Below are positions 1-64,000 of a stretch of DNA of 64,000 bases, one piece after another (within the stretch, counting starts at the first letter, position 1; every line of letters starts with the position of its first letter). Below the pieces are notes generated by a model, which saw only the letters and a list, made by a program, of their open reading frames with translations, made no database searches and had not been told where the DNA came from. Where the stretch lies: assembly GCF_036588685.1 (NCBI RefSeq), contig NC_086381.1:58466001-58530000 (forward strand), read 5' to 3'. Source of the stretch: Mytilus trossulus (taxonomy: Eukaryota). Made by a program: the position numbers and the translations under genes.

Positions 1-544
1 TACAAGATTCCTTGGACTCCATGGACTCTGATTAAGAATATTAAAAAATTTAAGCTCTCTGTCATCTCTCGTAGGTCATACATATATACATTGATATACA
101 AATGATATAGTTGTCTCATTGGCAATCATACCACATTTCCTTATTTTCATAAAAAAATCCCTTAAAAATATTGACATCAATTTAAGTTAAAACTACAGAC
201 TGGATAAAAAGTCATGAAAGTCTAACCTTCAAGAAAAAAAATCCACGCCAATTACAGCTATTACATGCTACAAGAGTTACGTAACAAAAACATGCCTCTA
301 AGACAGGCTTGAGGAAATAACAATAAAACATGCTTTGTTACGACACAACATATATATCTGGGAGGTAACAGACTGTCAAATACTACCATGCCAAATTTTA
401 CGTTTTCTGCCAACTGATTAAAAACCATGATAAATAAAGTCATCTATTATCTCGAAATTAAGCAGATTATTCAAAGAAGTAATCTACCAGCGATGGATCT
501 GATTAAACTCAATCTATAAATATATACATCAACAAAATCTCTAT

Positions 545-1030
545 TGATTCTGCAAGCTTACAATTACTTTTCTGGTTTTAAGATTTTTATATAAACAACA
601 TTTACAATGCATAGAAAATTTTGAAATATTGTGATTGTTCTTGGGTTAGCTTCAACTTGATAGTATAGATATCAAAGGTACTTTGATTCTGTATGACTTA
701 CAATTATTTTTCTGTTTTATGATGTTTTGAATGTATATATAGGAAATCTTGAATTATTGTGACCTTTGATTGTTCTTAGGTAAGCTTAGTTTCAACCTAA
801 ATTTATATAGATATCAAAGGTACTTAACCTTGTCAAATGCTCATGATGCTTGTTAGATGATTCTGTATGCTTAGAATTATTTTTCTTTTTATAATTTTTT
901 TAACATGTTGAACATGTTGAATGTTTCTACGAAATCCTGATATATCATGAAAATTGTAACATTTGCATTGATTTTCTTGGGTTAGCATAGCTTCAACCTA
1001 AACTTATAGATATCAAAAGCACTCAACATT
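545..1030. repeat. Degenerate tandem repeat, 3 units of about 140-190 bp
   Basis: Recurrent GATTCTG..TTACAATTA.TTTT, GATTGTTCTTGGGTTAGC and TAGATATCAAAGGTACT blocks. Confidence 0.7.
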
Positions 1031-1612
1031 GTTACAATGCTTGTTAAGATGTATTACAAAATATCTTGTATGGAAAGTGTAAACTTATGCACTGCCCAGA
1101 AAATTATAATACAGAATAAACATGGATTTTATTCAAAATTTCAGGCACAAGAAATTAAGGCAAAATCCATAATCAAAAATAATTCCAAGTTGAAATATTA
1201 GCATGTTAAATATGTATATACACCATCCTATTTAACTAAGAAAGAGGACATCAGTAATTTAGGAATGCCTATAGCTAGAGAAATAACACATCATGATCAA
1301 CTATTACTGAAAGCTGACAAATTATCTCCTTGTTGCACCTTGACAGCTTCACAAACGATCTTACATTGTAGGTAATTTACAAGAATTGACTGCTTTAGGC
1401 TTCAGTGAACATGTTACAGCCAAAACAACACAGATGTTAACCTACTTCTAAGACATCTAATAACTCAATTTCAAACATATCAAAAGTACCTGCAGGGTCT
1501 AATCTATGATTTTTAAGAAGGAGATGTGATCAACTTCTTGGACAAGTGGATTTCACTTATTGTCACGGTTACTTCATGTTTACTCATCCATCTATGGCAT
1601 GTATAGTATATA

Positions 1613-2599
1613 TGTTCCGGACCATATGAGTATTTGGACCATACGCGTATGGTCATGACCATATGTGTATACTCATATGGTCCGACCGTACGCGTATGGT
1701 CGGACCATATGAGTATTATACTCGTTTGGTTATTAACGGGCAGGACCATATGAGTATTTGGACCATATAGGTATTTTTTTCAAATATACAATAGAAATAA
1801 TACGTATTAATTTTACATTTCAAAAGCTACATAAAAATTAAATATTAATGGCACAGTCAGTTGATCTAAGTTTTCATCGCTAATTGTATTCGTGTATGCT
1901 TTTGTATACTTGAAATGGCATTCACACGGTACGATACATGTAGCTTTTCTGCGCGGATTGCATGTTTTGGCTGCGTGCAGGGATATCGACTCGGACAATT
2001 GCGATGTGTCTACGGTGTTAAGAAACTCTAGATCGTATAGATCTCCAATATTATAAAATGAATATCACAAATCAAATTAAATAAATTTAAGGCAGTAGCT
2101 ATTTCATGGCTCTTAAATGCTATTTTACCGGTCTTATAAACAACATTAAAATAGAAGTATAGAAATAAAGAATAGAAAAATAAGGAAACGTAGTACATAC
2201 ACTTTTAATATTTTACTTTTCAATAAATATCATGATCTTTAAAAAATATCATGATCCTTGCCGGTGATGTCACCTACTTTAAACAATAAAATTCCTTTTT
2301 ACACTATGTTCATCTGATTTTGACATCTTATAATTGTACTTACAAATAGTAAGCAATATTAATTGTGTGCAACTGTTTTGTTTTTTTTAAAGTTTTTTTA
2401 AATATATAATAAAATGACATTTTAGTGACGTAACAACCAGAAGCGTCACACCTAATGAAGAGTTTAAAAGTAGACGAGTTGATTACCCCGACCATACGCG
2501 TACAGTCCGACCATACGCGTATGGTCGGACCATATAGGTATATACCCATATGGTCATGACCATACGCGTATGGTCCAGATACTCATATGGTCCGGAACA
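1613..2599. mobile_element. MITE with long TIRs built from GACCATACGCGTATGGTC / CCATATGG palindromes, TA-flanked
   Basis: Left TGTTCCGGACCATATGAGTA..., right ...TACTCATATGGTCCGGAACA; about 100 bp of inverted similarity; TA on both sides. Confidence 0.85.
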
Positions 2600-2799
2600 T
2601 ATATATAAGCATGACAACCCATACATAAAGTTGTATAGGAACATAACTCAAGAACGGTAAAATTGATGCACCCAAATTTCGATCTTGATCTGAGTTGGGT
2701 GGTAAAAAGCCTATGTCAATGTATGTCCTGTGTTTGAATTTGTTTGTTAGCTTTTTGGTCATGAATGTTTGTCTCTTATATTTAATTAACTGTGCATTT

Positions 2800-3270
2800 G
2801 TATTTCAGATATCGCAGATCAAATTTATTCTTTCATTGTTTAATCATACGTATTTTGATTGAGTTAAGTCTGCCAATTGATATTTTATCGTATGTTTTTC
2901 TATGTTGTGATGTCAAGCTATTGTTTCAGAAAAAGGGAGAAGGTTTGGATCCATTAAAACGTTTAATCCAGCTGCAAATGTTTGCACCTGTCCTAAGTCA
3001 GGAATCTGATGTACAGTAGTTGTCGTTTGTTTATGTAATATATACGTGTTTCTCGTTTTGTTTATATACATTTGTAGATTAGACCGTTGGTTTTCCCGTT
3101 TGAATGGTTTTACACTAGTAATTTTGGGGCCCTTTATAGCTTGTTGTTCGGTGTGAGCCAAGGCTCCGTGTTGAAGGCCATACTTTAACCTATAATGGTT
3201 AACTTTTTAAATTGTTATTTGGATGGAGAGTTGTCTCATTGGCACTCACACCACATCTTCCTATATCTAT
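2800..3270 (+). repeat. Interspersed repeat (inverted near-identical copy about 17668-18090; partial copy about 8390-8543)
   Basis: Long matching sequence between copies, ending GAGTTGTCTCATTGGCACTCACACCACATCTTCCTATATCTAT. Confidence 0.85.
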
Positions 3271-4700
3271 TGAGTATAAATTTCATAACATTTGGTTGAA
3301 ACAAACTTAAGTTAGCGAACAGAAATGAAAAATTCTGCGATTTTTCCATTTGTAAAGGGGCATAACTCTAGAAAGGTAAAAGTGACACCACCTAAATTCA
3401 AACTTGATCTATGTTTTGTGGTAATAAGCATTGTATATAAGTTTCATAACAATTGGCGTAGGCAAACTAAAGTTCAGCAATTATTCCATTTGTAAACATG
3501 GTAAAGGGCATAACTCTAAGACAGTATAAATGATGCAACTAAAATTCAAAATGATCTGTGTTTTGTGGTAAAAAGCATTGGGTATAATATGAGTGTCATA
3601 ACATTTGGTTGAGGCAAATTTAAGTTGGAAAACCGAAACTAATTTTGAGAAGTACAGGCGGACAACTAAATGCCCCTCCACTAAGATGGGAGCTTAAAAC
3701 TCAATGCATAATTGAAAACATGTATTCTCGATAAAAAATTGAAAATAGAAAAGTACAGGGTTTTCATCAAGCTTGATTAACTAATTATAAACAACAATAC
3801 ATGTACACATATCAACACATGTACAACATCCATGCATACCTTGTGATTTTTTGACTGGCAGGCAAAAAAAGATAAATAATATATATCCATCATGCCCAAT
3901 ACGACTATAGATCTACAAATAACTTTGTCTAATGTGTCTATCCTAACATTTACATTACATTAAGCAATTTACTGTCTTAATTGTTATCAGCCCACAGCTA
4001 AAAGTTATGAAAGATGTAAATTGTTTTTGTTTTATTTATTTCAAACAGCAGCTGCTGCCATTAAAAAAATAGCATTATATAAATGTGTCATTTTTTTTCA
4101 AAATTTTAAGCGTGTTTAACAAATAAAGTTATGTAACATGGCAAGAAATGTAATGAAAGTTCCTCATTGAAAATTCAATCATACAAAAAAGAATCGGGGA
4201 CAAATAATATGACAGAAGAAAGCAACCTTTCCAAAACACATGGTTTGGTTAAGAGTTTATATTTTCAAAGCCTTATACATCATGTACATGTATGTCATGT
4301 ATGTAAAGATTTGTTACAAAAATTTATGAAGCAAGAATAAGTACTGTCATGACTGTTGTACAAATCATTTATCTTAAAGTCTCCCCCAATCACTTCATTT
4401 TTATAATTATAATCCCTTCAATGGTTTGTTGAAATTCTTCATTGAACCACAAATGCACCAAAGCTAAAATTACCATTGAAAGATCATTTTCTGATTGAGG
4501 TTTACCCTGGGCAAATCTTTCTCCCGACATTTAGTGTAAACTGTATGGTTTAAAGTTTTTATTGTCAGATTAATTACAATTTTCTGGTGAAAAAAAAGAG
4601 TGAAGCAGTAGGATTAAACTTTATCTGTTTACTCTGATGTGTCAAGCGTAATCCATATCAAGCTTTCAATGGTATTTTTAAACATAGTGTAAAGGAGTGC

Positions 4701-5838
4701 AAACTAGAGGCTCTAAAGAGCCTGTGTCGCTCACCTTGGTCTATGTGAATAATAAACAAAGGAAGCAGATTGAAAATTGACTACAAAGGTCAATAACTCC
4801 TACAGGGGTCAATTGACCATTTCGGTCATGTTGACTTATTAGTAGATCTTACTTTGCTGAACATTATTGCTGTTTACAGTTTACCATATCTATAATAATA
4901 TTCAATATAATATTCAAAATCAGCAAAATTTCCTTAAAATTACCAAATCAGGGGCAGCAACCCAAAATCAGGTTGTCCAATTCATCTGAAAATTTCAGGG
5001 AAGATAGATCTTCACCTGATAAACAATTTTACACCCTGTCAGATTTGCTCTGAATGCTTTGGTTTTTGAGTTATAAGCCAAAAACTGCATTTTACCCCTA
5101 TGTTGTGTTTTTAGACATGGTAGCCATCTTGGTTGGTGTGCCGGGTCACCGGAAACAATTTTTAAACAATGATGATTGTGGCCAAGTTTCAAATAATTTG
5201 GCCCAGCAGTTTCAGAGGAGAAGATTTTTCTAAAAGATTACTAAGATTTACGAAAAATGGTTAAAAATTGACTATAAAGGGCAATAACTCCTAAAGTGGT
5301 CAATTGACCATTTTGGTCATGTTGACTTATTTGTAGATCTTACTTTGCTGAACATTATTGCTGTTTACAGTTTATCTCTATCTAAAATAATATTCAAGAT
5401 ATTAACCAAAAACAACAGAATTTCCTTAAAATTACCAATTCAGGGGCAGCAACCTAACAACGGAATGTCAGATTCATCTGAAAATTGCAGGGCAGATAGA
5501 TCTTAAACTGATTAACAATATTACCTTGTCAGATTTGCTCTAAATGCTTTGGTTTTTGAGTTATAAGCCAAAAACTGCATTTTACCCCTATGTTCTATTT
5601 ATAGCCATGGCGGCCATCTTGGTTAGTTGGCAGGGTCACGGGACACAATTTTTAAACTAGATACCCCAATGATGATTGTGGCCAAGTTTGGTTAAATTTG
5701 GCCTAGTAGTTTCAGAGGAGAAGATTTTTGTAAAAGTTAACGCCGGACGCAGGACGACGCCGGAAGCCGGACGTCGGACGCCGGATGCCAAGTGATGAGA
5801 AAAGCTCACTTGGCCCTTTGGGCCAGGTGAGCTAAAAA
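4701..5838 (+). mobile_element. Helentron-associated (HINE/DINE-like) non-autonomous element with internal ~490-bp tandem duplication
   Basis: 5' AACTAGAGGCTCTAAAGAGCC hairpin; two core copies (AAAATTGACTA.AAAGG.CAATAACTCC near 4773 and 5264); (GACGCCG)-like microsatellite; 3' palindrome AGCTCACTTGGCCCTTTGGGCCAGGTGAGCT; A-run flanks. Confidence 0.75.
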
Positions 5839-6012
5839 CAACCTACTCAGTGTTCCCCAAGGATCTTACTAGCACCATCATGGTACTATTTTTTTCCCTA
5901 TGGTAATTTATTAATATGCTGTAAATTTAGGGGAAAGTGTTACTACATATATCCCATGTTGCTATTTGAAAATATAAATAAAGACACGGCTTCTACTGTT
6001 TCTACTTTTTAC

Positions 6013-6413
6013 CTTTTGGTTGTCTTCTAGCACTAAATGAATGGATGTCCATTGGTGAATATATATCTCTAAGTATAACTCTCCGATTACTACCGGTAAT
6101 TTTATCACAGGAATTAATAGACCGATCCTTCCAATCGGTCCAGTATAACGTCCGATCGTACAATGTCAAAGCAAACGGGTGAGGTAGTTCCCCTTCAACG
6201 ACCACACGGCGATCAGAACCATCGAATTTACAACTATGTATGAAAGCATTTTTAGCGTCCGCCCAATAAATTTGTGAATCTTCATAATCTAACGTAAGTC
6301 CATTTGGCCAATGAATATTATCCTTTATAATGACAGATCGATGTGCATGGGTTCCGTCCATTCCAGCTCGTTCTATTTTTGGTGTCTCTCCCCAGTCAGT
6401 CCAATACATGTAC
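6013..6413 (-). CDS. LRP6: LRP5/6 (arrow) coding exon 3, rest of beta-propeller 1; gene continues beyond the left window edge
   Basis: Acceptor TTACCAG|G is phase-compatible with exon 2 (GG+G=Gly). Translates [20 protein letters not shown]...WPNGLTLD...LPHPFALTL...LYWTDW...[14 protein letters not shown], then donor AAAG|GTAAAA. No further exon was recognised in 1-6000. Confidence 0.93.
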
Positions 6414-6775
6414 CTGGTAACATAAGATTGTTTATATAATATGTAGCTCTTAACATACTTAACTGTTAACATAAGATAATTAATACAATACTTAACTGTT
6501 AACATAAGTTTGTTAATATAATACCTAACTGTTAATATAAGATAGTTAAAATATTACTTAGCTGTTAAAAGTACATGCACAGCAAAACACTGAGAGCAAA
6601 GGAACAGCAGATATTTTAATGGAAATCGTCTTTTGGTATTGAGTATGTTTATAAATAAATATAGAGTTGAAAATATGATTATGTCAATAACTTTAATCAA
6701 GAGTTATCTCCCTGTTTTTCAGTCTTCGCCTGAAAACGCTAGATCTAAGTCATGTATTTGTCTTGATAAACTTAC

Positions 6776-7169
6776 CCATTTAATGGATCCAGTGCAATAG
6801 CTCTTGGTTGGTCAAGGTCATTCCAATAAAGAACCTTTCTGTAACTTCCATCCAAGTTGGCCACTTCAATTCTTTTAGTTTCTGAGTCGGTCCAGTATAT
6901 CTTTCGACCCAACCAATCAACAGCCAGACCGTCTGGAGAGATGAGACCTGTTGTTATGACATTTACCGTAATTTCCGAGCCGTTAAACCATGTCCTTTTG
7001 ATCATTTCCTGGCTGACGTCAGTAAAGAAAACCGATCTGTCCTCATAAAGGAAATCCACTGCTGCTGCATCCTCGAGGTTTCCAGCGACAACAGTGGAAT
7101 TACCTCGAGAATTGTTCCCGTCCACCATTCTAACATCTTTACGATTGGCAAAAAGCAGCAAGGGACTTC
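6776..7169 (-). CDS. LRP6: LRP5/6 (arrow) coding exon 2, first YWTD beta-propeller (N-terminal half)
   Basis: Acceptor TTTTCAG|GA and donor AATGG|GTAAG. Translates [16 protein letters not shown]...LEDAAAVDF...[52 protein letters not shown], the characteristic LRP5/6 propeller 1 sequence. Confidence 0.93.
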
Positions 7170-7249
7170 CTGAAAATATATAGAAATCGTTTAATTGAAT
7201 TTAAATATATTTATTCATAGTGGAATGGGAAACAAATTTTTTCAGCTTT

Positions 7250-7460
7250 AATTAATCCCTTCCCACTTTGCAGATGCGAGTGCTGCCTTGTAGCAGCATT
7301 AGCCTGCTCTTTTTTTCAAAATTTACAAGGGTGTCTTTTATCATATTTATGTGCAAGAGATATGGATCTCTCTTAACATTGGTCAGCCATTTATTGGTCC
7401 CTTCCGAAGGACTATCATCGTCTCCTTAAGACCATACTCACAAATGGTGTCAAGGGAGAG
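7250..7460 (-). mobile_element. SINE fragment with Deu/Nin-like core
   Basis: Minus strand TCCTTCGGAAGGGAC...TCTCTTGCAC...AAAGACACCCTTG resembles the Deu/Nin domain as recalled; not aligned. Confidence 0.45.
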
Positions 7461-10400
7461 TTTTAACAATTGTGTTTTTTAAATAACATGTCTAAATAAC
7501 AAGCTTCAAAGAAACAAAATGGGAAGGATGAACAGAAAAAGCGGACAGTTTTTAAAGAATAATCTATGGAGTAGAAATCAGAGATTTGATAATTTCAAGA
7601 CAAAAATTTATGTTGGTTTTTCCCTGATTTTATGTGCTTTCTATACAATTGTTCATGCATTCTTAAAGAATTCAATCAGTTATATTTCAAATGATACATG
7701 TGTAAATGAGATAAATGCATTATTTTTTATTTTTTCAGTTGTAGTTTATTGAGCCAGACAGCCAGATTTGGATGCAAAATTTTACCAAAATATGTGACAT
7801 AGCCCATATACTATAAATCGACCTTAAGACTTTTTCCCACCTATGCATTCCATTGGTACTGTAATACTTTTGTTTCATTAATTGAAATTTGGTATTTGGT
7901 CTTCAGAGAGTTAACTTTTCAAATCCATCTCAATTAAAATTCATGACAAACAGAAAAAAACATAAATTAGAAAAATGCACCTAATGCAACTGATAAAAAC
8001 ATTGTGTGTCAAAAATTTCAACTATATTTGACATTACTTTCTTATTCATGTTATAACTTATTCTAATTAAAACTAAGATTTAAATAACTGTTTTGAAATT
8101 TGTTAAAAGCTAAATACAATTCTTTAATTTAATTTTAACTCTTAATTACATTCAACATGTTAAGTTGTCAGGATTTTTTCAGCATGCCATTTTACATCAA
8201 TTTCAAAAGAACCCCAATACAATAATAACTAATGTAACTGGTGGTCAAATTTCACCACATTTTTTACACAATAGATCAATTCTTTTTATGTATTATATTA
8301 CATGTATTACAGGTGTGGGCCCTGTTTAAGAGAGAGCTAAATAGTATATATAATAAAACAAATTCATTTCTTAGTACACATACATGTATAATTTCGGGGC
8401 CCTTTATAGCTTGTTGTTTGGTGTGAGCCAAGGCTCTGTGTTGAAGGCCCTACCTTGACCTATAATGGTTTACTTTTATAAATTGTTATTTGGATGGAGA
8501 GTTGTCTCACTGTCACTCATACCACATCTTCATATATATCTATAAAGACCCAATTAAATGACTGTAAAAATTTATACACATCATACAATGATATCATAAG
8601 GGTTGAAATATTCACCAAAAAAATGGACTCCTGATGCATCAAAATTTATAAAGTTGGGAGTACAATGTACCAACTTGCTCAGCCCACTACACACATGACA
8701 TTTATTATTATTTATTTGATTTACAGTGGCAAATATTCCATGCATTTTCAGTTTTTGGTGGGTTCGTCTTGCTTAGTCTTTAGTTTTCTATGTAACAAGT
8801 GTATTGTGTACTTTTATTTGTCTGTTTGTCTTTTTCTATGTTAGCCATGGCATTGTCAGTTAATTTTTTGATATGAGTTGACTTTCCCTTTGGTATCTTT
8901 GACCCCTCTTTCAGGACATTAACATATAAACACTAAATTCTATAACAGTGGTTCAACTGGATCGGGCATTGGAAATTCCCAATTGCAACGCCACTGGAAA
9001 ATGAGGGAATAAGTTTAACTGTAAGACCCTTACCACATGTGTACATGTACCGGTATGTTAAAGGTATACATGTGTAAAATAAAATATGTATAGGTCCAAT
9101 AAATATGACACTTACCCATTTCAAGTTTGTTTACACATAATTGAGACGTGTTTCTGGCACTTTTACCATGTTTACCTGCTTTTAAATATCTAAAGTACAC
9201 GTCCCCTCACATTACTGAATCTATTTGAAGAGATTTACGACTTTCCAATAGCCTTTTATTGTCCTGTATTAATGGTATGTAAAATTTGTTCCCTTTTTTT
9301 CCACCCAACACAATGTATACATGCATATGTTTGTAAATGCATGAAAGGGTTACATGTACCTTGCAGATTTAACTTTAAACTTATAATGTCATAAATGTAA
9401 ACAAATTATAAAAAGTCTCTTTTATCATGTTAATACATTTTAAAATGAACAGTGGGCTACAGAATAATTTGGCATCCAACAAGAAGTTAGCCTCCTCGTG
9501 GCGTATAAGATTTTGTGATTACTAATGGCCATTATTATAGTGATTATTTCTTAACCAGACCAAATATGTCATAAAAATTTGATTAGTTGATTATAAAGTG
9601 GGGATCGTGGTTTTGTGGGAACCCCCCTTAATTTTTTTACCAACAATGCATTAGAATCGGGACATAGGGTTTGAACCCCTACCTCTATTTCCCCCAAAAA
9701 AACCTTCCCTCTGTATCAATAAATGAGCCTGAATACCAAACACATTAAATAAAGTCATATTAAATAAATAAGTCTAGCAATTAAAAAATATTTCATTTCT
9801 CCATAAGAAACCCCTGTACGAAAGTACATTGACTATGTATACCCATGAGGGTCTTACAGGGTTAGGAATTTATAAAAGTCCACACTTTTTTGTAAAGCAC
9901 TCTTGTTTCTTAGTGTATCAGCTAATACCTCAATCTCTCCTTAGTTATGTTAGAAAATGTAGATATAAATATTCTTGTCATGAGATGTAAATAACCATGC
10001 CATAGATATATATATATACTTTCTTTAACAAGACTCTGTAAGACACCAGGACTTAGATGAACTTTGTTTTGACACCTGACAGACAAACAAACACCTGTCA
10101 ATCATCCCTGCCATACCTTTACAGGTGACAATAATTACAATTAGCAATTAATTTAAATATTACATCAGACAGATCTCCTTACTGGCAATACACAGCCGTG
10201 AATAAGTAGATAAGTCTGGGATATTTCTCCTGGCGATAAATCAATGGCAGATTTTAACTTGAAGGTGGTTTTGATTTAAGACGTTAGGTTAAAATTTAAA
10301 CTTATGTTATCACTTACAATTTTGTGAAAAAATTTAATATTGCAATGAATATATTAATACAATGAACATGATGAAGGATTTATTATAAAATGTGGTTTCA

Positions 10401-10660
10401 AATATTTTAGGATTAAAATAATAATCTTATTATATATCATGTAATTCTCCTCAAGTTTCATGATAAAGGAAAAAAATTATAAAATATATATCTTGTTAAA
10501 ATACAATGGACTTGAGTTAAATTAGTGGGTCTTTCAACATAATTTAGGTGTTAAAGTTTTATCATGTTTATCTGGAATGAAAATTGATATAAAAATAAAT
10601 CAGAAAATTAAAAATACCTTTGCTCAAAACAATTTTGTTTCTTCAATTTAATTCTTTAAT

Positions 10661-10946
10661 AAACAAGAATGTGTTCATTGTACATGAATGCCCGACTCCT
10701 CATCATTTTCTATGTTCAGTGGACCGTGAAATTGGAGTAAAAAATCTAATTTGACATTTAAATAAGAAAGATCATCATATCATACTGAACAAGTGTACTA
10801 AGTTGCAAGTTGATTGGACTTTGACTTCATGAAAAACTACCTTGACCAAAAACTTTAACCTGTTGCGGGACAGAGGGCTGACCAGACTAACAGCCCCACA
10901 GACCAGAAAACAAAATACCCCTCTACTATCGTAGGTGGGGCATAAA
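10661..10946 (+). mobile_element. Short HINE-like interspersed element (other copies 36912-37205 + strand; 54090-55591 - strand, split by a hAT MITE)
   Basis: AACAAGAATGTGT...GTGTACTAAGTT...AAAAACTACCTTGACCAAAAAC...TACTATCGTAGGTGGGGCATAAA shared between copies. Confidence 0.75.
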
Positions 10947-12354
10947 GAAAACAAGATGCAACATCCATGTGAACACACAATATCCTTGTGGTCCAATATT
11001 TCCGAAATACCATTGTCCATTTACTTTATTATCTGGTTAACATACAGATTCAGAGGTGGATTCAGACATTTATATACATGTAAGGGGGTTCCCAACCCAG
11101 GATAAAGGGTGGTTCCAACATTATGTCCCTATTTAAATGCGTTGATTGTCTAAAAAAAAAAAGGGGTTCCAACCCCCCTCTGGATCTGCAACTGAGATTA
11201 GGTCTTATGTATGTATACGTATCTTTCTTCTCTTATTTCTAGAACATGTAGTGTTAAGACTAAGTTTTGTAACTTTTAAACAATTGATCTTAGACTTATT
11301 GTTGCATTGCTGTCTCATTTGGGATAAACTGCCTTTTTCAATATATACCAGCTGTTTGATCATATACAGATTTGTAAAACCTATTGAATTTGACCTTGCT
11401 GTCCGACGAAACAGAAAATGAACTTTCAATGCTATTTTTAAACACCATGTAAAGGAAAAAGATAATAAATTTAAACAGACAATGTACAAATGTAATATTA
11501 ACAAGGATACTATATTTAAAACAAGATCATTAATACATTTGTCACTTGGGGGTTGACAAAGTACAATTTCATTAGTAGAGGCTTAATGTCCACCCAATGA
11601 CAACATATGAGACACTTAAGCTAATCAGAAAGAAACTGTTTAATCAAGTGTCGAAACTGTCATGTGGCTGGCAGATTATTTACTATAGCTTGAAATGATG
11701 TTATTAATTTGTTTACCTAGATCTTAAGCCAACAGAAATTTCTGCTTATCAAATATCGGTACAATCATGACAATGCTGACTTCAGTGTTCACTACATACT
11801 GCACGGTGCAAGTTTATGGCCTATTCTAATTTTACGACATGTATGGGTTTAGATAGGGTGGGGACAGTGGCGGATCCATAAATTTTTATAGGGGGGCCCA
11901 CTGACTGCCCTAAGTGGGTATATTTTTAGCAATTCTTCATCTTAGTCAAACACTTGTACAGTCAGTCCAAAAACCAAAGTACATGTACATGTAGGTCCAT
12001 TAATTTAGAATGTTGTGGACCAGTGTGGTGGTTCTGATGGTCAACTTAAAGTTTGTAATAGTTCTAAATCTTTCAAGGCTTTCCTGTATCTAATTTAGGT
12101 CCTACATTTGTAAGTATAATGTACATCACAGTACATGATGCCAGTGATTTATGACCCCAGCCCCAATAAAAGCCAAGCATTTAATGCCAGGCATACAAGA
12201 AGCTGATGATTCTTCAGACCATGTCTCAGTGTGTACTGTACGTACCAGTAGTCTGGGGCATCAAACTAGTGGCTAACCCTGAAACTTTGGGACCAGAGAA
12301 AAGAAAGATAATCTTTGAATTGACATGAATGAGGTTCAAAATTCATAGATTCAA

Positions 12355-12522
12355 AGCATCACATGGTCCATGTTTACAACCCTAGAGGACCTTGACTTTT
12401 CTGATGATATAGCAATCCTGTCATCAAAACAAGACAATATGCATGAAATCTTGTGGCGACCTTGTGCTCTGCCAGGAATGAAGAGGATAGGTAGGTACAA
12501 ATGTAGGTAGGTAGGTAGGTAG
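12355..12522 (+). mobile_element. Internally deleted RTE-type LINE relic
   Basis: ITWSMFTTLEDLDFSDDIAILSSKQDNMHE (RTE RT catalytic region) joined to an RTE-like 3' end (LCSARNEEDR*) and a (TAGG)n tail. Confidence 0.7.
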
Positions 12523-14366
12523 ATATTACAGAAAATGGGACATAAAATAGGTCAACCTAACCAGACAGATTTCTGTTTAAGACAAGTGACCCTTTAAAAC
12601 AAGGTTGACTGATGTAGGAAATTTGTGTATTGCAAATGAAATCAAAAGCTATACATTTTAGCAACATAATGTGCATGTATACTACATGTAAGTTATAACC
12701 CAATATATATACCATGTATACGTAATCATACATTACCACAAATCAATTCATAACCAAACCAGGACAGAAAGACGCACAGACAGGAAGAAACATAAGCCTC
12801 TACTTTAATACATTGTACATGTAGGTGGGGCATAAAAAGTTACTATCTGTATGGAAACTGAAGTTTTATAAAAGTCAGACATCACATCAGAATTTCAACA
12901 TTTCATGTGCACTAGTCAGAATAATTTTGAATGTAAATGTATTGTCAGAAGATGTGTGGTATACAATGGAATAGGTTAATATTTATAAATGAGACATCCC
13001 CCAAGGGTGACTGGGTTATAAAAATATGGTCACTTGGTCTTCTCCCGACCGGCAGTCAAACGCTTGCCAAAGTTTGGCTGTGCGGGATGTATCAAGTTCG
13101 CAGTCACGTCCGGTCAGAACGGCACCCTAACAACAACCTAACAAGTTGATCATAGGCTTAAACTATTGTCGAGATATAGCCAAGGTAGCTTTAAATCTAA
13201 AAGGTCTTTAAAATCTAAAAGGTCAGCTGAAAGACGCCTACTGCTGCGGGAATTTCTCGCTGTATTGAATAACTATTGGTGACCTTCTGCTATTGTCTGT
13301 TTATATGGTCGGGTTGTTGTCTCTTTGACCAAATCCCAATTTCCATTTTCAATTTTATTTGCCACCAACACTTTTGTGCAGCTTGTGCTTGCATTGCCTT
13401 GCAAATTCTAAATCTTTTACAAGTTCTCCAATATATTCTATGATATGAAGAGTTACATTGCAACTGTAGTTATACATGTAAATACAATGACACAAACAAG
13501 ATTTTATGGCCTGTCAATAAGTTATTATTTTATTATATGAACAGAGGCGGATTTTGTCCCCCCCCCCTTTTTCCTGGGAAAAATTTGATTGATTATATAG
13601 TGTATCACTGAAGCATGACCGGAGCATGCCCCCTCTTAGGCAGTCAGTGTGCCTGCTCTTATGAAAATTTCTGGTTCTGCCACTGCAGAAGATGGACATG
13701 ATGGATGGAATGATGACTGGCTGGGAGTATAACAAGACAAAACAGAGAAATTTTTATCACAAAACTCTGGCTTCTAGAAAGCTGACACAGCAAAAAAAAT
13801 CCTTTACATATTCTATAAGAATGTTTTAATTGTTTGGCCTAAAACTTAAATGGGTCTGTGAATCTAGTGTTAATGGAGGGTATAGAGCTATATGTTGCTG
13901 TATCCTGATGTATAGGAAGGGATCTGAATTTAACAACCAAAAAACAATAACATGAATAAGTCTAAATTTATTAAGTCCTTTAGGTCATGTAGGTTAACTG
14001 TTGACAGACCTAAAATTGCATACAATATTTAGAAGGTAGCAACAATAATCTCACATTCCTCTTTAAATCTATTTCTGCATAAATTTTGAATATAAATAAA
14101 AAATAACTATATTGATTCATTCTTTTGATTCATGAAAAAAAGTTAACCTATTAAACAGAACACCACCAAGTAGGCCTATATCACTGTTTGAGTAAATCAA
14201 GAGGGACAGAGAGAACGGTCACGTGACCAAACAGGGAATTTGTGTATTGCCCTAAAACACATTTTGTTTACTTTACAAATCCACAATTTAAGACATTCTT
14301 TCATGTTTACAAACATATTTAAGTTAAAAACATTGTGAAATGATAATTGTGTTTGAGTTTAAAATG

Positions 14367-14598
14367 ATCAAAGCTCGAAGCGAATACACAAAATCACTGC
14401 AGTTCTCATTATGGCGGCGAGATCAAAGGAATGGTCAAAACTTTTGATTGCGTATTTGTTTTTTGATTGAAAGAATAAAGCGTTTGGGACAGTCAATAGT
14501 TTCGATGTTTAACGTTGAACGATCTATTCTTTAATATTACTAATTATCTAATTAACATTTAATAAACAAGGGGACGGAATACACAAGGTATCTTTGAT
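14367..14598. promoter_or_regulatory. Cluster of TCF/LEF sites incl. an HMG+Helper pair in LRP5/6 intron 1
   Basis: ATCAAAG 14367-14373; TGGCGGC 14412-14418 (reverse complement GCCGCCA) next to AGATCAAAGG 14420-14429; CTTTGAT 14592-14598. Confidence 0.5.
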
Positions 14599-14637
14599 GT
14601 TTTGTGTACACTACTCCATCTCAGGTGATGATCTTAC

Positions 14638-14692
14638 CTTTGACTATGGACAGACATCCGATTATTAAATATAATTTTGACACCATCCCCAT
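14638..14692 (-). CDS. LRP6: LRP5/6 (arrow) coding exon 1, signal peptide MGMVSKLYLIIGCLSIVK(G)
   Basis: ATG at 14692 and a hydrophobic signal-peptide-like stretch, ending at donor AAAG|GTAAGA in phase 1. Splicing to the exon at 7169 gives ...[14 protein letters not shown], paralleling the vertebrate LRP6 N-terminus (...APLLLYANRRD). Too short for the ORF track. Confidence 0.75.
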
Positions 14693-17316
14693 CCTTACGG
14701 ACAGATGAATGTCTGTAAAAACAAGAAAGTCCGGTCCCAGACATCAATAATGTCCATAAATTTAGGAACGGTAAACTTATTTAGGTCACATTTGTATTTT
14801 TTGAGATCATTGGCAGCCATTACAAAATTGACCGGAACTATAAAACATGTTGTGTATTACTCCGCTTGGCAGGTGCCCGTGATTCGCCTTTGTTGTAAAC
14901 CGTTAAGTAAACATTTATATTTCCAATCCATTAACGAAAACAAGCCAAATATTGCATTCATTGTTGTAAAATGAACATAGAAAAGATGTCAGACGAGAAT
15001 CCAAAAGATAAAGGAATAAAAAGGAAAGCTAGCGAGTTAGCACTATTTGCATGTCTAAGAAAAGGTTAATCATAACTGGCACCTGTCAAAAAATAAAGAA
15101 TGGGGGTTTGTTTGAAATCAGATTATAGAAAAATCGCAATTACTTAAAAAGATTTAGTCACATATTTATCATATGTGTTATTACATATTTTTTTACATGT
15201 GAAAACAGATTTATGACATTTATAGGATATTCGTTGCCACTTTCAATTAATAAAAGGATCATGGACAAAAATAGACTTATGTACAAAGCATTTAGCTAGG
15301 ATGACTATGAGAAAAAAAAAACCTTATAAAACAATGATTGAACAATCAACTAGGTAGAATTTTATCAGCTCGAAGATGGACAGTTATCTTCCGTACAAAC
15401 CCGGCAGGCCTCATGATTGATTCCTCCTTTCAAGCCCCTCCAGAACTTTGTAAAAAAGGGGGTGGGGGCACTGACTGACATAAAAGGGGGGCGCTCCAGT
15501 CATTCTTCAGTGATTCCGTATATGATTTTTACACAGGCGGGCCGGGGACCCCCAGGGCCACCCGCCCTCGAGCACCCGCCCCTGGATCCGACTATGCCGT
15601 GGCTCTCATTGGGGTCTAAGCGTGATGAAGGATTGCCTGAATTTTCGTAAGCGTGAAACGTGAAAGTCAAATTATTGTGTCGTGAAAACGGGAAATGAGG
15701 TCTTGCGGGACCCGGGAAATGACAAAAAAATGAGAATTGCTTACGCAGATAGTGTAAGCGGGATATGGGAATCTAACAAAACAGTAAGCGGGATCCGGGA
15801 TCGGAACCCCCCTATGCGACCCCCTATGCCCCCACCCTTATTTAACTCCCATTGTCATCCCCTAGTGACAACCCTGAACAATTAATAAACGTTTGATATT
15901 TTTCTAAAGTTGGTGCAACACGAAGGTATATAAAGAAAACCTTTTTTCCCGACTCATTGAAGTGGGTCAGTGGATGGGGATTCTTGTAATATAAAAAAAA
16001 TGTTTTTCTGTTACAAATCATGATGTATTGTTTTATTTGTACATGTTATGCTGCCCACCAAGGGCCCTTGATTGGACTAATAAATATTCTTATTCTTATT
16101 ATTCTATATCTGTATTCTCCTGTCAATAGTTTAAGCTGGGACTCAGTTATACGAATTAGTATATAATAGTTGGGACTATCATACTAATTAGTATAATAGT
16201 CCCAGGTCTTAGCTTTTTTTCCCTATTCTTTTTTTTGTTGTCCATTTTATCTATTCTCTCGTGTTTTGTGAATTTGTTCCATATTTCTCTTTGTATTTTC
16301 TTTTTCTTTTGTATATATTATTCTCTATTTTGTAGACCCCAATACACATCCTCATAGAAGGACTTAGACAATTCCGAAAGGGACAACATTAAAACTGTCA
16401 TGAAGTCGAAGAATGGATGATGAAAAGTGTATACAGTGTATTTTTGGTCAATTATTCATTATTTCATATACCCCCAATCCACACCGTCATAGAAGGATTT
16501 AGAAGAACCGAAAGCGGCAATATAAGTCGCAGAAAAGGGGTTAAGAAATGGATGATGTAAAAGTGTACATGCATTTTTTTTATTTTTGTAGATCAGAACC
16601 TCAAAAGAAAAATGCGTTAACAGTAAATTATAAGATGACCACATGCACTTTTATTTAACAGTCACAGTCAGATTCTCTTTGTAAGTAGCAGTCTTACACG
16701 AAAGACTTTTTGAAAGAAGTCACAGAGGCAATTATTCGGTTATTCAGAGGCTGACCCAGCGTGGTTGGGGAAGGGGTCGGGTCTTCCTGATGATTTCAAA
16801 TTTGTATTTTTAGTACATTTTGTGATTTGTAACTACAGGCTATTTTTATTTCCTGGAATCTGCCCTTTTTAAAGATAAAGATTTTTTTGCAGGGGCCTTT
16901 TGTGTGCATTATAAGATTTACTCATTGTTGAAGGTTGTACGATGACCCACAGATATTAAAACTTTTAAGTCATTTCGGGTCTCTGTTGACGCGATGTCTC
17001 ATATTGGCAATCATATGCTCTATCTATTTTTAATATCGACAACAAATATATGTATAGCGTTTGTTCAGACTTTGTAACTTATTGTTTCCCGTCTAACATA
17101 ATGTCTAATTTGGTACTATAAGATCATTGTGAGTTCATTTAATGGAAAATAAAGTAACCATATTTTTCACTGTCCAGTATCATAGACAAGCACGGAACAT
17201 CGAAAATCGGAATCAAATTCAACAATTGTGGAAGGCTATCATACAAAGGGACGTAATTCAAGTTAAAACGCAGGACTAACTAGTACTGTAAACTGAACGA
17301 ACGACACTAAAAGCGT

Positions 17317-17350
<34 letters not shown>

Positions 17351-19652
17351 TTAGGAATATGTTCTTGATTGATGGATTGTTGTTTTCATGTCGTCCGTGG
17401 CAAGTATCCAATGCATGTTTAGGACGATCGAATAAAAAAAATGATACCAAAATACCTTTTCCAGACAACTATTAATAGAATTAAAGGAGATAAGGGATTA
17501 AAAGTCAGCGGACAGCAATCTCAAGAAAAAATTAATCAAGCAAAATATGTGACAAAGAGACACAAACCCGACCATAGATCAGACAACAGCAGAAGGTCAT
17601 CAACAGGTCTTCAAATAGCGACAACTTCCTGCACCCGGAGACGTCCTTCAGCTGGCCCCTAAACAAATATAGATATAGAAAGATGTGGTGTGAGTGCCAA
17701 TGAGACAACTCTCCTTCCAAATAACAATTTATAAAAGTAAACCATTATAGGTCAATGTACGGCCTTCAACACAGAGCCTTGTCTCACACCGAACAACAAG
17801 CTATAAAATTAAATGGCCCTAGAATTACTAATGTACAACCATTCAAACGGGAAAACCAACGGTCTAATCTATATAAAAAAAAACGAGAAACGAGAAACAC
17901 GTATAAACTACATATACAAACGACAACTACTGTACACCAGATTCCTTACTTAGGACATGTGCAAACATTTGCAGTGGGATTAAACGTTTTAATGGTACCA
18001 AACCTTCTCCCTTTTCTGAAACAATAGCATAACATCACAACATAGAAAAACTGACACGATAAAATATCAATTGCCAGGCTTAACTCAATAAAAAAATATA
18101 CATGTATATACTAGTTCAGTGATGATGAACACCATATTAAACTCCAAATTGTACACAAGAAACTAAAATTAAAAATAATACAAGACGAAAATGGCCAGAG
18201 GCTTCTGACTTGGGACAGGCGCAAAAAAGGTGGCGGGGTTACACATGTTTTTGAGATCAAGCTGGAACTCCATCGCCTTGGGTCAATATTGAAAAAAAGA
18301 TCAATATACAATATACACCAAACTCGATTTTTTTTATGTATATATGCATGTGTAAAATAAGACAACATATATAAACACTTACAGGTTCCTGGTCCTGGAC
18401 AGGTGTATCAATATGAGGAAGGGTTAAACCAGATTTTGCTATTCTAACCCCCCCTTATTAATATCGATAAGTTGACCAAAATAACAACACATAAAAGAAA
18501 CAAACTTAAGCTTCCTCCGAATCCCAATAGGAGGTTAAAAAATATATAGATTAATGTACGTATACTTAAGCAGGGGCGAAATTCGATAACCATTGCGATT
18601 TCGGAATGTTAGCATAATAACCCTCTCAACAACAATTTTTCGTCAGAATTTTCCGTAGGGGTCCTGCTGCTTGACAAAATAATACACATTACCAAACATG
18701 TCCTGATTTTCTATGGTGACAAATAAATAAAATTGTTTTTTATGACCAATTTGAGAACCTTACTTAACAACCAACTTAACATAATCTTCCTATTGTATAT
18801 GTAACGTTTAATTTGTTCTCTTCCAGAAAATCCATGAAATACTTGCCAATGTACATTCAGTAAACATCAATAATAACCAATAAATCAATGACCTTACAGT
18901 CCCCGTGATATGTTAAGCCATGGAAAAACACTACCAGGAGGAGTTTCTCTAGAATTGAATTAAGAATGAATATGGGGAATATGTCAACGAGACAACAACC
19001 CGATCAAAAAGGAGAAAACAGACAGGCAAGTCCACCAATGGGTCTTCAACGCAGCGAGAAAATCCAGCTTACAGAGGCGGGCTTAAGCTGTCCCCTTGCC
19101 AAGATTGTGAACTAGTTCAATGAAAATGGACGTCACACTTAACTCCGAAACATGTATAAATGAACTAAAATTTAGAAAAAAAACCAAGCAAGACTAATAA
19201 AGGCCATATGTTTTTGACCTTGGACGGACTCACAAATACGGACAGCAGTGGTCCTTTTAAACCTCCATTTATGCTAGTATTGTTGTCAAAAGTTATGCCC
19301 CTCAGTTAATTGTTTAAATTTTTGTTTTTGTTTATACGGGTGATAACTAAAGTACCTTCTTCATAAATATTCCCATGATGCCAAGGACTAGCATCTACAG
19401 TCGAAAAAAATAAATCGACTTAATCTAGAGTTATGCCCCTTAGCTTCCTCAAAAATCGTTTTTTGTTTTGTTTTATGTTTTAATATAAATTCAACGTCGT
19501 TGACCATTTGGCATTACATACAGGTCAAGTACGAATATGACAATAGACATTTACCGTTCAAGAATCAGAAATGCTGCGGGATGATGTACGAGATCACTGA
19601 AAAGGGAGAAAGAGGGTTCGCACGCTCTTGGGGCGTGGGATATAGGGATTTA

Positions 19653-19835
19653 AAATGAAGACGTAGGATATAGAGAATACAAAAAGTGGATATGTGGGAA
19701 AGAGGGTTAAGAAATGAAGACGTAGGATATAGAGAATACAAAAAGTGGATATGTGGGAAAGAGGGTTAAGAAATGAAGACGTAGGATATAGAGAATATAA
19801 AAAGTGTATATGTGGGAAAGAGGGTTAAGAAATGG
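19653..19835. repeat. 59-bp purine-rich tandem repeat x3
   Basis: AAATGAAGACGTAGGATATAGAGAATACAAAAAGTGGATATGTGGGAAAGAGGGTTAAG; ACGTAGGATA recurs at 19661, 19720 and 19779. Confidence 0.9.
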
Positions 19836-21930
19836 GTATAGGATCTATGAAAAAGTGGCTAAAAATTACAAAATAGAGATCATCTAATTGTTTTTTTTAT
19901 ATTGTTTTGCCCTCAAACACCTAATTGCCTAATTTGTCATATGATACCGTTTCCTATTTAATACGATACATGTCAAGCTGTTTGATGATCTATTTTTAAT
20001 TCGTTTGAGTGCATGCAGTCAACGACTCAAGTGACTAAAGATTTGTATTTGAAATACGGACAGGAGTCGGGTACATTGACCATTGAGGTCAAACAGAAAG
20101 TTTAACCGGTAAGATTCTGTTTGTTTGTTATTTGTGTTCTGCACACATTACTTTTCTTATGTTTGAAAATTTCTTTTTTATTTTTATTATAAAAATGAGA
20201 AGATATGTTATGAATACCAACGAGACAACTATCCTCCAGAGTTAAAATTAAGTTGAAGTAAGCCATATCAGGCCACCGTACGTGTACGCTATCAGCAATT
20301 CAGCAATGAGAATATAAAACCTATGCAGCATATAGTCGGCTATTAAAGGTAATTGTGAAACAATTCAAAAGGGTCAATAAACCATGCAATAGCCTGATTT
20401 ATCAAAACCAATTTACGAACAAAATATGACAGACATGAACCAGCGACAATCACTGACCTACAGGTTCCTGACCTGGGACAGACACTGACACACAGAATGT
20501 GACTGGGTGTAACAGGTTTGAGCGCTAAGCCCGCAAGTGATGTGACAGCTCAACATAAGAAGAAACTGAAAAAAAAATCTGTTGCATTTGGCCTTACGCA
20601 AAAGATTAATGAGAGTCACAAAAAAGAAAACAAATCCAAGACACAAAACACCAAAACACCAAAATAAAAGAACTCGAAATTACTAAAAGCTAGTTCCTAG
20701 ACAATAACCAATAATATAGTTGAAATTGTCAAGTGTTTTGAGGGTAGGGAGGTCTACAGCCTATTTTGGGGGGTTGTGCGGGGATGAAAGAAATTCTTTA
20801 TGACGCATATGTATGACCAATTAGATAATGCGCCATATTTACTTTATCTGTGAACCCTATATGTACACATGAAATTTTCTGATTTATCAACCACCGGATA
20901 ATTATTCATATCAAAAATTATTTGATTAGATATTAATGACGACATAACTAGAGGTGTTGACCTGATCAATTGGTTATATAGGGAATTTTACGGACATTTG
21001 GTCTTTTAAGTATAAGAATTAGGTAAGTATTGGATACAACTGAAAGTACGGAGAAAAAAATGATCAAAAACGAAATTTTACATGTATTTTATCGTGACTG
21101 TTTAAGGATTTATGAACTTGTATCTTTCGTGAAAAAGTGAAAGGGGCGTACGCGTATTATGTACAGGAATAAGGACATTGGACTTGTGTATTGTCTGATG
21201 ATTATATCAGTAAAAAATCATATTTGGTAGAATTATAGCTTAGAAAGTTGTAAAGGAAACGAGTAAGTATTTCCAGTTTAAAATGGGAAAAGTAAATTAA
21301 TTAAAGTTTTTATCTAATTCACAAATATGTTTGTAGAACTCATAAGGTTTGTCTTTTTTCATCGGTTACTGTTGCAAAACGCAAATAATAAACGTGTTTG
21401 CTACATGTTTTTTTTCAATTCATAAATGGTCGTTTATTATGGAATATCAAACATATTCGATATAACCGTGACTGATGAGCAAGAAAAAATCCGGAACTAA
21501 CAAATGTTTGTGTTGTGTATCTTTCTTATATAATATTGTTTCAAGATTTCATATCCCGTTAGGTTTTGCAATGCCAATATGAGAACTATCATTTTCATTA
21601 AAAAATCAAAAATCAAACAAAAACAAGCAACTCCCTCAGCACCAAATTCCCAGAATTAGAAGAAACAAAATTCTACTAAAATATGCTATTTATGAATAGG
21701 ATCGGAAACGAAAACAAAGAGATGTAACAATGCTTGAGTACCGAAGCGACCGACTGGTAATTTAAAGACATTATCAAGAAAAACAGCAATTCGAAGTTGT
21801 TGAAAGCTTAAACTGTAACTAATCGGCATACATTCATGTTTTTATGATTTTCTTCAGTCCATTAGTTATGTAATCATACAAAACTCATTCCAATCTCTTT
21901 TTTTTTAAATACTGAAATTTTACTTTCAGA

Positions 21931-24900
21931 ATGGGTTGTTGTGATGGATTTGCTCGTTGTGTCCTTGTGACATTCAACATACTTTTTGTGGTAAGTACTT
22001 ATTATCAACTTTGAAGAATTGATGGTATAACGCTCGTTTGTGAACAAGATGAAAATGGGACTTTACGTACATAACTTCTAAAGAGAGAATGTTTGTACTT
22101 TGGATTCATATGTATTCGTTGGAAACCAATTTTCGTGGATTTTGAGGGTACTCGCGGAACAACAAAGTAAAATGTTGAACGAAATCGAATATCCTCGAAA
22201 ACGCAAGAAAATTGTAATACTCGAAAATAAATGATTCAACAGTATAGTTTTACCTACAAAGAATTCAGGTGACATACAAAATGATAAGAGAAGACATCAC
22301 AAACACGAAATTTTCTGTTTGCTTAATGATCATTATATTCTAGATCTAACTACAAGTCAGCAAGTAAAATTTTATAGACTCCTTTATTAAACAGTATATA
22401 GAACTGAGGATAGTGAACAATTAGCTATGGGTCGTTTGTATTGTTGTGCTGTGGACAATTAGTTATGGGTCTGTTGTGTCGTGTCGTGTCGTGTCTTGTT
22501 GTGTTGTGTAGTGTTGTGTTGTGTAGTGTTGTGTTGTGTTGTGTTGTTTTGTGTTGTGTCGTGTTGTGTTGTGTTTTGTGCATGTTTAATGTTTTATTTT
22601 TATTTGTGTAAACATAACGAAGGTGCGGTTGATTGTATTGTTGTTTGTATGTCATAATGCCTTTGTCTCCTTATGGATGTAATATACACTTTTAAAATAG
22701 AATAACATCATTAGCGAGCTACCATTTGATTTTTAGGGGGGGGGGGGGGGGGGGGGGGCTAGGATGAAATTTGAAAAAATAGGCAGGACAGGAGTTTTGA
22801 GTAAAAAAAAAAGGCAGGATGAGACACTTACAAAAAAAAAGTCAGGACGACAATTTAGGTCAAAAAATGTCAGGATAAACTAAAAAAAAAGAAGGTAGGA
22901 CCGAACAGAGTGAAAAATAAAAAGACAGGACAGAGATTACAGCTAAAAAAAAAATGCAGGACAAAATTTTTCATCCTAGCCCCTCCCCCTTCCCCTAAAA
23001 ATGAAATGGTAGCTCCCTTAACCGTAGGGAAAAAAATCACGATGTATTTTATAAATTCCTTTATGTTTCAGCTCACAGGTGTCTTTGTACTGGGTGTAGG
23101 AATATTTCTAAAAGTAAATCCTAATTTACTAAACATACAACATGTCATAGAACTGAACTCGGGAGACAAGTACATATCTACTGCTGCTTACATATTAATA
23201 GGCTTCGGTATATTCGTTTTGCTTGTCGGTCTGTTTGGTTTTATTGGTGGATGCAAGCAGATCAAATTCTTCTTGGCACTGGTAAGTTAACTAACAATGT
23301 GAAATGATAATACACAATGATCAATCTAGACAAAAAGTTTGTTGGTAATGCATCCTGGAAATTTAACTCCGACTTCGCCTCGGGTCAATATTCAACATAA
23401 CTAACGATTTCAGCACGACCTATATGGTCATGGTTTAAATACTTTATTATTCCCAAAACTTTGTGAACATATTTAGCCTTGTTAAAAAAAACCAAGGAAG
23501 ATCAAAGTTTTATGTACTAAATAAATAAATTAATAAACATTGTAGGTGATATTAATTTGGTCTCTGGTGAAGAGTTGTCTCATTGAGAATTTACTTGTAA
23601 AGCAGTTAAGAATTATTAAGGACTCACAATAAATGAAAGACTACAATTTCATTCATTTCATTTTCAGTACATGGGATGTGTTGTGCTTGTGTTCCTTGGT
23701 GAATTTTCAGCAGGAATCATTGCTGCGGTTTACAAAGGCAAAGTAAGTTTTTTACAAGTTTGATTGATTGATAGATAGACAAATGAAAAAAATAAATATC
23801 AAAAGTTGTGCATTCGATATTCGTAAAGTAGTATAGGCAAATATATATTTATTTGACTAGCCTAAGAAACAGAAAGAAGAGTTAGGTTCGCCGAGCTGTT
23901 CTCTTGTTTTGTAGCGAGTATATATACACTTTATTATTCCCTACACAATAAGAATATATTTTAGCTTGCACTTTAACAATGAACTTAAAGATGTAGTTTT
24001 TTGTTCGTCCAATTTGTCCAATTTGTTGGTTTTTTCTTCATTAAATTAAATTACTAAAACGCAGACCACGACAGAGACCCCGCAACATTGCATTGAACTG
24101 TTATGTAAATAGTAGTTCGCTCGCAAAAGGAGAAAGATGTCAGTAGACTATGAAAAACAATAAAAGAATGGAAAAATGAATAATTAAAGAGGGACGGAAG
24201 ATACCAAAGGGATAGTCAAACTCATAAATCTAAAACAAACTGACAACGCCATGGCTAAAAATGAAAAAGACAAACAGAAAAACAATAGTACACATGAAAT
24301 ATGTCCCTTAATTATCTTTTTTGGGAATATTCATTATGTAATATTCATCATTCTTGCAAACAGTTATAAATATAAATATCATATAAAAAATGGAGAAAAA
24401 AAACAATAAAACAAAACAACAACGGTTTAGTCGAAATTAGATCTGTAATACTAGTTAACTGCTGTTAAATTCTCCCTCATAAATTCGTCCGAATCTAAAA
24501 CATTTCTAATCTATCTACATGGCGAAATAAGAGGCAAGACACGTAAAAAATGTAGGTTTGGTTTGCTCGCAGTAACTTCGAGACTTTTATATAGATACTA
24601 TCCAACCAGTTCTTCAACTTGTTCTACAAACCACGGTTACTATAAAGATAGAAATAGATAAGGGAAAAACCCAAATATAACGGAATAGAAATAAATAAAC
24701 ATTCCAGAAAGAATTTGAGGTAAAAATAACAAACTCTTCCCATTAATGACTGCATCAACAAATGGCAATTGCATATAGTATTATAACGTTTCAAACGTTG
24801 ACTACACTATTTTGTTTGTTTTAGGTAGACGACACGCTACAAACTGTATTAAGAGAATCTCTTTCGGAGTATGATTCGAAAAATAAGACAAGTGAACTGG

Positions 24901-27900
24901 TCAATAAAGGATGGGACGGGATCCAGAGCTGGGTAATTACAAAGACCAATGAATATAGACCTAAAAAAATAATTGTGTACTTTTGCTTCTTTAAATTTCG
25001 CTAAAACTGATATCATGTAGAATCATCAATATAGTTCTTTATTTCGGATTTAGAAACAAAAGTTATGCAGTACCGACCGTGCAAGAACTTCTTGAGGAGT
25101 CAAGATCGTCATAAAAACTCTTCGTAAATTAAGATATCCAGAAATTTTATCTGGAAATATGATTGATTGCTTTTTTTTATTATGTTTAACGCTACTTCGT
25201 GGCTGCCATTTTTTATTTTTTATAAAGAAGCAAGCCGAAGTTCCCGGAGAGTACCCCCGTCCTTCGGCAGGAACAATGGCAATCCTAGTCAGTTAATGAT
25301 TTACGCACTAATAATTTGAATAATATATTCACAAGGATACACTACGTTTTAAATTACCACTGAAAGTTACAAGATGTAAGAAAATGTACTGTAAAAATGG
25401 GGAATATGTCAAAGTGAACAACCCGACCAAAGTGCAGATAACAGCCGAAGTCCACCAATGCGTCTTCAACGAGGCGAGAAAAGTCCGTAACTCGGAGGAG
25501 GTCTTTAGCTGGCCCCTAAATAAAATTAGGTAATACTTCAGTAAAAATGGACGCCACACTTAACTCCAATTTTTTTTGCAAGACTTACAAAAGCCAGAGG
25601 ATCCTGACTTAAGTTGGAACAGGCGCAAAAAAGCGTTACTTTTTTATGTTAAAAAAACTTAAATTGTAATAGAGTCATGTGATGATTCCGTTTGAACTAC
25701 AGACAAGAAGCTGCCATATCTATCACGACGCCCCATTTTTCTTTTTCAGTTAAAATGTTGTGGCGAACGCAACTTTACAGATTACACTGTTATGAAAATA
25801 CCGCTTGCTGATGACGTAAGTTAACATAATACATCCCGTGAAATTTATTTCCGATGACTTCATTGATACGTCTATATATATATAGAACAGGATTTCCCTA
25901 TTTCGTTAGATATGGATCCGGATTTTTCATTTCTTTTAATGTAAAAAGAGTATCCTTCAAACAAAGATCTGATTGGTTGATATAGTCGTGAAGATACACA
26001 ATAGGTGAAACAAGAAGAGAGGCTAAAGATACCATAGGGATATTCAAATTCAGAAGTCGTCGAAAACTAACTGACAATGCCATGGCTTAAAAACGGAAAA
26101 CGACAAAAAGACGCATGCACAAAACACAAAATAAACTGAGCAAAAACACGAACCCAATCAAAACTGTGGATGATGTTTGGTCCTCCACAAGGGTAAGATA
26201 AGTGGTTGTAATCACCCTTTTGAGCAAACTGGAAACAAAAATATGTTAGATTGACTGTTGCAGAATGTCAAAGCGGCCGCAAATTTTACGTACATATTCA
26301 AGACTAACAAATTAAAATTAAATTCAATTAGTAGGTTCTGTAAAGTATGTCGACTGAGATAATAGGAGGAAACTTCGACTAGTGCTGGAAAATGAAGTAT
26401 ATATTGACATCAGGACCCCTGAATGAGTTGTTGCTGAGGTCCCTTAATCGTCTCCATTCATCCAAAATGAGTTAGCAATACTGAACTATAGCGACCATAC
26501 ATACAATCGCAATGAATGTACAATTGTGAAATCAATCTCCCTTACAGACAGAGTTATCGTCCTTTCCTCTTCATCGAGGGAGGGACAATTTAATTCTGTC
26601 TGTATGGGAGATTGATTGTAAATACTAGTAGATTCAATAGATACTTCCGTTATATCTGAAATAACCATTGGATTGAATAGCATTTATAAGATTAAAAGCT
26701 ATAACAATTCTTACTGGATAGATGTAAAACTTTTTTAGAAACTTGTTCCGGATTCATGTTGTGGGTCAAATAAACAGGAATGCCAAAAAGAAGCAAAGGC
26801 AAAAGTAAAACCATTTAAAAACTTGTATGACCAGGTAAGTCCGAAACTAACAGTTAGTCTATTTACGATTAGTACAGGCAATGTTTATGCTGAAAGTTGA
26901 AACTCCATTACTTAAAGACGACCGTTAAAGGTGTGACTTAAGTTTGAAAACAATGATTCAATTTATCTTACTTTGTGGTTATAGTTTGAATGCCATATGG
27001 TTTTGCAGTGGCGGATCCAGAACTTTTCCTAAGGGGGGCCGCTGACTGACCTAAGAGGGGGCCCGTTCAAGTCATGCTTCAATGATTCCCTATATAATCA
27101 ACCAAATTTTTCCCACGAAAAGGGGGTGGCCGGCCCCCCCCCCCCCCCCCCCCAGACCCCCCTGTGGATCCGCCTATGGAATGATATACCGTTATTGCTT
27201 GACTATAAACTTAAGATTGGGTATCATTGGGAATAAGATTCAAGTTTTAAAGTGTTTGAACTGTAGATTGAAAATCGTAGCCTTGGAATTTAGGCTTGCT
27301 GTTTGACTTTAGTTCGGATACCATAAGTATGAAATTTAGAATTTTATGTTTTCGGCTTTGTGACTTTAATCATAACAATCTGGCAAGTATGTAGTTTATG
27401 TCTTAATGTTATTTATATTATGTGACTGTAGTTGAATGCCACAAATATGAAATTTAGGATAAAAAAGCTTTTTTTACTCAAGTTTGGTTGTGTGCATTTA
27501 TCTATCTTTTTTTCTTTGTACCACGTTGTTGAGGTCGTCATGCAAGTGAGATTAATTTTGTACGCTATAAATGATTCATATACAATTATACAACATACTT
27601 AGTCACCACTGTGATAGGTTTTTGACATCGATTATAGATTCCCTTTAAAAATTGCCTCTATATGTTTTACGGATATTTTTTTTCAGGGTTGTTATGATCA
27701 AATGGAAAACCAAATAAAGTCTCACATTACCCTTCTGATAGGTGCAGGAGTTGGTGTAGCCATGTTTCAGGTGAGAACAGATAAAATCACAATTACAGTT
27801 TTTTAGTTTCGTATTTTTTTCTTATAACGTATCTGTGTTTAACTAGAGTCAATTTCTGTGTCTTTATAAAAAACATAATTATAGTTTATTTTCCTTGTTA

Positions 27901-28406
27901 CAGCTTTGTGAATAGATAAGTAATTAATGGAAAGTTGATGACGCAAAAGGAAATAGTCCCTAATGTAAACAGATTGATCCAAAGTATTGAAGTTTTGGAA
28001 AGGATTTTTTTTGTTTTAGTTTTTAGAATTTGGAAACGAGAGTAAGAAAGTATTTGCAATTAGAGTTATCTCTCTTTGATCGAAAAGCTGATAAATATTT
28101 TATTTACCTCTGCATTTATTTCAGTTGCTTGGTATATTTTTGGCCTGTGCAGCATGGAAGCGGAGTGGAGATGATGATATTATTTAAATTTACCTACTTT
28201 TCTATTATTATGGTTTTGGTGAGATGTTTTGTGTATTGTACTGAAATGATAAAACACTAAAGTATACTAACGAATTGTATAGAAATAACGTAAATAATTG
28301 TTTATCATTTTTAATTCATTGCTATTATTTTGAATTTCAGTTACTTGGTATATTTTTGGCATGTGCCGCTTGGAAAAAAAGTGACGATGATGACCTAAGA
28401 GTTTAA
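21931..28406 (+). CDS. Tetraspanin, about 253-254 aa, 8 coding exons with alternative last exon
   Basis: Exons 21931-21990, 23072-23281, 23668-23742, 24825-24932, 25750-25815, 26739-26834, 27687-27770, then 28125-28187 or 28341-28406. All introns are GT-AG and phase 0. Four TM segments; the large extracellular loop has the CCG motif (LKCCG), PDSCC, a lone C and the GC before TM4 (6-Cys type). N-terminus is MGCC. A likely non-coding first exon ends near 20108 (CCG|GTAAG). Confidence 0.92.
22472..22578. repeat. (GTGTT/GTGTC)n pentanucleotide microsatellite in a tetraspanin intron
   Basis: Directly visible. Confidence 0.9.
22714..23017. mobile_element. PIF/Harbinger-type MITE with TTA TSD in a tetraspanin intron
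   Basis: GCGAGCTACCATTTGATTTTTAGGGG...CTAGGATGAAA versus TTTCATCCTAGCCCC...CTAAAAATGAAATGGTAGCTCCC; TTA on both sides; internal CAGGA repeats. Confidence 0.82.
28125..28187 (+). CDS. Tetraspanin last exon, variant A (LLGIFLACAAWKRSGDDDII*)
   Basis: Acceptor TTTATTTCAG, in frame with exon 7; completes TM4 and the cytoplasmic tail; TAA stop. Confidence 0.82.
   Translation: MLGIFLACAAWKRSGDDDII
28341..28406 (+). CDS. Tetraspanin last exon, variant B (LLGIFLACAAWKKSDDDDLRV*)
   Basis: Acceptor GAATTTCAG, in frame with exon 7; paralogue of variant A; TAA stop; candidate polyA signal ATTAAA near 28590. Confidence 0.82.
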   Translation, partial: LLGIFLACAAWKKSDDDDLRV

Positions 28407-28773
28407 CTGTGTTGATATTTCTTACAAAACTGTTTTTTTTATTTGAATTGTTATGAAATATGAATATATTCTTTTACAAAGATATGCATGTAAATTGTTA
28501 GTTAGTATGGTTTGATAGTTGAAATTAAAGAACATTAGGTTTTTATATTTTTCGTTGTAAGATTTGGCTGTGATCTGTTGAGTTTTGTAATTAAAATTTA
28601 TTGAAATACATCGGAGTTTGTGAATGAATGATCTTTATTCTCATAAACCAAATACATAGTTACAGAGAAGATATTACAATAATATATATAACATATATAA
28701 GATATAGCATGTGTGAAATACAAAATTAATATGATAAATATTTACACAAATGATAAATAAACATATAGTTGTA

Positions 28774-31700
28774 TTAACCAGGAGGATAGACTTTCACAGA
28801 AATAGATTTAATAAATCTACAAAGTTTCTCAAGTTCAACAATATTTTGGGTTGAACATACTTGTTTGAATTTGATAACATTTATATTTTTAATACAATAA
28901 TGAGGTAAGTATTTGCATCTTTCATCTTTGAAATAATTACAAGACATGATATAATGGTTTTCATCACCAATGTCAGCTGAGCCACAAAGGTGACACAATC
29001 TTTCAGATCTTGGTATGTTGCGCCACCTTCCCGTCTCAATGGGCAAACGGTTATTCCCACATCTAAATTTACATAAGGTTATTAATAAATTAAATGGTAG
29101 AACTGATAAATAGTGTTCAAATTTAAAAACATTTTTGTACAATCTATAACACAGCCCCTTGGGCGAAGTGTTCATTTCTGTTGACCATTCTTGAATGAAC
29201 TGATCTCTTAATCTTTGCTGAACACTCAATACAACCCAACGTTTCTCAAATAAGTTGTGACTTTGCCATATATTTGACATTCCACAGTCATCAAAAATTT
29301 TCTTTATATATAATATCCATTTACTATCATAACCATAGTTATTAAAATTTACATATAACAGCTTATATAATAAACATGATATTTTGCTCTCTTTTCCTTC
29401 TTGTAAACGACACCAGAAATTAATCATACGTGACTTGACGGTAACAGAAATGGGACATCTTCCCAATTCCCCATAGACCATAAAATTGGGGGTCGATTTT
29501 TTTAACCTCAATATATGTTTGCAAAAACGCAAATGAACTCTCTCAAGAATATCTAAATTTTCGAATCCCCATATCTCACACCCATAAGTTAGTATAGGAA
29601 CAATAGCCTTATCAAACATATCGAGTTGGCACTCGATCGACAAGTTATTTAATCTGGATTTTTTTATCACAGCATACATTGCTTTAATCGCCTGGTCACG
29701 AAGATATTTTCTGGTGGAAAGAAACGAGCCACTTCTAGAAAATACAATACCAAGATATTTATAACTACTGACTATCTCAATTTCATTTCCATCTATATTA
29801 AATAATAAGTTTCTAGGTATTCTACCTTTTGAGAATATCATAATTTTCGTTTTATTTATATTAATTTTCAATTTCCATTGTTTGCATATACTCTGAAAAT
29901 TTGTCCAACATACATTGTAAATCATGGCTAGATTCAGAAAGTAGTATTGTATCATCAGCATACAATAACAGAAAAAATTTAAAATATACAAAAAGTTCAT
30001 TTTCAATATCTTTTGTTACAGACTGTATTCCTTCAATATTAGAGTTTTCTAAAAATTCTTGTAAATCATTTAGATACAGGGAGAAAAGCAAAGGAGAAAG
30101 GTTTTCCCCTTGTCTAACTCCTGTTTCACAAGCAAAAATATCAGAAACTTCTGAATTATGAACAATTTTAGATTTGACATCATCATACATATTTTTAATA
30201 ATTCTTAGAAATTTTCCGTTCACATGGTTTAATATTAGTTTAAAAAATAATGAGTTTCGATGGATAAAATCAAAAGCTTTTTCGAAGTCGACAAATACAC
30301 AAAATAATTTCTTCTTTTTCACCCGCAATAATTCAAATAAAGCATGTAATGAAAAAACATGATCTGTTGTGGAATAACCTTGCCGGAAACCTGCTTGGTT
30401 TTCGTTTAAGATGTTATAATTTTCAATAAAATCCCCAAGTCTGTCGTTAAGAATTGAAGTGAAAACTTTCCCAAGACAAGACAAAAGTGTAATCGGTCTA
30501 TAATTTTTGGCGTCTAATTTACTCCCCTTGTTTTTGAAAATAGGTATGACATTTCCAATAAGCCAAGCCTCAGGCAAGATTCCCGTATCAAATACAATAT
30601 TAAATAAATATACATAAATATCAACCATACAATCAAGAGAAGAAGCAATATATTCATTAATTACTTGGTCTTCACCCGGTGATTTATTATTTTTAGCTTT
30701 TTTTACAGCTTTCAAAATTTCCTCCCGGGTTATTGGACAATTCAAATTTTCATTTACTGTATCAGAATTTACATCGTTTTCTATCAAAAACTCATTTTCG
30801 AACTTATTTTTGTTTAAGTCCTTGAAAAAATCAAATAAATTTTGCAGTGAAATATTGCTTTTCCCTCTTTTTCTACCTCTATTGAACAATTTCCAAAAAT
30901 TCTTTGGGATTTTTTGTTTTCAATCCCTTCATCTTTTTACTCATTTCAGTATTATGATTCTTGATATTAACATCCATAACTTTTTTATAATGCAATTCAC
31001 TTTGTCTAAGTCGTTCTTTAAAAATGTTCGACCCATAATGTTTGTATAACCTCTGAGATTTTCTAAATTCTCGTTGCGCTTTTTTACAATCTTTATTGTA
31101 CCAGTCTTTACTAAACTGGTTCTTTGAGCACTTAAACATAGTTTTATTAAATGTCGAAGTTCCGAATGTTGCCTTGGCAGATTCGGTTAAAGTATCACAC
31201 ATATCAGTAACAATGTTATTCATATCATATTTAGTAACATTATTTACATCATTTACATATGCAGACAATCTATTACATATATCATCAACCTTATTTCTAT
31301 CTATATTGTTCTTATACTCATTACATTTTTCATTTTTCCATTTATTTACTCTTTCGTCACCACAACAAAGTGTTTCTGTTAACAATTTGTCTTGTATGTC
31401 ATTATTTGTATACAATTGAAGAGACAAAGGAGAGTGTACATCTGAAAATAGTTTACAAAAATTTAACACTTCAAGTTTACAAATGTTGTATAAAAAATGA
31501 GTAGAACTCAACGCATAGTCAATAACGCTAGAATTTCTACTAGTTGGACTACCTGTTTTGTTTTCTTCCAGTCTACCGTTAAGAATAAACATTCTGTTAT
31601 TTTTACAAAAATCAATAAATTTTCTTCCATACCCATTTACTACAGTTTCTATACTATTTCTCAGTCTTGGTATACCAAGTTCATCTAAAACATCAACATC

Positions 31701-32336
31701 ACTTAATTCATTATAATCTGTGAAATTATTTTCAAAAGAACTATCTTTATCAATATTATAAAAATCAGACAAATTTCCCGTGCGACTATTAAAATCACCA
31801 AGCATAGTAATATAGTTTGTTTTACTACAAAAATTTTGTAATTCAAATTCAATTTCAGTAAATGCATCTTCTGATGTATATGAAGTATTTATCGGTGGGA
31901 TATATATCATTCCAAAAATAGCATCGTTTGGTAAATCTAAAATTTTTTTGTCTATACTCAACCAAAGTACAAATTGGCAGTCTGACTGAATATATTTAAT
32001 ATACTTGTCTAAGTATTTTTTTAAACCCAAAGCAATACCACCAGATTTGTGATTTGCTAGCTTCTTTCTGTTTTTATAATGAAAAATGAAATTATCACAA
32101 TCTATTTCGTCTACATCATCTAGTTTTGTTTCTGTTAAACATACAATATCATGGTTATCTAATAATGACTTAAATTCAGGATACAAAAGTTTTGTTTTTA
32201 TACCACATACATTTAATGAAAGGATTTCAATAGTTTTGTTGTGAACATCAATACATGTATCTTTATTTACAGGTAATGAACAAGAGTGAAGGTCGCTAGT
32301 TTGTTTACACTGGTCATTTCTAACGGTACTTTTCAA
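28774..32336 (-). pseudogene. LINE ORF2: apurinic endonuclease + reverse transcriptase, broken by two single-base insertions
   Basis: APE motifs SLNVCG, CLTETK, GDFNSRTG, SVIDY, SDVH. RT motifs YRPITLLS, QAGFR, DFEKAFD, GVRQGENLSPLLF, LLYADD, YLG. C-terminal CHLC...DENHYIMSC. Frame breaks near 30890 (extra T in GAATTTTTGG; restored EFWKLF) and near 29885 (extra A; restored EYCKQW). Confidence 0.9.
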
Positions 32337-32351
32337 TCCTCCACGGTATTC

Positions 32352-32710
32352 CTAGTTCTGTCCTTTTCGGGGTCCTCTACGGGGTTGTGAAAATTTCGAC
32401 TGGTTGAATTCTCTCGGTCGAGCTCCTTGTTCGTTGTATTGGTGGCGTGAACGTGTCTGTCTATCGTTAGTGTCCATTTCTTTAGTGGTGTCTTTTGGTG
32501 TAAATTCGTTCCCTTCAATAAATAAGCGGTCCCTCTTGAAGAAAGCTTTTTTCCTTTGACGACGTGCCTCTTGAAAGTGGGGCCACAGTGCCTTCCTACG
32601 GTCGTTTATCTCCTTCGGAAACTGTTCGTTTATGCCGTATTTTGTGTCTTTTAATTCTCTAGCTGCTTTCCGTACGAGTTCTCGTTGCTTGAAATTTACA
32701 AATCTACATA
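32352..32710 (-). pseudogene. LINE ORF1, C-terminal part (end of RRM + CTD)
   Basis: Manual translation CRFVNFKQRELVRKAARELKDTKYGINEQFPKEINDRRKALWPHFQEARRQRKKAFFKRDRLFIEG...GQN*. Continues PIVC in frame once the insertion and one TSD copy are removed. Not in the ORF track. Confidence 0.8.
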
Positions 32711-34107
32711 TCTATCTATCTTCCCGTCAAGGAGTGGACTCATATTTGAGTGTATATACTCCAGCGTGAGTGAACAGCTAAAAACCTTCAAGTATGTACA
32801 ATTAAAAGAGATCTGTATGTACAGTTAAAAACGGTGCTGTAATTTAGATGTGGAGTAGTGTCGACACGCTGACATCTTGGATGGCGTGTCGAAAGTGTTC
32901 CACAGACGGGGAAGCTCGGATATCTGGAGGTATGTTGTTCCAGGATATGATGGTGGCTGGGATGAACGAATATTTAAAGCAGTCCAGTCTGGTCCTTATC
33001 TGTCTGATGTTGTTTGATATGGAACCACGGGTTCTGGTATCATGATGGCAGAGCAGGTGGTGAACAGGAACTTCTACAATATGGTTTATTATCTTGTAGA
33101 ACATGATGACTCTGCTCCTGGCTCTCCTATGTTCCAGTGGTTCCCAACCTAGTTGCTGAGTCATTTTAGTCACACAGCCTGGTTCCCTTGAGAAAAAGTC
33201 CCCCATTACGAATCTAGCAGCCTGGCGTTGTACGTTTTCCAGTTGTTGAATTTGTTGTTGCTGGTAGGGATCCCAGACAGCGCTGGCGTACTCAAGGATG
33301 GGTCTTACTAACGTCGTATATGCTTGACTTTTTACTTCCTGAGGACAACTCCGGAGGTTCCTTCGCAGGAATCCAACAGATCTGGAGGCTTTGGCTGTGG
33401 TCTGGTTGATGTGCTCACGCCAAGACAGGTCCTTGCTGATGTATAAGCCAAGGTATTTCCCGCCTGGGACGCTTTCAAGGGTATGGCCATGCAGATGGTA
33501 ATCGCATATGGTGGGTTTGCGTTTCTTGCTGATATGGATGGTAGTACATTTTTGCGGGTGGAACGCCATTTGCCAATCATTTTCCCATTTTTCTAATTTA
33601 TCAAGGTCATCTTGTAGCTTGATGGAATCGCTAGTGGATCTTATAGGACGGTATAACAGGCAGTCATCAGCAAACAATTTCACGCTCGAGTTAACCGATT
33701 CAGGGAGGTCATTGATGAAGACAAGAAAGAGCAGGGGTCCCATTACTGTACCTTGTGGTACACCAGAAACTACCTCTGCTTCGTCTGACATTGTTCCCTC
33801 CACTAGAACATGTTGTTTCCTACTGTTCAGGAAGCTCTCCACCCATTTGAGAGTATAGTCACTGACTCCATAGTATTGGAGCTTATGGAGAAGTCGCTTG
33901 TGTGGCACCTTATCAAAGGCTTTGGCAAAGTCTAATAGTATTGCGTCGATTTGTTGGCCATCTGATAGTCCATTTGCCAGTTCATGAATAGTGGCGATCA
34001 GTTGAGTCTCACATGAGCGTTTTGTGCGGAATCCATGTTGGGCTGGTGTTAAAATGGAGTGCTTTTCTAGATGTTCCATTATCTTCGAGTGGAGTATGTG
34101 CTCCATC
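32711..34107 (-). mobile_element. 5'-truncated CR1-type LINE (RT ORF 32844-34109) nested in ORF1 of the larger LINE
   Basis: Uninterrupted RT: QHGFR...SCETQL, LDFAKAFDKVPH, SGVPQGTVMGPLLFL, LFADD, KYLG, LVRPILEYAS. (GATA)n 3' tail; ACATA duplicated at 32706-32710 and 34108-34112; higher GC than the host element. Confidence 0.92.
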
Positions 34108-35046
34108 ACATACTATTGGTTTAGTAACAAATTTAATAGAACCGTCAGGATTTTTTTCGGTGAATTTTTTACCGAAACGATGAGCTCGATGAAATTTCGG
34201 TAATGATTCCATTTTTAATTCCACTGTCATAAAATTTTCGATAATTTTCTCTGTTTCCTCCGACTGTTCAGACTCGTCATACATTGGGATACCCGTAAAA
34301 ATCAAATTCTCCCTCATCGACCTAGTTTGGAGATCTAGTTGTCTTTCGTTGAGATCTTCGAAATCTGTTCGTAGTTTATCAATAGTTATGGTTGCTTCTT
34401 CGTTTTCAGAGCGGATCTCTGTCAGGTTTTTTTTTACTTCTCGGACATCCTTTTTGTTATTTTCGAATTCTGCATTGATAAAGTTCAAACCTTTTTCAAC
34501 CTCGTCGACTCGTTTATTGATACTCTCGATACCTTTAACCATACTGTTTACCGTTTTATAAAATTTGTTAAGTTTTTCGGTAAGTTTGTCAATGTTTGAT
34601 ATTTTCTCACATATCATGTCTACTTTTTGGGTTAAAAGATCAATTTTCCCTCCGTTATCTATGAAAGCTGGGTTCATATTCGAGTGCATCATTGGCTGCA
34701 TGTAAGTATTTTGAGGGGTACCAGGAAAAAAACCTAGGGTTGATGGTGTTGGCGAGGTTAGCAAGAAGTTTGGATTCTGAATGTTATGGAATTGCTGATA
34801 ATTTCTATTATGTTCGACCATTGGAGATTCGTGAACAGGAGTACTTTGTATCGACATGTTTGACACAGGTTTAATTGGATTGTCAGTAGATTTAAGATTC
34901 TTACTTTTGTTTACACTTTTGGTTACACTATTACTATCAGTGTGAGTACTATTCGATTTCTTTTTATTTGGTTTCTCACCACTTGTGTTCTGTCCGTTTG
35001 ATTTATTCCTTTTCCTTTTTGGTTTATCACTTTTCTTTGGATTCAT
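34108..35046 (-). pseudogene. LINE ORF1, N-terminal part (basic N-terminus, coiled coil, start of RRM)
   Basis: MNPKKSDKPKRKR..., heptad-like coiled coil, then SMRENLIFTGIP...FHRAHRFG...KPIVC, typical of L1-type ORF1p RRM. Cut at PIVC by the nested element. Confidence 0.82.
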
Positions 35047-36320
35047 AAAGACTGTCTATTTATTTTCCACCAGAATGAATTAAGTGTTTTTGTCAAAACC
35101 ACATATAAACACATCATAATCCATTTTGAAATTCAAATTTTGAGGAGCGAAAAAATAGTCGACATTTTATTTCACACATGCGCATACTTTTTTTGTTAAT
35201 CTTACATTTTATGAATTCTTGTGCTTAATGATGTACTCTTGTGAAAACAAAAAGATCAAGAAATTAAAATTGATAGTAGAAGTCACAATAGTATATGTTA
35301 AGTAACACAATAACGCTAAAATATTGATAGGTTATTGAGCTCCTTTTCGAGATATTTGAGTTTTAAGAGTTCAACTTGGCGGGAAAAGACTGACTCAGAC
35401 TTTTACCTTATATATTTACATAAGAATTTTTTGGGTCTCAAATCGAAAGAAAAGAAATTTAGAATCTGTTTAAATTTTGGTAAATGACCTATTATAAGCA
35501 ATCGAAGTCTTGTATGAAAAGTAAAATGGGTGTTATGGGACAATTTTTTTTACCCTGTATCATAGGGGGATACAAGGAGTCCGAACAATTGCCATCTTTC
35601 TTCCTAGAGAGTGATAGTTACTATACCACCGTCTATCCACGACTCTCTTTCTCTAAAATTAGCAGGTCGACTTTTCATCATCGACCGAACCTTTTTAAGC
35701 GCAGATTATCCACCGATTCGCGGTGTGAAATGGTTGTGAGTGGTATATATTATGATCGTCTGAGTCAATTATAAGAGTCAGTATGGTTTTGATCTCGTTT
35801 TAAATTGACAAAAATGAGCATTATCAACTTCAGTTTCATATATACTTTACTTTTTTTCTGTACATCGTTTGCCACTGAGGCAAACATATAGGAAAGATTT
35901 CGACACACAAAAATATTGTATGCACTCGCTCTTGGATTCAAAAAGGTTGGTCTCCAGTGTCACTTGACCTGTTGATGATTCAATTTTTCAATTTTCCGGA
36001 GACTCCTATTTTACGAACAAAAAAAATATAGTATTCTTTTATAAACAAAACAGTCTCAATAAGAGCCAAGACAGTCTAACATTAGTATCGGATACGAAAG
36101 TGGAACTAGAGACATTTCCTGGTAGAAAATATTAAAGGAAAACTGATAGACACTCATAACTAAAAGTGGAGGTGTAATACTCTTGCAAATGACAGTTTTC
36201 TGGGTTATTGTGTAAGTTTTTTGTTGTTGTTTTTGTTTTGTTTGAATGACTTATAACTTTTGTTTAACACTAACGAATTAGAATCCTATAATACCAAAAG
36301 CCTTTTATTCATAATTCATA

Positions 36321-38321
36321 TTACTGGTTAAGTAAAAACCCAGAAAAACTGGATAAATCATCAAGGACGCAACCACCACCGTTGTAGTGACTGTTCCGAA
36401 TCCAAATTTTGTCCCCGGCTTTGAGTCGAACCACTGCCATACTGCTGTCGGACGTATTTGATGTTACCCAGATTGATATCAGCCTCTTTCCTTCTTTTAC
36501 AATATCTACCAAACAGGAATGGTGTGTGTTTCCCCGAATCTGAACGTGGAATACGTAAACTCCGTTATTTGGTACAGTAAAAACACCATCCGAGGTGTCA
36601 TAACCACTACCTTCGTTGCTTAAGACTCGGTCGAATGCAATGACTTGGTTATCACCGAGTGACATGTCGTTGTTATTTTCAACAGTAAAGAAAACACTTG
36701 GGAAATCTGAAAATAAAATGATTAATATAGAACTCCTTCTCTTTATGTCTATTTTTAGGAGTGTATGCGTGTTAACTGTTTATTAGTTAGAAACTTTTAT
36801 CTTAAAATTTGTAAAAAGAGGGACAACCCCTCTTGCAGAGTGGTGCCTAAAACTAGACAACAATTGTAGTGATATTGCTGTAAAAGTTAGAAATCGGTTC
36901 AGATTAAAGAGAACAAGAATGTGTCCCCAGTACACTGGTGCCCCACTGGCACTATCATTTTCTATGTTCAGGGGACCATGAAATTGGGGTAAAAACTATA
37001 ATTTGGCATTGCAATTACAAAGATCATACCATAGGGAACATGTGTACTAAGTTTGAAGTCGATTGAATTTCAACTTCATCAAAAACTACCTTGACCAAAA
37101 ACCTCCTCCTGAAGTGGGACAGACGGACAGACGAACGAACGGACGAGCGGACGCACAGACCAGAAAACATAATGTCCCTTTACTATCGTAGGTGGAGCAT
37201 AAAAATTATACTTTATCAATATTGAAGCACCTATGTATTTTTATATATGGGACACATTGACCAAAAAATGGCGGCTCACTACGTCACCAAAGTCTTACTT
37301 ATTTGGATATATGTGACATACCTATCCTCATGTTTTGGTTGATATATTTTTCTTGTCAGATTGATGCCATTACTTTGAGCGAAATATTCTAGAGGGTATC
37401 ACTTACACGATTATCTGTTTATTGTTCAAATGATATTTGTTTGATAAAGTAAATGATCAATATATTTTCAGTTCTCAATTCTATAAAATCTTTAAGTAAA
37501 CATATTTTTATGTCCATGCTTACCAACTGAAGCAAGTCGTTTTCTACTCTTTTCACATCTTGCCGAATCGTTTTCTTCTACTTTAGAAAGTTTTTGTTGG
37601 AGTAGTTTGTTTTGCTGTACCAGGAAAGCTAAAAAAAAATCACATAAAAAAAAATCAAAGAGGGTCTCAAAGGGGTCTTCATTTCAATGTACATACTTCT
37701 TATGCCTTTTTACCATACTCTCATTCATTTGTCCATTATTCTATATTTTTGTCATATTTAAGGGCATCCTTTTGCTTTATTCTTTACGTATTATGCTTTG
37801 TCGTTCTTAAGAAGCTAATATTATCTATAGGGCATCAACAACATGTCATTTTGTGTTTTACGATTATAGCATCTGAGTGGAAATTGCTTAGACAAAGGAC
37901 TTAACCTTCTTATTCGGAGGAGCCTCGGTGACCGGGTGGTCTCAGTAAAATCCAGCTACTACATCACTTGCCATAAAACACTGAGGTTGCGAGTTCGAAG
38001 CTTGCACTGGGCAGGTGCTATTGGGACTGGGATTGTTAGTTTTTCTACCGAAGGTCGGAGGTTCTCTCCACGGGGCACTCTGGCTTCCTCTATCAATAAA
38101 AACTTACCACCACGAAATAGCACGATAGTGTTGAAAGTGGTGTTAGAAACCAATTAATCAATTTTAATTGAAGACAATTACTTACTAGTGGTATGTCGTA
38201 AATCATTAAGTTCCTTGATAATCTTTTCATATTTTTCATCGCCTGTAGTTACATCCTCACTGGATATACTTGAAAGTAATAAAGTCTCAAAAATGCAGAC
38301 AAGAAATGAGCTTGAAACCAT
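36321..38321 (-). CDS. Secreted C1q-domain-containing protein (signal peptide, short coiled coil, gC1q), about 208 aa, 3 exons
   Basis: Exons 38321-38186, 37628-37524, 36706-36321, joined by phase-1 GT-AG introns. MVSSSFLVCIFETLLLSSISS signal peptide; gC1q motifs FDRVLSNEGSGYD...GVFTVPNNGVYVF...LKAGDKIWI...SSFSGFLL. Confidence 0.9.
37916..38160 (+). mobile_element. tRNA-derived SINE with V-like core, in C1q intron 1 (second copy about 59690-59862, - strand)
   Basis: A-box-like GGTGACCGGGTGGT, B-box-like GAGTTCGAA, core GGTTCTCTCCACGGGGCACTCTGGCTTCCTC, short AATC-like tail. Confidence 0.7.
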
Positions 38322-39167
38322 TTTGGAATATGAAAAGTTGTGCAAATCTTTCTTATCAAACATTGCTAAAAGGTCAATTTGATAACTGTCTTCTGATCTT
38401 TGACTTGAGCACTATATGCACTATAAACTACTGTCATACAAATGGGAGATTGTGCTAGCTATAAACCAGATTTAATCCCCCATTACCAAGCCAGGAATAT
38501 ATGACAGTTGATTTCTAATTGTTCCGTCGGTTGATTTAACGAAATCCATCTTTTTCAGAAATTAGAGTTCGGTATTTTTCTTTATGTTTTTTTTCAAAAA
38601 AAAATGCAGAAAAATACAAGAACAATGCCCCCTACCGATGCACATAATATATCTGCCCAAAGGCTGATGATAACGGATATGTTCCTGATGTCGTAACAAC
38701 AATCCCGTGACTTTTTCCCGAATGTGGTCTATCGAATTAAACTTATTTCCAGGTTTGTAATAACATGAACAACACGACGGGTGTCACATATTGATCAGGA
38801 TCTGCTTACCCTTTCGGAACACCTGAGATCACCCCCAGTTTTTGGTGGGGTTCGTGTTGCTCAGTCGGCTTTAGGTTTCTAAATGTTATGTGTTTGTGTA
38901 CTATTGTTTCTCTATTGGTCTTTTTTAACCATTGCATGCATTGTCAGTTTATTTTCGACATATGAGTTTGAATGTCCCTCTGGTATTTTTGGTCCTCAAC
39001 AATTTTAAATAACCATTCCATTTCGTCGTTGTCTTTCCATCATCCATTCCTTCAATCGTCCAATTCTCATTTGAATTCAACCATTCTGTCACTTCTGTCG
39101 TACAAACAAACACAGAAAACAATAGTGAAGTATAACTGTTGAGAAGATGAAAAAGGATTGGGTCTAA

Positions 39168-39442
39168 TGCTGAGTTCACACGTAATTCGCATTCGAAACG
39201 TTTTACGTCCTAACGTCAATTCTAATTCGAATTACAATGCGCGTCGAATTCATTTTACTGTCCAAACGACCGTTAACTTTTAATTCGTATTAACAAAAGC
39301 GTATTTCTAATCCGAATTGGATAATTCGAATTAGCCAATTAGCCAATTCGAATCAATTCGAATTAAAAAGAAGAGTGTGTGAACGCGATAAGCGAATTCG
39401 ATTATAATTCAATTCGAATTAAATGTCCGTGTGAACGAGGCA
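39168..39442. mobile_element. PIF/Harbinger-type MITE with TAA TSD, upstream of the C1q gene
   Basis: TIR TGCTGAGTTCACACG / CGTGTGAACGAGGCA; TAA on both sides; many internal AATTCGAATT motifs. Confidence 0.8.
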
Positions 39443-42400
39443 TAAAATAAACGTGCAATAGTTTGTCTAAATGTTTGCTCTAAGAAGACGATACTGCAAT
39501 TTTAATTTAGTGATATTTATTCCCCACGTTATGTCCTTGTTTTGTAAACCTTGCCGTCTAAAAACAGAGCTTGTTTATTTATTTTATTATCATTGTTATA
39601 TAACAAAACATATTATCGAAAAACTTTGAACATATAGATTTATAAAACCCTTACGAGTAGTACTTAGAAAGTAATGAGGCAAAATAAGTTTTTTTACATA
39701 AATGTATGTAATACAATTCGATGTAAGCTCGTAAAGGTAGATCGTTTTTCACCTGGTTCAACCCATGGTCGGTGTATACATTATCTTTAAATGACTACAG
39801 TCGGTATAGGGGAACACTAACTTTCTCAGATAACGTTTTCGTCAACTTATCGTTGAAACCGTCATATCAGAGGGTCTGTACATGGTAGGAAAAGGGGTCT
39901 TTATTTTTAATTTCTCTCTCTGTTTATTTGGTTTTTTTTCTTCAATTTTTCTTTATTCTTTGTAGCTATAAGTGCACTTATTGATCTCAATTTTTCTATT
40001 GTTTGGTGGCCCGTTATTTCATATTTACTATAAACACAAACTTAATATTACATAATAAGAAAACGACCATTTATTTTCAAAGGAGGGGTGGGGGTTGTTA
40101 TTTTGCCTAAAAAAAGTATTCTGGTCTCTGATAAAAGTATTCTGACTCCGACAAAACACATTGATATTAAATGGTTGCTCTCTAATGCATTTGACTATAT
40201 ATATAGTTAAACTTCCATCATTCTTATGTCTTCCACTTTAAGAATCGTTGAAGCAAGACTACAGCAGACCCCCTTTTAAGGCAGTCAGTGAGCCCCCCCC
40301 CCTTTTATGCATATTTCTAGATCCGCCACTGTGGAAGTGCCTTCTACATGGTTGTTTATTAATTTTACTGCATCGATCCGTCATTGAATGAACCACTTTT
40401 TGTAATTTCCCGTAAGGTTTCAAAAACAACTTTGATTAAGGATTTCAGGAATTTCTCCTTATTTCAATTGAAAATATAACAAATGATCTTAAGGATATCC
40501 AATAATTTTAAGTGACGCCATGTTATTGATAAAACTACCATAACATGTATTGTATATCTTTTTCAAAATAGTGCATCAGCCCTTGTTCGTGATTTCTGTC
40601 GCGTTGATACAGAGCGTGATTGTTCTCGGACTGAAAGCATGACCTCAACAAAAATATATTACATATTCGAAAAAAGTCCTGACTGCGAAATTGTCAGCTA
40701 AAACTGAGGCCAGATAGCATAACTTAACATATAAGGAACTTTGAATCAATTATCATGTGAAAAGTTTACATATTAATGTACACGTATACATGTAGATTTG
40801 TCCCAATGAGCACTTGCTACATGTACACACGAATATATGTTTTGTTCGGATGAACGCTTACTCCATGAACACTGTCATACACGTTAATGTTTTGATCGAT
40901 CCCGTTCATTGATCAGCCGAGCCAAGACAAGTTTTCACCACAGAAATATGTTCTTGACCCTTGAACTTGTGACACTTTTAGAAAGATCAATAAACGACAC
41001 AACTGTTGCACATTTCTTATAAAGTTTTGCGAGTTTTGTATGCATTTTACTTTACAAGTTTGGATTTCAATAGAATACCTGGATTACACACCTGGACGGA
41101 CAGGTAATGTACATATTATCTGATAAATCATTAGTATTATGATCACACGCCGTAAGGTCAGTACAAATAAGACATCATTTGTAAAATACTTGACCGATAT
41201 CATCTTTCTTTAATTTTGTACAAGGTAGATCTCTTCGATTGATATGCATGATTAGCTTAACTTAATAACAATCTAATTTTAACAAAGCGCTTTGAAAAAC
41301 TTAATCAATTTAAATAATTTATTTACATATTTGTTATTTTTTCCTGGCGATTTCTTAAAATGTTTAAAAGGACGGAGGAAGTCACTGTGTCGATTTTAGA
41401 ATTTGTAAAATTTGGTATTTGTTTCATCTTTGGAGTGAATGATCTACCACAGAAACGAGTGATTTTGTATCCATCCATTTGTTGTTATTTGGAAAAAGAA
41501 GATAAAACAAGGAGAGGGTCGAATCATATTTTTCTCCAGGTCTAGTACAAAGTTTTCTTAACCCGACCCGTTGAGTGAGTCATGCAATAAAGTTTTTAAA
41601 ATAAAAAAATAACACAAGTGATAGCCTTGAAGTCCTCTTATACGTATACCTTCCTGCTACATGACATTGTATAACTGAAAAACACACTACAGTTTCATTG
41701 GTAAAAAAGGAAAAACGAAGTTGTTAAGATATCGAACAGGCAGATAACGCGAAATCTTGGTAAGATTCATCTTAATTTCTTGTATTTTGTGATGTGCAAT
41801 ACGAGAAGCGCTTCAAATGCTTTAGCTTTTGGACAAAATACTTCCATAGTCTCTATGATATTTATATTTGTTCTAGACTGGCGGAAATAAAGCGTGGTAT
41901 ATTGCCATACACTGTCTCATGATTGTTGAAGACGACGTTTTATTGACTTAGAAATTGTCTTGTTTTACGGTCTTTGGGTAGCTGTCTCATTTGTGTATAT
42001 CTCATATCCTTTAGTCACCTACTAGCAGTCCAAATTTTCTTTTATCCCATACATTCCACGTTGAAAAACCTTTCATTTTGTAAGCTTATTTTAGATGAAC
42101 TATTTGTCACTGGACCTGAAAAATAAACAACCATCTAAAGATCCTTCGATTTATGTATTCCCAACAAAAACAGGATAAAGTTATATATCAATTTCCAATA
42201 TGAATTTATTGAACTTAAAAAAACTACCTGATGTAAAAAAAAAGTCAGGCACGCGCAACTTTTAAAGAATTAATTTATTCATATCGTGCGCAGACAGTGT
42301 ACACAATGGTGACAGTAACATAATATTTTTAAGAATGAAAATAGATGTACTTAAGTTCATGTTCATAACCGGAACACATGAATAAAATTTTGTGGTTAAA

Positions 42401-43749
42401 AACGATGCGTGATTTATGTCATAAAAATAAAATTCTATTCCGGGTCAACGGGAAACAATACATACACACTCGTTTATAGGAAGTTTCTATAGGATTGTAT
42501 AAATCAGCCATTGAAAAGTTAAGTTTGTGTGAAAAGGAGACCCTAAATACGAACTTAAAGGAGAGGTTTGTCCTTTCTATAATTTTTCATATGGATTCAG
42601 AAATATGTAAAGCTTATCATGAAATTGCATAATAAGAATGGTGTTCAAGATTATGTTTTATATTTATATCTGAACCCTGAAACATGCTGTTATATTTGTA
42701 AGCAATTGCCCCAAGGATATAAATTGATATTATTATTTTCTTTTCAAAAGAAACAGGTGTTTTTAACGAAAATAATCTTTTACCATAGAAACGGTTAAAA
42801 TCCAAAAGATTATCAAAAATGTTATTGCTAGCTTATTGGTATCAAGGGGGTCATTTCCACATAATTCAGTTGTTATGTACACTAAGTTGAACCATACCTC
42901 CGCCATCGGATTTAAAATTGTCGAGTAAGCAAAATGACTAAGTGACAATTGACCTTTCGTCACGAGATTTTGTCGTCCCTGATCGTCCTTGAATTTCAAA
43001 CAAATGTTCGCACGTGTCAAATGAATCATTGTTTGCAATAAAAACGTATTGGGGTTTGGATTGGGATTCTAAATTTCTGTATTATTTTATTTTCCGGGCC
43101 ATTTTGCTCTACTCTTTAAACTTTTTGGGACCATCGTTCTTAATTTGATATTCTAACACATTCCAATGTTCTCAATTCGTTATAAAATTTAATACCTTAA
43201 TATTCTCTCACTCAATGTGTTTGCCCCCCCCCCCCTTTTACACACACACACAATATATACCCTGAAGCATATCAGTTGGCACAGTTTTCCCCATGATTCT
43301 ATATTCTGTATACCCCGTCAAGACCCTCATGAAGAACAATTGACAAGGAATGTCTGTCGATAAACATCAAACATCTAAAAGTAAAAAGATTTTCTCGTGA
43401 ATTAGACGAACAATTTTCACCGGTATATTTATACTGTTTGTATAGAAAAGTACTTTAATGTCTCCTTCTGTCACATGGCCGTTTTAATCAGCTCTAATGT
43501 TCGCAGGCGCATGGTTATTGGAATTTCGTGTTCTATGCATCTGCACGAGAGTATATTGTGTCACTTTATCTAATTGGATTTCTTAATTAATAATGTTGGA
43601 AAACCAGTGCACAATCCAAATTACGGAATGGAGCTAGGAATGTTGATTAAACCACACCAGAATCAATTTGATGATGTAATAGAAAGAAATCGATAAGTCT
43701 AGAAATGAGATTGTTTTACGAATGTCATTGATGAGATGAAAAGGAAAAA

Positions 43750-44620
43750 ATCTTTCTACTTTTTTAATACGATTGTTTTTATCCCAATTTCCTGCCATTT
43801 TTGTTATTCTCTCACCGTTCTTGGCCTCCCATCTTTCTAGACAACAACCTTTTAGTATTCAAAATTAAAATCATCATCAATTAAAGGAAAATGATGCAAA
43901 AAATCAAGCTTTAAGTTTATGTTCCAAACGTTCAGTGGCAAATACTTAAATCGTATCCGTACTACTTTGACCAGTTAGGGTAGGTTTGTTTTACTTTTTT
44001 TTTCCACAATTTTTCAACTTGCTTTCATCGTTCTTGATCTCCTCCGACGACAACCTGGCATACAAATTTACAACATTGATATTAAACATCAATTAACGGA
44101 ATGTGACGCTAACAATCAAGCGTTATGTTTCTTTTCTAAACGTCCAGTGGCAAATATTTCAATCGCATTGCGTACTCGTTTGACCGGATTACATTAGGAA
44201 AGGTTTGTTTGTATTTCATTTCCCACCATTTTTTGTTAGTTTTCTCTCATTTGCATTAATTGATCTGCTTTCTTCGTGGCAACCACCTTATAGTATACAC
44301 CATTATCATTCACCATCAATTAACAGAAAATAATAATTAAAAAAAGACTCCATGGTTCTTTTCTAAACGTCCAGTGGCAAATATTTCATTCATATTCCGT
44401 ACTAGTTTGACCAGTTGGCAGTAAGGGTACAAGGTTTGTTTTTATTCCCAACATTTTAAGCTTTCTCATATTTACCTTGATCTGCCATCTTTCTTGGCAA
44501 CCACCTTACAGCATCAATTAATGGAATATGACCAAACAATCAATGATGGTTCATTTTCCCAACGTTCAGTGCCAAATATTTCATTCGTAGTTCTACCGAA
44601 TGTGACCGATTGACAATTCG
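43750..44620. repeat. Degenerate tandem repeat, about 4 units of 200-230 bp
   Basis: AACGT(C/T)CAGTG(G/C)CAAATA near 43925, 44140, 44365 and 44560, followed by TGACC and in most units AGGTTTGTT...CAAC(C/A)ACCT...CATCAATTAA. Confidence 0.75.
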
Positions 44621-47080
44621 GGTATGTTCATCTACAAGTACATGACATTTATCTTTTCATCTTTGACTTGTTGCGTAATAAATGACATTAATGGCTACCT
44701 AGTGTCTTTTATCATAGTCTTTTACATATACTATATATACTAATTTACTACCGGAAGTTAGCTTATGACTTATCTACTACATCAAGATAGTAGTACAAAA
44801 TATAAATAGAAACTTATTGATACAACCAGTGCATGGGGTGTGTTGATCAGATATGAAAACACATGTTAGGAACAATCACAAAATATTATATCATATTTAC
44901 ACTACAAATGATTATAGCCGACACGTGAGTACTTTTTCAGTTATCATTTTGATTATTTGTAATAGCACAAATCGTACCATCTCCCTAGGATGTGGGCAGC
45001 GTAAGGGGTCAATTAGATGTGGTAAGGATACTTAATTCCCTATTTTCCATCTTTGTCGGATAATATTTTTTTATTTAGTAACAACAATATAACCTCCTTG
45101 GTAACACATAGTGTTTTCAAGTACGTATAGTAGTTACAAGTTTAATTGAGACACATAGAACTTTTCCGGTGTCAATTTCTGAGCATTGCAAACCTCATCA
45201 TATATTTTGATTTATAATTAAAGACAACCACTGACTGATGTTTTGAGAGTATGTGAAGATTTTTTAATATCAATATGCCATTTTACGCAAACCACATAGC
45301 TTCTGGAATATTTGTTTTAACGTTGAGTCGGTTCAAGATGTTCGAATTAAAAACTTAGAGTTTCTTTTAATAATTAGATATGGGAAGGTGTGGTATGAAT
45401 GCCAATGAGACAACCATAGGCGGATCCAAGGGGGGGCAGGGGGCCCGGGCCCCCCTTTCGTGGGAAAAAATTGGTTGATTATATAGGGATTTATTGAAGC
45501 ATGACTGGAGCGGGCTCCCTCGTAGGTCAGTCAGCGGGCCACCCTTTGGGAAAGTTCTGGATCCGCCACTGGCAACTCTCAAGCCAAGTCGATCACAGTT
45601 TATAAAAGTAACGCTATAAACAAAACGAACCTTAGTAGTATTCTATGTTCTTACGTCCAGTGGCATCTATTTTATACGTGTTGAGGACGACTTTCCATAT
45701 AGAGAAAAGCACGACACGATACTATAGAAAGTATATATAAAGCTTATATTGTTTTAATGACAAAATAATTTTTGAGGGATTCTGCTATCATAGTGTTTTC
45801 ATTTTAAACATCATAAAATGGCGCCAAGTTAAGCCTTTCAAGGTTTAACGGATAAAAAAAATACTACATTTGTTTCGCTCGAGGTTATCATACTGTGTAT
45901 TTTTAGAGAATATCACGACCATTATCATCTGACACTGACAATAATGTAAATTTTTAAGAGGTAGATGGTCTGGATAAGACAGTGGCTACGTACTTGATTT
46001 TTATAGAACTTACACTGCGTTTAAAAATGCGATTGAATTAAGTTCTAAATCACATCCTGGATTTCATATACACATGCAAATTTCTAGAAGTGTAAATTTA
46101 TAAATATTTGTATGAACGAACGTGTTTACTTTTTATTTATAAAACATTATAAATATGCCTGTTTGTGCATAGTAAATATGATCAATGACTTTGGCTAAAC
46201 GGAGTTTTAAAAAATCGTTAAAAGGGGAATCGTAATTTGAAAAAGTAAACAACGCCACGGCCAATAGAGACAAAATACTAAGAATCATTATCATGATATA
46301 CCAGTTCACATATAACATTGCACAGAAAAAGTGGCAATGAGCCCTTGCCCCTTTTGTTGTTTATTTGATTTGTATGGGAATAAGAGTAATGGGGCAGTAC
46401 ATGTAACTACAGGTTTTGTACGACTATATAGATATATATAAAGCAGTAAAAACATAAAAATAATTCGAAATTTTAAAGAAATTTGACAAAAATTTTTATA
46501 TACTATAGTACTCAAAATAGAGAAACAAAAAAAGGGGGGGGTGCCATTCCCCAGAAGCACCTGAGTTATGTTTTTTTCCCCTCTCAAATCAAATCAACAG
46601 TTTATGTCTAATATGTGTATGATTGTTAATTGTTTGTAAAAAAATTTGATTGGTTAAAAAAGGGCAATTAAAAAAACCATTATGTTTCTAAATTAAATTC
46701 CTGTAAAATTCCTGTGTTTGTTTTGTTCAAGCAGACAAAAACATTGTAAGATATGTATAAATATTTTTTTGTAAGAATGTTGTCTCATTTAGGTTTACTC
46801 AACAGTTCCGGTTATTCGTATGCCGGTAAGTTTTGCAAAGATGGGATTGTCAAAAGAAAACAGTAGTATGTCTGAGAATGTTAGCTCTGTTAAGTGTTTA
46901 TTCTCAGTGTTACTTATATCGTTTGTGTTATGCATAATGATGATAAAGTGTTCATTAATTCATTATTTCATCACATGTTATTGTTTTCGTTTTAGGTAAA
47001 TGATTCGTAACAAGAAACTCCCGTCATAACATCAGATAACACACGAAAAAGCCATCGCCCTAGAAATTAACACGCCTACG

Positions 47081-47968
47081 ATGGATTCTGATCAAAACGA
47101 TGAAATAACTAAGCTTAAACAACAATTAGTGGAAAAAGATCAAGAATTGTCAAAACTTCGTGAAGAGAAAGATTTATTAGAAGAAAGTCTTGAAGAAACA
47201 GAGGAAACTGTGAAAGAGGCCCGGAAAGGTTTTCAAAAACGCATAGATGAATTGACAAACGATATAGAGGAAAAGGATGAACAAATCGATTCACTCACAG
47301 GGGAGGTAACTCAATTAAAGAACAACAATCAGACACAAGACAGTTCACCGGAAGTTGTAAATTCTCTGAAAGAGCAACTTCGGTTAAAAGATGAAACGGT
47401 TATAGAAATAAAAGAAACACTGCATAAAGGGGGAATGACTATAAATAATCTTCACATGGAAATAGGTGATCTAAAGGATAAGATGGCGACTGCAAAAGAT
47501 TCTATTACATTGAAGTCCGAAAAAATAAAAGAGATGCGAGACGAGAATTCTCAACTTAAATCAACTGTGTCAGAGCTGCAACTTAAACTTGACAATCTCG
47601 AAACGATACCGGAAGCTGGTTCTGAAATGTCTGTAGACCCTGAAGCGGGTAAAGTGCAGATAGAGGTATTAAAGAAAGAAATGAGTAGAAAGAATGAAGA
47701 GTTGATGTCTTTGAGAATACAGCTTGAGAAATGTCAGAAACAGTTAAACGACTTGAGCAAAAGTCCTAAAACAACCGAACCTGATGAAAGCCAACATTCC
47801 TTCAAAGAACCGACCAAAGTCTGTGATGAAGTAACGCAAAAGAAATCCAAAATTAATGACCTTGAACTACAGTTAGAAAAGGCCCAGTCTGACAACATGA
47901 AAATTTTGATTGGCTTTGGGTTATTAGTACTAGTGATCGCGGTCTTAGTAGCAAAATTAATTTATTAG
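47081..47968 (+). CDS. Coiled-coil protein with C-terminal transmembrane anchor (tail-anchored), function unknown, 295 aa
   Basis: Long ORF, E/K/L-rich with heptad character, ending ILIGFGLLVLVIAVLVAKLIY*. Acceptor TTTCGTTTTAG at 46995, small upstream exon candidate 46793-46825, AATAAA near 48084. Confidence 0.8.
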   Translation: MDSDQNDEITKLKQQLVEKDQELSKLREEKDLLEESLEETEETVKEARKGFQKRIDELTNDIEEKDEQIDSLTGEVTQLKNNNQTQDSSPEVVNSLKEQLRLKDETVIEIKETLHKGGMTINNLHMEIGDLKDKMATAKDSITLKSEKIKEMRDENSQLKSTVSELQLKLDNLETIPEAGSEMSVDPEAGKVQIEVLKKEMSRKNEELMSLRIQLEKCQKQLNDLSKSPKTTEPDESQHSFKEPTKVCDEVTQKKSKINDLELQLEKAQSDNMKILIGFGLLVLVIAVLVAKLIY

Positions 47969-49344
47969 ATATATTTGTATTATATTGTAATCAGTATTAT
48001 ATGTGACCGAGTCAAAGTTTAGCCGTCTGTCAATAATTTTTACACTAACAATATTTCCATATTAATTATAGTGAATTTTCAAAAATAAAAATGGGTTAAC
48101 CGTTATTAACATACAGTCAATGTATTTATTTTTATAATGGTAATATTGATTTTTTTATTTGTCAAAGATATTTTCATATAAGCAGGAAATTGAAATTTAT
48201 CATGAAGCTCCTCAATTGAATTCTCTGACATTAAGCGACAAATTTAAAAAAAAAAATATATTACATCAGGACACAATTCAAAACACAATTTATCGCAAAT
48301 TAGCTTTATTTCTTTTACTTATTAAATTAATTCATTTTGGTGGCAGGTTTCTTGCAATGCACAATCTTTCTGCATAACGCATTTATAACACGTAAACCGA
48401 TTGCAATAATTTTTTTCAGATTTTGCTCAACAGCAATGTGTAGTTATCAATAAGTTTATTAGATTAATAATATTCTTGTATAATAAAAAATACTAGAGGC
48501 TCTCACATGACTATTGTCTCTTTACTTGATATATGCTTCATGAACAATGTTTTGAAAATCAGATGAAAAAAATAGGTTTAGAATAATCTGTCTCTCGTCA
48601 TACTTAATGTCTTAAAATCATGCGGAGAGGGTAAAATAATTTTTCGATTGCTTATTATGCTTTTCGGACGTCCAACAAGTGCTAGCCTTAATGGCGATAC
48701 TTTTTACGTCTTTCGATTGCTCTGATTATTGTATATGACTTGCCAAATTCGTCCCAACTCGGGCAATTCCGTACCTTCGTCTAAACTCGGCCGATTCCAT
48801 ACCCTCATGATGATAGGAGGAGAGTAGCGGATTCTACCGAGGATTGCCGAATGTCATCTAAGACGAAGACGGGTGGCGGATTTACCCGAAGATTGCCGAT
48901 TGTGACGTGCCACAGAAAAACATTTGCCATTATGCCAAATCATAGACCATACATAAATTTGATCATTTTCGGTCAGTTTTAATCATTACGAGTCATATAA
49001 AAACACCGGATCGGCAACTACCAATGTGTTCAAGTTTTGACAAAGATTTTAATTGCCAAAATTGATTCTGTCGGGTTCATCGATGGCCACAATATCACGT
49101 AGAACACATGTAAGGACCATACGAATACGATATACGAATAGTAACTTTCGATGATGTATTTTTACTATTTTTAGCCAAATTTTGTTTCAAGATTTGCATG
49201 GCGTGAATGATCGTTCCTGTTTACATTCCAAAATATCTGCGAAAATATGTCGAGTTACAATATTTCGTTTCTTAGTTAAACCAAAAGGTCAATATTATCC
49301 TTCAAAAGCAGTTTCTGTTTCACATATACTTGAAGTATTAACTC

Positions 49345-49491
49345 CAGGGGCGGATCCAGTCAAATTTTAAAGGGAGGTCAGCACCCAGGACAAAAAAGGG
49401 GGGTCCAACTACATGTCCCCATGCAAATGCATTGATCGTCCAAAAAAGGGGGGGGGGGGTCAACCCCCGGACCCCCCTGGATCCGCCACTG
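49345..49491. mobile_element. ~150-bp GC-rich MITE family, TIR CAG(T/G)GGCGGATCC (other copies about 11051-11194, 13542-13685, 27006-27178, 45415-45571, 63100-63276; fragments near 11865, 15440-15595, 40270-40331)
   Basis: Terminal inverted repeats; exact 5-bp TSD AACTC here and AGATT at the 11051 copy. Confidence 0.85.
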
Positions 49492-50680
49492 AACTCGAAA
49501 ATAATTCGTCAGTTCTATCGTCAATTCGACTTGACAGGGATATTCAGAAATTTAGGGAGTGTATATACATTGCACCAAAATAGTCTTCTTTCATATATCA
49601 TGCACATCCAATGTTTACATATAGTATAGTTCAGAATTTATCTAAATTTTTGCCATATTTTTCATACTATTTATGTATCAATATTAATTTCATTAAATTA
49701 ATATCAAAACCAGCTTTCTTCTTTTTTTTGTGATTCCCTCTTCTTAAAAATATAAACTGATATGGAGATGTGGTATCATGGAATGCCAGTGGAACAAGTT
49801 AACTATGCACCAAATGCCAAATGACGTCGATCTATAAGTGTTTATATCTCGTTCAGACAGAACTTTTCTGATATATATCACTTATTCCACATTAAACTGC
49901 AACGGGACTTATGTATTAGATGCACAGCGATGGCTCAATTCGATGGCTAAGTTGAACTAAGATTCTGTACATGACTTTTTTCTTGGTGTTTTTTAAGCGG
50001 AAGTAAGTTTTCTTCATATGCATAGATGTTATAAGTTGAACTAAGCTTTTGGCCTTGACCTTCACTTTAGGGTTTTCCACCTACTAGAAGTATAACAAAA
50101 TATCAAGTTGTATTACAAAATCTAAAGGGTTTGATAGTTAGAGAGTGGTAACGGTTTTTTCTTCTTCTACAAACGCACAGGGGTTGGCTAATTCAACTAA
50201 GTTTTTTACCTGGACAGACACGCCGGTTTATTTCTAAAGGTCTTTCTGCAATTAATCGGCGAGACCCGTAATACCACATATTTCGTTGGCGAAATTAAAA
50301 CTAAACAAACACACACCCCAACAACTTGCCTTGGCTAGTTTAACAAGAAATAGCTGGTGAATACAAATTATTTGATTTTATTACTAGTAAATGTTCATTT
50401 TAACTTCGCAATTTAAAATTGAAGTAGGATAGATTTATGATGTTTTCATTCGACCATCAGGAAGTACTAATAAAATGTTTGTTAAGCTTGTTAAAGCTTA
50501 TGCAAATATTATTTTTTTAACAACATGCTCCTAAAATGAAGTTTGCAATGGTTATTTACAATGGGTTATATACTTACAAAAAAAGTATGTTTAAAAGAAA
50601 ACGGGGGTTTCTTGTAATTAGTCAGCTATTCAACGATAAACAAAAATACCCTAAAAAGGCATTAAAGACGCCAAAATAAG

Positions 50681-52914
50681 ACAGAAAGACATCCACACCA
50701 CATGTCAAGCTCAACATATACCACATACAGAAAGACATCCACACCACATGTCAAGCTCTACATATACCACATACAGAAAGACATCCTCACCACATGTCAA
50801 GCTCTACATATACCACATACAGAAAGACATCCACACAACTTGTCAAGCTCTACATATACCACATACAGAAAGACATCCACACCACATGTCAAGCTCTACA
50901 TATACCACATACAGAAAGACATCCAAACCACATGTCAAGCTCTACATATACCACATACAGAAAGACATCCACACCACATGTCAAGCTCTACATATACCAC
51001 ATACAAAAAGACATCCACACCACATGTCAAGCTCTACATATACCACATACAGAAAGACATCCAAACCACATGTCAAGCTCTACATATACCACATACAGCT
51101 AGACATCCACACCACATGTCAAGCTCTACATATACCACATACAGAAAGACATCCACACAACTTGTCAAGCTCTACATATACCACATACAGAAAGACATCC
51201 TCACCACATGTCAAGCTCTACATATATCACATACAGAAAGACATCCACACCACATGTCAAGCTCTACATATACCACATACAGAAAGACGTCATCACCACA
51301 TGTCAAGCTCTACATATACCACATACAGAAAGACATCCACACCACATGTCAAGCTCTACATATACCACATACAGAAAGACATCCTCACCACATGTCAAGC
51401 TCTACATATACCACATACAGAAAGACATCCACACCACATGTCAAGCTCTACATATACCACATACAGAAAGACATCCACACCACATGTCAAGCTCTACATA
51501 TACCACATACAGAAAGACATCCTCACCACATGTCAAGCTCTACATATACCACATACAGAAAGACATCCTCACCACATGTCAAGCTCTACATATACCACAT
51601 ACAGAAAGACATCCACACCACATGTCAAGCTCTACATATACCACATACAGAAAGACATCCACACCACATGTCAAGCTCTACATATACCACATACAGAAAG
51701 ACATCCTCACCACATGTCAAGCTCTACATAAACCACATACAGAAAGACATCCACACCACATGTCAAGCTCTACATAAACCACATACAGAAAGACATCCCC
51801 ACCACATGTCAAGCTCTACATATACCACATACAGAAAGACATCCCCACCACATGTCAAGCTCTACATATACCACATACAGAAAGACATCCCCACCACATG
51901 TCAAGCTCTACATATACCACATACAGAAAGACATCCACACCACATGTCAAGCTCTACATATACCACATACAGAAAGACATCCTCACCACATGTCAAGCTC
52001 TACATATACCACATACAGAAAGACATCCTCACCACATGTCAAGCTCTACATATACCACATACAGAAAGACATCCACACCACATGTCAAGCTCTACATATA
52101 CCACATACAGAAAGACATCCACACCACATGTCAAGCTCTACATATACCACATACAGAAAGACATCCACACCACATGGACATCCACACCACTTGTCAAGCT
52201 CTACATATACCACATACAGAAAGACATCCACACCACATGTCAAGCTCTACATATACCACATACAGAAAGACATCCACACCACATGTCAAGCTCTACATAT
52301 ACCACATTCAGAAAGACATCCACACCACATGTCAAGCTCTACATATACCACATTCAGAAAGACATCCACACCACATGTCAAGCTCTACATATACCACATT
52401 CAGAAAGACATCCACACAACTTGTCAAGCTCTACATATACCACATTCAGAAAGACATCCACACAACTTGTCAAGCTCTACATATACCACATACAGAAAGA
52501 CATCCACACCACATGTCAAGCACTACATATACCACATACAGAAAGACATCCACACCACATGTCAAGCTCTACATTTACTACATACAGAAAGACATGACAT
52601 CCACACCACATGTCAAGCTCTACATTTACCACATACAGAAAGACATCCACACCACATGTCAAGCTCTACATATACCACATACAGAAAGACATCCACACCA
52701 CATGTCAAGCTCTACATATACCACATACAGAAAGACATCCACACCACATGTCAAGCTCTACATTTACCACATACAGAAAGACATCCACACCACATGTCAA
52801 GCTCTACATATACCACATACAGAAAGACATACACACCACATGTCAAGCTCTACATTTACCACATACAGAAAGACATCCACACCACATGTCAAGCGCTACA
52901 TATACCTCATACAG
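50681..52914. repeat. 46-bp tandem satellite, about 48 copies
   Basis: Unit ACAGAAAGACATCCACACCACATGTCAAGCTCTACATATACCACAT repeated head-to-tail with point variants and no spacers. Confidence 0.97.
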
Positions 52915-53590
52915 TTGTTCATTTAAGTTAAATCAAAATCATTAAATAGCTGAGGTCAAAGGGAGATTATCCCTGCCAGATATATTTCTGATCATTTCTA
53001 AAGACTTCTTAGTTGTACTATAGCCACAGGCACTTGTCTCAGAAAAAAAATTCCTATATACCTTAACGTGTTATTGGTACATAGGAGAAAAAATTCTGAG
53101 ACAAGTGGCTGTGACTATATATATATATATATATATATATAGGACAAGTTACCAAATAATTAGAAGAAAGTAAGACTGTGTGTGTGTTTTGACTTAAGTG
53201 TTGGTGTGTTTCTTGGCTTAATAAGGATACGTTTTATACTCGCTACGGTCCTTGGCTTCTCCTGGGAGTATAGGCTATTGAATTATACTTATAAAAATTA
53301 CACGTTTTACAAGAAACCTTTGAAGAATGTGAGAAAACAAGATAAAAAAAAAGTAGTCTCAAGCATAGAAAACAATACAATTCTAACCAAAAACACAGCT
53401 AAGCTTGGGGTTCAATAATGGCGAAACTAATAATAGTTGAATACTAGTAAACTTTAACAATACAAATCCTGTTAAAAACCAAGCTACACATGTAACATCA
53501 GGGTGTCAATATAAGAGCAAGTATTTCCTACTTCTCTTGTGCCACCCATTGTGTTGCTGAAGACGAAATGAAAGTCGAGTGCATTGAGAG

Positions 53591-53824
53591 TGTAGATAAA
53601 GGTAATACGTTTAGTAAGCATGTTTGCTAGCTGAACCGTGAATTCATTATCAGATAAGGTACCCTACCCTCCTTTCGGAGTGGTCGTTTTACACAGATAC
53701 ATTGGTTGTATGTCGGACAAGTCTACTCTCAACAAATGGAGGCCGGTAGTTTACTTAACTTAATGATGACTTCACGGTTCAGCTAGCAAACAAGCTAACC
53801 AAACATATTACCTTTATACCTACA
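53591..53824. mobile_element. MITE with ~55-bp TIRs
   Basis: TAAAGGTAATACGTTTAGTAAGCATGTTTGCTAGCTGAACCGTGAA versus TTCACGGTTCAGCTAGCAAACAAGCTAACCAAACATATTACCTTTA. Confidence 0.8.
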
Positions 53825-54174
53825 CTGATTTGGAGAACATTGTAAGCAGCAACTGTACAGTATATCAAAGAAATCCTGAGAAGATTATTGACTGATTGGT
53901 AGTGACTTGTGTTCAGTGACAAATATTACATGAATACATGTTCAGAATGATCACTTGTTCATACAAAACTGTCATAGAAAGATACTCTGCAATAATGGAG
54001 TAGTAAGCAGCAGTATCAAAACAACACTCGTAGCTTGTTTAGTCAAATTCCAGAATAGTAAACAACAAACTGATCTTACCTTCTTAAAATTTTATGTTTT
54101 CATGTCCAACAATAGTAGAGGGGTAATATATTTTTGGTCTGCATCCATTCGTTTGTCCGTCCATATGTTCTGCT

Positions 54175-55373
54175 CAGGCCTGGGGTAATGGTAATTTGTA
54201 ATTGTAATGCATTGTAATATTACATTTTTTGGATGTAATGCAAAGTAATTTGTAATACACATTTTCTGCATTACAATTACATGTAATGTAATGATTACTT
54301 TATTTAAAAATTGATGTAATGCCTCCATTACAGTACATTACTTTTCATTACAAATTGGAAAAATAGATAAAATTGAAGAATATTGTATAATAAAAATAAA
54401 ATATTAACAAAAACAAAAGAAAGTATGGAATCAAATTTTTGTCACAGTTAATTACTGTATTAAATAAATGACATCTATCTTTAAAACACACATTAAGGTA
54501 AGAAATATAAAATGGTAAAAAATATCAAGTCTTTGATCTTGGTTTCTGATATTTGTTAAATATTATATGAGAATATTTTGGTGTTTGGTGGTCTATGAAA
54601 AATCTTATTAAAAAATTATCAAACAAAACTATATAGATCAATGAAAAATATATGAAGATGAAAATTTCATAATTCTATACACACCTTACATGTATTTCAA
54701 TGAAATATTGAATATATCAAACAACATTTTTAAACCAAACTGTGGTTTGGGTCCCGTATTTTTTACCACCACCTAACATCCTAAGAAACTTGAAAGTGAC
54801 TTTTTCAGTTTTATGCCTCCTACTACTCAATCAAAGGGTATAGACACAGGTACGGTGCAGTACATGATGTTGACATCTACTTGTCTAAGCCATGTGAAGA
54901 AATTTCAATCAATGCACTGGAATAATGAAAGTCAAATTCAGTGTGCCTTTCTTCTTTGGCTTATACAGCTATCAAGTATTTAGCCATTTCCCACAGAATT
55001 TCCCACTTTCCTGTAGAAAGGCTTTAAAGGATTGCCAGAAAGGTGAAAAAAGAACTGATCGCTGTTCTCTTAATGGCATCACATTTAAACAACTTATGAT
55101 GATAAAGTGCAATGGACATATTAATTAACCAGTATTTGAAGTCTATGTACCTATCACTGTATACATATGTATTTATACCTCTGTTTTTGAAATGTTTTTT
55201 GTTTTTATATTGAAAAAGTAATGTGTAATGTAATGCATTACACAGGCAAAGTAATTGTAATGTAATGCATTACATGTGAGAAAAAATGTAATTGTAATTG
55301 TAATTGTAATGGAAGAATCACAAAGTAATTGTAATGTAATGCATTACATTGCAATGTAATGGCCCCAGGCCTG
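54175..55373. mobile_element. hAT-type non-autonomous element with 8-bp TSD
   Basis: TIR CAGGCCTGGGG / CCCCAGGCCTG; GTTCTGCT duplicated at 54167-54174 and 55374-55381; subterminal TGTAAT/ATTACA arrays. Confidence 0.9.
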
Positions 55374-56618
55374 GTTCTGCTACAGGTTAAAGTTTTAGTC
55401 AATGTAGTTTTTGATGAAGTTGAAGTCCAATCAATTTGAAACTTAGTACACATGTTCCCTTTGATGTATGATATGATCTTTCTAGTTTTGATGCCAAATC
55501 AGAGTTTTGATCCCGATTTTCCTTTCCACCGAATAAGAAAATAATAGTGCATGCAAGTGGGGCATCTGTGTATTAGGGACACATTCTTGTTATTGATACA
55601 CTGTTGTGTCCATTGTTGGTTGACAATGTTTGAACATGTTCATTTTTTCTCACAAAGGAAGAGGATGATGGTGGTTGTGTAGACATGTAGAGGTTATCTG
55701 AGCAACACGACAAGTGTCACATGTGGAGCAGGATCTGATTACCCTTCTGGAGCACCTGAGAGCACCTCAGTGTTTCGTGTTGCCTAGTCTTTAGTTTTCT
55801 ATGTTGTGTCTTGTGTACTATTATTTTTGTGTTTGCCTTATTTTTCTCACTATGGCGTTGTTATGTTTATTTTCGATATACATGTATATGAGTTTGACAG
55901 TCTCTCTCAGTGGTATCTTTCTGCCATCTTTTATTGTAACTGTATAAAAATCATTATGCATTTCAGAAGCATTGCTGGTTGTACAACTACATGTGCCCTA
56001 CAGTTTATACTCACCAGGCCTGACATCAATATGTATAATAATATGTTGAGACTGGAAATGTATTTGGGAATTTCCAAACTGGCAAAAAGACAACAACCTA
56101 ACCACAGAGCAGAAAACAGCGCAAGGTCGTCAGTGGGTCTTCAACACAACAAGAAAATCCTGCACCTGGAGGCGAGCTTCAACAAAAATGAGTACTAGTT
56201 CAGTGAATATGGACATCATTGGTAATCATGGCAATGATACCATCTTTTCTTTTTTATAATCACACTTAACTCCTAAACATATAAATGAACTTATTATAAT
56301 AGATTCAAAAACATATAAGACTAACAAAGGCCAGTGGCTTTAGACTTGAGACAGGCACACAAATGTGGCAGGATTAAACATGTCTTGTGAGATCTCAACC
56401 ATTGTCAACCCTTTCCTATACATCTATAGCTAATGTAAAATAAACCAACATACAGCAATTAATGAACATACATCATGTACATCATTCATTCATTTGTACA
56501 TGTTGATTTTCTTTCTTTTGAAAGTACATTGTATCAGCAAAAACTATTGTCAGTATATTGAGATTGCATTGTACAATGTTGTATGGCATAACAAAGGGTT
56601 CAGAAGTTCAGTTAACAA

Positions 56619-56782
56619 TTTTTGTTTTGGCTTATAACATGTATAATAATTCAAAATACTACAATGAACTGTTTTTGTTTTGGCTTATAACATGTATAAT
56701 AATTCAAAATACTACAATGAACTGTTTTTGTTTTGGCTTATAACATGTATAATAATTCAAAATACTACAATGAACTGTTTTT
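56619..56782. repeat. 53-bp tandem repeat x3 downstream of LSM10
   Basis: TTTTTGTTTTGGCTTATAACATGTATAATAATTCAAAATACTACAATGAACTG three times. Confidence 0.9.
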
Positions 56783-57169
56783 TAGTACATAGCCACATGG
56801 ACATAATATACCTCTGTGGTTGTCATGATTGTATAATTGCCAATACACCTACATGTACAAAATGTACATGCATACATGTATATTTGTATATATATGTATA
56901 ATCAAAGTAGCATGAATATTCACAAGTTAATTTATGCTGCTGTATGCATACTTCTTTGAACTTTTCCAGTGGATTGTTAAATACAGTTTCAAAATATCAG
57001 CATCTCATTACTTCTGCTGTTCTTACTTCTTTGAACATGACACTGTCATGATTGTATAGACAAAATAAGAACATAAGATCTAACATGTCTAACTCCTGGT
57101 TGTGCTGTGCTTGGTATTCTGTACAGTACCACACCCAGTGATCCACATCATTGAAAATATCGTCCAACA

Positions 57170-57616
57170 TCAGTTAGCTGCATCTTTTTTATCAACTGCT
57201 TCTTGAACTTTCAGCAATTTCTGTTCTTTTTCTTCTTTTTTCGTTATTTCTTTTTCTCTTTTCTGTCTCTTCTTTATAACAGCATCACTTATTGCTTTCT
57301 GCATCCGTTGTCGCATTATCCTTTCTTTGTTTACCTCCCAATGAATCGCCTTTTTCATGTCAACTTCGTCTGGAATCTGTACAAATCTTATATTAGGTCC
57401 CTGTATGTAAAATTGTTCGAAGTTGGTCATTTTTCCTGACAATGTTTTGAAGCAAACATTTGACATTGAAACACACATGAATCCGTCAACATAATCAATC
57501 GTTCCTGTCACTGTATGTTCATTCCGTAATTCAACAGTTGTCACCTTTCCTTCAAGCGCTTTTAACAATGAAATAAGAGAATTTTTAATCAGAAATTTCT
57601 GTCGATTGCTTGCCAT
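57170..57616 (-). CDS. LSM10: U7 snRNA-associated Sm-like protein LSm10, single coding exon
   Basis: NSLISLLKALEGKVTTVELRNE...GTIDYVDGFM (Sm1) and FYIQGPNIRFVQIPD (Sm2) match the LSm10 pattern; good start context AAGATGG. Confidence 0.9.
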   Translation of the reverse strand: MASNRQKFLIKNSLISLLKALEGKVTTVELRNEHTVTGTIDYVDGFMCVSMSNVCFKTLSGKMTNFEQFYIQGPNIRFVQIPDEVDMKKAIHWEVNKERIMRQRMQKAISDAVIKKRQKREKEITKKEEKEQKLLKVQEAVDKKDAAN

Positions 57617-57883
57617 CTTTAGGGATTATTACGGTCTAGGGAAAGAAACGAAAACCGCATGGTTAAACATTACGGTTCACCCGTATTTTTCTCCTAATAT
57701 CGATAGGAGAACCTCATAACACAATGAATACTTTAAACAAGTTTATGGATTGCTTGTGGTTAATAATTTATGATGCTTGTTTAGGACGACGCCAATTTTG
57801 ATAAGTTATCAATACATTATCGAATAAATATGTTCTTTTAAAAATATACATGCAGCTAGCGCTGCTATTTTTTGGAATGATTT

Positions 57884-58348
57884 AGGTGTCATACCACCAA
57901 TTAAAATCCCTATCTGTTCAACCAAATTTTGCAATTTTCACAGCTTTCTAAATATTTTACCTTAAGTTTATCTTCATAGAAACCAGATATATCCTGAATT
58001 GTACATGTATCAGCTTTCTACATGCAAATTTTCAACAGATGTTTAAATTCATATAAAAAAGAAAAGGTCTTCCGGATAGAGATACCACTAAATTTAACCC
58101 CTGGTTTTCTGGAAATCTTAAATAAGTATACTATGGAGTGCATTAATCCTCAATTTTGACTGATGCAAACTCATAAACAAGTAAATTTTAGCTCAACATG
58201 GTCTTAATATAATTCTCTTTCACCAAAAGTTTCATTTCTGCCAATTTGTTGGTTAGTTTAAGTAAACAATGACAATCAAAAGCACTAATTTTTTGTCCGA
58301 GTAGGCCTACTTTCACAATTGGAGGGAGAAATTGGTGGTGTGACACCT
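57884..58348. mobile_element. MITE with 19-bp TIRs about 270 bp upstream of the LSM10 start
   Basis: AGGTGTCATACCACCAATT versus AATTGGTGGTGTGACACCT; TSD not resolved. Confidence 0.65.
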
Positions 58349-58579
58349 CTACCCGATACTAAATTTTAGAAAAAAATGCTAATTTCAGTCAGTTGAAAAT
58401 ATTTTAAAATTAATATGGAATTGAAGTTACTGTAAGTGTACATTTTGTGCAGATTATTAATTTATGTCTTATGTAAACATTTAACCATTCAGATCATATC
58501 GTGGCCAATTTTTATTATTTTACATGATGCTTTGCATTTTACCAGCTTTGTAACCATTATGCTTAGTTAACGTTTAATT

Positions 58580-58946
58580 TTTAGCTTTGATATACCTAGT
58601 ATGCTTTTAACTTTAATACCTAGCATGCTTTTAACTTTAATACCTAGTATGCTTTTAACTTTAATCCCGCTTTTAACTTTAATACCTAGTATGCTTTTAG
58701 CTTTAATACCTAATATGCTTTTAACTTTAATACCTAGTATGTTTTTAGCTTTAATACCTAGTATGCTTTTAGCTTTAATACCTAGTATGCTTTTAGCTTT
58801 AATACTTAATATGATTTTAGCTTTAATACTTAATATGCGTTTAGCTTAAATACCTAGTATGCTTTTAGCTTTAATACCTAGTATGCTTTTAGCTTTTATA
58901 CTTAATATGCTTTTAGCTTAAATACCTAGTATGATTTTAGCTTTAA
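58580..58946. repeat. 24-bp minisatellite, about 15 copies
   Basis: Unit TAATACCTAGTATGCTTTTA(G/A)CTT; explains the LLTLIPSM repeat ORF. Confidence 0.92.
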
Positions 58947-60824
58947 TTTTTAATACATAGTTTGCCCTGCTAACAACATACTTACTTATAGTGCTCCATT
59001 TTGTGTTGTATAAATCATTGCATGTGTAATATTATATACTGTATTGTTACGCTATGTATGTAGGTTTAAAGCCCAAAGCTTATGTTATGTCCTTGTTTGA
59101 ACACTATGCCGACTGTAGATAAACCTTGTTGGTCTGCTCTTTGGTCGGGTTCAGTGTTGTCTCTTTGACATATTCCCCATTCCCATTCTCAATTTTATCT
59201 TATTTATTTATTTCTGCAAATTCTATGGTGGTGACAGGGCCGATACGAAGTGTGGGAAATTGTGGACCCCTTTAATAATATTGTTGCCATGTCGCTTATT
59301 TACACATCCCTCCACGAGAAGGGGTACCATTGTTCGATATGGGTACAGACAATATGAGTAAAACACAGATCCGAAGTCCAAGCTTTGCTTACTTGGCGTT
59401 AAGCTCATTGAAATTTGTCTCATGTTTGAAGTTTTATGATATAAATCAACATCGTGACGCTTGGCTAGCGAAGATTAATATGAATAACTGTCTTTATTTA
59501 TTTAAGGGGTACTTCTGTAAATCCTTTATGATTTTTTTGGACAATGTTAATATTCTCTTTTCTATATATTGCAGGACAAAATGAGTCGCTAGTCTTTGAT
59601 TTTGCCAATTTCTCTCTATTCTTTTTATTTTTCAGTTATCATATGTCAAAAACAATCTGTTATGTCTGATAAGATTTGATTTTGGGTCTTTTAAAAGCCA
59701 CTTTTCCAGTTTTTATTGGTGGAGGAAGCTACTCCGCAGAAAACCACCGACTTTCAATAGGAAAACTTAGCGGCAATTCTAGTCAGGGGTTCGCACTCAC
59801 AACCTCAGTGTTGACTGGCTAATCATTACAGTAGTAACTACTTAAACCACTCGGCCACCGAGGACTTTCGAAGGTGATGTCCATAGCTATGTATATTCCT
59901 AGCAATTGCGACTGATGCAAAACATTACAACTTTACTATACACGAGTGTAACTGAAAAAAGTACATACTCGTATTCGGCAGTAAAAAAGAAGGTGAAACT
60001 ATCTGTTTGTATAGTCCTATATAAACGAAAATTGCCCACTATAGTGAATGCGAACGCTATAAGCTCATTGACAAGTTATTTTGAAAAAAGATTTATACAA
60101 AACCGTACTGGGCATATTTTTACATTCATTTCTTTATATTCATTCATTTTTCCAGATATCTTATAAACCTCACGAAAATTGCTAACTACATTATAAGGGA
60201 ACGCTAAGATCAAGTAAATTGAAAGGAGTGAGGGGAGGTTAGAAAAATTACTTAAGATGACTAACATACTCATTTCTTGCCGGCATATACTATAGGCCCT
60301 TTTCTTGATATTTTATAACCGTTTAAGCGATTAAAATATTGTTGCAATACAAGTTCAGCATCTTTAGTCTTCTACATGTATAACTTGCCACTGAAGTCGA
60401 AAAAATACCTGGAGTTATCTTTCTTTTGTTGTGTTATATCTATGAGTTTCGTCCGATTTGAGACATAAGTTCGCAAGTTGTTAACTACGGGAACGGGTGC
60501 TTTACGACCTCGAATTCCCATGGACGAGAGTCATGCTCAGTCGGAACTTAACTACGCAAACAAACTGTATCCACTTGTATTTTTTGTCTATCTGATGAGT
60601 AAAGCCGTTATATAGTTTTTTTTCTTTTGAATTATTTTACATTTGTCTTTTAGGAACCTTTTATAGGTAACTATGCGATCTAGATTTTGCTCATTGTTGA
60701 AGACCGAACGGTGACCTATAATTTTTGATTTCTGAATCATTTGCTCTGAGTTGGCAATAATACCATATCTTCGAATTTCGATATTTGCTGCTTCTCGGAC
60801 TGTCAATAAGTACAACCTCTTGGG

Positions 60825-61030
60825 GTAGGATCTGCTTACCCTTCCGATACACATTAGATCACCCCCAGTTTTTGGTGAGGTTCGTGTTGCTAAGTCTTTA
60901 GTTTTATATGTTGTGTCATGTATACTATATGTGTCTGTTAGTCTTATTTTTCAATTTTAGACATGGCGTTGTCAGTTTATTTTTCGGCCTATGAGTTTGA
61001 CTGTCCCTCTGGTATCTTTAGTCCCTCTTT
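60825..61030 (+). repeat. Interspersed repeat family AGGATCTGCTTACCCTT...GTTCGTGTTGCT...GGTATCTTT (copies about 8750-8910, 38770-38995, 55705-55930; inverted about 24188-24295, 26020-26200)
   Basis: Shared sequence blocks among copies with variable 5' extent. Confidence 0.8.
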
Positions 61031-64000
61031 TGAAATAAATATCAGGTATCCAAAAGTACAACCGTACATGATATAAGCAAACGAAAAAGGGTCACCAATG
61101 GAGTTTTTAAACGTAGTGTATTCTTTCAGAGGTAATCACTGTAAGTAATTATGTTAATCTGGAATAGAATGCTAGTCTACCTTAATCTGGTTCTTGATAC
61201 ACATAATATGGTATTAAGAACAGGAAACAATCCCTTTAACGTTTTGATAAATTAACAAAACAAATCTTAAAATCTCCCAATCGTATAGGTCAATGCAGAG
61301 TTTAAAATAGATTTATTTTAACAATGTATTTAAAAACCGGATCAAAATAGTGTTCCCACACCAGTTCAAACTAACACTGCTTAGAGAAAATCTTCTCCTT
61401 ACCAACATTTTCTGCTTTTCCAATGATAGAAAAAAATCCCAACTTTTATAAGTCAACACTTATTGGAGAACATACCTAGCTATCATCTTAATAATACATT
61501 GTATATTCATGGTTTAGCATGAACTCTTTCCGAATTTGCAAGTACATAAACAATACAAACAAAACAAAATGCGCGTCTCATTTTCAGGAGGTCGTGGGTT
61601 TAATCCCCGGACGGACCTAACATGACTTATAAAAACTGGTATATGCTGATTTTTGTAGGTAAACAATGTAACGAATTATGTTAATCTGATATAGAATGCA
61701 TTTAATACTTTAATATAAACAAACTTGATACAAATAATATGGTATTAAGGTAAAGAAAAGGAAACCAACTATTTTTTACATAAATAAGGCCGTTAGTTTT
61801 CTCGTTTGAATTGTTCTACATTGTCTTATCGGGGCCTTTTATAGCTGACTATGCAGCATGGGCTTTGCTCATTGTCAAAGGCCGTACGGTGCACTATAGT
61901 TGTTAATGTTTGTGTCACTTTGGTCTTTTGTGGATAGTTGTCTCATTGGCATACTACTAGTAGTACTGATAGTACACGAATACAAAATGTATGTTAGTCA
62001 CAAACATTCTCCACCTTCTACAAACTAACGAACCTAAAAAATCAGTAAACAAATCCAACAAACAATGCTCAGTTGGTATGATGAAAATTCAGTGTTACGT
62101 CAAACCGGAAGTGATAACTCTTGCTGATCTGAATATATCGTACGCATTACTTAATGCTCAGTGGATAAACTTTACAATAACTCAAAAGCATCGTTTAGGC
62201 CGGAGGAACGAACGCGCGGAGCGTTAAACAGACAGACGGACGGACAGACAAGCATTTATAGTTAATTATCAAACTGTATCGGTATATTAAAGGACAAACA
62301 AAGATAAAACTTTGACTTTTTCTTTCGATAAGTCATTGTAAAGTAATATCAATCACATTTACTTTAAAAATGGCGCAATACTCTTGGTGATTAGCTTATC
62401 TGTATCGATTATTGCATTTAACAGAATCATTTATCGATTTGCACGTGGCAGTAATCGATTATTTGAATTTTCTATGGTAAATAGAAGTTTAAACTAATCT
62501 GTCATCTGTCAAAATGTTACAACAACACAGTTTCATTCAGTAACACAGTTTTGTTTCTTTTAATTACAAGACATCTTCATTATTGGGAACAACAAACTCA
62601 CACGCAGAGTTATTGCACAGCCACTCTGGCAATTGAGAGAACAAGTACCGATAACTCTGCATGTAGACTGACGAACCGGATGCAACCAAGAGACAATATT
62701 CTGAATAAATAATTAGCAATTTTATTTACATTTTATTTACATACATCTTTTGCACCTTAAAAATAAAAAGAACACATAAAAATACTGTTTAAAACATTCA
62801 TATCATTCAAACATAATTAAGTCAATAAAAATAAGCAAATACTAGTACATGTACATGAACAAATTAAATTAAAAAAATTCGGTCGAGACATCGAGACATC
62901 GGGTGATATGAGTATACTGTATGAAGGGTTTCATGTTAAGAGTATAACAGTTTCAACATCACGTGATCTAAGCACAACCAGAAATGCTGTTGTTTTCATC
63001 ATGTTTCCACGAAATAAAAGGTGATGTGGGTATATTTCAACGGGATAGCAATCCAACGACGTAAAAAAGTTTAAACAAAAACTCAGTTATGCTAAGTTAC
63101 AGTGGTTGATCCAGAACTTGAAATAAGGGGGGGGGGGCACTGCCCGTCATAAGAGTGGACCGATACAGTCATGCTTCACTGATTCCCTATATAATCAACC
63201 AAATTTCTCCTACGAAAAAATGGGATGGCGGTCCTACCAGCCCCCCCCCCCCCCCCCTCCTGGATCCGCCCCTATGAGTTTGTACCATGGTAATGCATGC
63301 AGAATGAGTCCAAATTTATTTCCTTGGTGGAATAATACTTGTTTCACCTATTTTTAGTTCATGTAACTCTCCCTCTAGACCCTCCGTACAGTGTACTAAA
63401 CACAAAAAACAAAAAACAACGATATACATGAAATATATACAGATGCGTATATATACACGTAAATGTATCAATTTTTTTTTAACATTAATTCGAACAACAT
63501 ACAAAATTTTCATCCATTAACGACTTTGTGGACGGAAACCGACAATGTATACTAAAAACTCAAAATATTCTGTGAATATACTATTTATGAAGAACGTTTA
63601 ATAAAAATCGTTGAGCATGGAGTTTAATGAGAACAAAACGATTTTTTTTTTAAAGATTTTATGAATTTAAAAAAATGAGTTGTCCACCAGTTTTGGACTT
63701 TTATTAGGTTTATTAATTATAAACAAAACTTTAAAGTGTCCACTTTATGATAGGAAGAGAACACGTGGACATTATCATGAACAGCTTGAGGAATTTTTCA
63801 AATATTCAAATAAAATCGACAGCAGCTTATAAATACAAAGCAAAATGCAAATAAATTTGAAATGATTAGTTCACAATTCAACTTCCAAAACGTAACACTA
63901 TCTTCGACATGAGACTGAAACAATGAAAAACAATGCTACATATACAATGCAAACATTAACGAAAAAACGCTAAAAATCTTACTTCAACGATGCATTTATA

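What the first reader, a model, noticed from the sequence alone, without database searches (positions are those of the whole stretch)
14360..14600. Bipartite TCF HMG + Helper site in intron 1 of the Wnt co-receptor LRP5/6: candidate Wnt feedback element
Seen: about 210 bp into intron 1, the gene strand reads CCTTTGATC-TC-GCCGCCA (plus strand TGGCGGC 14412-14418 and AGATCAAAGG 14420-14429). Two more ATCAAAG/CTTTGAT cores lie at 14367 and 14592, with near-matches TTTTGAT at about 14442 and 14461. Known: AGATCAAAGG is the optimal TCF/LEF site, GCCGCCR is the Helper site bound by the C-clamp of invertebrate TCFs, and adjacent HMG-Helper pairs mark Wnt response elements. A GC-rich 7-mer abutting a perfect 10-mer is unlikely by chance in such AT-rich DNA, though I did not compute this. 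Inference: direct beta-catenin/TCF regulation of LRP5/6 in a mollusc. Alternative: ATGGCGGC is also a YY1-like core.
Basis: partly seen in the sequence, partly recalled or inferred. Interest (0 to 1): 0.7.

Follow-up and report, generated by a model that had tools for sequence, protein, structure and literature searches.

The report
Wnt feedback element in mollusc LRP5/6
Just inside the first intron of a mollusc's Wnt co-receptor gene LRP5/6 lies a two-part docking sequence of the best-binding type known for the Wnt factor TCF, surrounded by five FoxH-type words, so Wnt signalling likely raises the amount of its own receptor there, although binding is untested.

Summary
The motifs are there as described. 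RNA contigs of four runs splice 14638 to 7169, so the pair lies about 210 nt into intron 1 of a true LRP5/6 gene. Read with the 11-bp TCF consensus, the pair is gapless (FF0), one of the two best-binding arrangements in Drosophila. Only 4 strict FF0-2 pairs exist in the 1.3-Gb genome: this one twice (the gene is assembled twice) and two inside a repeat. The genome's TCF has a C-clamp. The pair sits in the longest invariant block (73 bp) among six related sequences, but that signal is weak once clustered changes are allowed for, and deeper conservation could not be tested. Looser TCF pairs beside TCF and Axin also have such a word nearby; Nodal and four Frizzled loci do not. Verdict: likely a promoter-proximal Wnt response module, possibly gated by FoxH, predicted to activate, whereas fly arrow is repressed by Wingless. 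Nothing here shows binding.

The parts
14419..14429 (-). TCF HMG site, 11-bp form (10 of 11 match to SCTTTGWWSWW)
   Evidence: consensus from PMC4154663; unchanged in 4 runs and the second copy
14412..14418 (-). Helper site GCCGCCA abutting the HMG site (FF0); overlaps a YY1-like core (recalled motif, 1 mismatch)
14366..14374 (-). second optimal HMG site (SCTTTGATS form)
   Evidence: its first base differs in the second copy
14592..14598 (+). third TCF core CTTTGAT, 40 nt from the splice donor
14442..14467 (+). two weak TTTTGAT near-matches (14442-14448, 14461-14467)
   Evidence: common word (42 in the window), little weight
14241..14248 (-). FoxH-type word 1 (TGTGTATT on +)
   Evidence: motif from PMC9701222
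14278..14285 (+). FoxH-type word 2 (AATCCACA); changed in one of two contigs of run X9
14383..14390 (+). FoxH-type word 3 (AATACACA), inside the invariant block, 21 nt from the Helper
14578..14585 (+). FoxH-type word 4 (AATACACA)
14851..14858 (-). FoxH-type word 5 (TGTGTATT on +), just upstream of the furthest RNA 5' end
14379..14451 (.). 73-bp block without change in window, second copy and 4 DNA runs
14638..14841 (-). LRP5/6 exon 1: 5' leader and likely signal peptide, ATG at 14692; 5' end approximate
7170..14637 (-). intron 1, 7468 nt
6773..7169 (-). LRP5/6 exon 2, first part of beta-propeller 1
14427..14433 (-). CATTCCT (MCAT/TEAD-type word, recalled) overlapping the 5' end of the HMG site
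   Evidence: single, P=0.27, no weight
14218..14227 (.). palindromic E-box GTCACGTGAC (USF/TFE-type, recalled)
   Evidence: one site in 513 kb of background

Best explanation
The 620 bp around exon 1 of LRP5/6 hold a gapless TCF HMG + Helper pair, two further TCF cores and five FoxH-type words, and likely act as a promoter-proximal Wnt response module in which the animal's C-clamp TCF would bind the pair and, with beta-catenin, is predicted to raise LRP5/6 transcription (positive feedback on the co-receptor). Steps: (1) shown - motifs, position, gene identity, a TCF with HMG and C-clamp exons, FoxH genes; (2) inferred from Drosophila work - HMG binds and bends the 11-mer, the C-clamp grips the adjacent GCCGCCA, FF0 gives high affinity, and this classic site type means repression without signal and activation with it; (3) inferred and weaker - a factor reading AAT(A/C)CACA, most plausibly FoxH, opens the region or restricts the response to a stage or tissue such as early mesoderm, as Foxh1 does for maternal Wnt targets in Xenopus.
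For: FF0 and AK6 are the highest-affinity, most active and most ChIP-enriched pairs for fly TCF (PMC4154663, parts 1-4 of 10 read). Strict SCTTTGWWS + GCCGCCR at FF0-2: 4 hits in 1.3 Gb, 2 = this element in both gene copies, 2 = a dispersed repeat. TCF HMG exon and C-clamp exon (KKCRARYGVEQQNQWCKPCR, then RKKKC in the next exon) at C7:76.93 Mb. Positive control for TCF grammar: SCTTTGATS occurs 10 times in 80 kb at TCF (5 within 1.4 kb round its first coding exon), 4 in 40 kb at Axin, 1 in 120 kb of random DNA, and twice within 64 bp here. Five AAT(A/C)CACA in 14200-14900 against 0.115 expected (Poisson 1.5e-7, post hoc); ATACACAA and AATACACA are the top two 8-mers in an unbiased scan of that stretch; the only background cluster of 3 or more in 513 kb is one tandem repeat. 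All five are kept in the second gene copy. FoxH1 binds TGTGGATT and TGTGTATT (PMC9701222 passages); two genome proteins have FoxH1 structures as their three best hits and carry the helix-3 Asp. Motif bases vary at 2 of 80 places, others at 40 of 317 (Fisher p 0.004; circular shift 11 of 397). Relaxed pairs near the 5' ends of TCF (KK0) and Axin (AK-type) have a FoxH-type word at 107 and 104 bp, while 0 of 14 other genome-wide FF hits examined have one within 200 bp. Foxh1 and TCF motifs co-occur at maternal beta-catenin targets in Xenopus (PMC7347983 passages).
Against: No binding, chromatin or expression-response data. The pair is no more frequent genome-wide than chance and no strict pair was found at Axin, TCF, two pectinacetylesterase/Notum-type loci or four Frizzled genes. 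The 73-bp invariant block is significant only if changes are independent (0.0009) and not when they are treated as 13 clusters (0.115); TCF-type bases alone are not significantly protected (78 of 397 shifts); the runs were found by sharing words with this stretch and are close relatives. No deeper conservation could be seen: the 22-mer is absent from metagenome contigs, and none of the 12 (of 80) metagenome loci scanned held an FF or well-spaced pair upstream of the propeller exon, though their first exons were not located and none is a known bivalve. FoxH control failed at Nodal: 4 words in 40 kb (6.5 expected), none in its intron, 3 spread over 1.5 kb upstream; the mollusc FoxH proteins lack the helix-2 Tyr but have Thr/His, not Leu/Ile. 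Only 2 of 9 independent relaxed pairs outside LRP5/6 have a word within 110 bp (binomial about 0.04, hand calculation). In flies arrow is transcriptionally repressed by Wingless (PMC10556106 passage); in Nematostella LRP5/6 mRNA is maternal and roughly constant (PMC9720753 passage). Human TCF1E peaks showed no clear spacing rule (PMC4267635 passage).
Confidence: 0.55

Rival explanations
1. The region is an ordinary promoter-proximal island: ATGGCGGC is a YY1-type site, the E-box a USF/TFE site, and the adjacent TCF 11-mer is a chance neighbour or a solo TCF site that does not use the Helper.
For: All 3 GCCGCC words in the window read ATGGCGGC; the site has one mismatch to CCGCCATNTT (recalled motif); CpG is raised over 14201-15000; GTCACGTGAC lies 190 nt away; the pair is at chance level genome-wide.
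Against: It needs a 10-of-11 TCF site to land exactly at spacing 0 in the favoured orientation (about 5e-5 per position), with two more TCF cores within 230 bp (P 0.003).
Confidence: 0.2
2. The module is mainly a FoxH/Smad (Nodal or Activin) response or pioneer element, the GC-rich 7-mer serving as a Smad GC site, with TCF secondary.
For: The five FoxH-type words are the strongest local signal; FoxH and Nodal genes are present; three CAGAC words lie in exon 1; GGCGGC resembles GC-rich Smad sites (recalled).
Against: CAGAC count is not significant (P 0.07) and AGAC is at expectation; Nodal itself lacks a word cluster; does not explain the optimal HMG geometry.
Confidence: 0.12
3. TCF binds the pair but the net effect is repression: TCF-Groucho keeps LRP5/6 low, or Wnt lowers it as with fly arrow.
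For: Arrow and fz2 are transcriptionally repressed by Wingless in the wing disc (PMC10556106 passage).
Against: Direct Wnt repression in flies uses different HMG and Helper sequences; the classic type seen here directs activation (PMC4140642 abstract).
Confidence: 0.15
4. Everything is chance in AT-rich DNA, picked out after the fact by a reader who knew the gene was in the Wnt pathway.
For: About 4 strict FF0 pairs are expected per genome by chance; conservation evidence is weak.
Against: Position 410 nt from the transcript start of a core Wnt gene; independent FoxH-type cluster at 1.5e-7; lower variation on motif bases.
Confidence: 0.08

Closest known systems
Drosophila Wnt cis-regulatory modules with HMG-Helper pairs (nkd-IntE, nkd-UPE2, fd96C; Archbold et al. 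2014, PMC4154663, parts 1-4 of 10 read)
   Same: 11-bp HMG site with a perfect GCCGCCR in the FF0 arrangement, extra HMG sites nearby, intronic position in a Wnt-pathway gene, C-clamp TCF available
   Different: One pair only and no second Helper; mollusc; target is the co-receptor, not an antagonist; untested; flanked by FoxH-type words, and FoxH is not known from flies (PMC7535936 passage)
Foxh1/Nodal-gated maternal Wnt/beta-catenin targets of Xenopus (Afouda et al. 2020, PMC7347983, passages)
   Same: TCF and Foxh1 consensus motifs in the same regulatory DNA
   Different: Vertebrate, shown by ChIP and knockdown; LRP is not mentioned in its main text (0 hits); no Helper grammar reported in the passages seen
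Wingless control of arrow transcription in the Drosophila wing disc (as cited in PMC10556106, passage; primary papers not seen)
   Same: Wnt signalling feeds back on the LRP5/6 gene
   Different: Repression, with no cis-element given in the passage; the site type here predicts activation
Human C-clamp (TCF1E/TCF4E) targets with WRE plus RCCGCC Helper (Hoverter et al. 2014, PMC4267635, passages)
   Same: WRE CTTTGWWS next to a GC-rich Helper
   Different: No fixed spacing or orientation seen in human peaks; LRP named only in the introduction

Membership tests
HMG-Helper Wnt response module (C-clamp TCF target) | HMG site matching SCTTTGWWSWW | tested here: met
   10 of 11 positions
HMG-Helper Wnt response module (C-clamp TCF target) | Helper GCCGCCR close by, in a favoured arrangement (FF0-2 or AK0-6) | tested here: met
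   FF0, perfect 7-mer
HMG-Helper Wnt response module (C-clamp TCF target) | Host TCF carries a four-cysteine C-clamp after the HMG box | tested here: met
   (genomic exons; splicing not checked by RNA)
HMG-Helper Wnt response module (C-clamp TCF target) | Several HMG and Helper sites clustered | tested here: inconclusive
   three TCF cores in 230 bp but a single Helper
HMG-Helper Wnt response module (C-clamp TCF target) | Evolutionary constraint on the sites | tested here: inconclusive
   pair unchanged in 6 of 6 close sequences; p 0.0009 to 0.115 by model; no distant species available
HMG-Helper Wnt response module (C-clamp TCF target) | TCF binding and Wnt-dependent reporter activity needing both sites | not testable with these tools
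   needs EMSA, CUT&RUN, reporter
FoxH1 (FAST) response element | TGTGGATT/TGTGTATT sites, clustered | tested here: met
   5 against 0.115 expected; motif
FoxH1 (FAST) response element | FoxH protein with the GK-reading residues (helix-3 Asp; Leu/Ile for helix-2 Tyr) | tested here: inconclusive
   Asp present in 2 proteins, Tyr replaced by Thr or His rather than Leu/Ile
FoxH1 (FAST) response element | Adjacent Smad-binding elements enriched | tested here: inconclusive
   3 CAGAC, P 0.07
FoxH1 (FAST) response element | Same word cluster at the classic target Nodal in this genome (control) | tested here: not met
   4 in 40 kb, none intronic
Interspersed repeat | Many dispersed copies | tested here: not met
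YY1 site | CCGCCATNTT (recalled) | tested here: inconclusive
   9 of 10 match by eye; binding untested

The most novel reading that the evidence does not exclude
Molluscs run a FoxH-gated positive Wnt feedback through the core pathway genes: LRP5/6, TCF and Axin each carry a TCF HMG-Helper-type pair next to FoxH-type words, so FoxH decides where Wnt amplifies its own receptor. The Foxh1 plus beta-catenin logic known from the frog organiser would then date to the bilaterian ancestor and act round the spiralian 4d organiser, where annelid foxH, wnt1 and wntA are expressed (PMC9050690 passages).
Probability: 0.2. Interest if true: 0.8.

Novelty: new variant of a known kind. Interest (0 to 1): 0.5.

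Why it matters
LRP5/6 is usually treated as a broadly supplied receptor controlled at protein level, and the transcriptional feedback found here's reading (fly arrow) is negative. A directly TCF-activated LRP5/6 would give molluscs a positive loop that sharpens Wnt domains. It would also be a first natural test of the C-clamp/Helper code in a spiralian, and a ready 700-bp reporter for Wnt activity in bivalves. The FoxH-type cluster makes a standing question testable: what FoxH binds outside chordates, and whether FoxH-Wnt co-regulation is older than vertebrates. Searches that listed no paper on a TCF or FoxH element in an LRP5/6 gene: (listings only; open-access library, so absence is not proven).

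Tried and rejected
Pfam PF08347 found no TCF N-terminus in the genome (its controls were silent too); TCF was found through a C-clamp pattern instead. The tool's backwards-pattern controls (21 vs 4; 34 vs 159) change CpG content and hit repeats, so they were not used as evidence. Genome-wide AK0-7 pairs: 34 hits, 14 of them one identical 20-mer (likely a repeat), none near TCF, the three DIX genes or the two PAE loci. Exact 22-mer in metagenome contigs: 0. 80 metagenome loci related to exon 2: blastn of the element gave only two chance-level hits over all 80; 12 of 80 were scanned for pairs, with only overlapping or loosely matching ones; no bivalve first intron was obtained, so this says nothing on conservation. 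Sliding divergence between the two gene copies (5.2% over 6858 aligned intron bases) shows several other 200-bp windows with 0.5-1.5% divergence, so low divergence alone is not special here. Frizzled x4, Smoothened, Nodal, BMP2/4-like and ADMP-like loci: no pair-plus-word module in 8 of 8. The PAE hit at C10:46.96 Mb was not shown to be the Notum orthologue, so it is not a valid control. TEAD-type and Smad-type words: not significant. Earlier scan notes by sequence and place: nothing. No supplements were read; Table S1 and the weight matrices of PMC4154663 could refine the site score.

Full report
Observation. The motifs are at the stated places. On the gene strand the sequence reads CCTTTGATCTC followed at once by GCCGCCA (14429 down to 14412). 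Two more CTTTGAT cores lie at 14367-14373 and 14592-14598; the first is a full SCTTTGATS site. The gene is LRP5/6: exon 6773-7169 aligns with the first residues of human LRP6, and downstream exons give more YWTD propellers, LDLa repeats, a membrane span and PPPSP-type motifs. RNA contigs of 4 of 4 runs from 4 studies splice 14638 to 7169 over a 7468-nt GT..AG intron and begin at 14827-14841, so the pair is about 210 nt into intron 1 and about 410 nt below the probable start.

Geometry. Archbold et al. 2014 (PMC4154663; parts 1-4 of 10 and passages read) define the HMG site as 11 bp and report FF0 and AK6 as the best-binding pairs (IC50 9.4 and 5.1 nM against 292-969 nM for HMG alone), the most active in reporters and the most enriched in TCF-bound fly chromatin. 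The reading protein exists: one place in the genome matches a C-clamp pattern, 1.3 kb downstream of a TCF HMG-box exon.

Chance. The strict pattern at FF0-2 has 4 hits in 1.3 Gb: this element in two copies of the gene, and two in a dispersed repeat. The mirror arrangement KK0-2 has 2. About 4 per spacing are expected from 120 kb of random background, so there is no genome-wide excess. The case rests on location: roughly 1.5e-3 for any favourable pair within a given kb of any of an assumed 50 Wnt genes, perhaps ten times more if GC words are enriched at promoters. As a control, optimal TCF sites are dense at TCF (10 in 80 kb) and Axin (4 in 40 kb) against 1 in 120 kb of random DNA, so TCF-site crowding at feedback genes is visible in this genome. 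The region is single-copy apart from the duplicated gene. Two earlier scan notes on repeat-borne TCF-Helper motifs are why I tested this; it does not apply here.

Constraint. Four DNA runs (three organism labels and a gill metagenome) and the second gene copy differ at 42 of 397 intron places, none inside 14379-14451. That run of 73 is the longest; its chance is 0.0009 with independent changes but 0.115 with changes grouped in 13 clusters. All motif bases together vary at 2 of 80 against 40 of 317 (Fisher 0.004; 11 of 397 circular shifts), TCF-type bases alone not significantly (78 of 397). The runs were selected by similarity and are close kin. Distant species could not be reached. Conservation is therefore suggestive only.

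Five words AAT(A/C)CACA, each followed by A, lie at 14241, 14278, 14383, 14578 and 14851, against 0.115 expected in 700 bp; they give the top two 8-mers in an unbiased scan, and in 513 kb of background only a tandem repeat has three or more so close. These are the GG and GT sites of FoxH1 (PMC9701222, passages and section 13). The genome has two FoxH genes whose three best structural hits are FoxH1 and which keep the helix-3 Asp, while helix 2 has Thr or His in place of Tyr. In Xenopus, TCF and Foxh1 motifs mark maternal beta-catenin targets, which need Foxh1 (PMC7347983 passages). In the annelid Owenia foxH, wnt1 and wntA are expressed round the 4d cell (PMC9050690 passages), with similar foxH timing cited for oyster (PMC9539403 passage). 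Testing the idea elsewhere gave mixed results. Relaxed pairs near the 5' ends of TCF and Axin have such a word at 107 and 104 bp, and 0 of 14 other FF hits examined (duplicates dropped) have one within 200 bp. But 7 of 9 independent relaxed pairs outside LRP5/6 lack one, and Nodal, four Frizzled genes, Smoothened and two BMP-type genes show no such module.

Mechanism. Most likely TCF binds the FF0 pair with both domains, represses without signal and activates with beta-catenin, helped by the neighbouring solo sites, so that Wnt raises its own co-receptor. The sign is inferred from the site type: directly repressed fly targets use other HMG and Helper sequences (PMC4140642 abstract). Against it, fly arrow is repressed by Wingless (PMC10556106 passage) and Nematostella LRP5/6 is maternal and near constant (PMC9720753 passage). 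The five words likely bind one factor, best guess FoxH, which would set when and where the response works. Rivals are a YY1-type promoter island with a solo TCF site, a mainly FoxH/Smad element, a repressive TCF element, and chance.

Verdict. Observation confirmed; interpretation partly supported and extended. It works like a Drosophila HMG-Helper Wnt module and meets every sequence criterion that could be tested, while the functional criteria are untested. As a combination (co-receptor target, spiralian, FoxH-type cluster) I found no description in the searches listed. Interest 0.5; the bold reading, FoxH-gated positive Wnt feedback shared with the frog organiser, has probability about 0.2 and would merit 0.8.

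Noticed in passing
G000:C9:63.415-63.467 Mb (L002, L013, L025, L030-L033): The whole LRP5/6 gene and its upstream region recur 5 Mb away, inverted, at 83-98% identity in most collinear blocks, with an identical exon-2 protein and an intron 1 about 16 kb long instead of 7.5 kb; likely an uncollapsed second haplotype, possibly a true duplication.
   Followed up: partly
G000:C7:76977700-76979310 (L145): Five optimal TCF sites round the first coding exon of TCF, one as a KK0 pair flanked by two FoxH-type words: candidate TCF autoregulatory module.
   Followed up: partly
G000:C7:72673520-72673650 (L133): AK-type pair (imperfect HMG, GC-rich Helper-like run) with a TTGTGGATT word about 100 bp away, 1.9 kb upstream of the first long Axin coding exon.
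   Followed up: partly
window 14744-14820: Five upstream ATGs in the LRP5/6 5' leader, which is almost invariant between runs; possible uORF control.
   Followed up: no
G000:C6:25.127 Mb, C46:0.653 Mb, C6:4.874 Mb (L191-L193): Two clear FoxH genes and a third divergent FoxH-like gene with a changed recognition helix (L193 not checked against structures).
   Followed up: partly
G000:C4:22.44-22.65 Mb: Tandem array of about 25 similar single-exon forkhead genes, by motif FoxQ2-like (recalled), several broken.
   Followed up: no
G000:C5:75-87 Mb, C3, C47: Fourteen identical AK5 HMG-Helper 20-mers, most on one arm of C5; likely a repeat family carrying a ready-made TCF pair.
   Followed up: no
L138, L139: Variants of a dispersed repeat create a perfect FF0 pair by chance substitutions; a near-match lies by the BMP2/4-like gene.
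   Followed up: partly
window 22859-23290, 36321-36779, 47030-47968, 57170-57625, 28774-34112, 50655-52945: Tetraspanin exon, C1q-domain exon, a coiled-coil tail-anchored ORF and an LSM-domain gene, two LINE-like reverse-transcriptase remnants and a histidine/threonine-coding tandem repeat (read).
   Followed up: no

What the first reader, a model, noticed from the sequence alone, without database searches (positions are those of the whole stretch)
28115..28410. Tetraspanin with tandem-duplicated alternative last exons that swap the C-terminal tail (-DDII vs -DLRV): candidate PDZ-ligand switch
Seen: two paralogous terminal exons 216 bp apart, each with an intact TTTCAG acceptor, in frame with exon 7 and with its own stop. 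Over the first 12 codons (LLGIFLACAAWK) the protein is identical, yet five codons differ, all synonymously (TTG/TTA, GCC/GCA, GCA/GCC, GCA/GCT, AAG/AAA). Flanks show little similarity beyond the splice acceptor. That pattern points to purifying selection on both copies rather than a dead duplicate. Amino-acid differences are confined to the cytoplasmic tail (RSGDDDII vs KSDDDDLRV). Known: tetraspanin tails bind PDZ proteins (e.g. CD63-syntenin), and PDZ classes read the last 3-4 residues; D-I-I fits class III (D/E-x-hydrophobic) and L-R-V fits class II (hydrophobic-x-hydrophobic). Inference: choice of 3' splice site changes the scaffold or trafficking partner while leaving the rest of the protein unchanged.
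Basis: partly seen in the sequence, partly recalled or inferred. Interest (0 to 1): 0.8.

Follow-up and report, generated by a model that had tools for sequence, protein, structure and literature searches.

The report
Mussel tetraspanin with duplicated last exon
A mussel tetraspanin gene carries two old, well-preserved copies of its last coding exon that would give the protein different tails, but in the RNA data examined only the downstream copy is spliced in.

Summary
An eight-exon tetraspanin gene (CDS 21931-28406, + strand) has two copies of its last coding exon. Exon 8a is 28125-28187 and ends -RSGDDDII. Exon 8b is 28341-28406 and ends -KSDDDDLRV. Both follow ATTTCAG and are in frame with exon 7.

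Their shared 12 codons differ at 5 sites, all synonymous (pS 0.63, P about 5e-4). A paralogous gene 4.9 Mb away has the same pair. Between the paralogs, 8a shows 1 synonymous change in 63 nt, while neutral divergence is about 15%. So 8a has been kept as coding sequence for a long time.

The alternative splicing itself was not seen. Of four RNA runs, three were informative and all join exon 7 to 8b (16 reads in the raw-read run, against 15 for the exon 6-7 junction). No 7-to-8a junction appeared.

There is no AATAAA or ATTAAA between the copies, but a conserved TTG|GTGAGA donor lies 31 nt past 8a's stop. If 8a is used, it is therefore more likely a 94-nt cassette than a terminal exon.

The PDZ-switch idea remains untested. 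A second tetraspanin gene on contig 6 has a similar pair (-GRDSIV and -GREE). This is a new member of a known kind, like KRAS 4A/4B.

The parts
21931..21990 (+). Exon 1 coding part (MGCCDGFARCVLVTFNILFV), donor GTG|GTAAGT
   Evidence: matches P0035 residues 1-20
23072..23281 (+). Exon 2 (70 aa, TM1 to TM2)
   Evidence: PF00335 gives 31 bits over profile positions 14-77
23668..23742 (+). Exon 3 (25 aa, TM3)
24825..24932 (+). Exon 4 (36 aa, start of the large extracellular loop)
25750..25815 (+). Exon 5 (22 aa, holds the CCG motif)
   Evidence: 100% to P0035
26739..26834 (+). Exon 6 (32 aa, holds PDSCC)
   Evidence: The junction 26834->27687 is seen in X24 (15 reads), X1 and X3
27687..27770 (+). 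Exon 7 (28 aa, first half of TM4), donor CAG|GTGAGA
27771..28124 (+). Intron 7 upstream of 8a. It is 85.5% identical to the paralog
   Evidence: It is covered only by low-depth unspliced contigs (X3 depth 29, X1 depth 10.8)
28125..28187 (+). Exon 8a coding part with stop (LLGIFLACAAWKRSGDDDII*). It is intact and conserved. No spliced read was found
28188..28218 (+). 31 nt between the 8a stop and the candidate donor. This would be the 3' end of a 94-nt cassette exon (28125-28218)
   Evidence: inferred, with no junction seen
28219..28224 (+). Candidate 5' splice site TTG|GTGAGA. Its six intronic bases are the same as exon 7's donor, and it is kept in the paralog
   Evidence: X1's contig has no difference here: all 12 of its differences are listed and none falls at this site
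28225..28340 (+). Rest of the spacer up to the 8b acceptor. It holds no AATAAA or ATTAAA
   Evidence: The whole spacer 28188-28340 is 90.8% identical to the paralog, with 11 gap columns
28341..28406 (+). Exon 8b coding part with stop (LLGIFLACAAWKKSDDDDLRV*). This is the copy used in all informative RNA runs
   Evidence: The database model P0035 also uses it
28407..28608 (+). 3' UTR after 8b, with ATTAAA at 28524 and 28590. The X1 contig ends at 28608 and the X3 contig at 28531

Best explanation
The last coding exon of a Mytilus tetraspanin was duplicated in tandem long ago. This exon encodes the second half of TM4 plus the short cytoplasmic tail. Both copies have since been kept as coding sequence. 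That part is shown. Exon 8b is the default end of the mRNA in the RNA data examined. That part is also shown. Exon 8a is most likely included only in some tissue, stage or condition that these runs did not sample. That part is inferred from selection. When included, 8a probably acts as a 94-nt cassette (28125-28218) between exon 7 and 8b. Its own stop codon, 31 nt before the next junction, ends the protein at -RSGDDDII and turns 8b into 3' UTR. Skipping 8a gives -KSDDDDLRV. The cassette mode is inferred from the splice signals. The result is a swap of the last 8 or 9 cytoplasmic residues with the rest of the protein unchanged. This would plausibly change sorting or scaffold binding, but that is speculative.
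For: The duplicate is real. 8a and 8b differ by 5 synonymous and 0 non-synonymous changes over the 12 shared TM codons. pS is 0.625, near saturation, and P is 5.4e-4. Over 18 codons pS is 0.74 and pN is 0.069. A paralogous gene at G000:C9:63.41 Mb has all nine exons in the same order. Across E1-E7 the two genes differ by 23 synonymous and 4 non-synonymous nucleotide changes, giving pS 0.149 and dN/dS 0.044. In contrast, 8a differs by 1 synonymous change in 63 nt, and 8b by 2 synonymous changes in 66 nt, with identical peptides and stops. P(<=1 of 63 at 14.9%) is 4.6e-4, and P(0 of 50 non-synonymous sites) is 3.1e-4. Only 17 of 7413 intronic 63-column windows are as conserved as 8a, and none of them is in intron 7 or the spacer. 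The organism A contig in X1 carries 8a with one change, ATT>ATC, which is synonymous. For the cassette anatomy: the 8a acceptor has 15 of 20 pyrimidines, against 13 of 20 for 8b. The donor TTG|GTGAGA is kept in the paralog. No AATAAA or ATTAAA lies in 28188-28340. For 8b as the default: the 27770->28341 junction is seen as 16 reads in X24, against 15 for the constitutive 26834->27687 junction. It is also seen in an X1 contig of depth 615, and X3's loose end reads TTACTTGGT, which is 8b's first nine bases.
Against: No read or contig joins 27770 to 28125 or 28218 to 28341 in any of the four runs. The 8a bin has depth 0.86 in X24, against 14.6 for the 8b bin. In X1 and X3, 8a is covered only by unspliced contigs at 2-3% of the spliced depth. 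The only database model of this gene (P0035) uses 8b. Two protein searches that could have found an 8a-type tail found none, although one of them also missed P0035. The tissues of the runs are unknown. One raw-read run (X21) hardly expresses the gene. A junction is listed only from 3 reads upward, so up to about 10% inclusion in X24 would go unseen. The selection tests rest on short sequences of 12 to 21 codons.
Confidence: 0.55

Rival explanations
1. 8a is an unused or no-longer-used duplicate (a pseudo-exon), and the gene makes only the -DLRV protein. Under this reading 8a's intactness is a leftover of past use or of some non-coding constraint.
For: Only the 7->8b junction is seen in the four runs. 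The only database model uses 8b. No 8a-type protein was found.
Against: A copy neutral since the duplication should carry about 8 non-synonymous differences in the TM part where 0 are seen (my estimate from the site counts). A copy neutral since the paralog split should show about 9 differences in 63 nt where 1 is seen. 8a is more conserved than 99.8% of intronic windows. Its acceptor, frame and stop are intact in the window, in the paralog and in the X1 contig.
Confidence: 0.2
2. 8a is a true alternative terminal exon. Under this reading transcripts end at a weak or non-canonical poly(A) site in the 153-nt spacer, and the choice is between two 3' splice sites each with its own 3' end.
For: 8a has its own stop. 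The weak variants GATAAA (28248) and ACTAAA (28256) lie in the spacer. The human catalogue attributes most tandem-duplication C-terminal swaps to alternative poly(A) use (PMC8373072, passages).
Against: There is no AATAAA or ATTAAA between the copies, whereas two ATTAAA follow 8b. No pile-up of molecule ends was reported anywhere in the stretch (table 6). A strong conserved donor lies 31 nt after the stop.
Confidence: 0.12
3. The 8a stretch is conserved at the RNA level and not as protein. For example, it could be a decoy 3' splice site or a binding platform that slows removal of the last intron and so tunes the gene's output.
For: The interval 27771-28340 is retained at depth 29 (X3) and 10.8 (X1). 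The unique parts of intron 6 have depth 0 in X3 and at most 3.2 in X1.
Against: RNA-level constraint would not leave third codon positions free. All 5 differences between 8a and 8b, the one paralog difference and the one X1 difference are synonymous third-position changes. The inverted repeats flanking 8a are weak (17 nt, 76% complementary). By eye they are not kept in the paralog.
Confidence: 0.06

Closest known systems
KRAS exons 4A and 4B (vertebrates)
   Same: Two homologous last coding exons lie in tandem and swap only the C-terminal targeting region. One isoform dominates, and the pair is old. [quoted passage not shown] From recall: 4A carries its own stop and 4B then serves as 3' UTR, which is the cassette mode proposed here.
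   Different: The protein family is different (a small GTPase, not a four-pass membrane protein). The swapped part there is a lipidation and membrane-anchor region, not the end of a TM helix plus an 8-9 residue tail. Both KRAS isoforms are documented as RNA and protein. Here the 8a form has not been seen.
Tandem exon duplication-derived C-terminal substitutions in human genes (PMC8373072)
   Same: The catalogue lists 236 events, 77 of them at the C-terminus. It names NECTIN2, where both C-termini have a PDZ-binding motif, and the plasma-membrane calcium ATPases (passages). The evolutionary route is the same: duplication of the 3' coding exon followed by alternative use.
   Different: The words tetraspanin and TSPAN do not occur in its main text (0 occurrences each). 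Most events there are attributed to alternative poly(A) use. Here the signals favour a cassette.
Tetraspanin tails as PDZ ligands (CD63 and TSPAN6 with syntenin-1)
   Same: These are short cytoplasmic C-terminal tails of tetraspanins that recruit a PDZ scaffold and steer endosomal or exosomal traffic. I saw only the search listing and the starts of the abstracts of PMC5006017 and PMC5345265.
   Different: In those cases there is one tail per gene. The searches turned up no exon-level switch of a tetraspanin tail. Binding of -DDII or -DLRV to any PDZ domain is untested.
Second Mytilus tetraspanin gene at G000:C6:27.54 Mb (this genome)
   Same: It has two AG-preceded, in-frame, stop-ended copies of the TM4/tail exon 583 nt apart: LICVIFAFCLCAAIGRDSIV* and LLCVLFSFCLCVAIGREE*. 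They differ by 8 synonymous and 5 conservative non-synonymous changes over 17 codons.
   Different: The duplication looks independent, because the copies within each gene resemble each other more than they resemble copies in the other gene. A high-copy repeat sits between the copies. No paralog is available to test conservation, and no RNA was examined.

Membership tests
Tetraspanin (Pfam PF00335) | Significant match to the family profile | tested here: met
   P0035, the database protein that matches the window's exons in order, scores 113.5 bits, E 1.5e-32, over profile positions 78-223. Exon 2 alone scores 31 bits over positions 14-77, just under the 32.1-bit cut-off. The six-frame scan gives 31.9 bits at window 23042-23281, or 32.4 with its neighbours in the frame.
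Tetraspanin (Pfam PF00335) | Four hydrophobic segments, and a large loop with CCG and further paired cysteines | tested here: met
   Read directly from the exon translations. Hydrophobic runs lie in E1/E2, E2, E3 and E7/E8. CCG is in E5 (LKCCGERNF), PDSCC in E6 and GC at the start of E7. That these motifs define tetraspanins is recalled.
Tandem-duplicated alternative C-terminal exons (KRAS 4A/4B type) | Two homologous exons in tandem, each in frame with the upstream exon and ending in its own stop | tested here: met
Tandem-duplicated alternative C-terminal exons (KRAS 4A/4B type) | Both copies kept under purifying selection | tested here: met
   8a and 8b differ by 5 synonymous and 0 non-synonymous changes. 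The paralog shows 1 synonymous change in 8a and 2 in 8b, against pS 0.149 in E1-E7. The empirical intronic control gives 17 of 7413 windows as conserved.
Tandem-duplicated alternative C-terminal exons (KRAS 4A/4B type) | Both copies appear in mature mRNA, in alternative transcripts | tested here: inconclusive
   Only 7->8b was seen in the 3 informative runs of 4, and no 7->8a junction. The sample is small, the tissues are unknown, and the listing threshold is 3 reads.
PDZ-binding C-terminal motifs (class II hydrophobic-x-hydrophobic; class III D/E-x-hydrophobic) | The last three residues fit the class pattern | tested here: met
   -D-I-I and -L-R-V are read. The class definitions are recalled, not tested. 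Such three-residue patterns are common by chance.
PDZ-binding C-terminal motifs (class II hydrophobic-x-hydrophobic; class III D/E-x-hydrophobic) | Actual binding to a PDZ domain, with different partners for the two tails | not testable with these tools
   This needs peptide arrays or pull-downs.

The most novel reading that the evidence does not exclude
Tail-swapping through a duplicated last exon is a recurrent, selected device in mussel tetraspanins. Under this reading, at least two genes in this genome acquired it independently, and one of them then passed it to a daughter gene. The rarely used upstream copy would be switched on in a particular cell type or life stage, for example larvae, gametes or activated haemocytes. 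It would redirect the same tetraspanin to a different compartment or scaffold, for example from -DLRV to an acidic -DDDII end, and in the second gene from -GREE to a class-I-like -SIV end.
Probability: 0.25. Interest if true: 0.6.

Novelty: new member of a known kind. Interest (0 to 1): 0.4.

Why it matters
Tetraspanin tails are very short and still decide where the protein and its partners travel. A natural pair of isoforms that differ only in the last 8 or 9 residues would be a clean system for asking what the tail does. It would also add a membrane-organiser family to the short list of genes that use duplicated last exons (KRAS, PMCA and others). The evolutionary evidence here is strong enough to predict that the 8a isoform exists. 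That prediction is directly testable with a junction survey of existing mussel RNA-seq. If 8a is never spliced, the case becomes a puzzle of a different kind: an exon-like sequence kept under codon-level constraint without being expressed.

Tried and rejected
The metagenome scan with exon 2 returned two loci (L005, L006) at 46% identity, and these contain only a hydrophobic stretch and no tetraspanin gene. So "relatives" here means only a paralog in the same genome plus contigs of organisms A and B.

2. Protein searches for an 8a-type tail gave nothing.
- The 53-aa open frame around 8b found no candidate of 29-92 aa.
- The C-terminal region of the clam homologue P0007 found only 3 clam or Logan proteins. 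It missed P0035, which does hold matching words, so a blank from this tool is weak evidence.
- The exon 2 frame found P0072 (80 aa) and P0035.
- P0035's odd end (…DDDDLR then IDAITAEQTIP) is not encoded anywhere in the window. I take it for an ab initio artefact of an older draft assembly.

3. RNA looping as an explanation for skipping 8a. The inverted repeats around 8a are short, AT-rich and 76-83% complementary. By eye they are not kept in the paralog. I rejected this for lack of support.

4. Gene conversion as the cause of 8a's conservation is rejected.
- Between 8a and 8b it is ruled out by near-saturated synonymous divergence.
- Between the paralogs it is unlikely, because the flanks are 85-91% identical with indels while 8a is 98% identical.

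5. The survey for further duplicated last exons used a crude filter: AG, a pyrimidine tract, a hydrophobic start, and a stop within 45 codons.
- On the sense strand it gave 7 pairs in 22 sequences. Three were TM4-like (window, paralog, L016). Four were repeats or low complexity (L018, L019, L025, L026).
- The antisense control gave 400 pairs: 387 in one tandem array in L029, 10 in a repeat in the paralog locus, and 3 others.
- The filter alone is therefore not specific, and the classification was by eye.
- Only 20 of the 33 other tetraspanin hits were fetched, and only their first 10 kb. The figure of 1 in 20 is a lower bound.

6. The C6 gene's pair has no second copy in the genome. The search found only a high-copy repeat in its spacer.

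7. Papers. Searches found no paper describing a duplicated or alternative last exon in a tetraspanin. The supplementary tables of PMC8373072, which list all 236 human events, were closed and could hold one.

8. I did not build or search a joined spliced protein. Exons were searched one by one, and per-exon counts were summed.
Full report
**What is in the sequence.**
The stretch 27600-28700 shows exon 7 of a + strand gene, 27687-27770, with donor CAG|GTGAGA. It is followed by two look-alike short exons.
- Exon 8a begins at 28125 after ATTTCAG and reads LLGIFLACAAWKRSGDDDII, with its stop at 28185-28187.
- Exon 8b begins at 28341 after ATTTCAG and reads LLGIFLACAAWKKSDDDDLRV, with its stop at 28404-28406.
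- The repeat finder reports them as a 60-nt direct repeat, 83% identical, spaced 216 nt, starting 7 nt before each exon.

**The gene.**
Open frames and splice signals give eight coding exons, all in phase 0 and all with GT..AG introns:
- E1 21931-21990
- E2 23072-23281
- E3 23668-23742
- E4 24825-24932
- E5 25750-25815
- E6 26739-26834
- E7 27687-27770
- then 8a or 8b

The tetraspanin assignment is supported in three ways.
- A six-frame scan of the window's own genome with PF00335 hits exon 2. The genome is G000, 1.30 Gb in 541 contigs, and the window is C9:58466001-58530000.
- Exon 2 alone scores 31 bits.
- The database holds one protein model of this gene, P0035, named [quoted passage not shown]. 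It has 218 aa and scores 113.5 bits against PF00335.

P0035 matches my exons one after another at the boundaries given. E5 and E6 match at 100%, and the model continues from exon 7 into 8b, not 8a. So the animal is a Mytilus mussel. I did not determine which species. Exons were handled one at a time.

**Selection between the two copies.**
- Over the 12 shared codons there are 5 synonymous differences on 8.0 synonymous sites, and none on 28.0 non-synonymous sites. pS is 0.625, which is near saturation.
- Over 18 alignable codons pS is 0.74 and pN is 0.069.
- The chance that five random differences are all synonymous is 5.4e-4.
- Repeated gene conversion cannot produce this pattern, because conversion copies synonymous sites too.

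The duplication is therefore old, and for most of that time neither copy drifted as non-coding DNA.

**A paralogous gene gives a second, independent test.**
A DNA search of the genome with 28095-28420 found one other place, C9:63412247-63412563 on the minus strand. It is 91% identical across both exons and the spacer. The surrounding 14 kb holds all nine exons in the same order.
- Across E1-E7 the two genes differ by 23 synonymous and 4 non-synonymous nucleotide changes (3 amino acids), giving pS 0.149 and dN/dS 0.044. Both are therefore working genes that split well after the exon duplication.
- Introns are 61-92% identical, with many indels. Intron 7 is 85.5% identical. The 8a-8b spacer is 90.8% identical with 11 gap columns. 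The 3' UTR is 84.4% identical.
- Against this background, 8a differs by a single synonymous change (AAG>AAA) in 63 nt, and 8b by two synonymous changes in 66 nt. Peptides, stops and acceptors are identical.
- At 14.9% neutral divergence, P(<=1 of 63) is 4.6e-4. The 27-nt tail part of 8a alone gives P = 0.013.
- Empirically, only 17 of 7413 intronic 63-column windows are as conserved. All 17 lie in one patch of intron 1.
- Protein searches of the genome with the 8a and exon 7 peptides found such exons only in these two genes.

**RNA evidence.**
The look-up of sequencing runs listed 24 runs of two coded organisms, A and B. I laid two raw-read RNA runs (X21, X24; organism B) and two sets of contigs (X1, organism A; X3, organism B) on 26700-28800. 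I used 90% likeness and a 3% reporting share. The results are as follows.
- The constitutive 26834->27687 junction is seen as 15 reads from 8 starts in X24, one contig of depth 615 in X1, and two contigs of summed depth 947 in X3.
- The 27770->28341 junction (7->8b) is seen as 16 reads from 7 starts in X24 and in the same X1 contig. In X3 it shows as loose ends: TTACTTGGT behind 27770, which is 8b's first nine bases and not 8a's, and the end of exon 7 before 28335.
- No joint 27770->28125 and no joint 28218->28341 is listed in any run.
- X21 barely expresses the gene (depth 2 or less) and is uninformative.
- Depth over 8a in X24 is 0.86, against 14.6 over 8b.

A joint needs 3 reads to be listed, so inclusion up to roughly one in ten transcripts in X24 would escape. 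Contigs drop rare forms. The tissues are not known to me.

In X1 and X3, 8a is covered only by contigs that run unspliced through it.
- The X1 contig spans 27924-28364 at depth 10.8.
- The X3 contig spans 27741-28360 at depth 29.
- These depths are 2-3% of the spliced depth. The unique parts of intron 6 have depth 0 in X3 and at most 3.2 in X1.

These contigs also show that 8a is intact in both organisms.
- X1's contig has 12 differences, all listed. One is in 8a (28181 T>C, ATT>ATC, synonymous). None is at the acceptor or at 28213-28226.
- X3's contig has 14 differences. The 13 that are listed all lie outside 8a.

**How 8a would be used.**
- The 153 nt between the 8a stop and the 8b acceptor hold no AATAAA or ATTAAA, only GATAAA and ACTAAA. 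Two ATTAAA (28524, 28590) follow 8b, and the RNA contigs end at 28531 and 28608.
- Thirty-one nucleotides after the 8a stop lies TTG|GTGAGA (GT at 28219). Its six intronic bases are the same as those of exon 7's donor. It is kept in the paralog.
- The 8a acceptor tract (15 of 20 pyrimidines) is at least as good as 8b's (13 of 20).

The signals therefore describe a 94-nt cassette exon, 28125-28218. Including it would end the protein at -DDII and leave 8b as untranslated sequence. Its stop would lie 31 nt from the last junction. By the usual 50-55-nt rule (recalled) this should not trigger nonsense-mediated decay. This is the arrangement I recall for KRAS exon 4A. It is an inference here, since no such junction was seen.

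**What it might do.**
The swap is limited to the tail: RSGDDDII against KSDDDDLRV. Both keep a basic residue, a serine and an acidic run, and they differ at the very end. The acidic run followed by two bulky hydrophobic residues at the very C-terminus also recalls acidic-cluster dileucine sorting signals (recalled, and only a loose fit). Tetraspanin tails are known to recruit syntenin-1 (CD63, TSPAN6). For this I saw only the listing and the starts of the abstracts of PMC5006017 and PMC5345265. None of this can be tested with the tools at hand. Homologues from other bivalves end differently, for example -NSVY, -EHMA and -KYAV. The tail is therefore not a conserved motif of the subfamily.

**A second case in the same genome.**
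While checking other tetraspanin genes I found that the gene at C6:27.54 Mb also has two AG-preceded, in-frame, stop-ended copies of its TM4/tail exon, 583 nt apart.
- Copy A is L007 2672-2734 and reads LICVIFAFCLCAAIGRDSIV*.
- Copy B is L007 3255-3311 and reads LLCVLFSFCLCVAIGREE*.
- They differ by 8 synonymous and 5 non-synonymous changes over 17 codons (pS 0.69, pN 0.13). All five are conservative: I/L, I/L, A/S, A/V and D/E.
- A high-copy repeat sits in the spacer.

In a crude survey of the first 10 kb of 20 other tetraspanin loci, this was the only further case. Thirteen loci could not be fetched. The copies within each gene resemble each other more than they resemble copies across genes, so the two duplications look independent.

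**Comparison with what is known.**
Duplicated 3' coding exons that give homologous alternative C-termini are a known kind.
- A human catalogue counts 236 tandem-duplication substitutions, 77 of them C-terminal. They include KRAS, the PMCA pumps and NECTIN2, whose two ends both carry PDZ motifs (PMC8373072, passages).
- KRAS 4A/4B is described as alternative use of two homologous last exons (PMC9882654, passages).
- I found no paper that reports this for a tetraspanin. PMC8373072's main text has no occurrence of tetraspanin or TSPAN, and its supplements were closed.

**Verdict.**
The inference of purifying selection on both copies is well supported and is strengthened by the paralog. The claim of alternative splicing is not confirmed: the RNA examined uses 8b only. 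The anatomy is better read as a conditional cassette than as two terminal exons. The PDZ switch is an untested idea. This is a new member of a known kind, of moderate interest.

Noticed in passing
L007 2672-2734 and 3255-3311 (G000:C6:27549671-27549733 and 27550254-27550310): A second tetraspanin gene has a tandem-duplicated last coding exon with different tails (-GRDSIV* and -GREE*). The copies differ by 8 synonymous and 5 conservative non-synonymous changes. A high-copy repeat lies between them (L007 about 2923-3109).
   Followed up: partly
G000:C9:63412247-63419100, minus strand (L003 and L004): A full paralog of the window's tetraspanin gene lies 4.9 Mb away on the same contig. Against the window gene pS is 0.149 and dN/dS is 0.044, with 3 amino-acid differences (I33V in E4, D21G in E5, D31Y in E6). 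It has the same 8a/8b pair.
   Followed up: yes
window 27000-27190: A repeat in intron 6 is very highly covered in all four RNA runs (up to depth 43,561 in X1). The reads run on into unrelated sequence, so this is an expressed dispersed repeat and not part of this gene's mRNA.
   Followed up: no
window 27771-28340: The whole interval from exon 7 to 8b is retained in low-depth RNA contigs (X3 depth 29, X1 depth 10.8). The unique parts of intron 6 are at 0 in X3 and at most 3.2 in X1. The last intron may be removed slowly or be detained.
   Followed up: partly
L029 6786-8865 (G000:C3:74201328-74203407): A 104-nt unit is repeated 20.0 times at 96% identity behind another tetraspanin exon 2. The unit ends in ...CACAG|GTAAGG, so it looks like an exon end plus its donor.
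   Followed up: partly
window 28524-28608: Two ATTAAA signals lie at 28524 and 28590. The X3 contig ends at 28531 and the X1 contig at 28608. This could mean tandem poly(A) sites, or only contig breaks at polymorphisms.
   Followed up: no
window 22033-22111: This is the only intronic patch (in intron 1) as conserved between the two paralogs as exon 8a: at most 1 difference per 63 columns.
   Followed up: no
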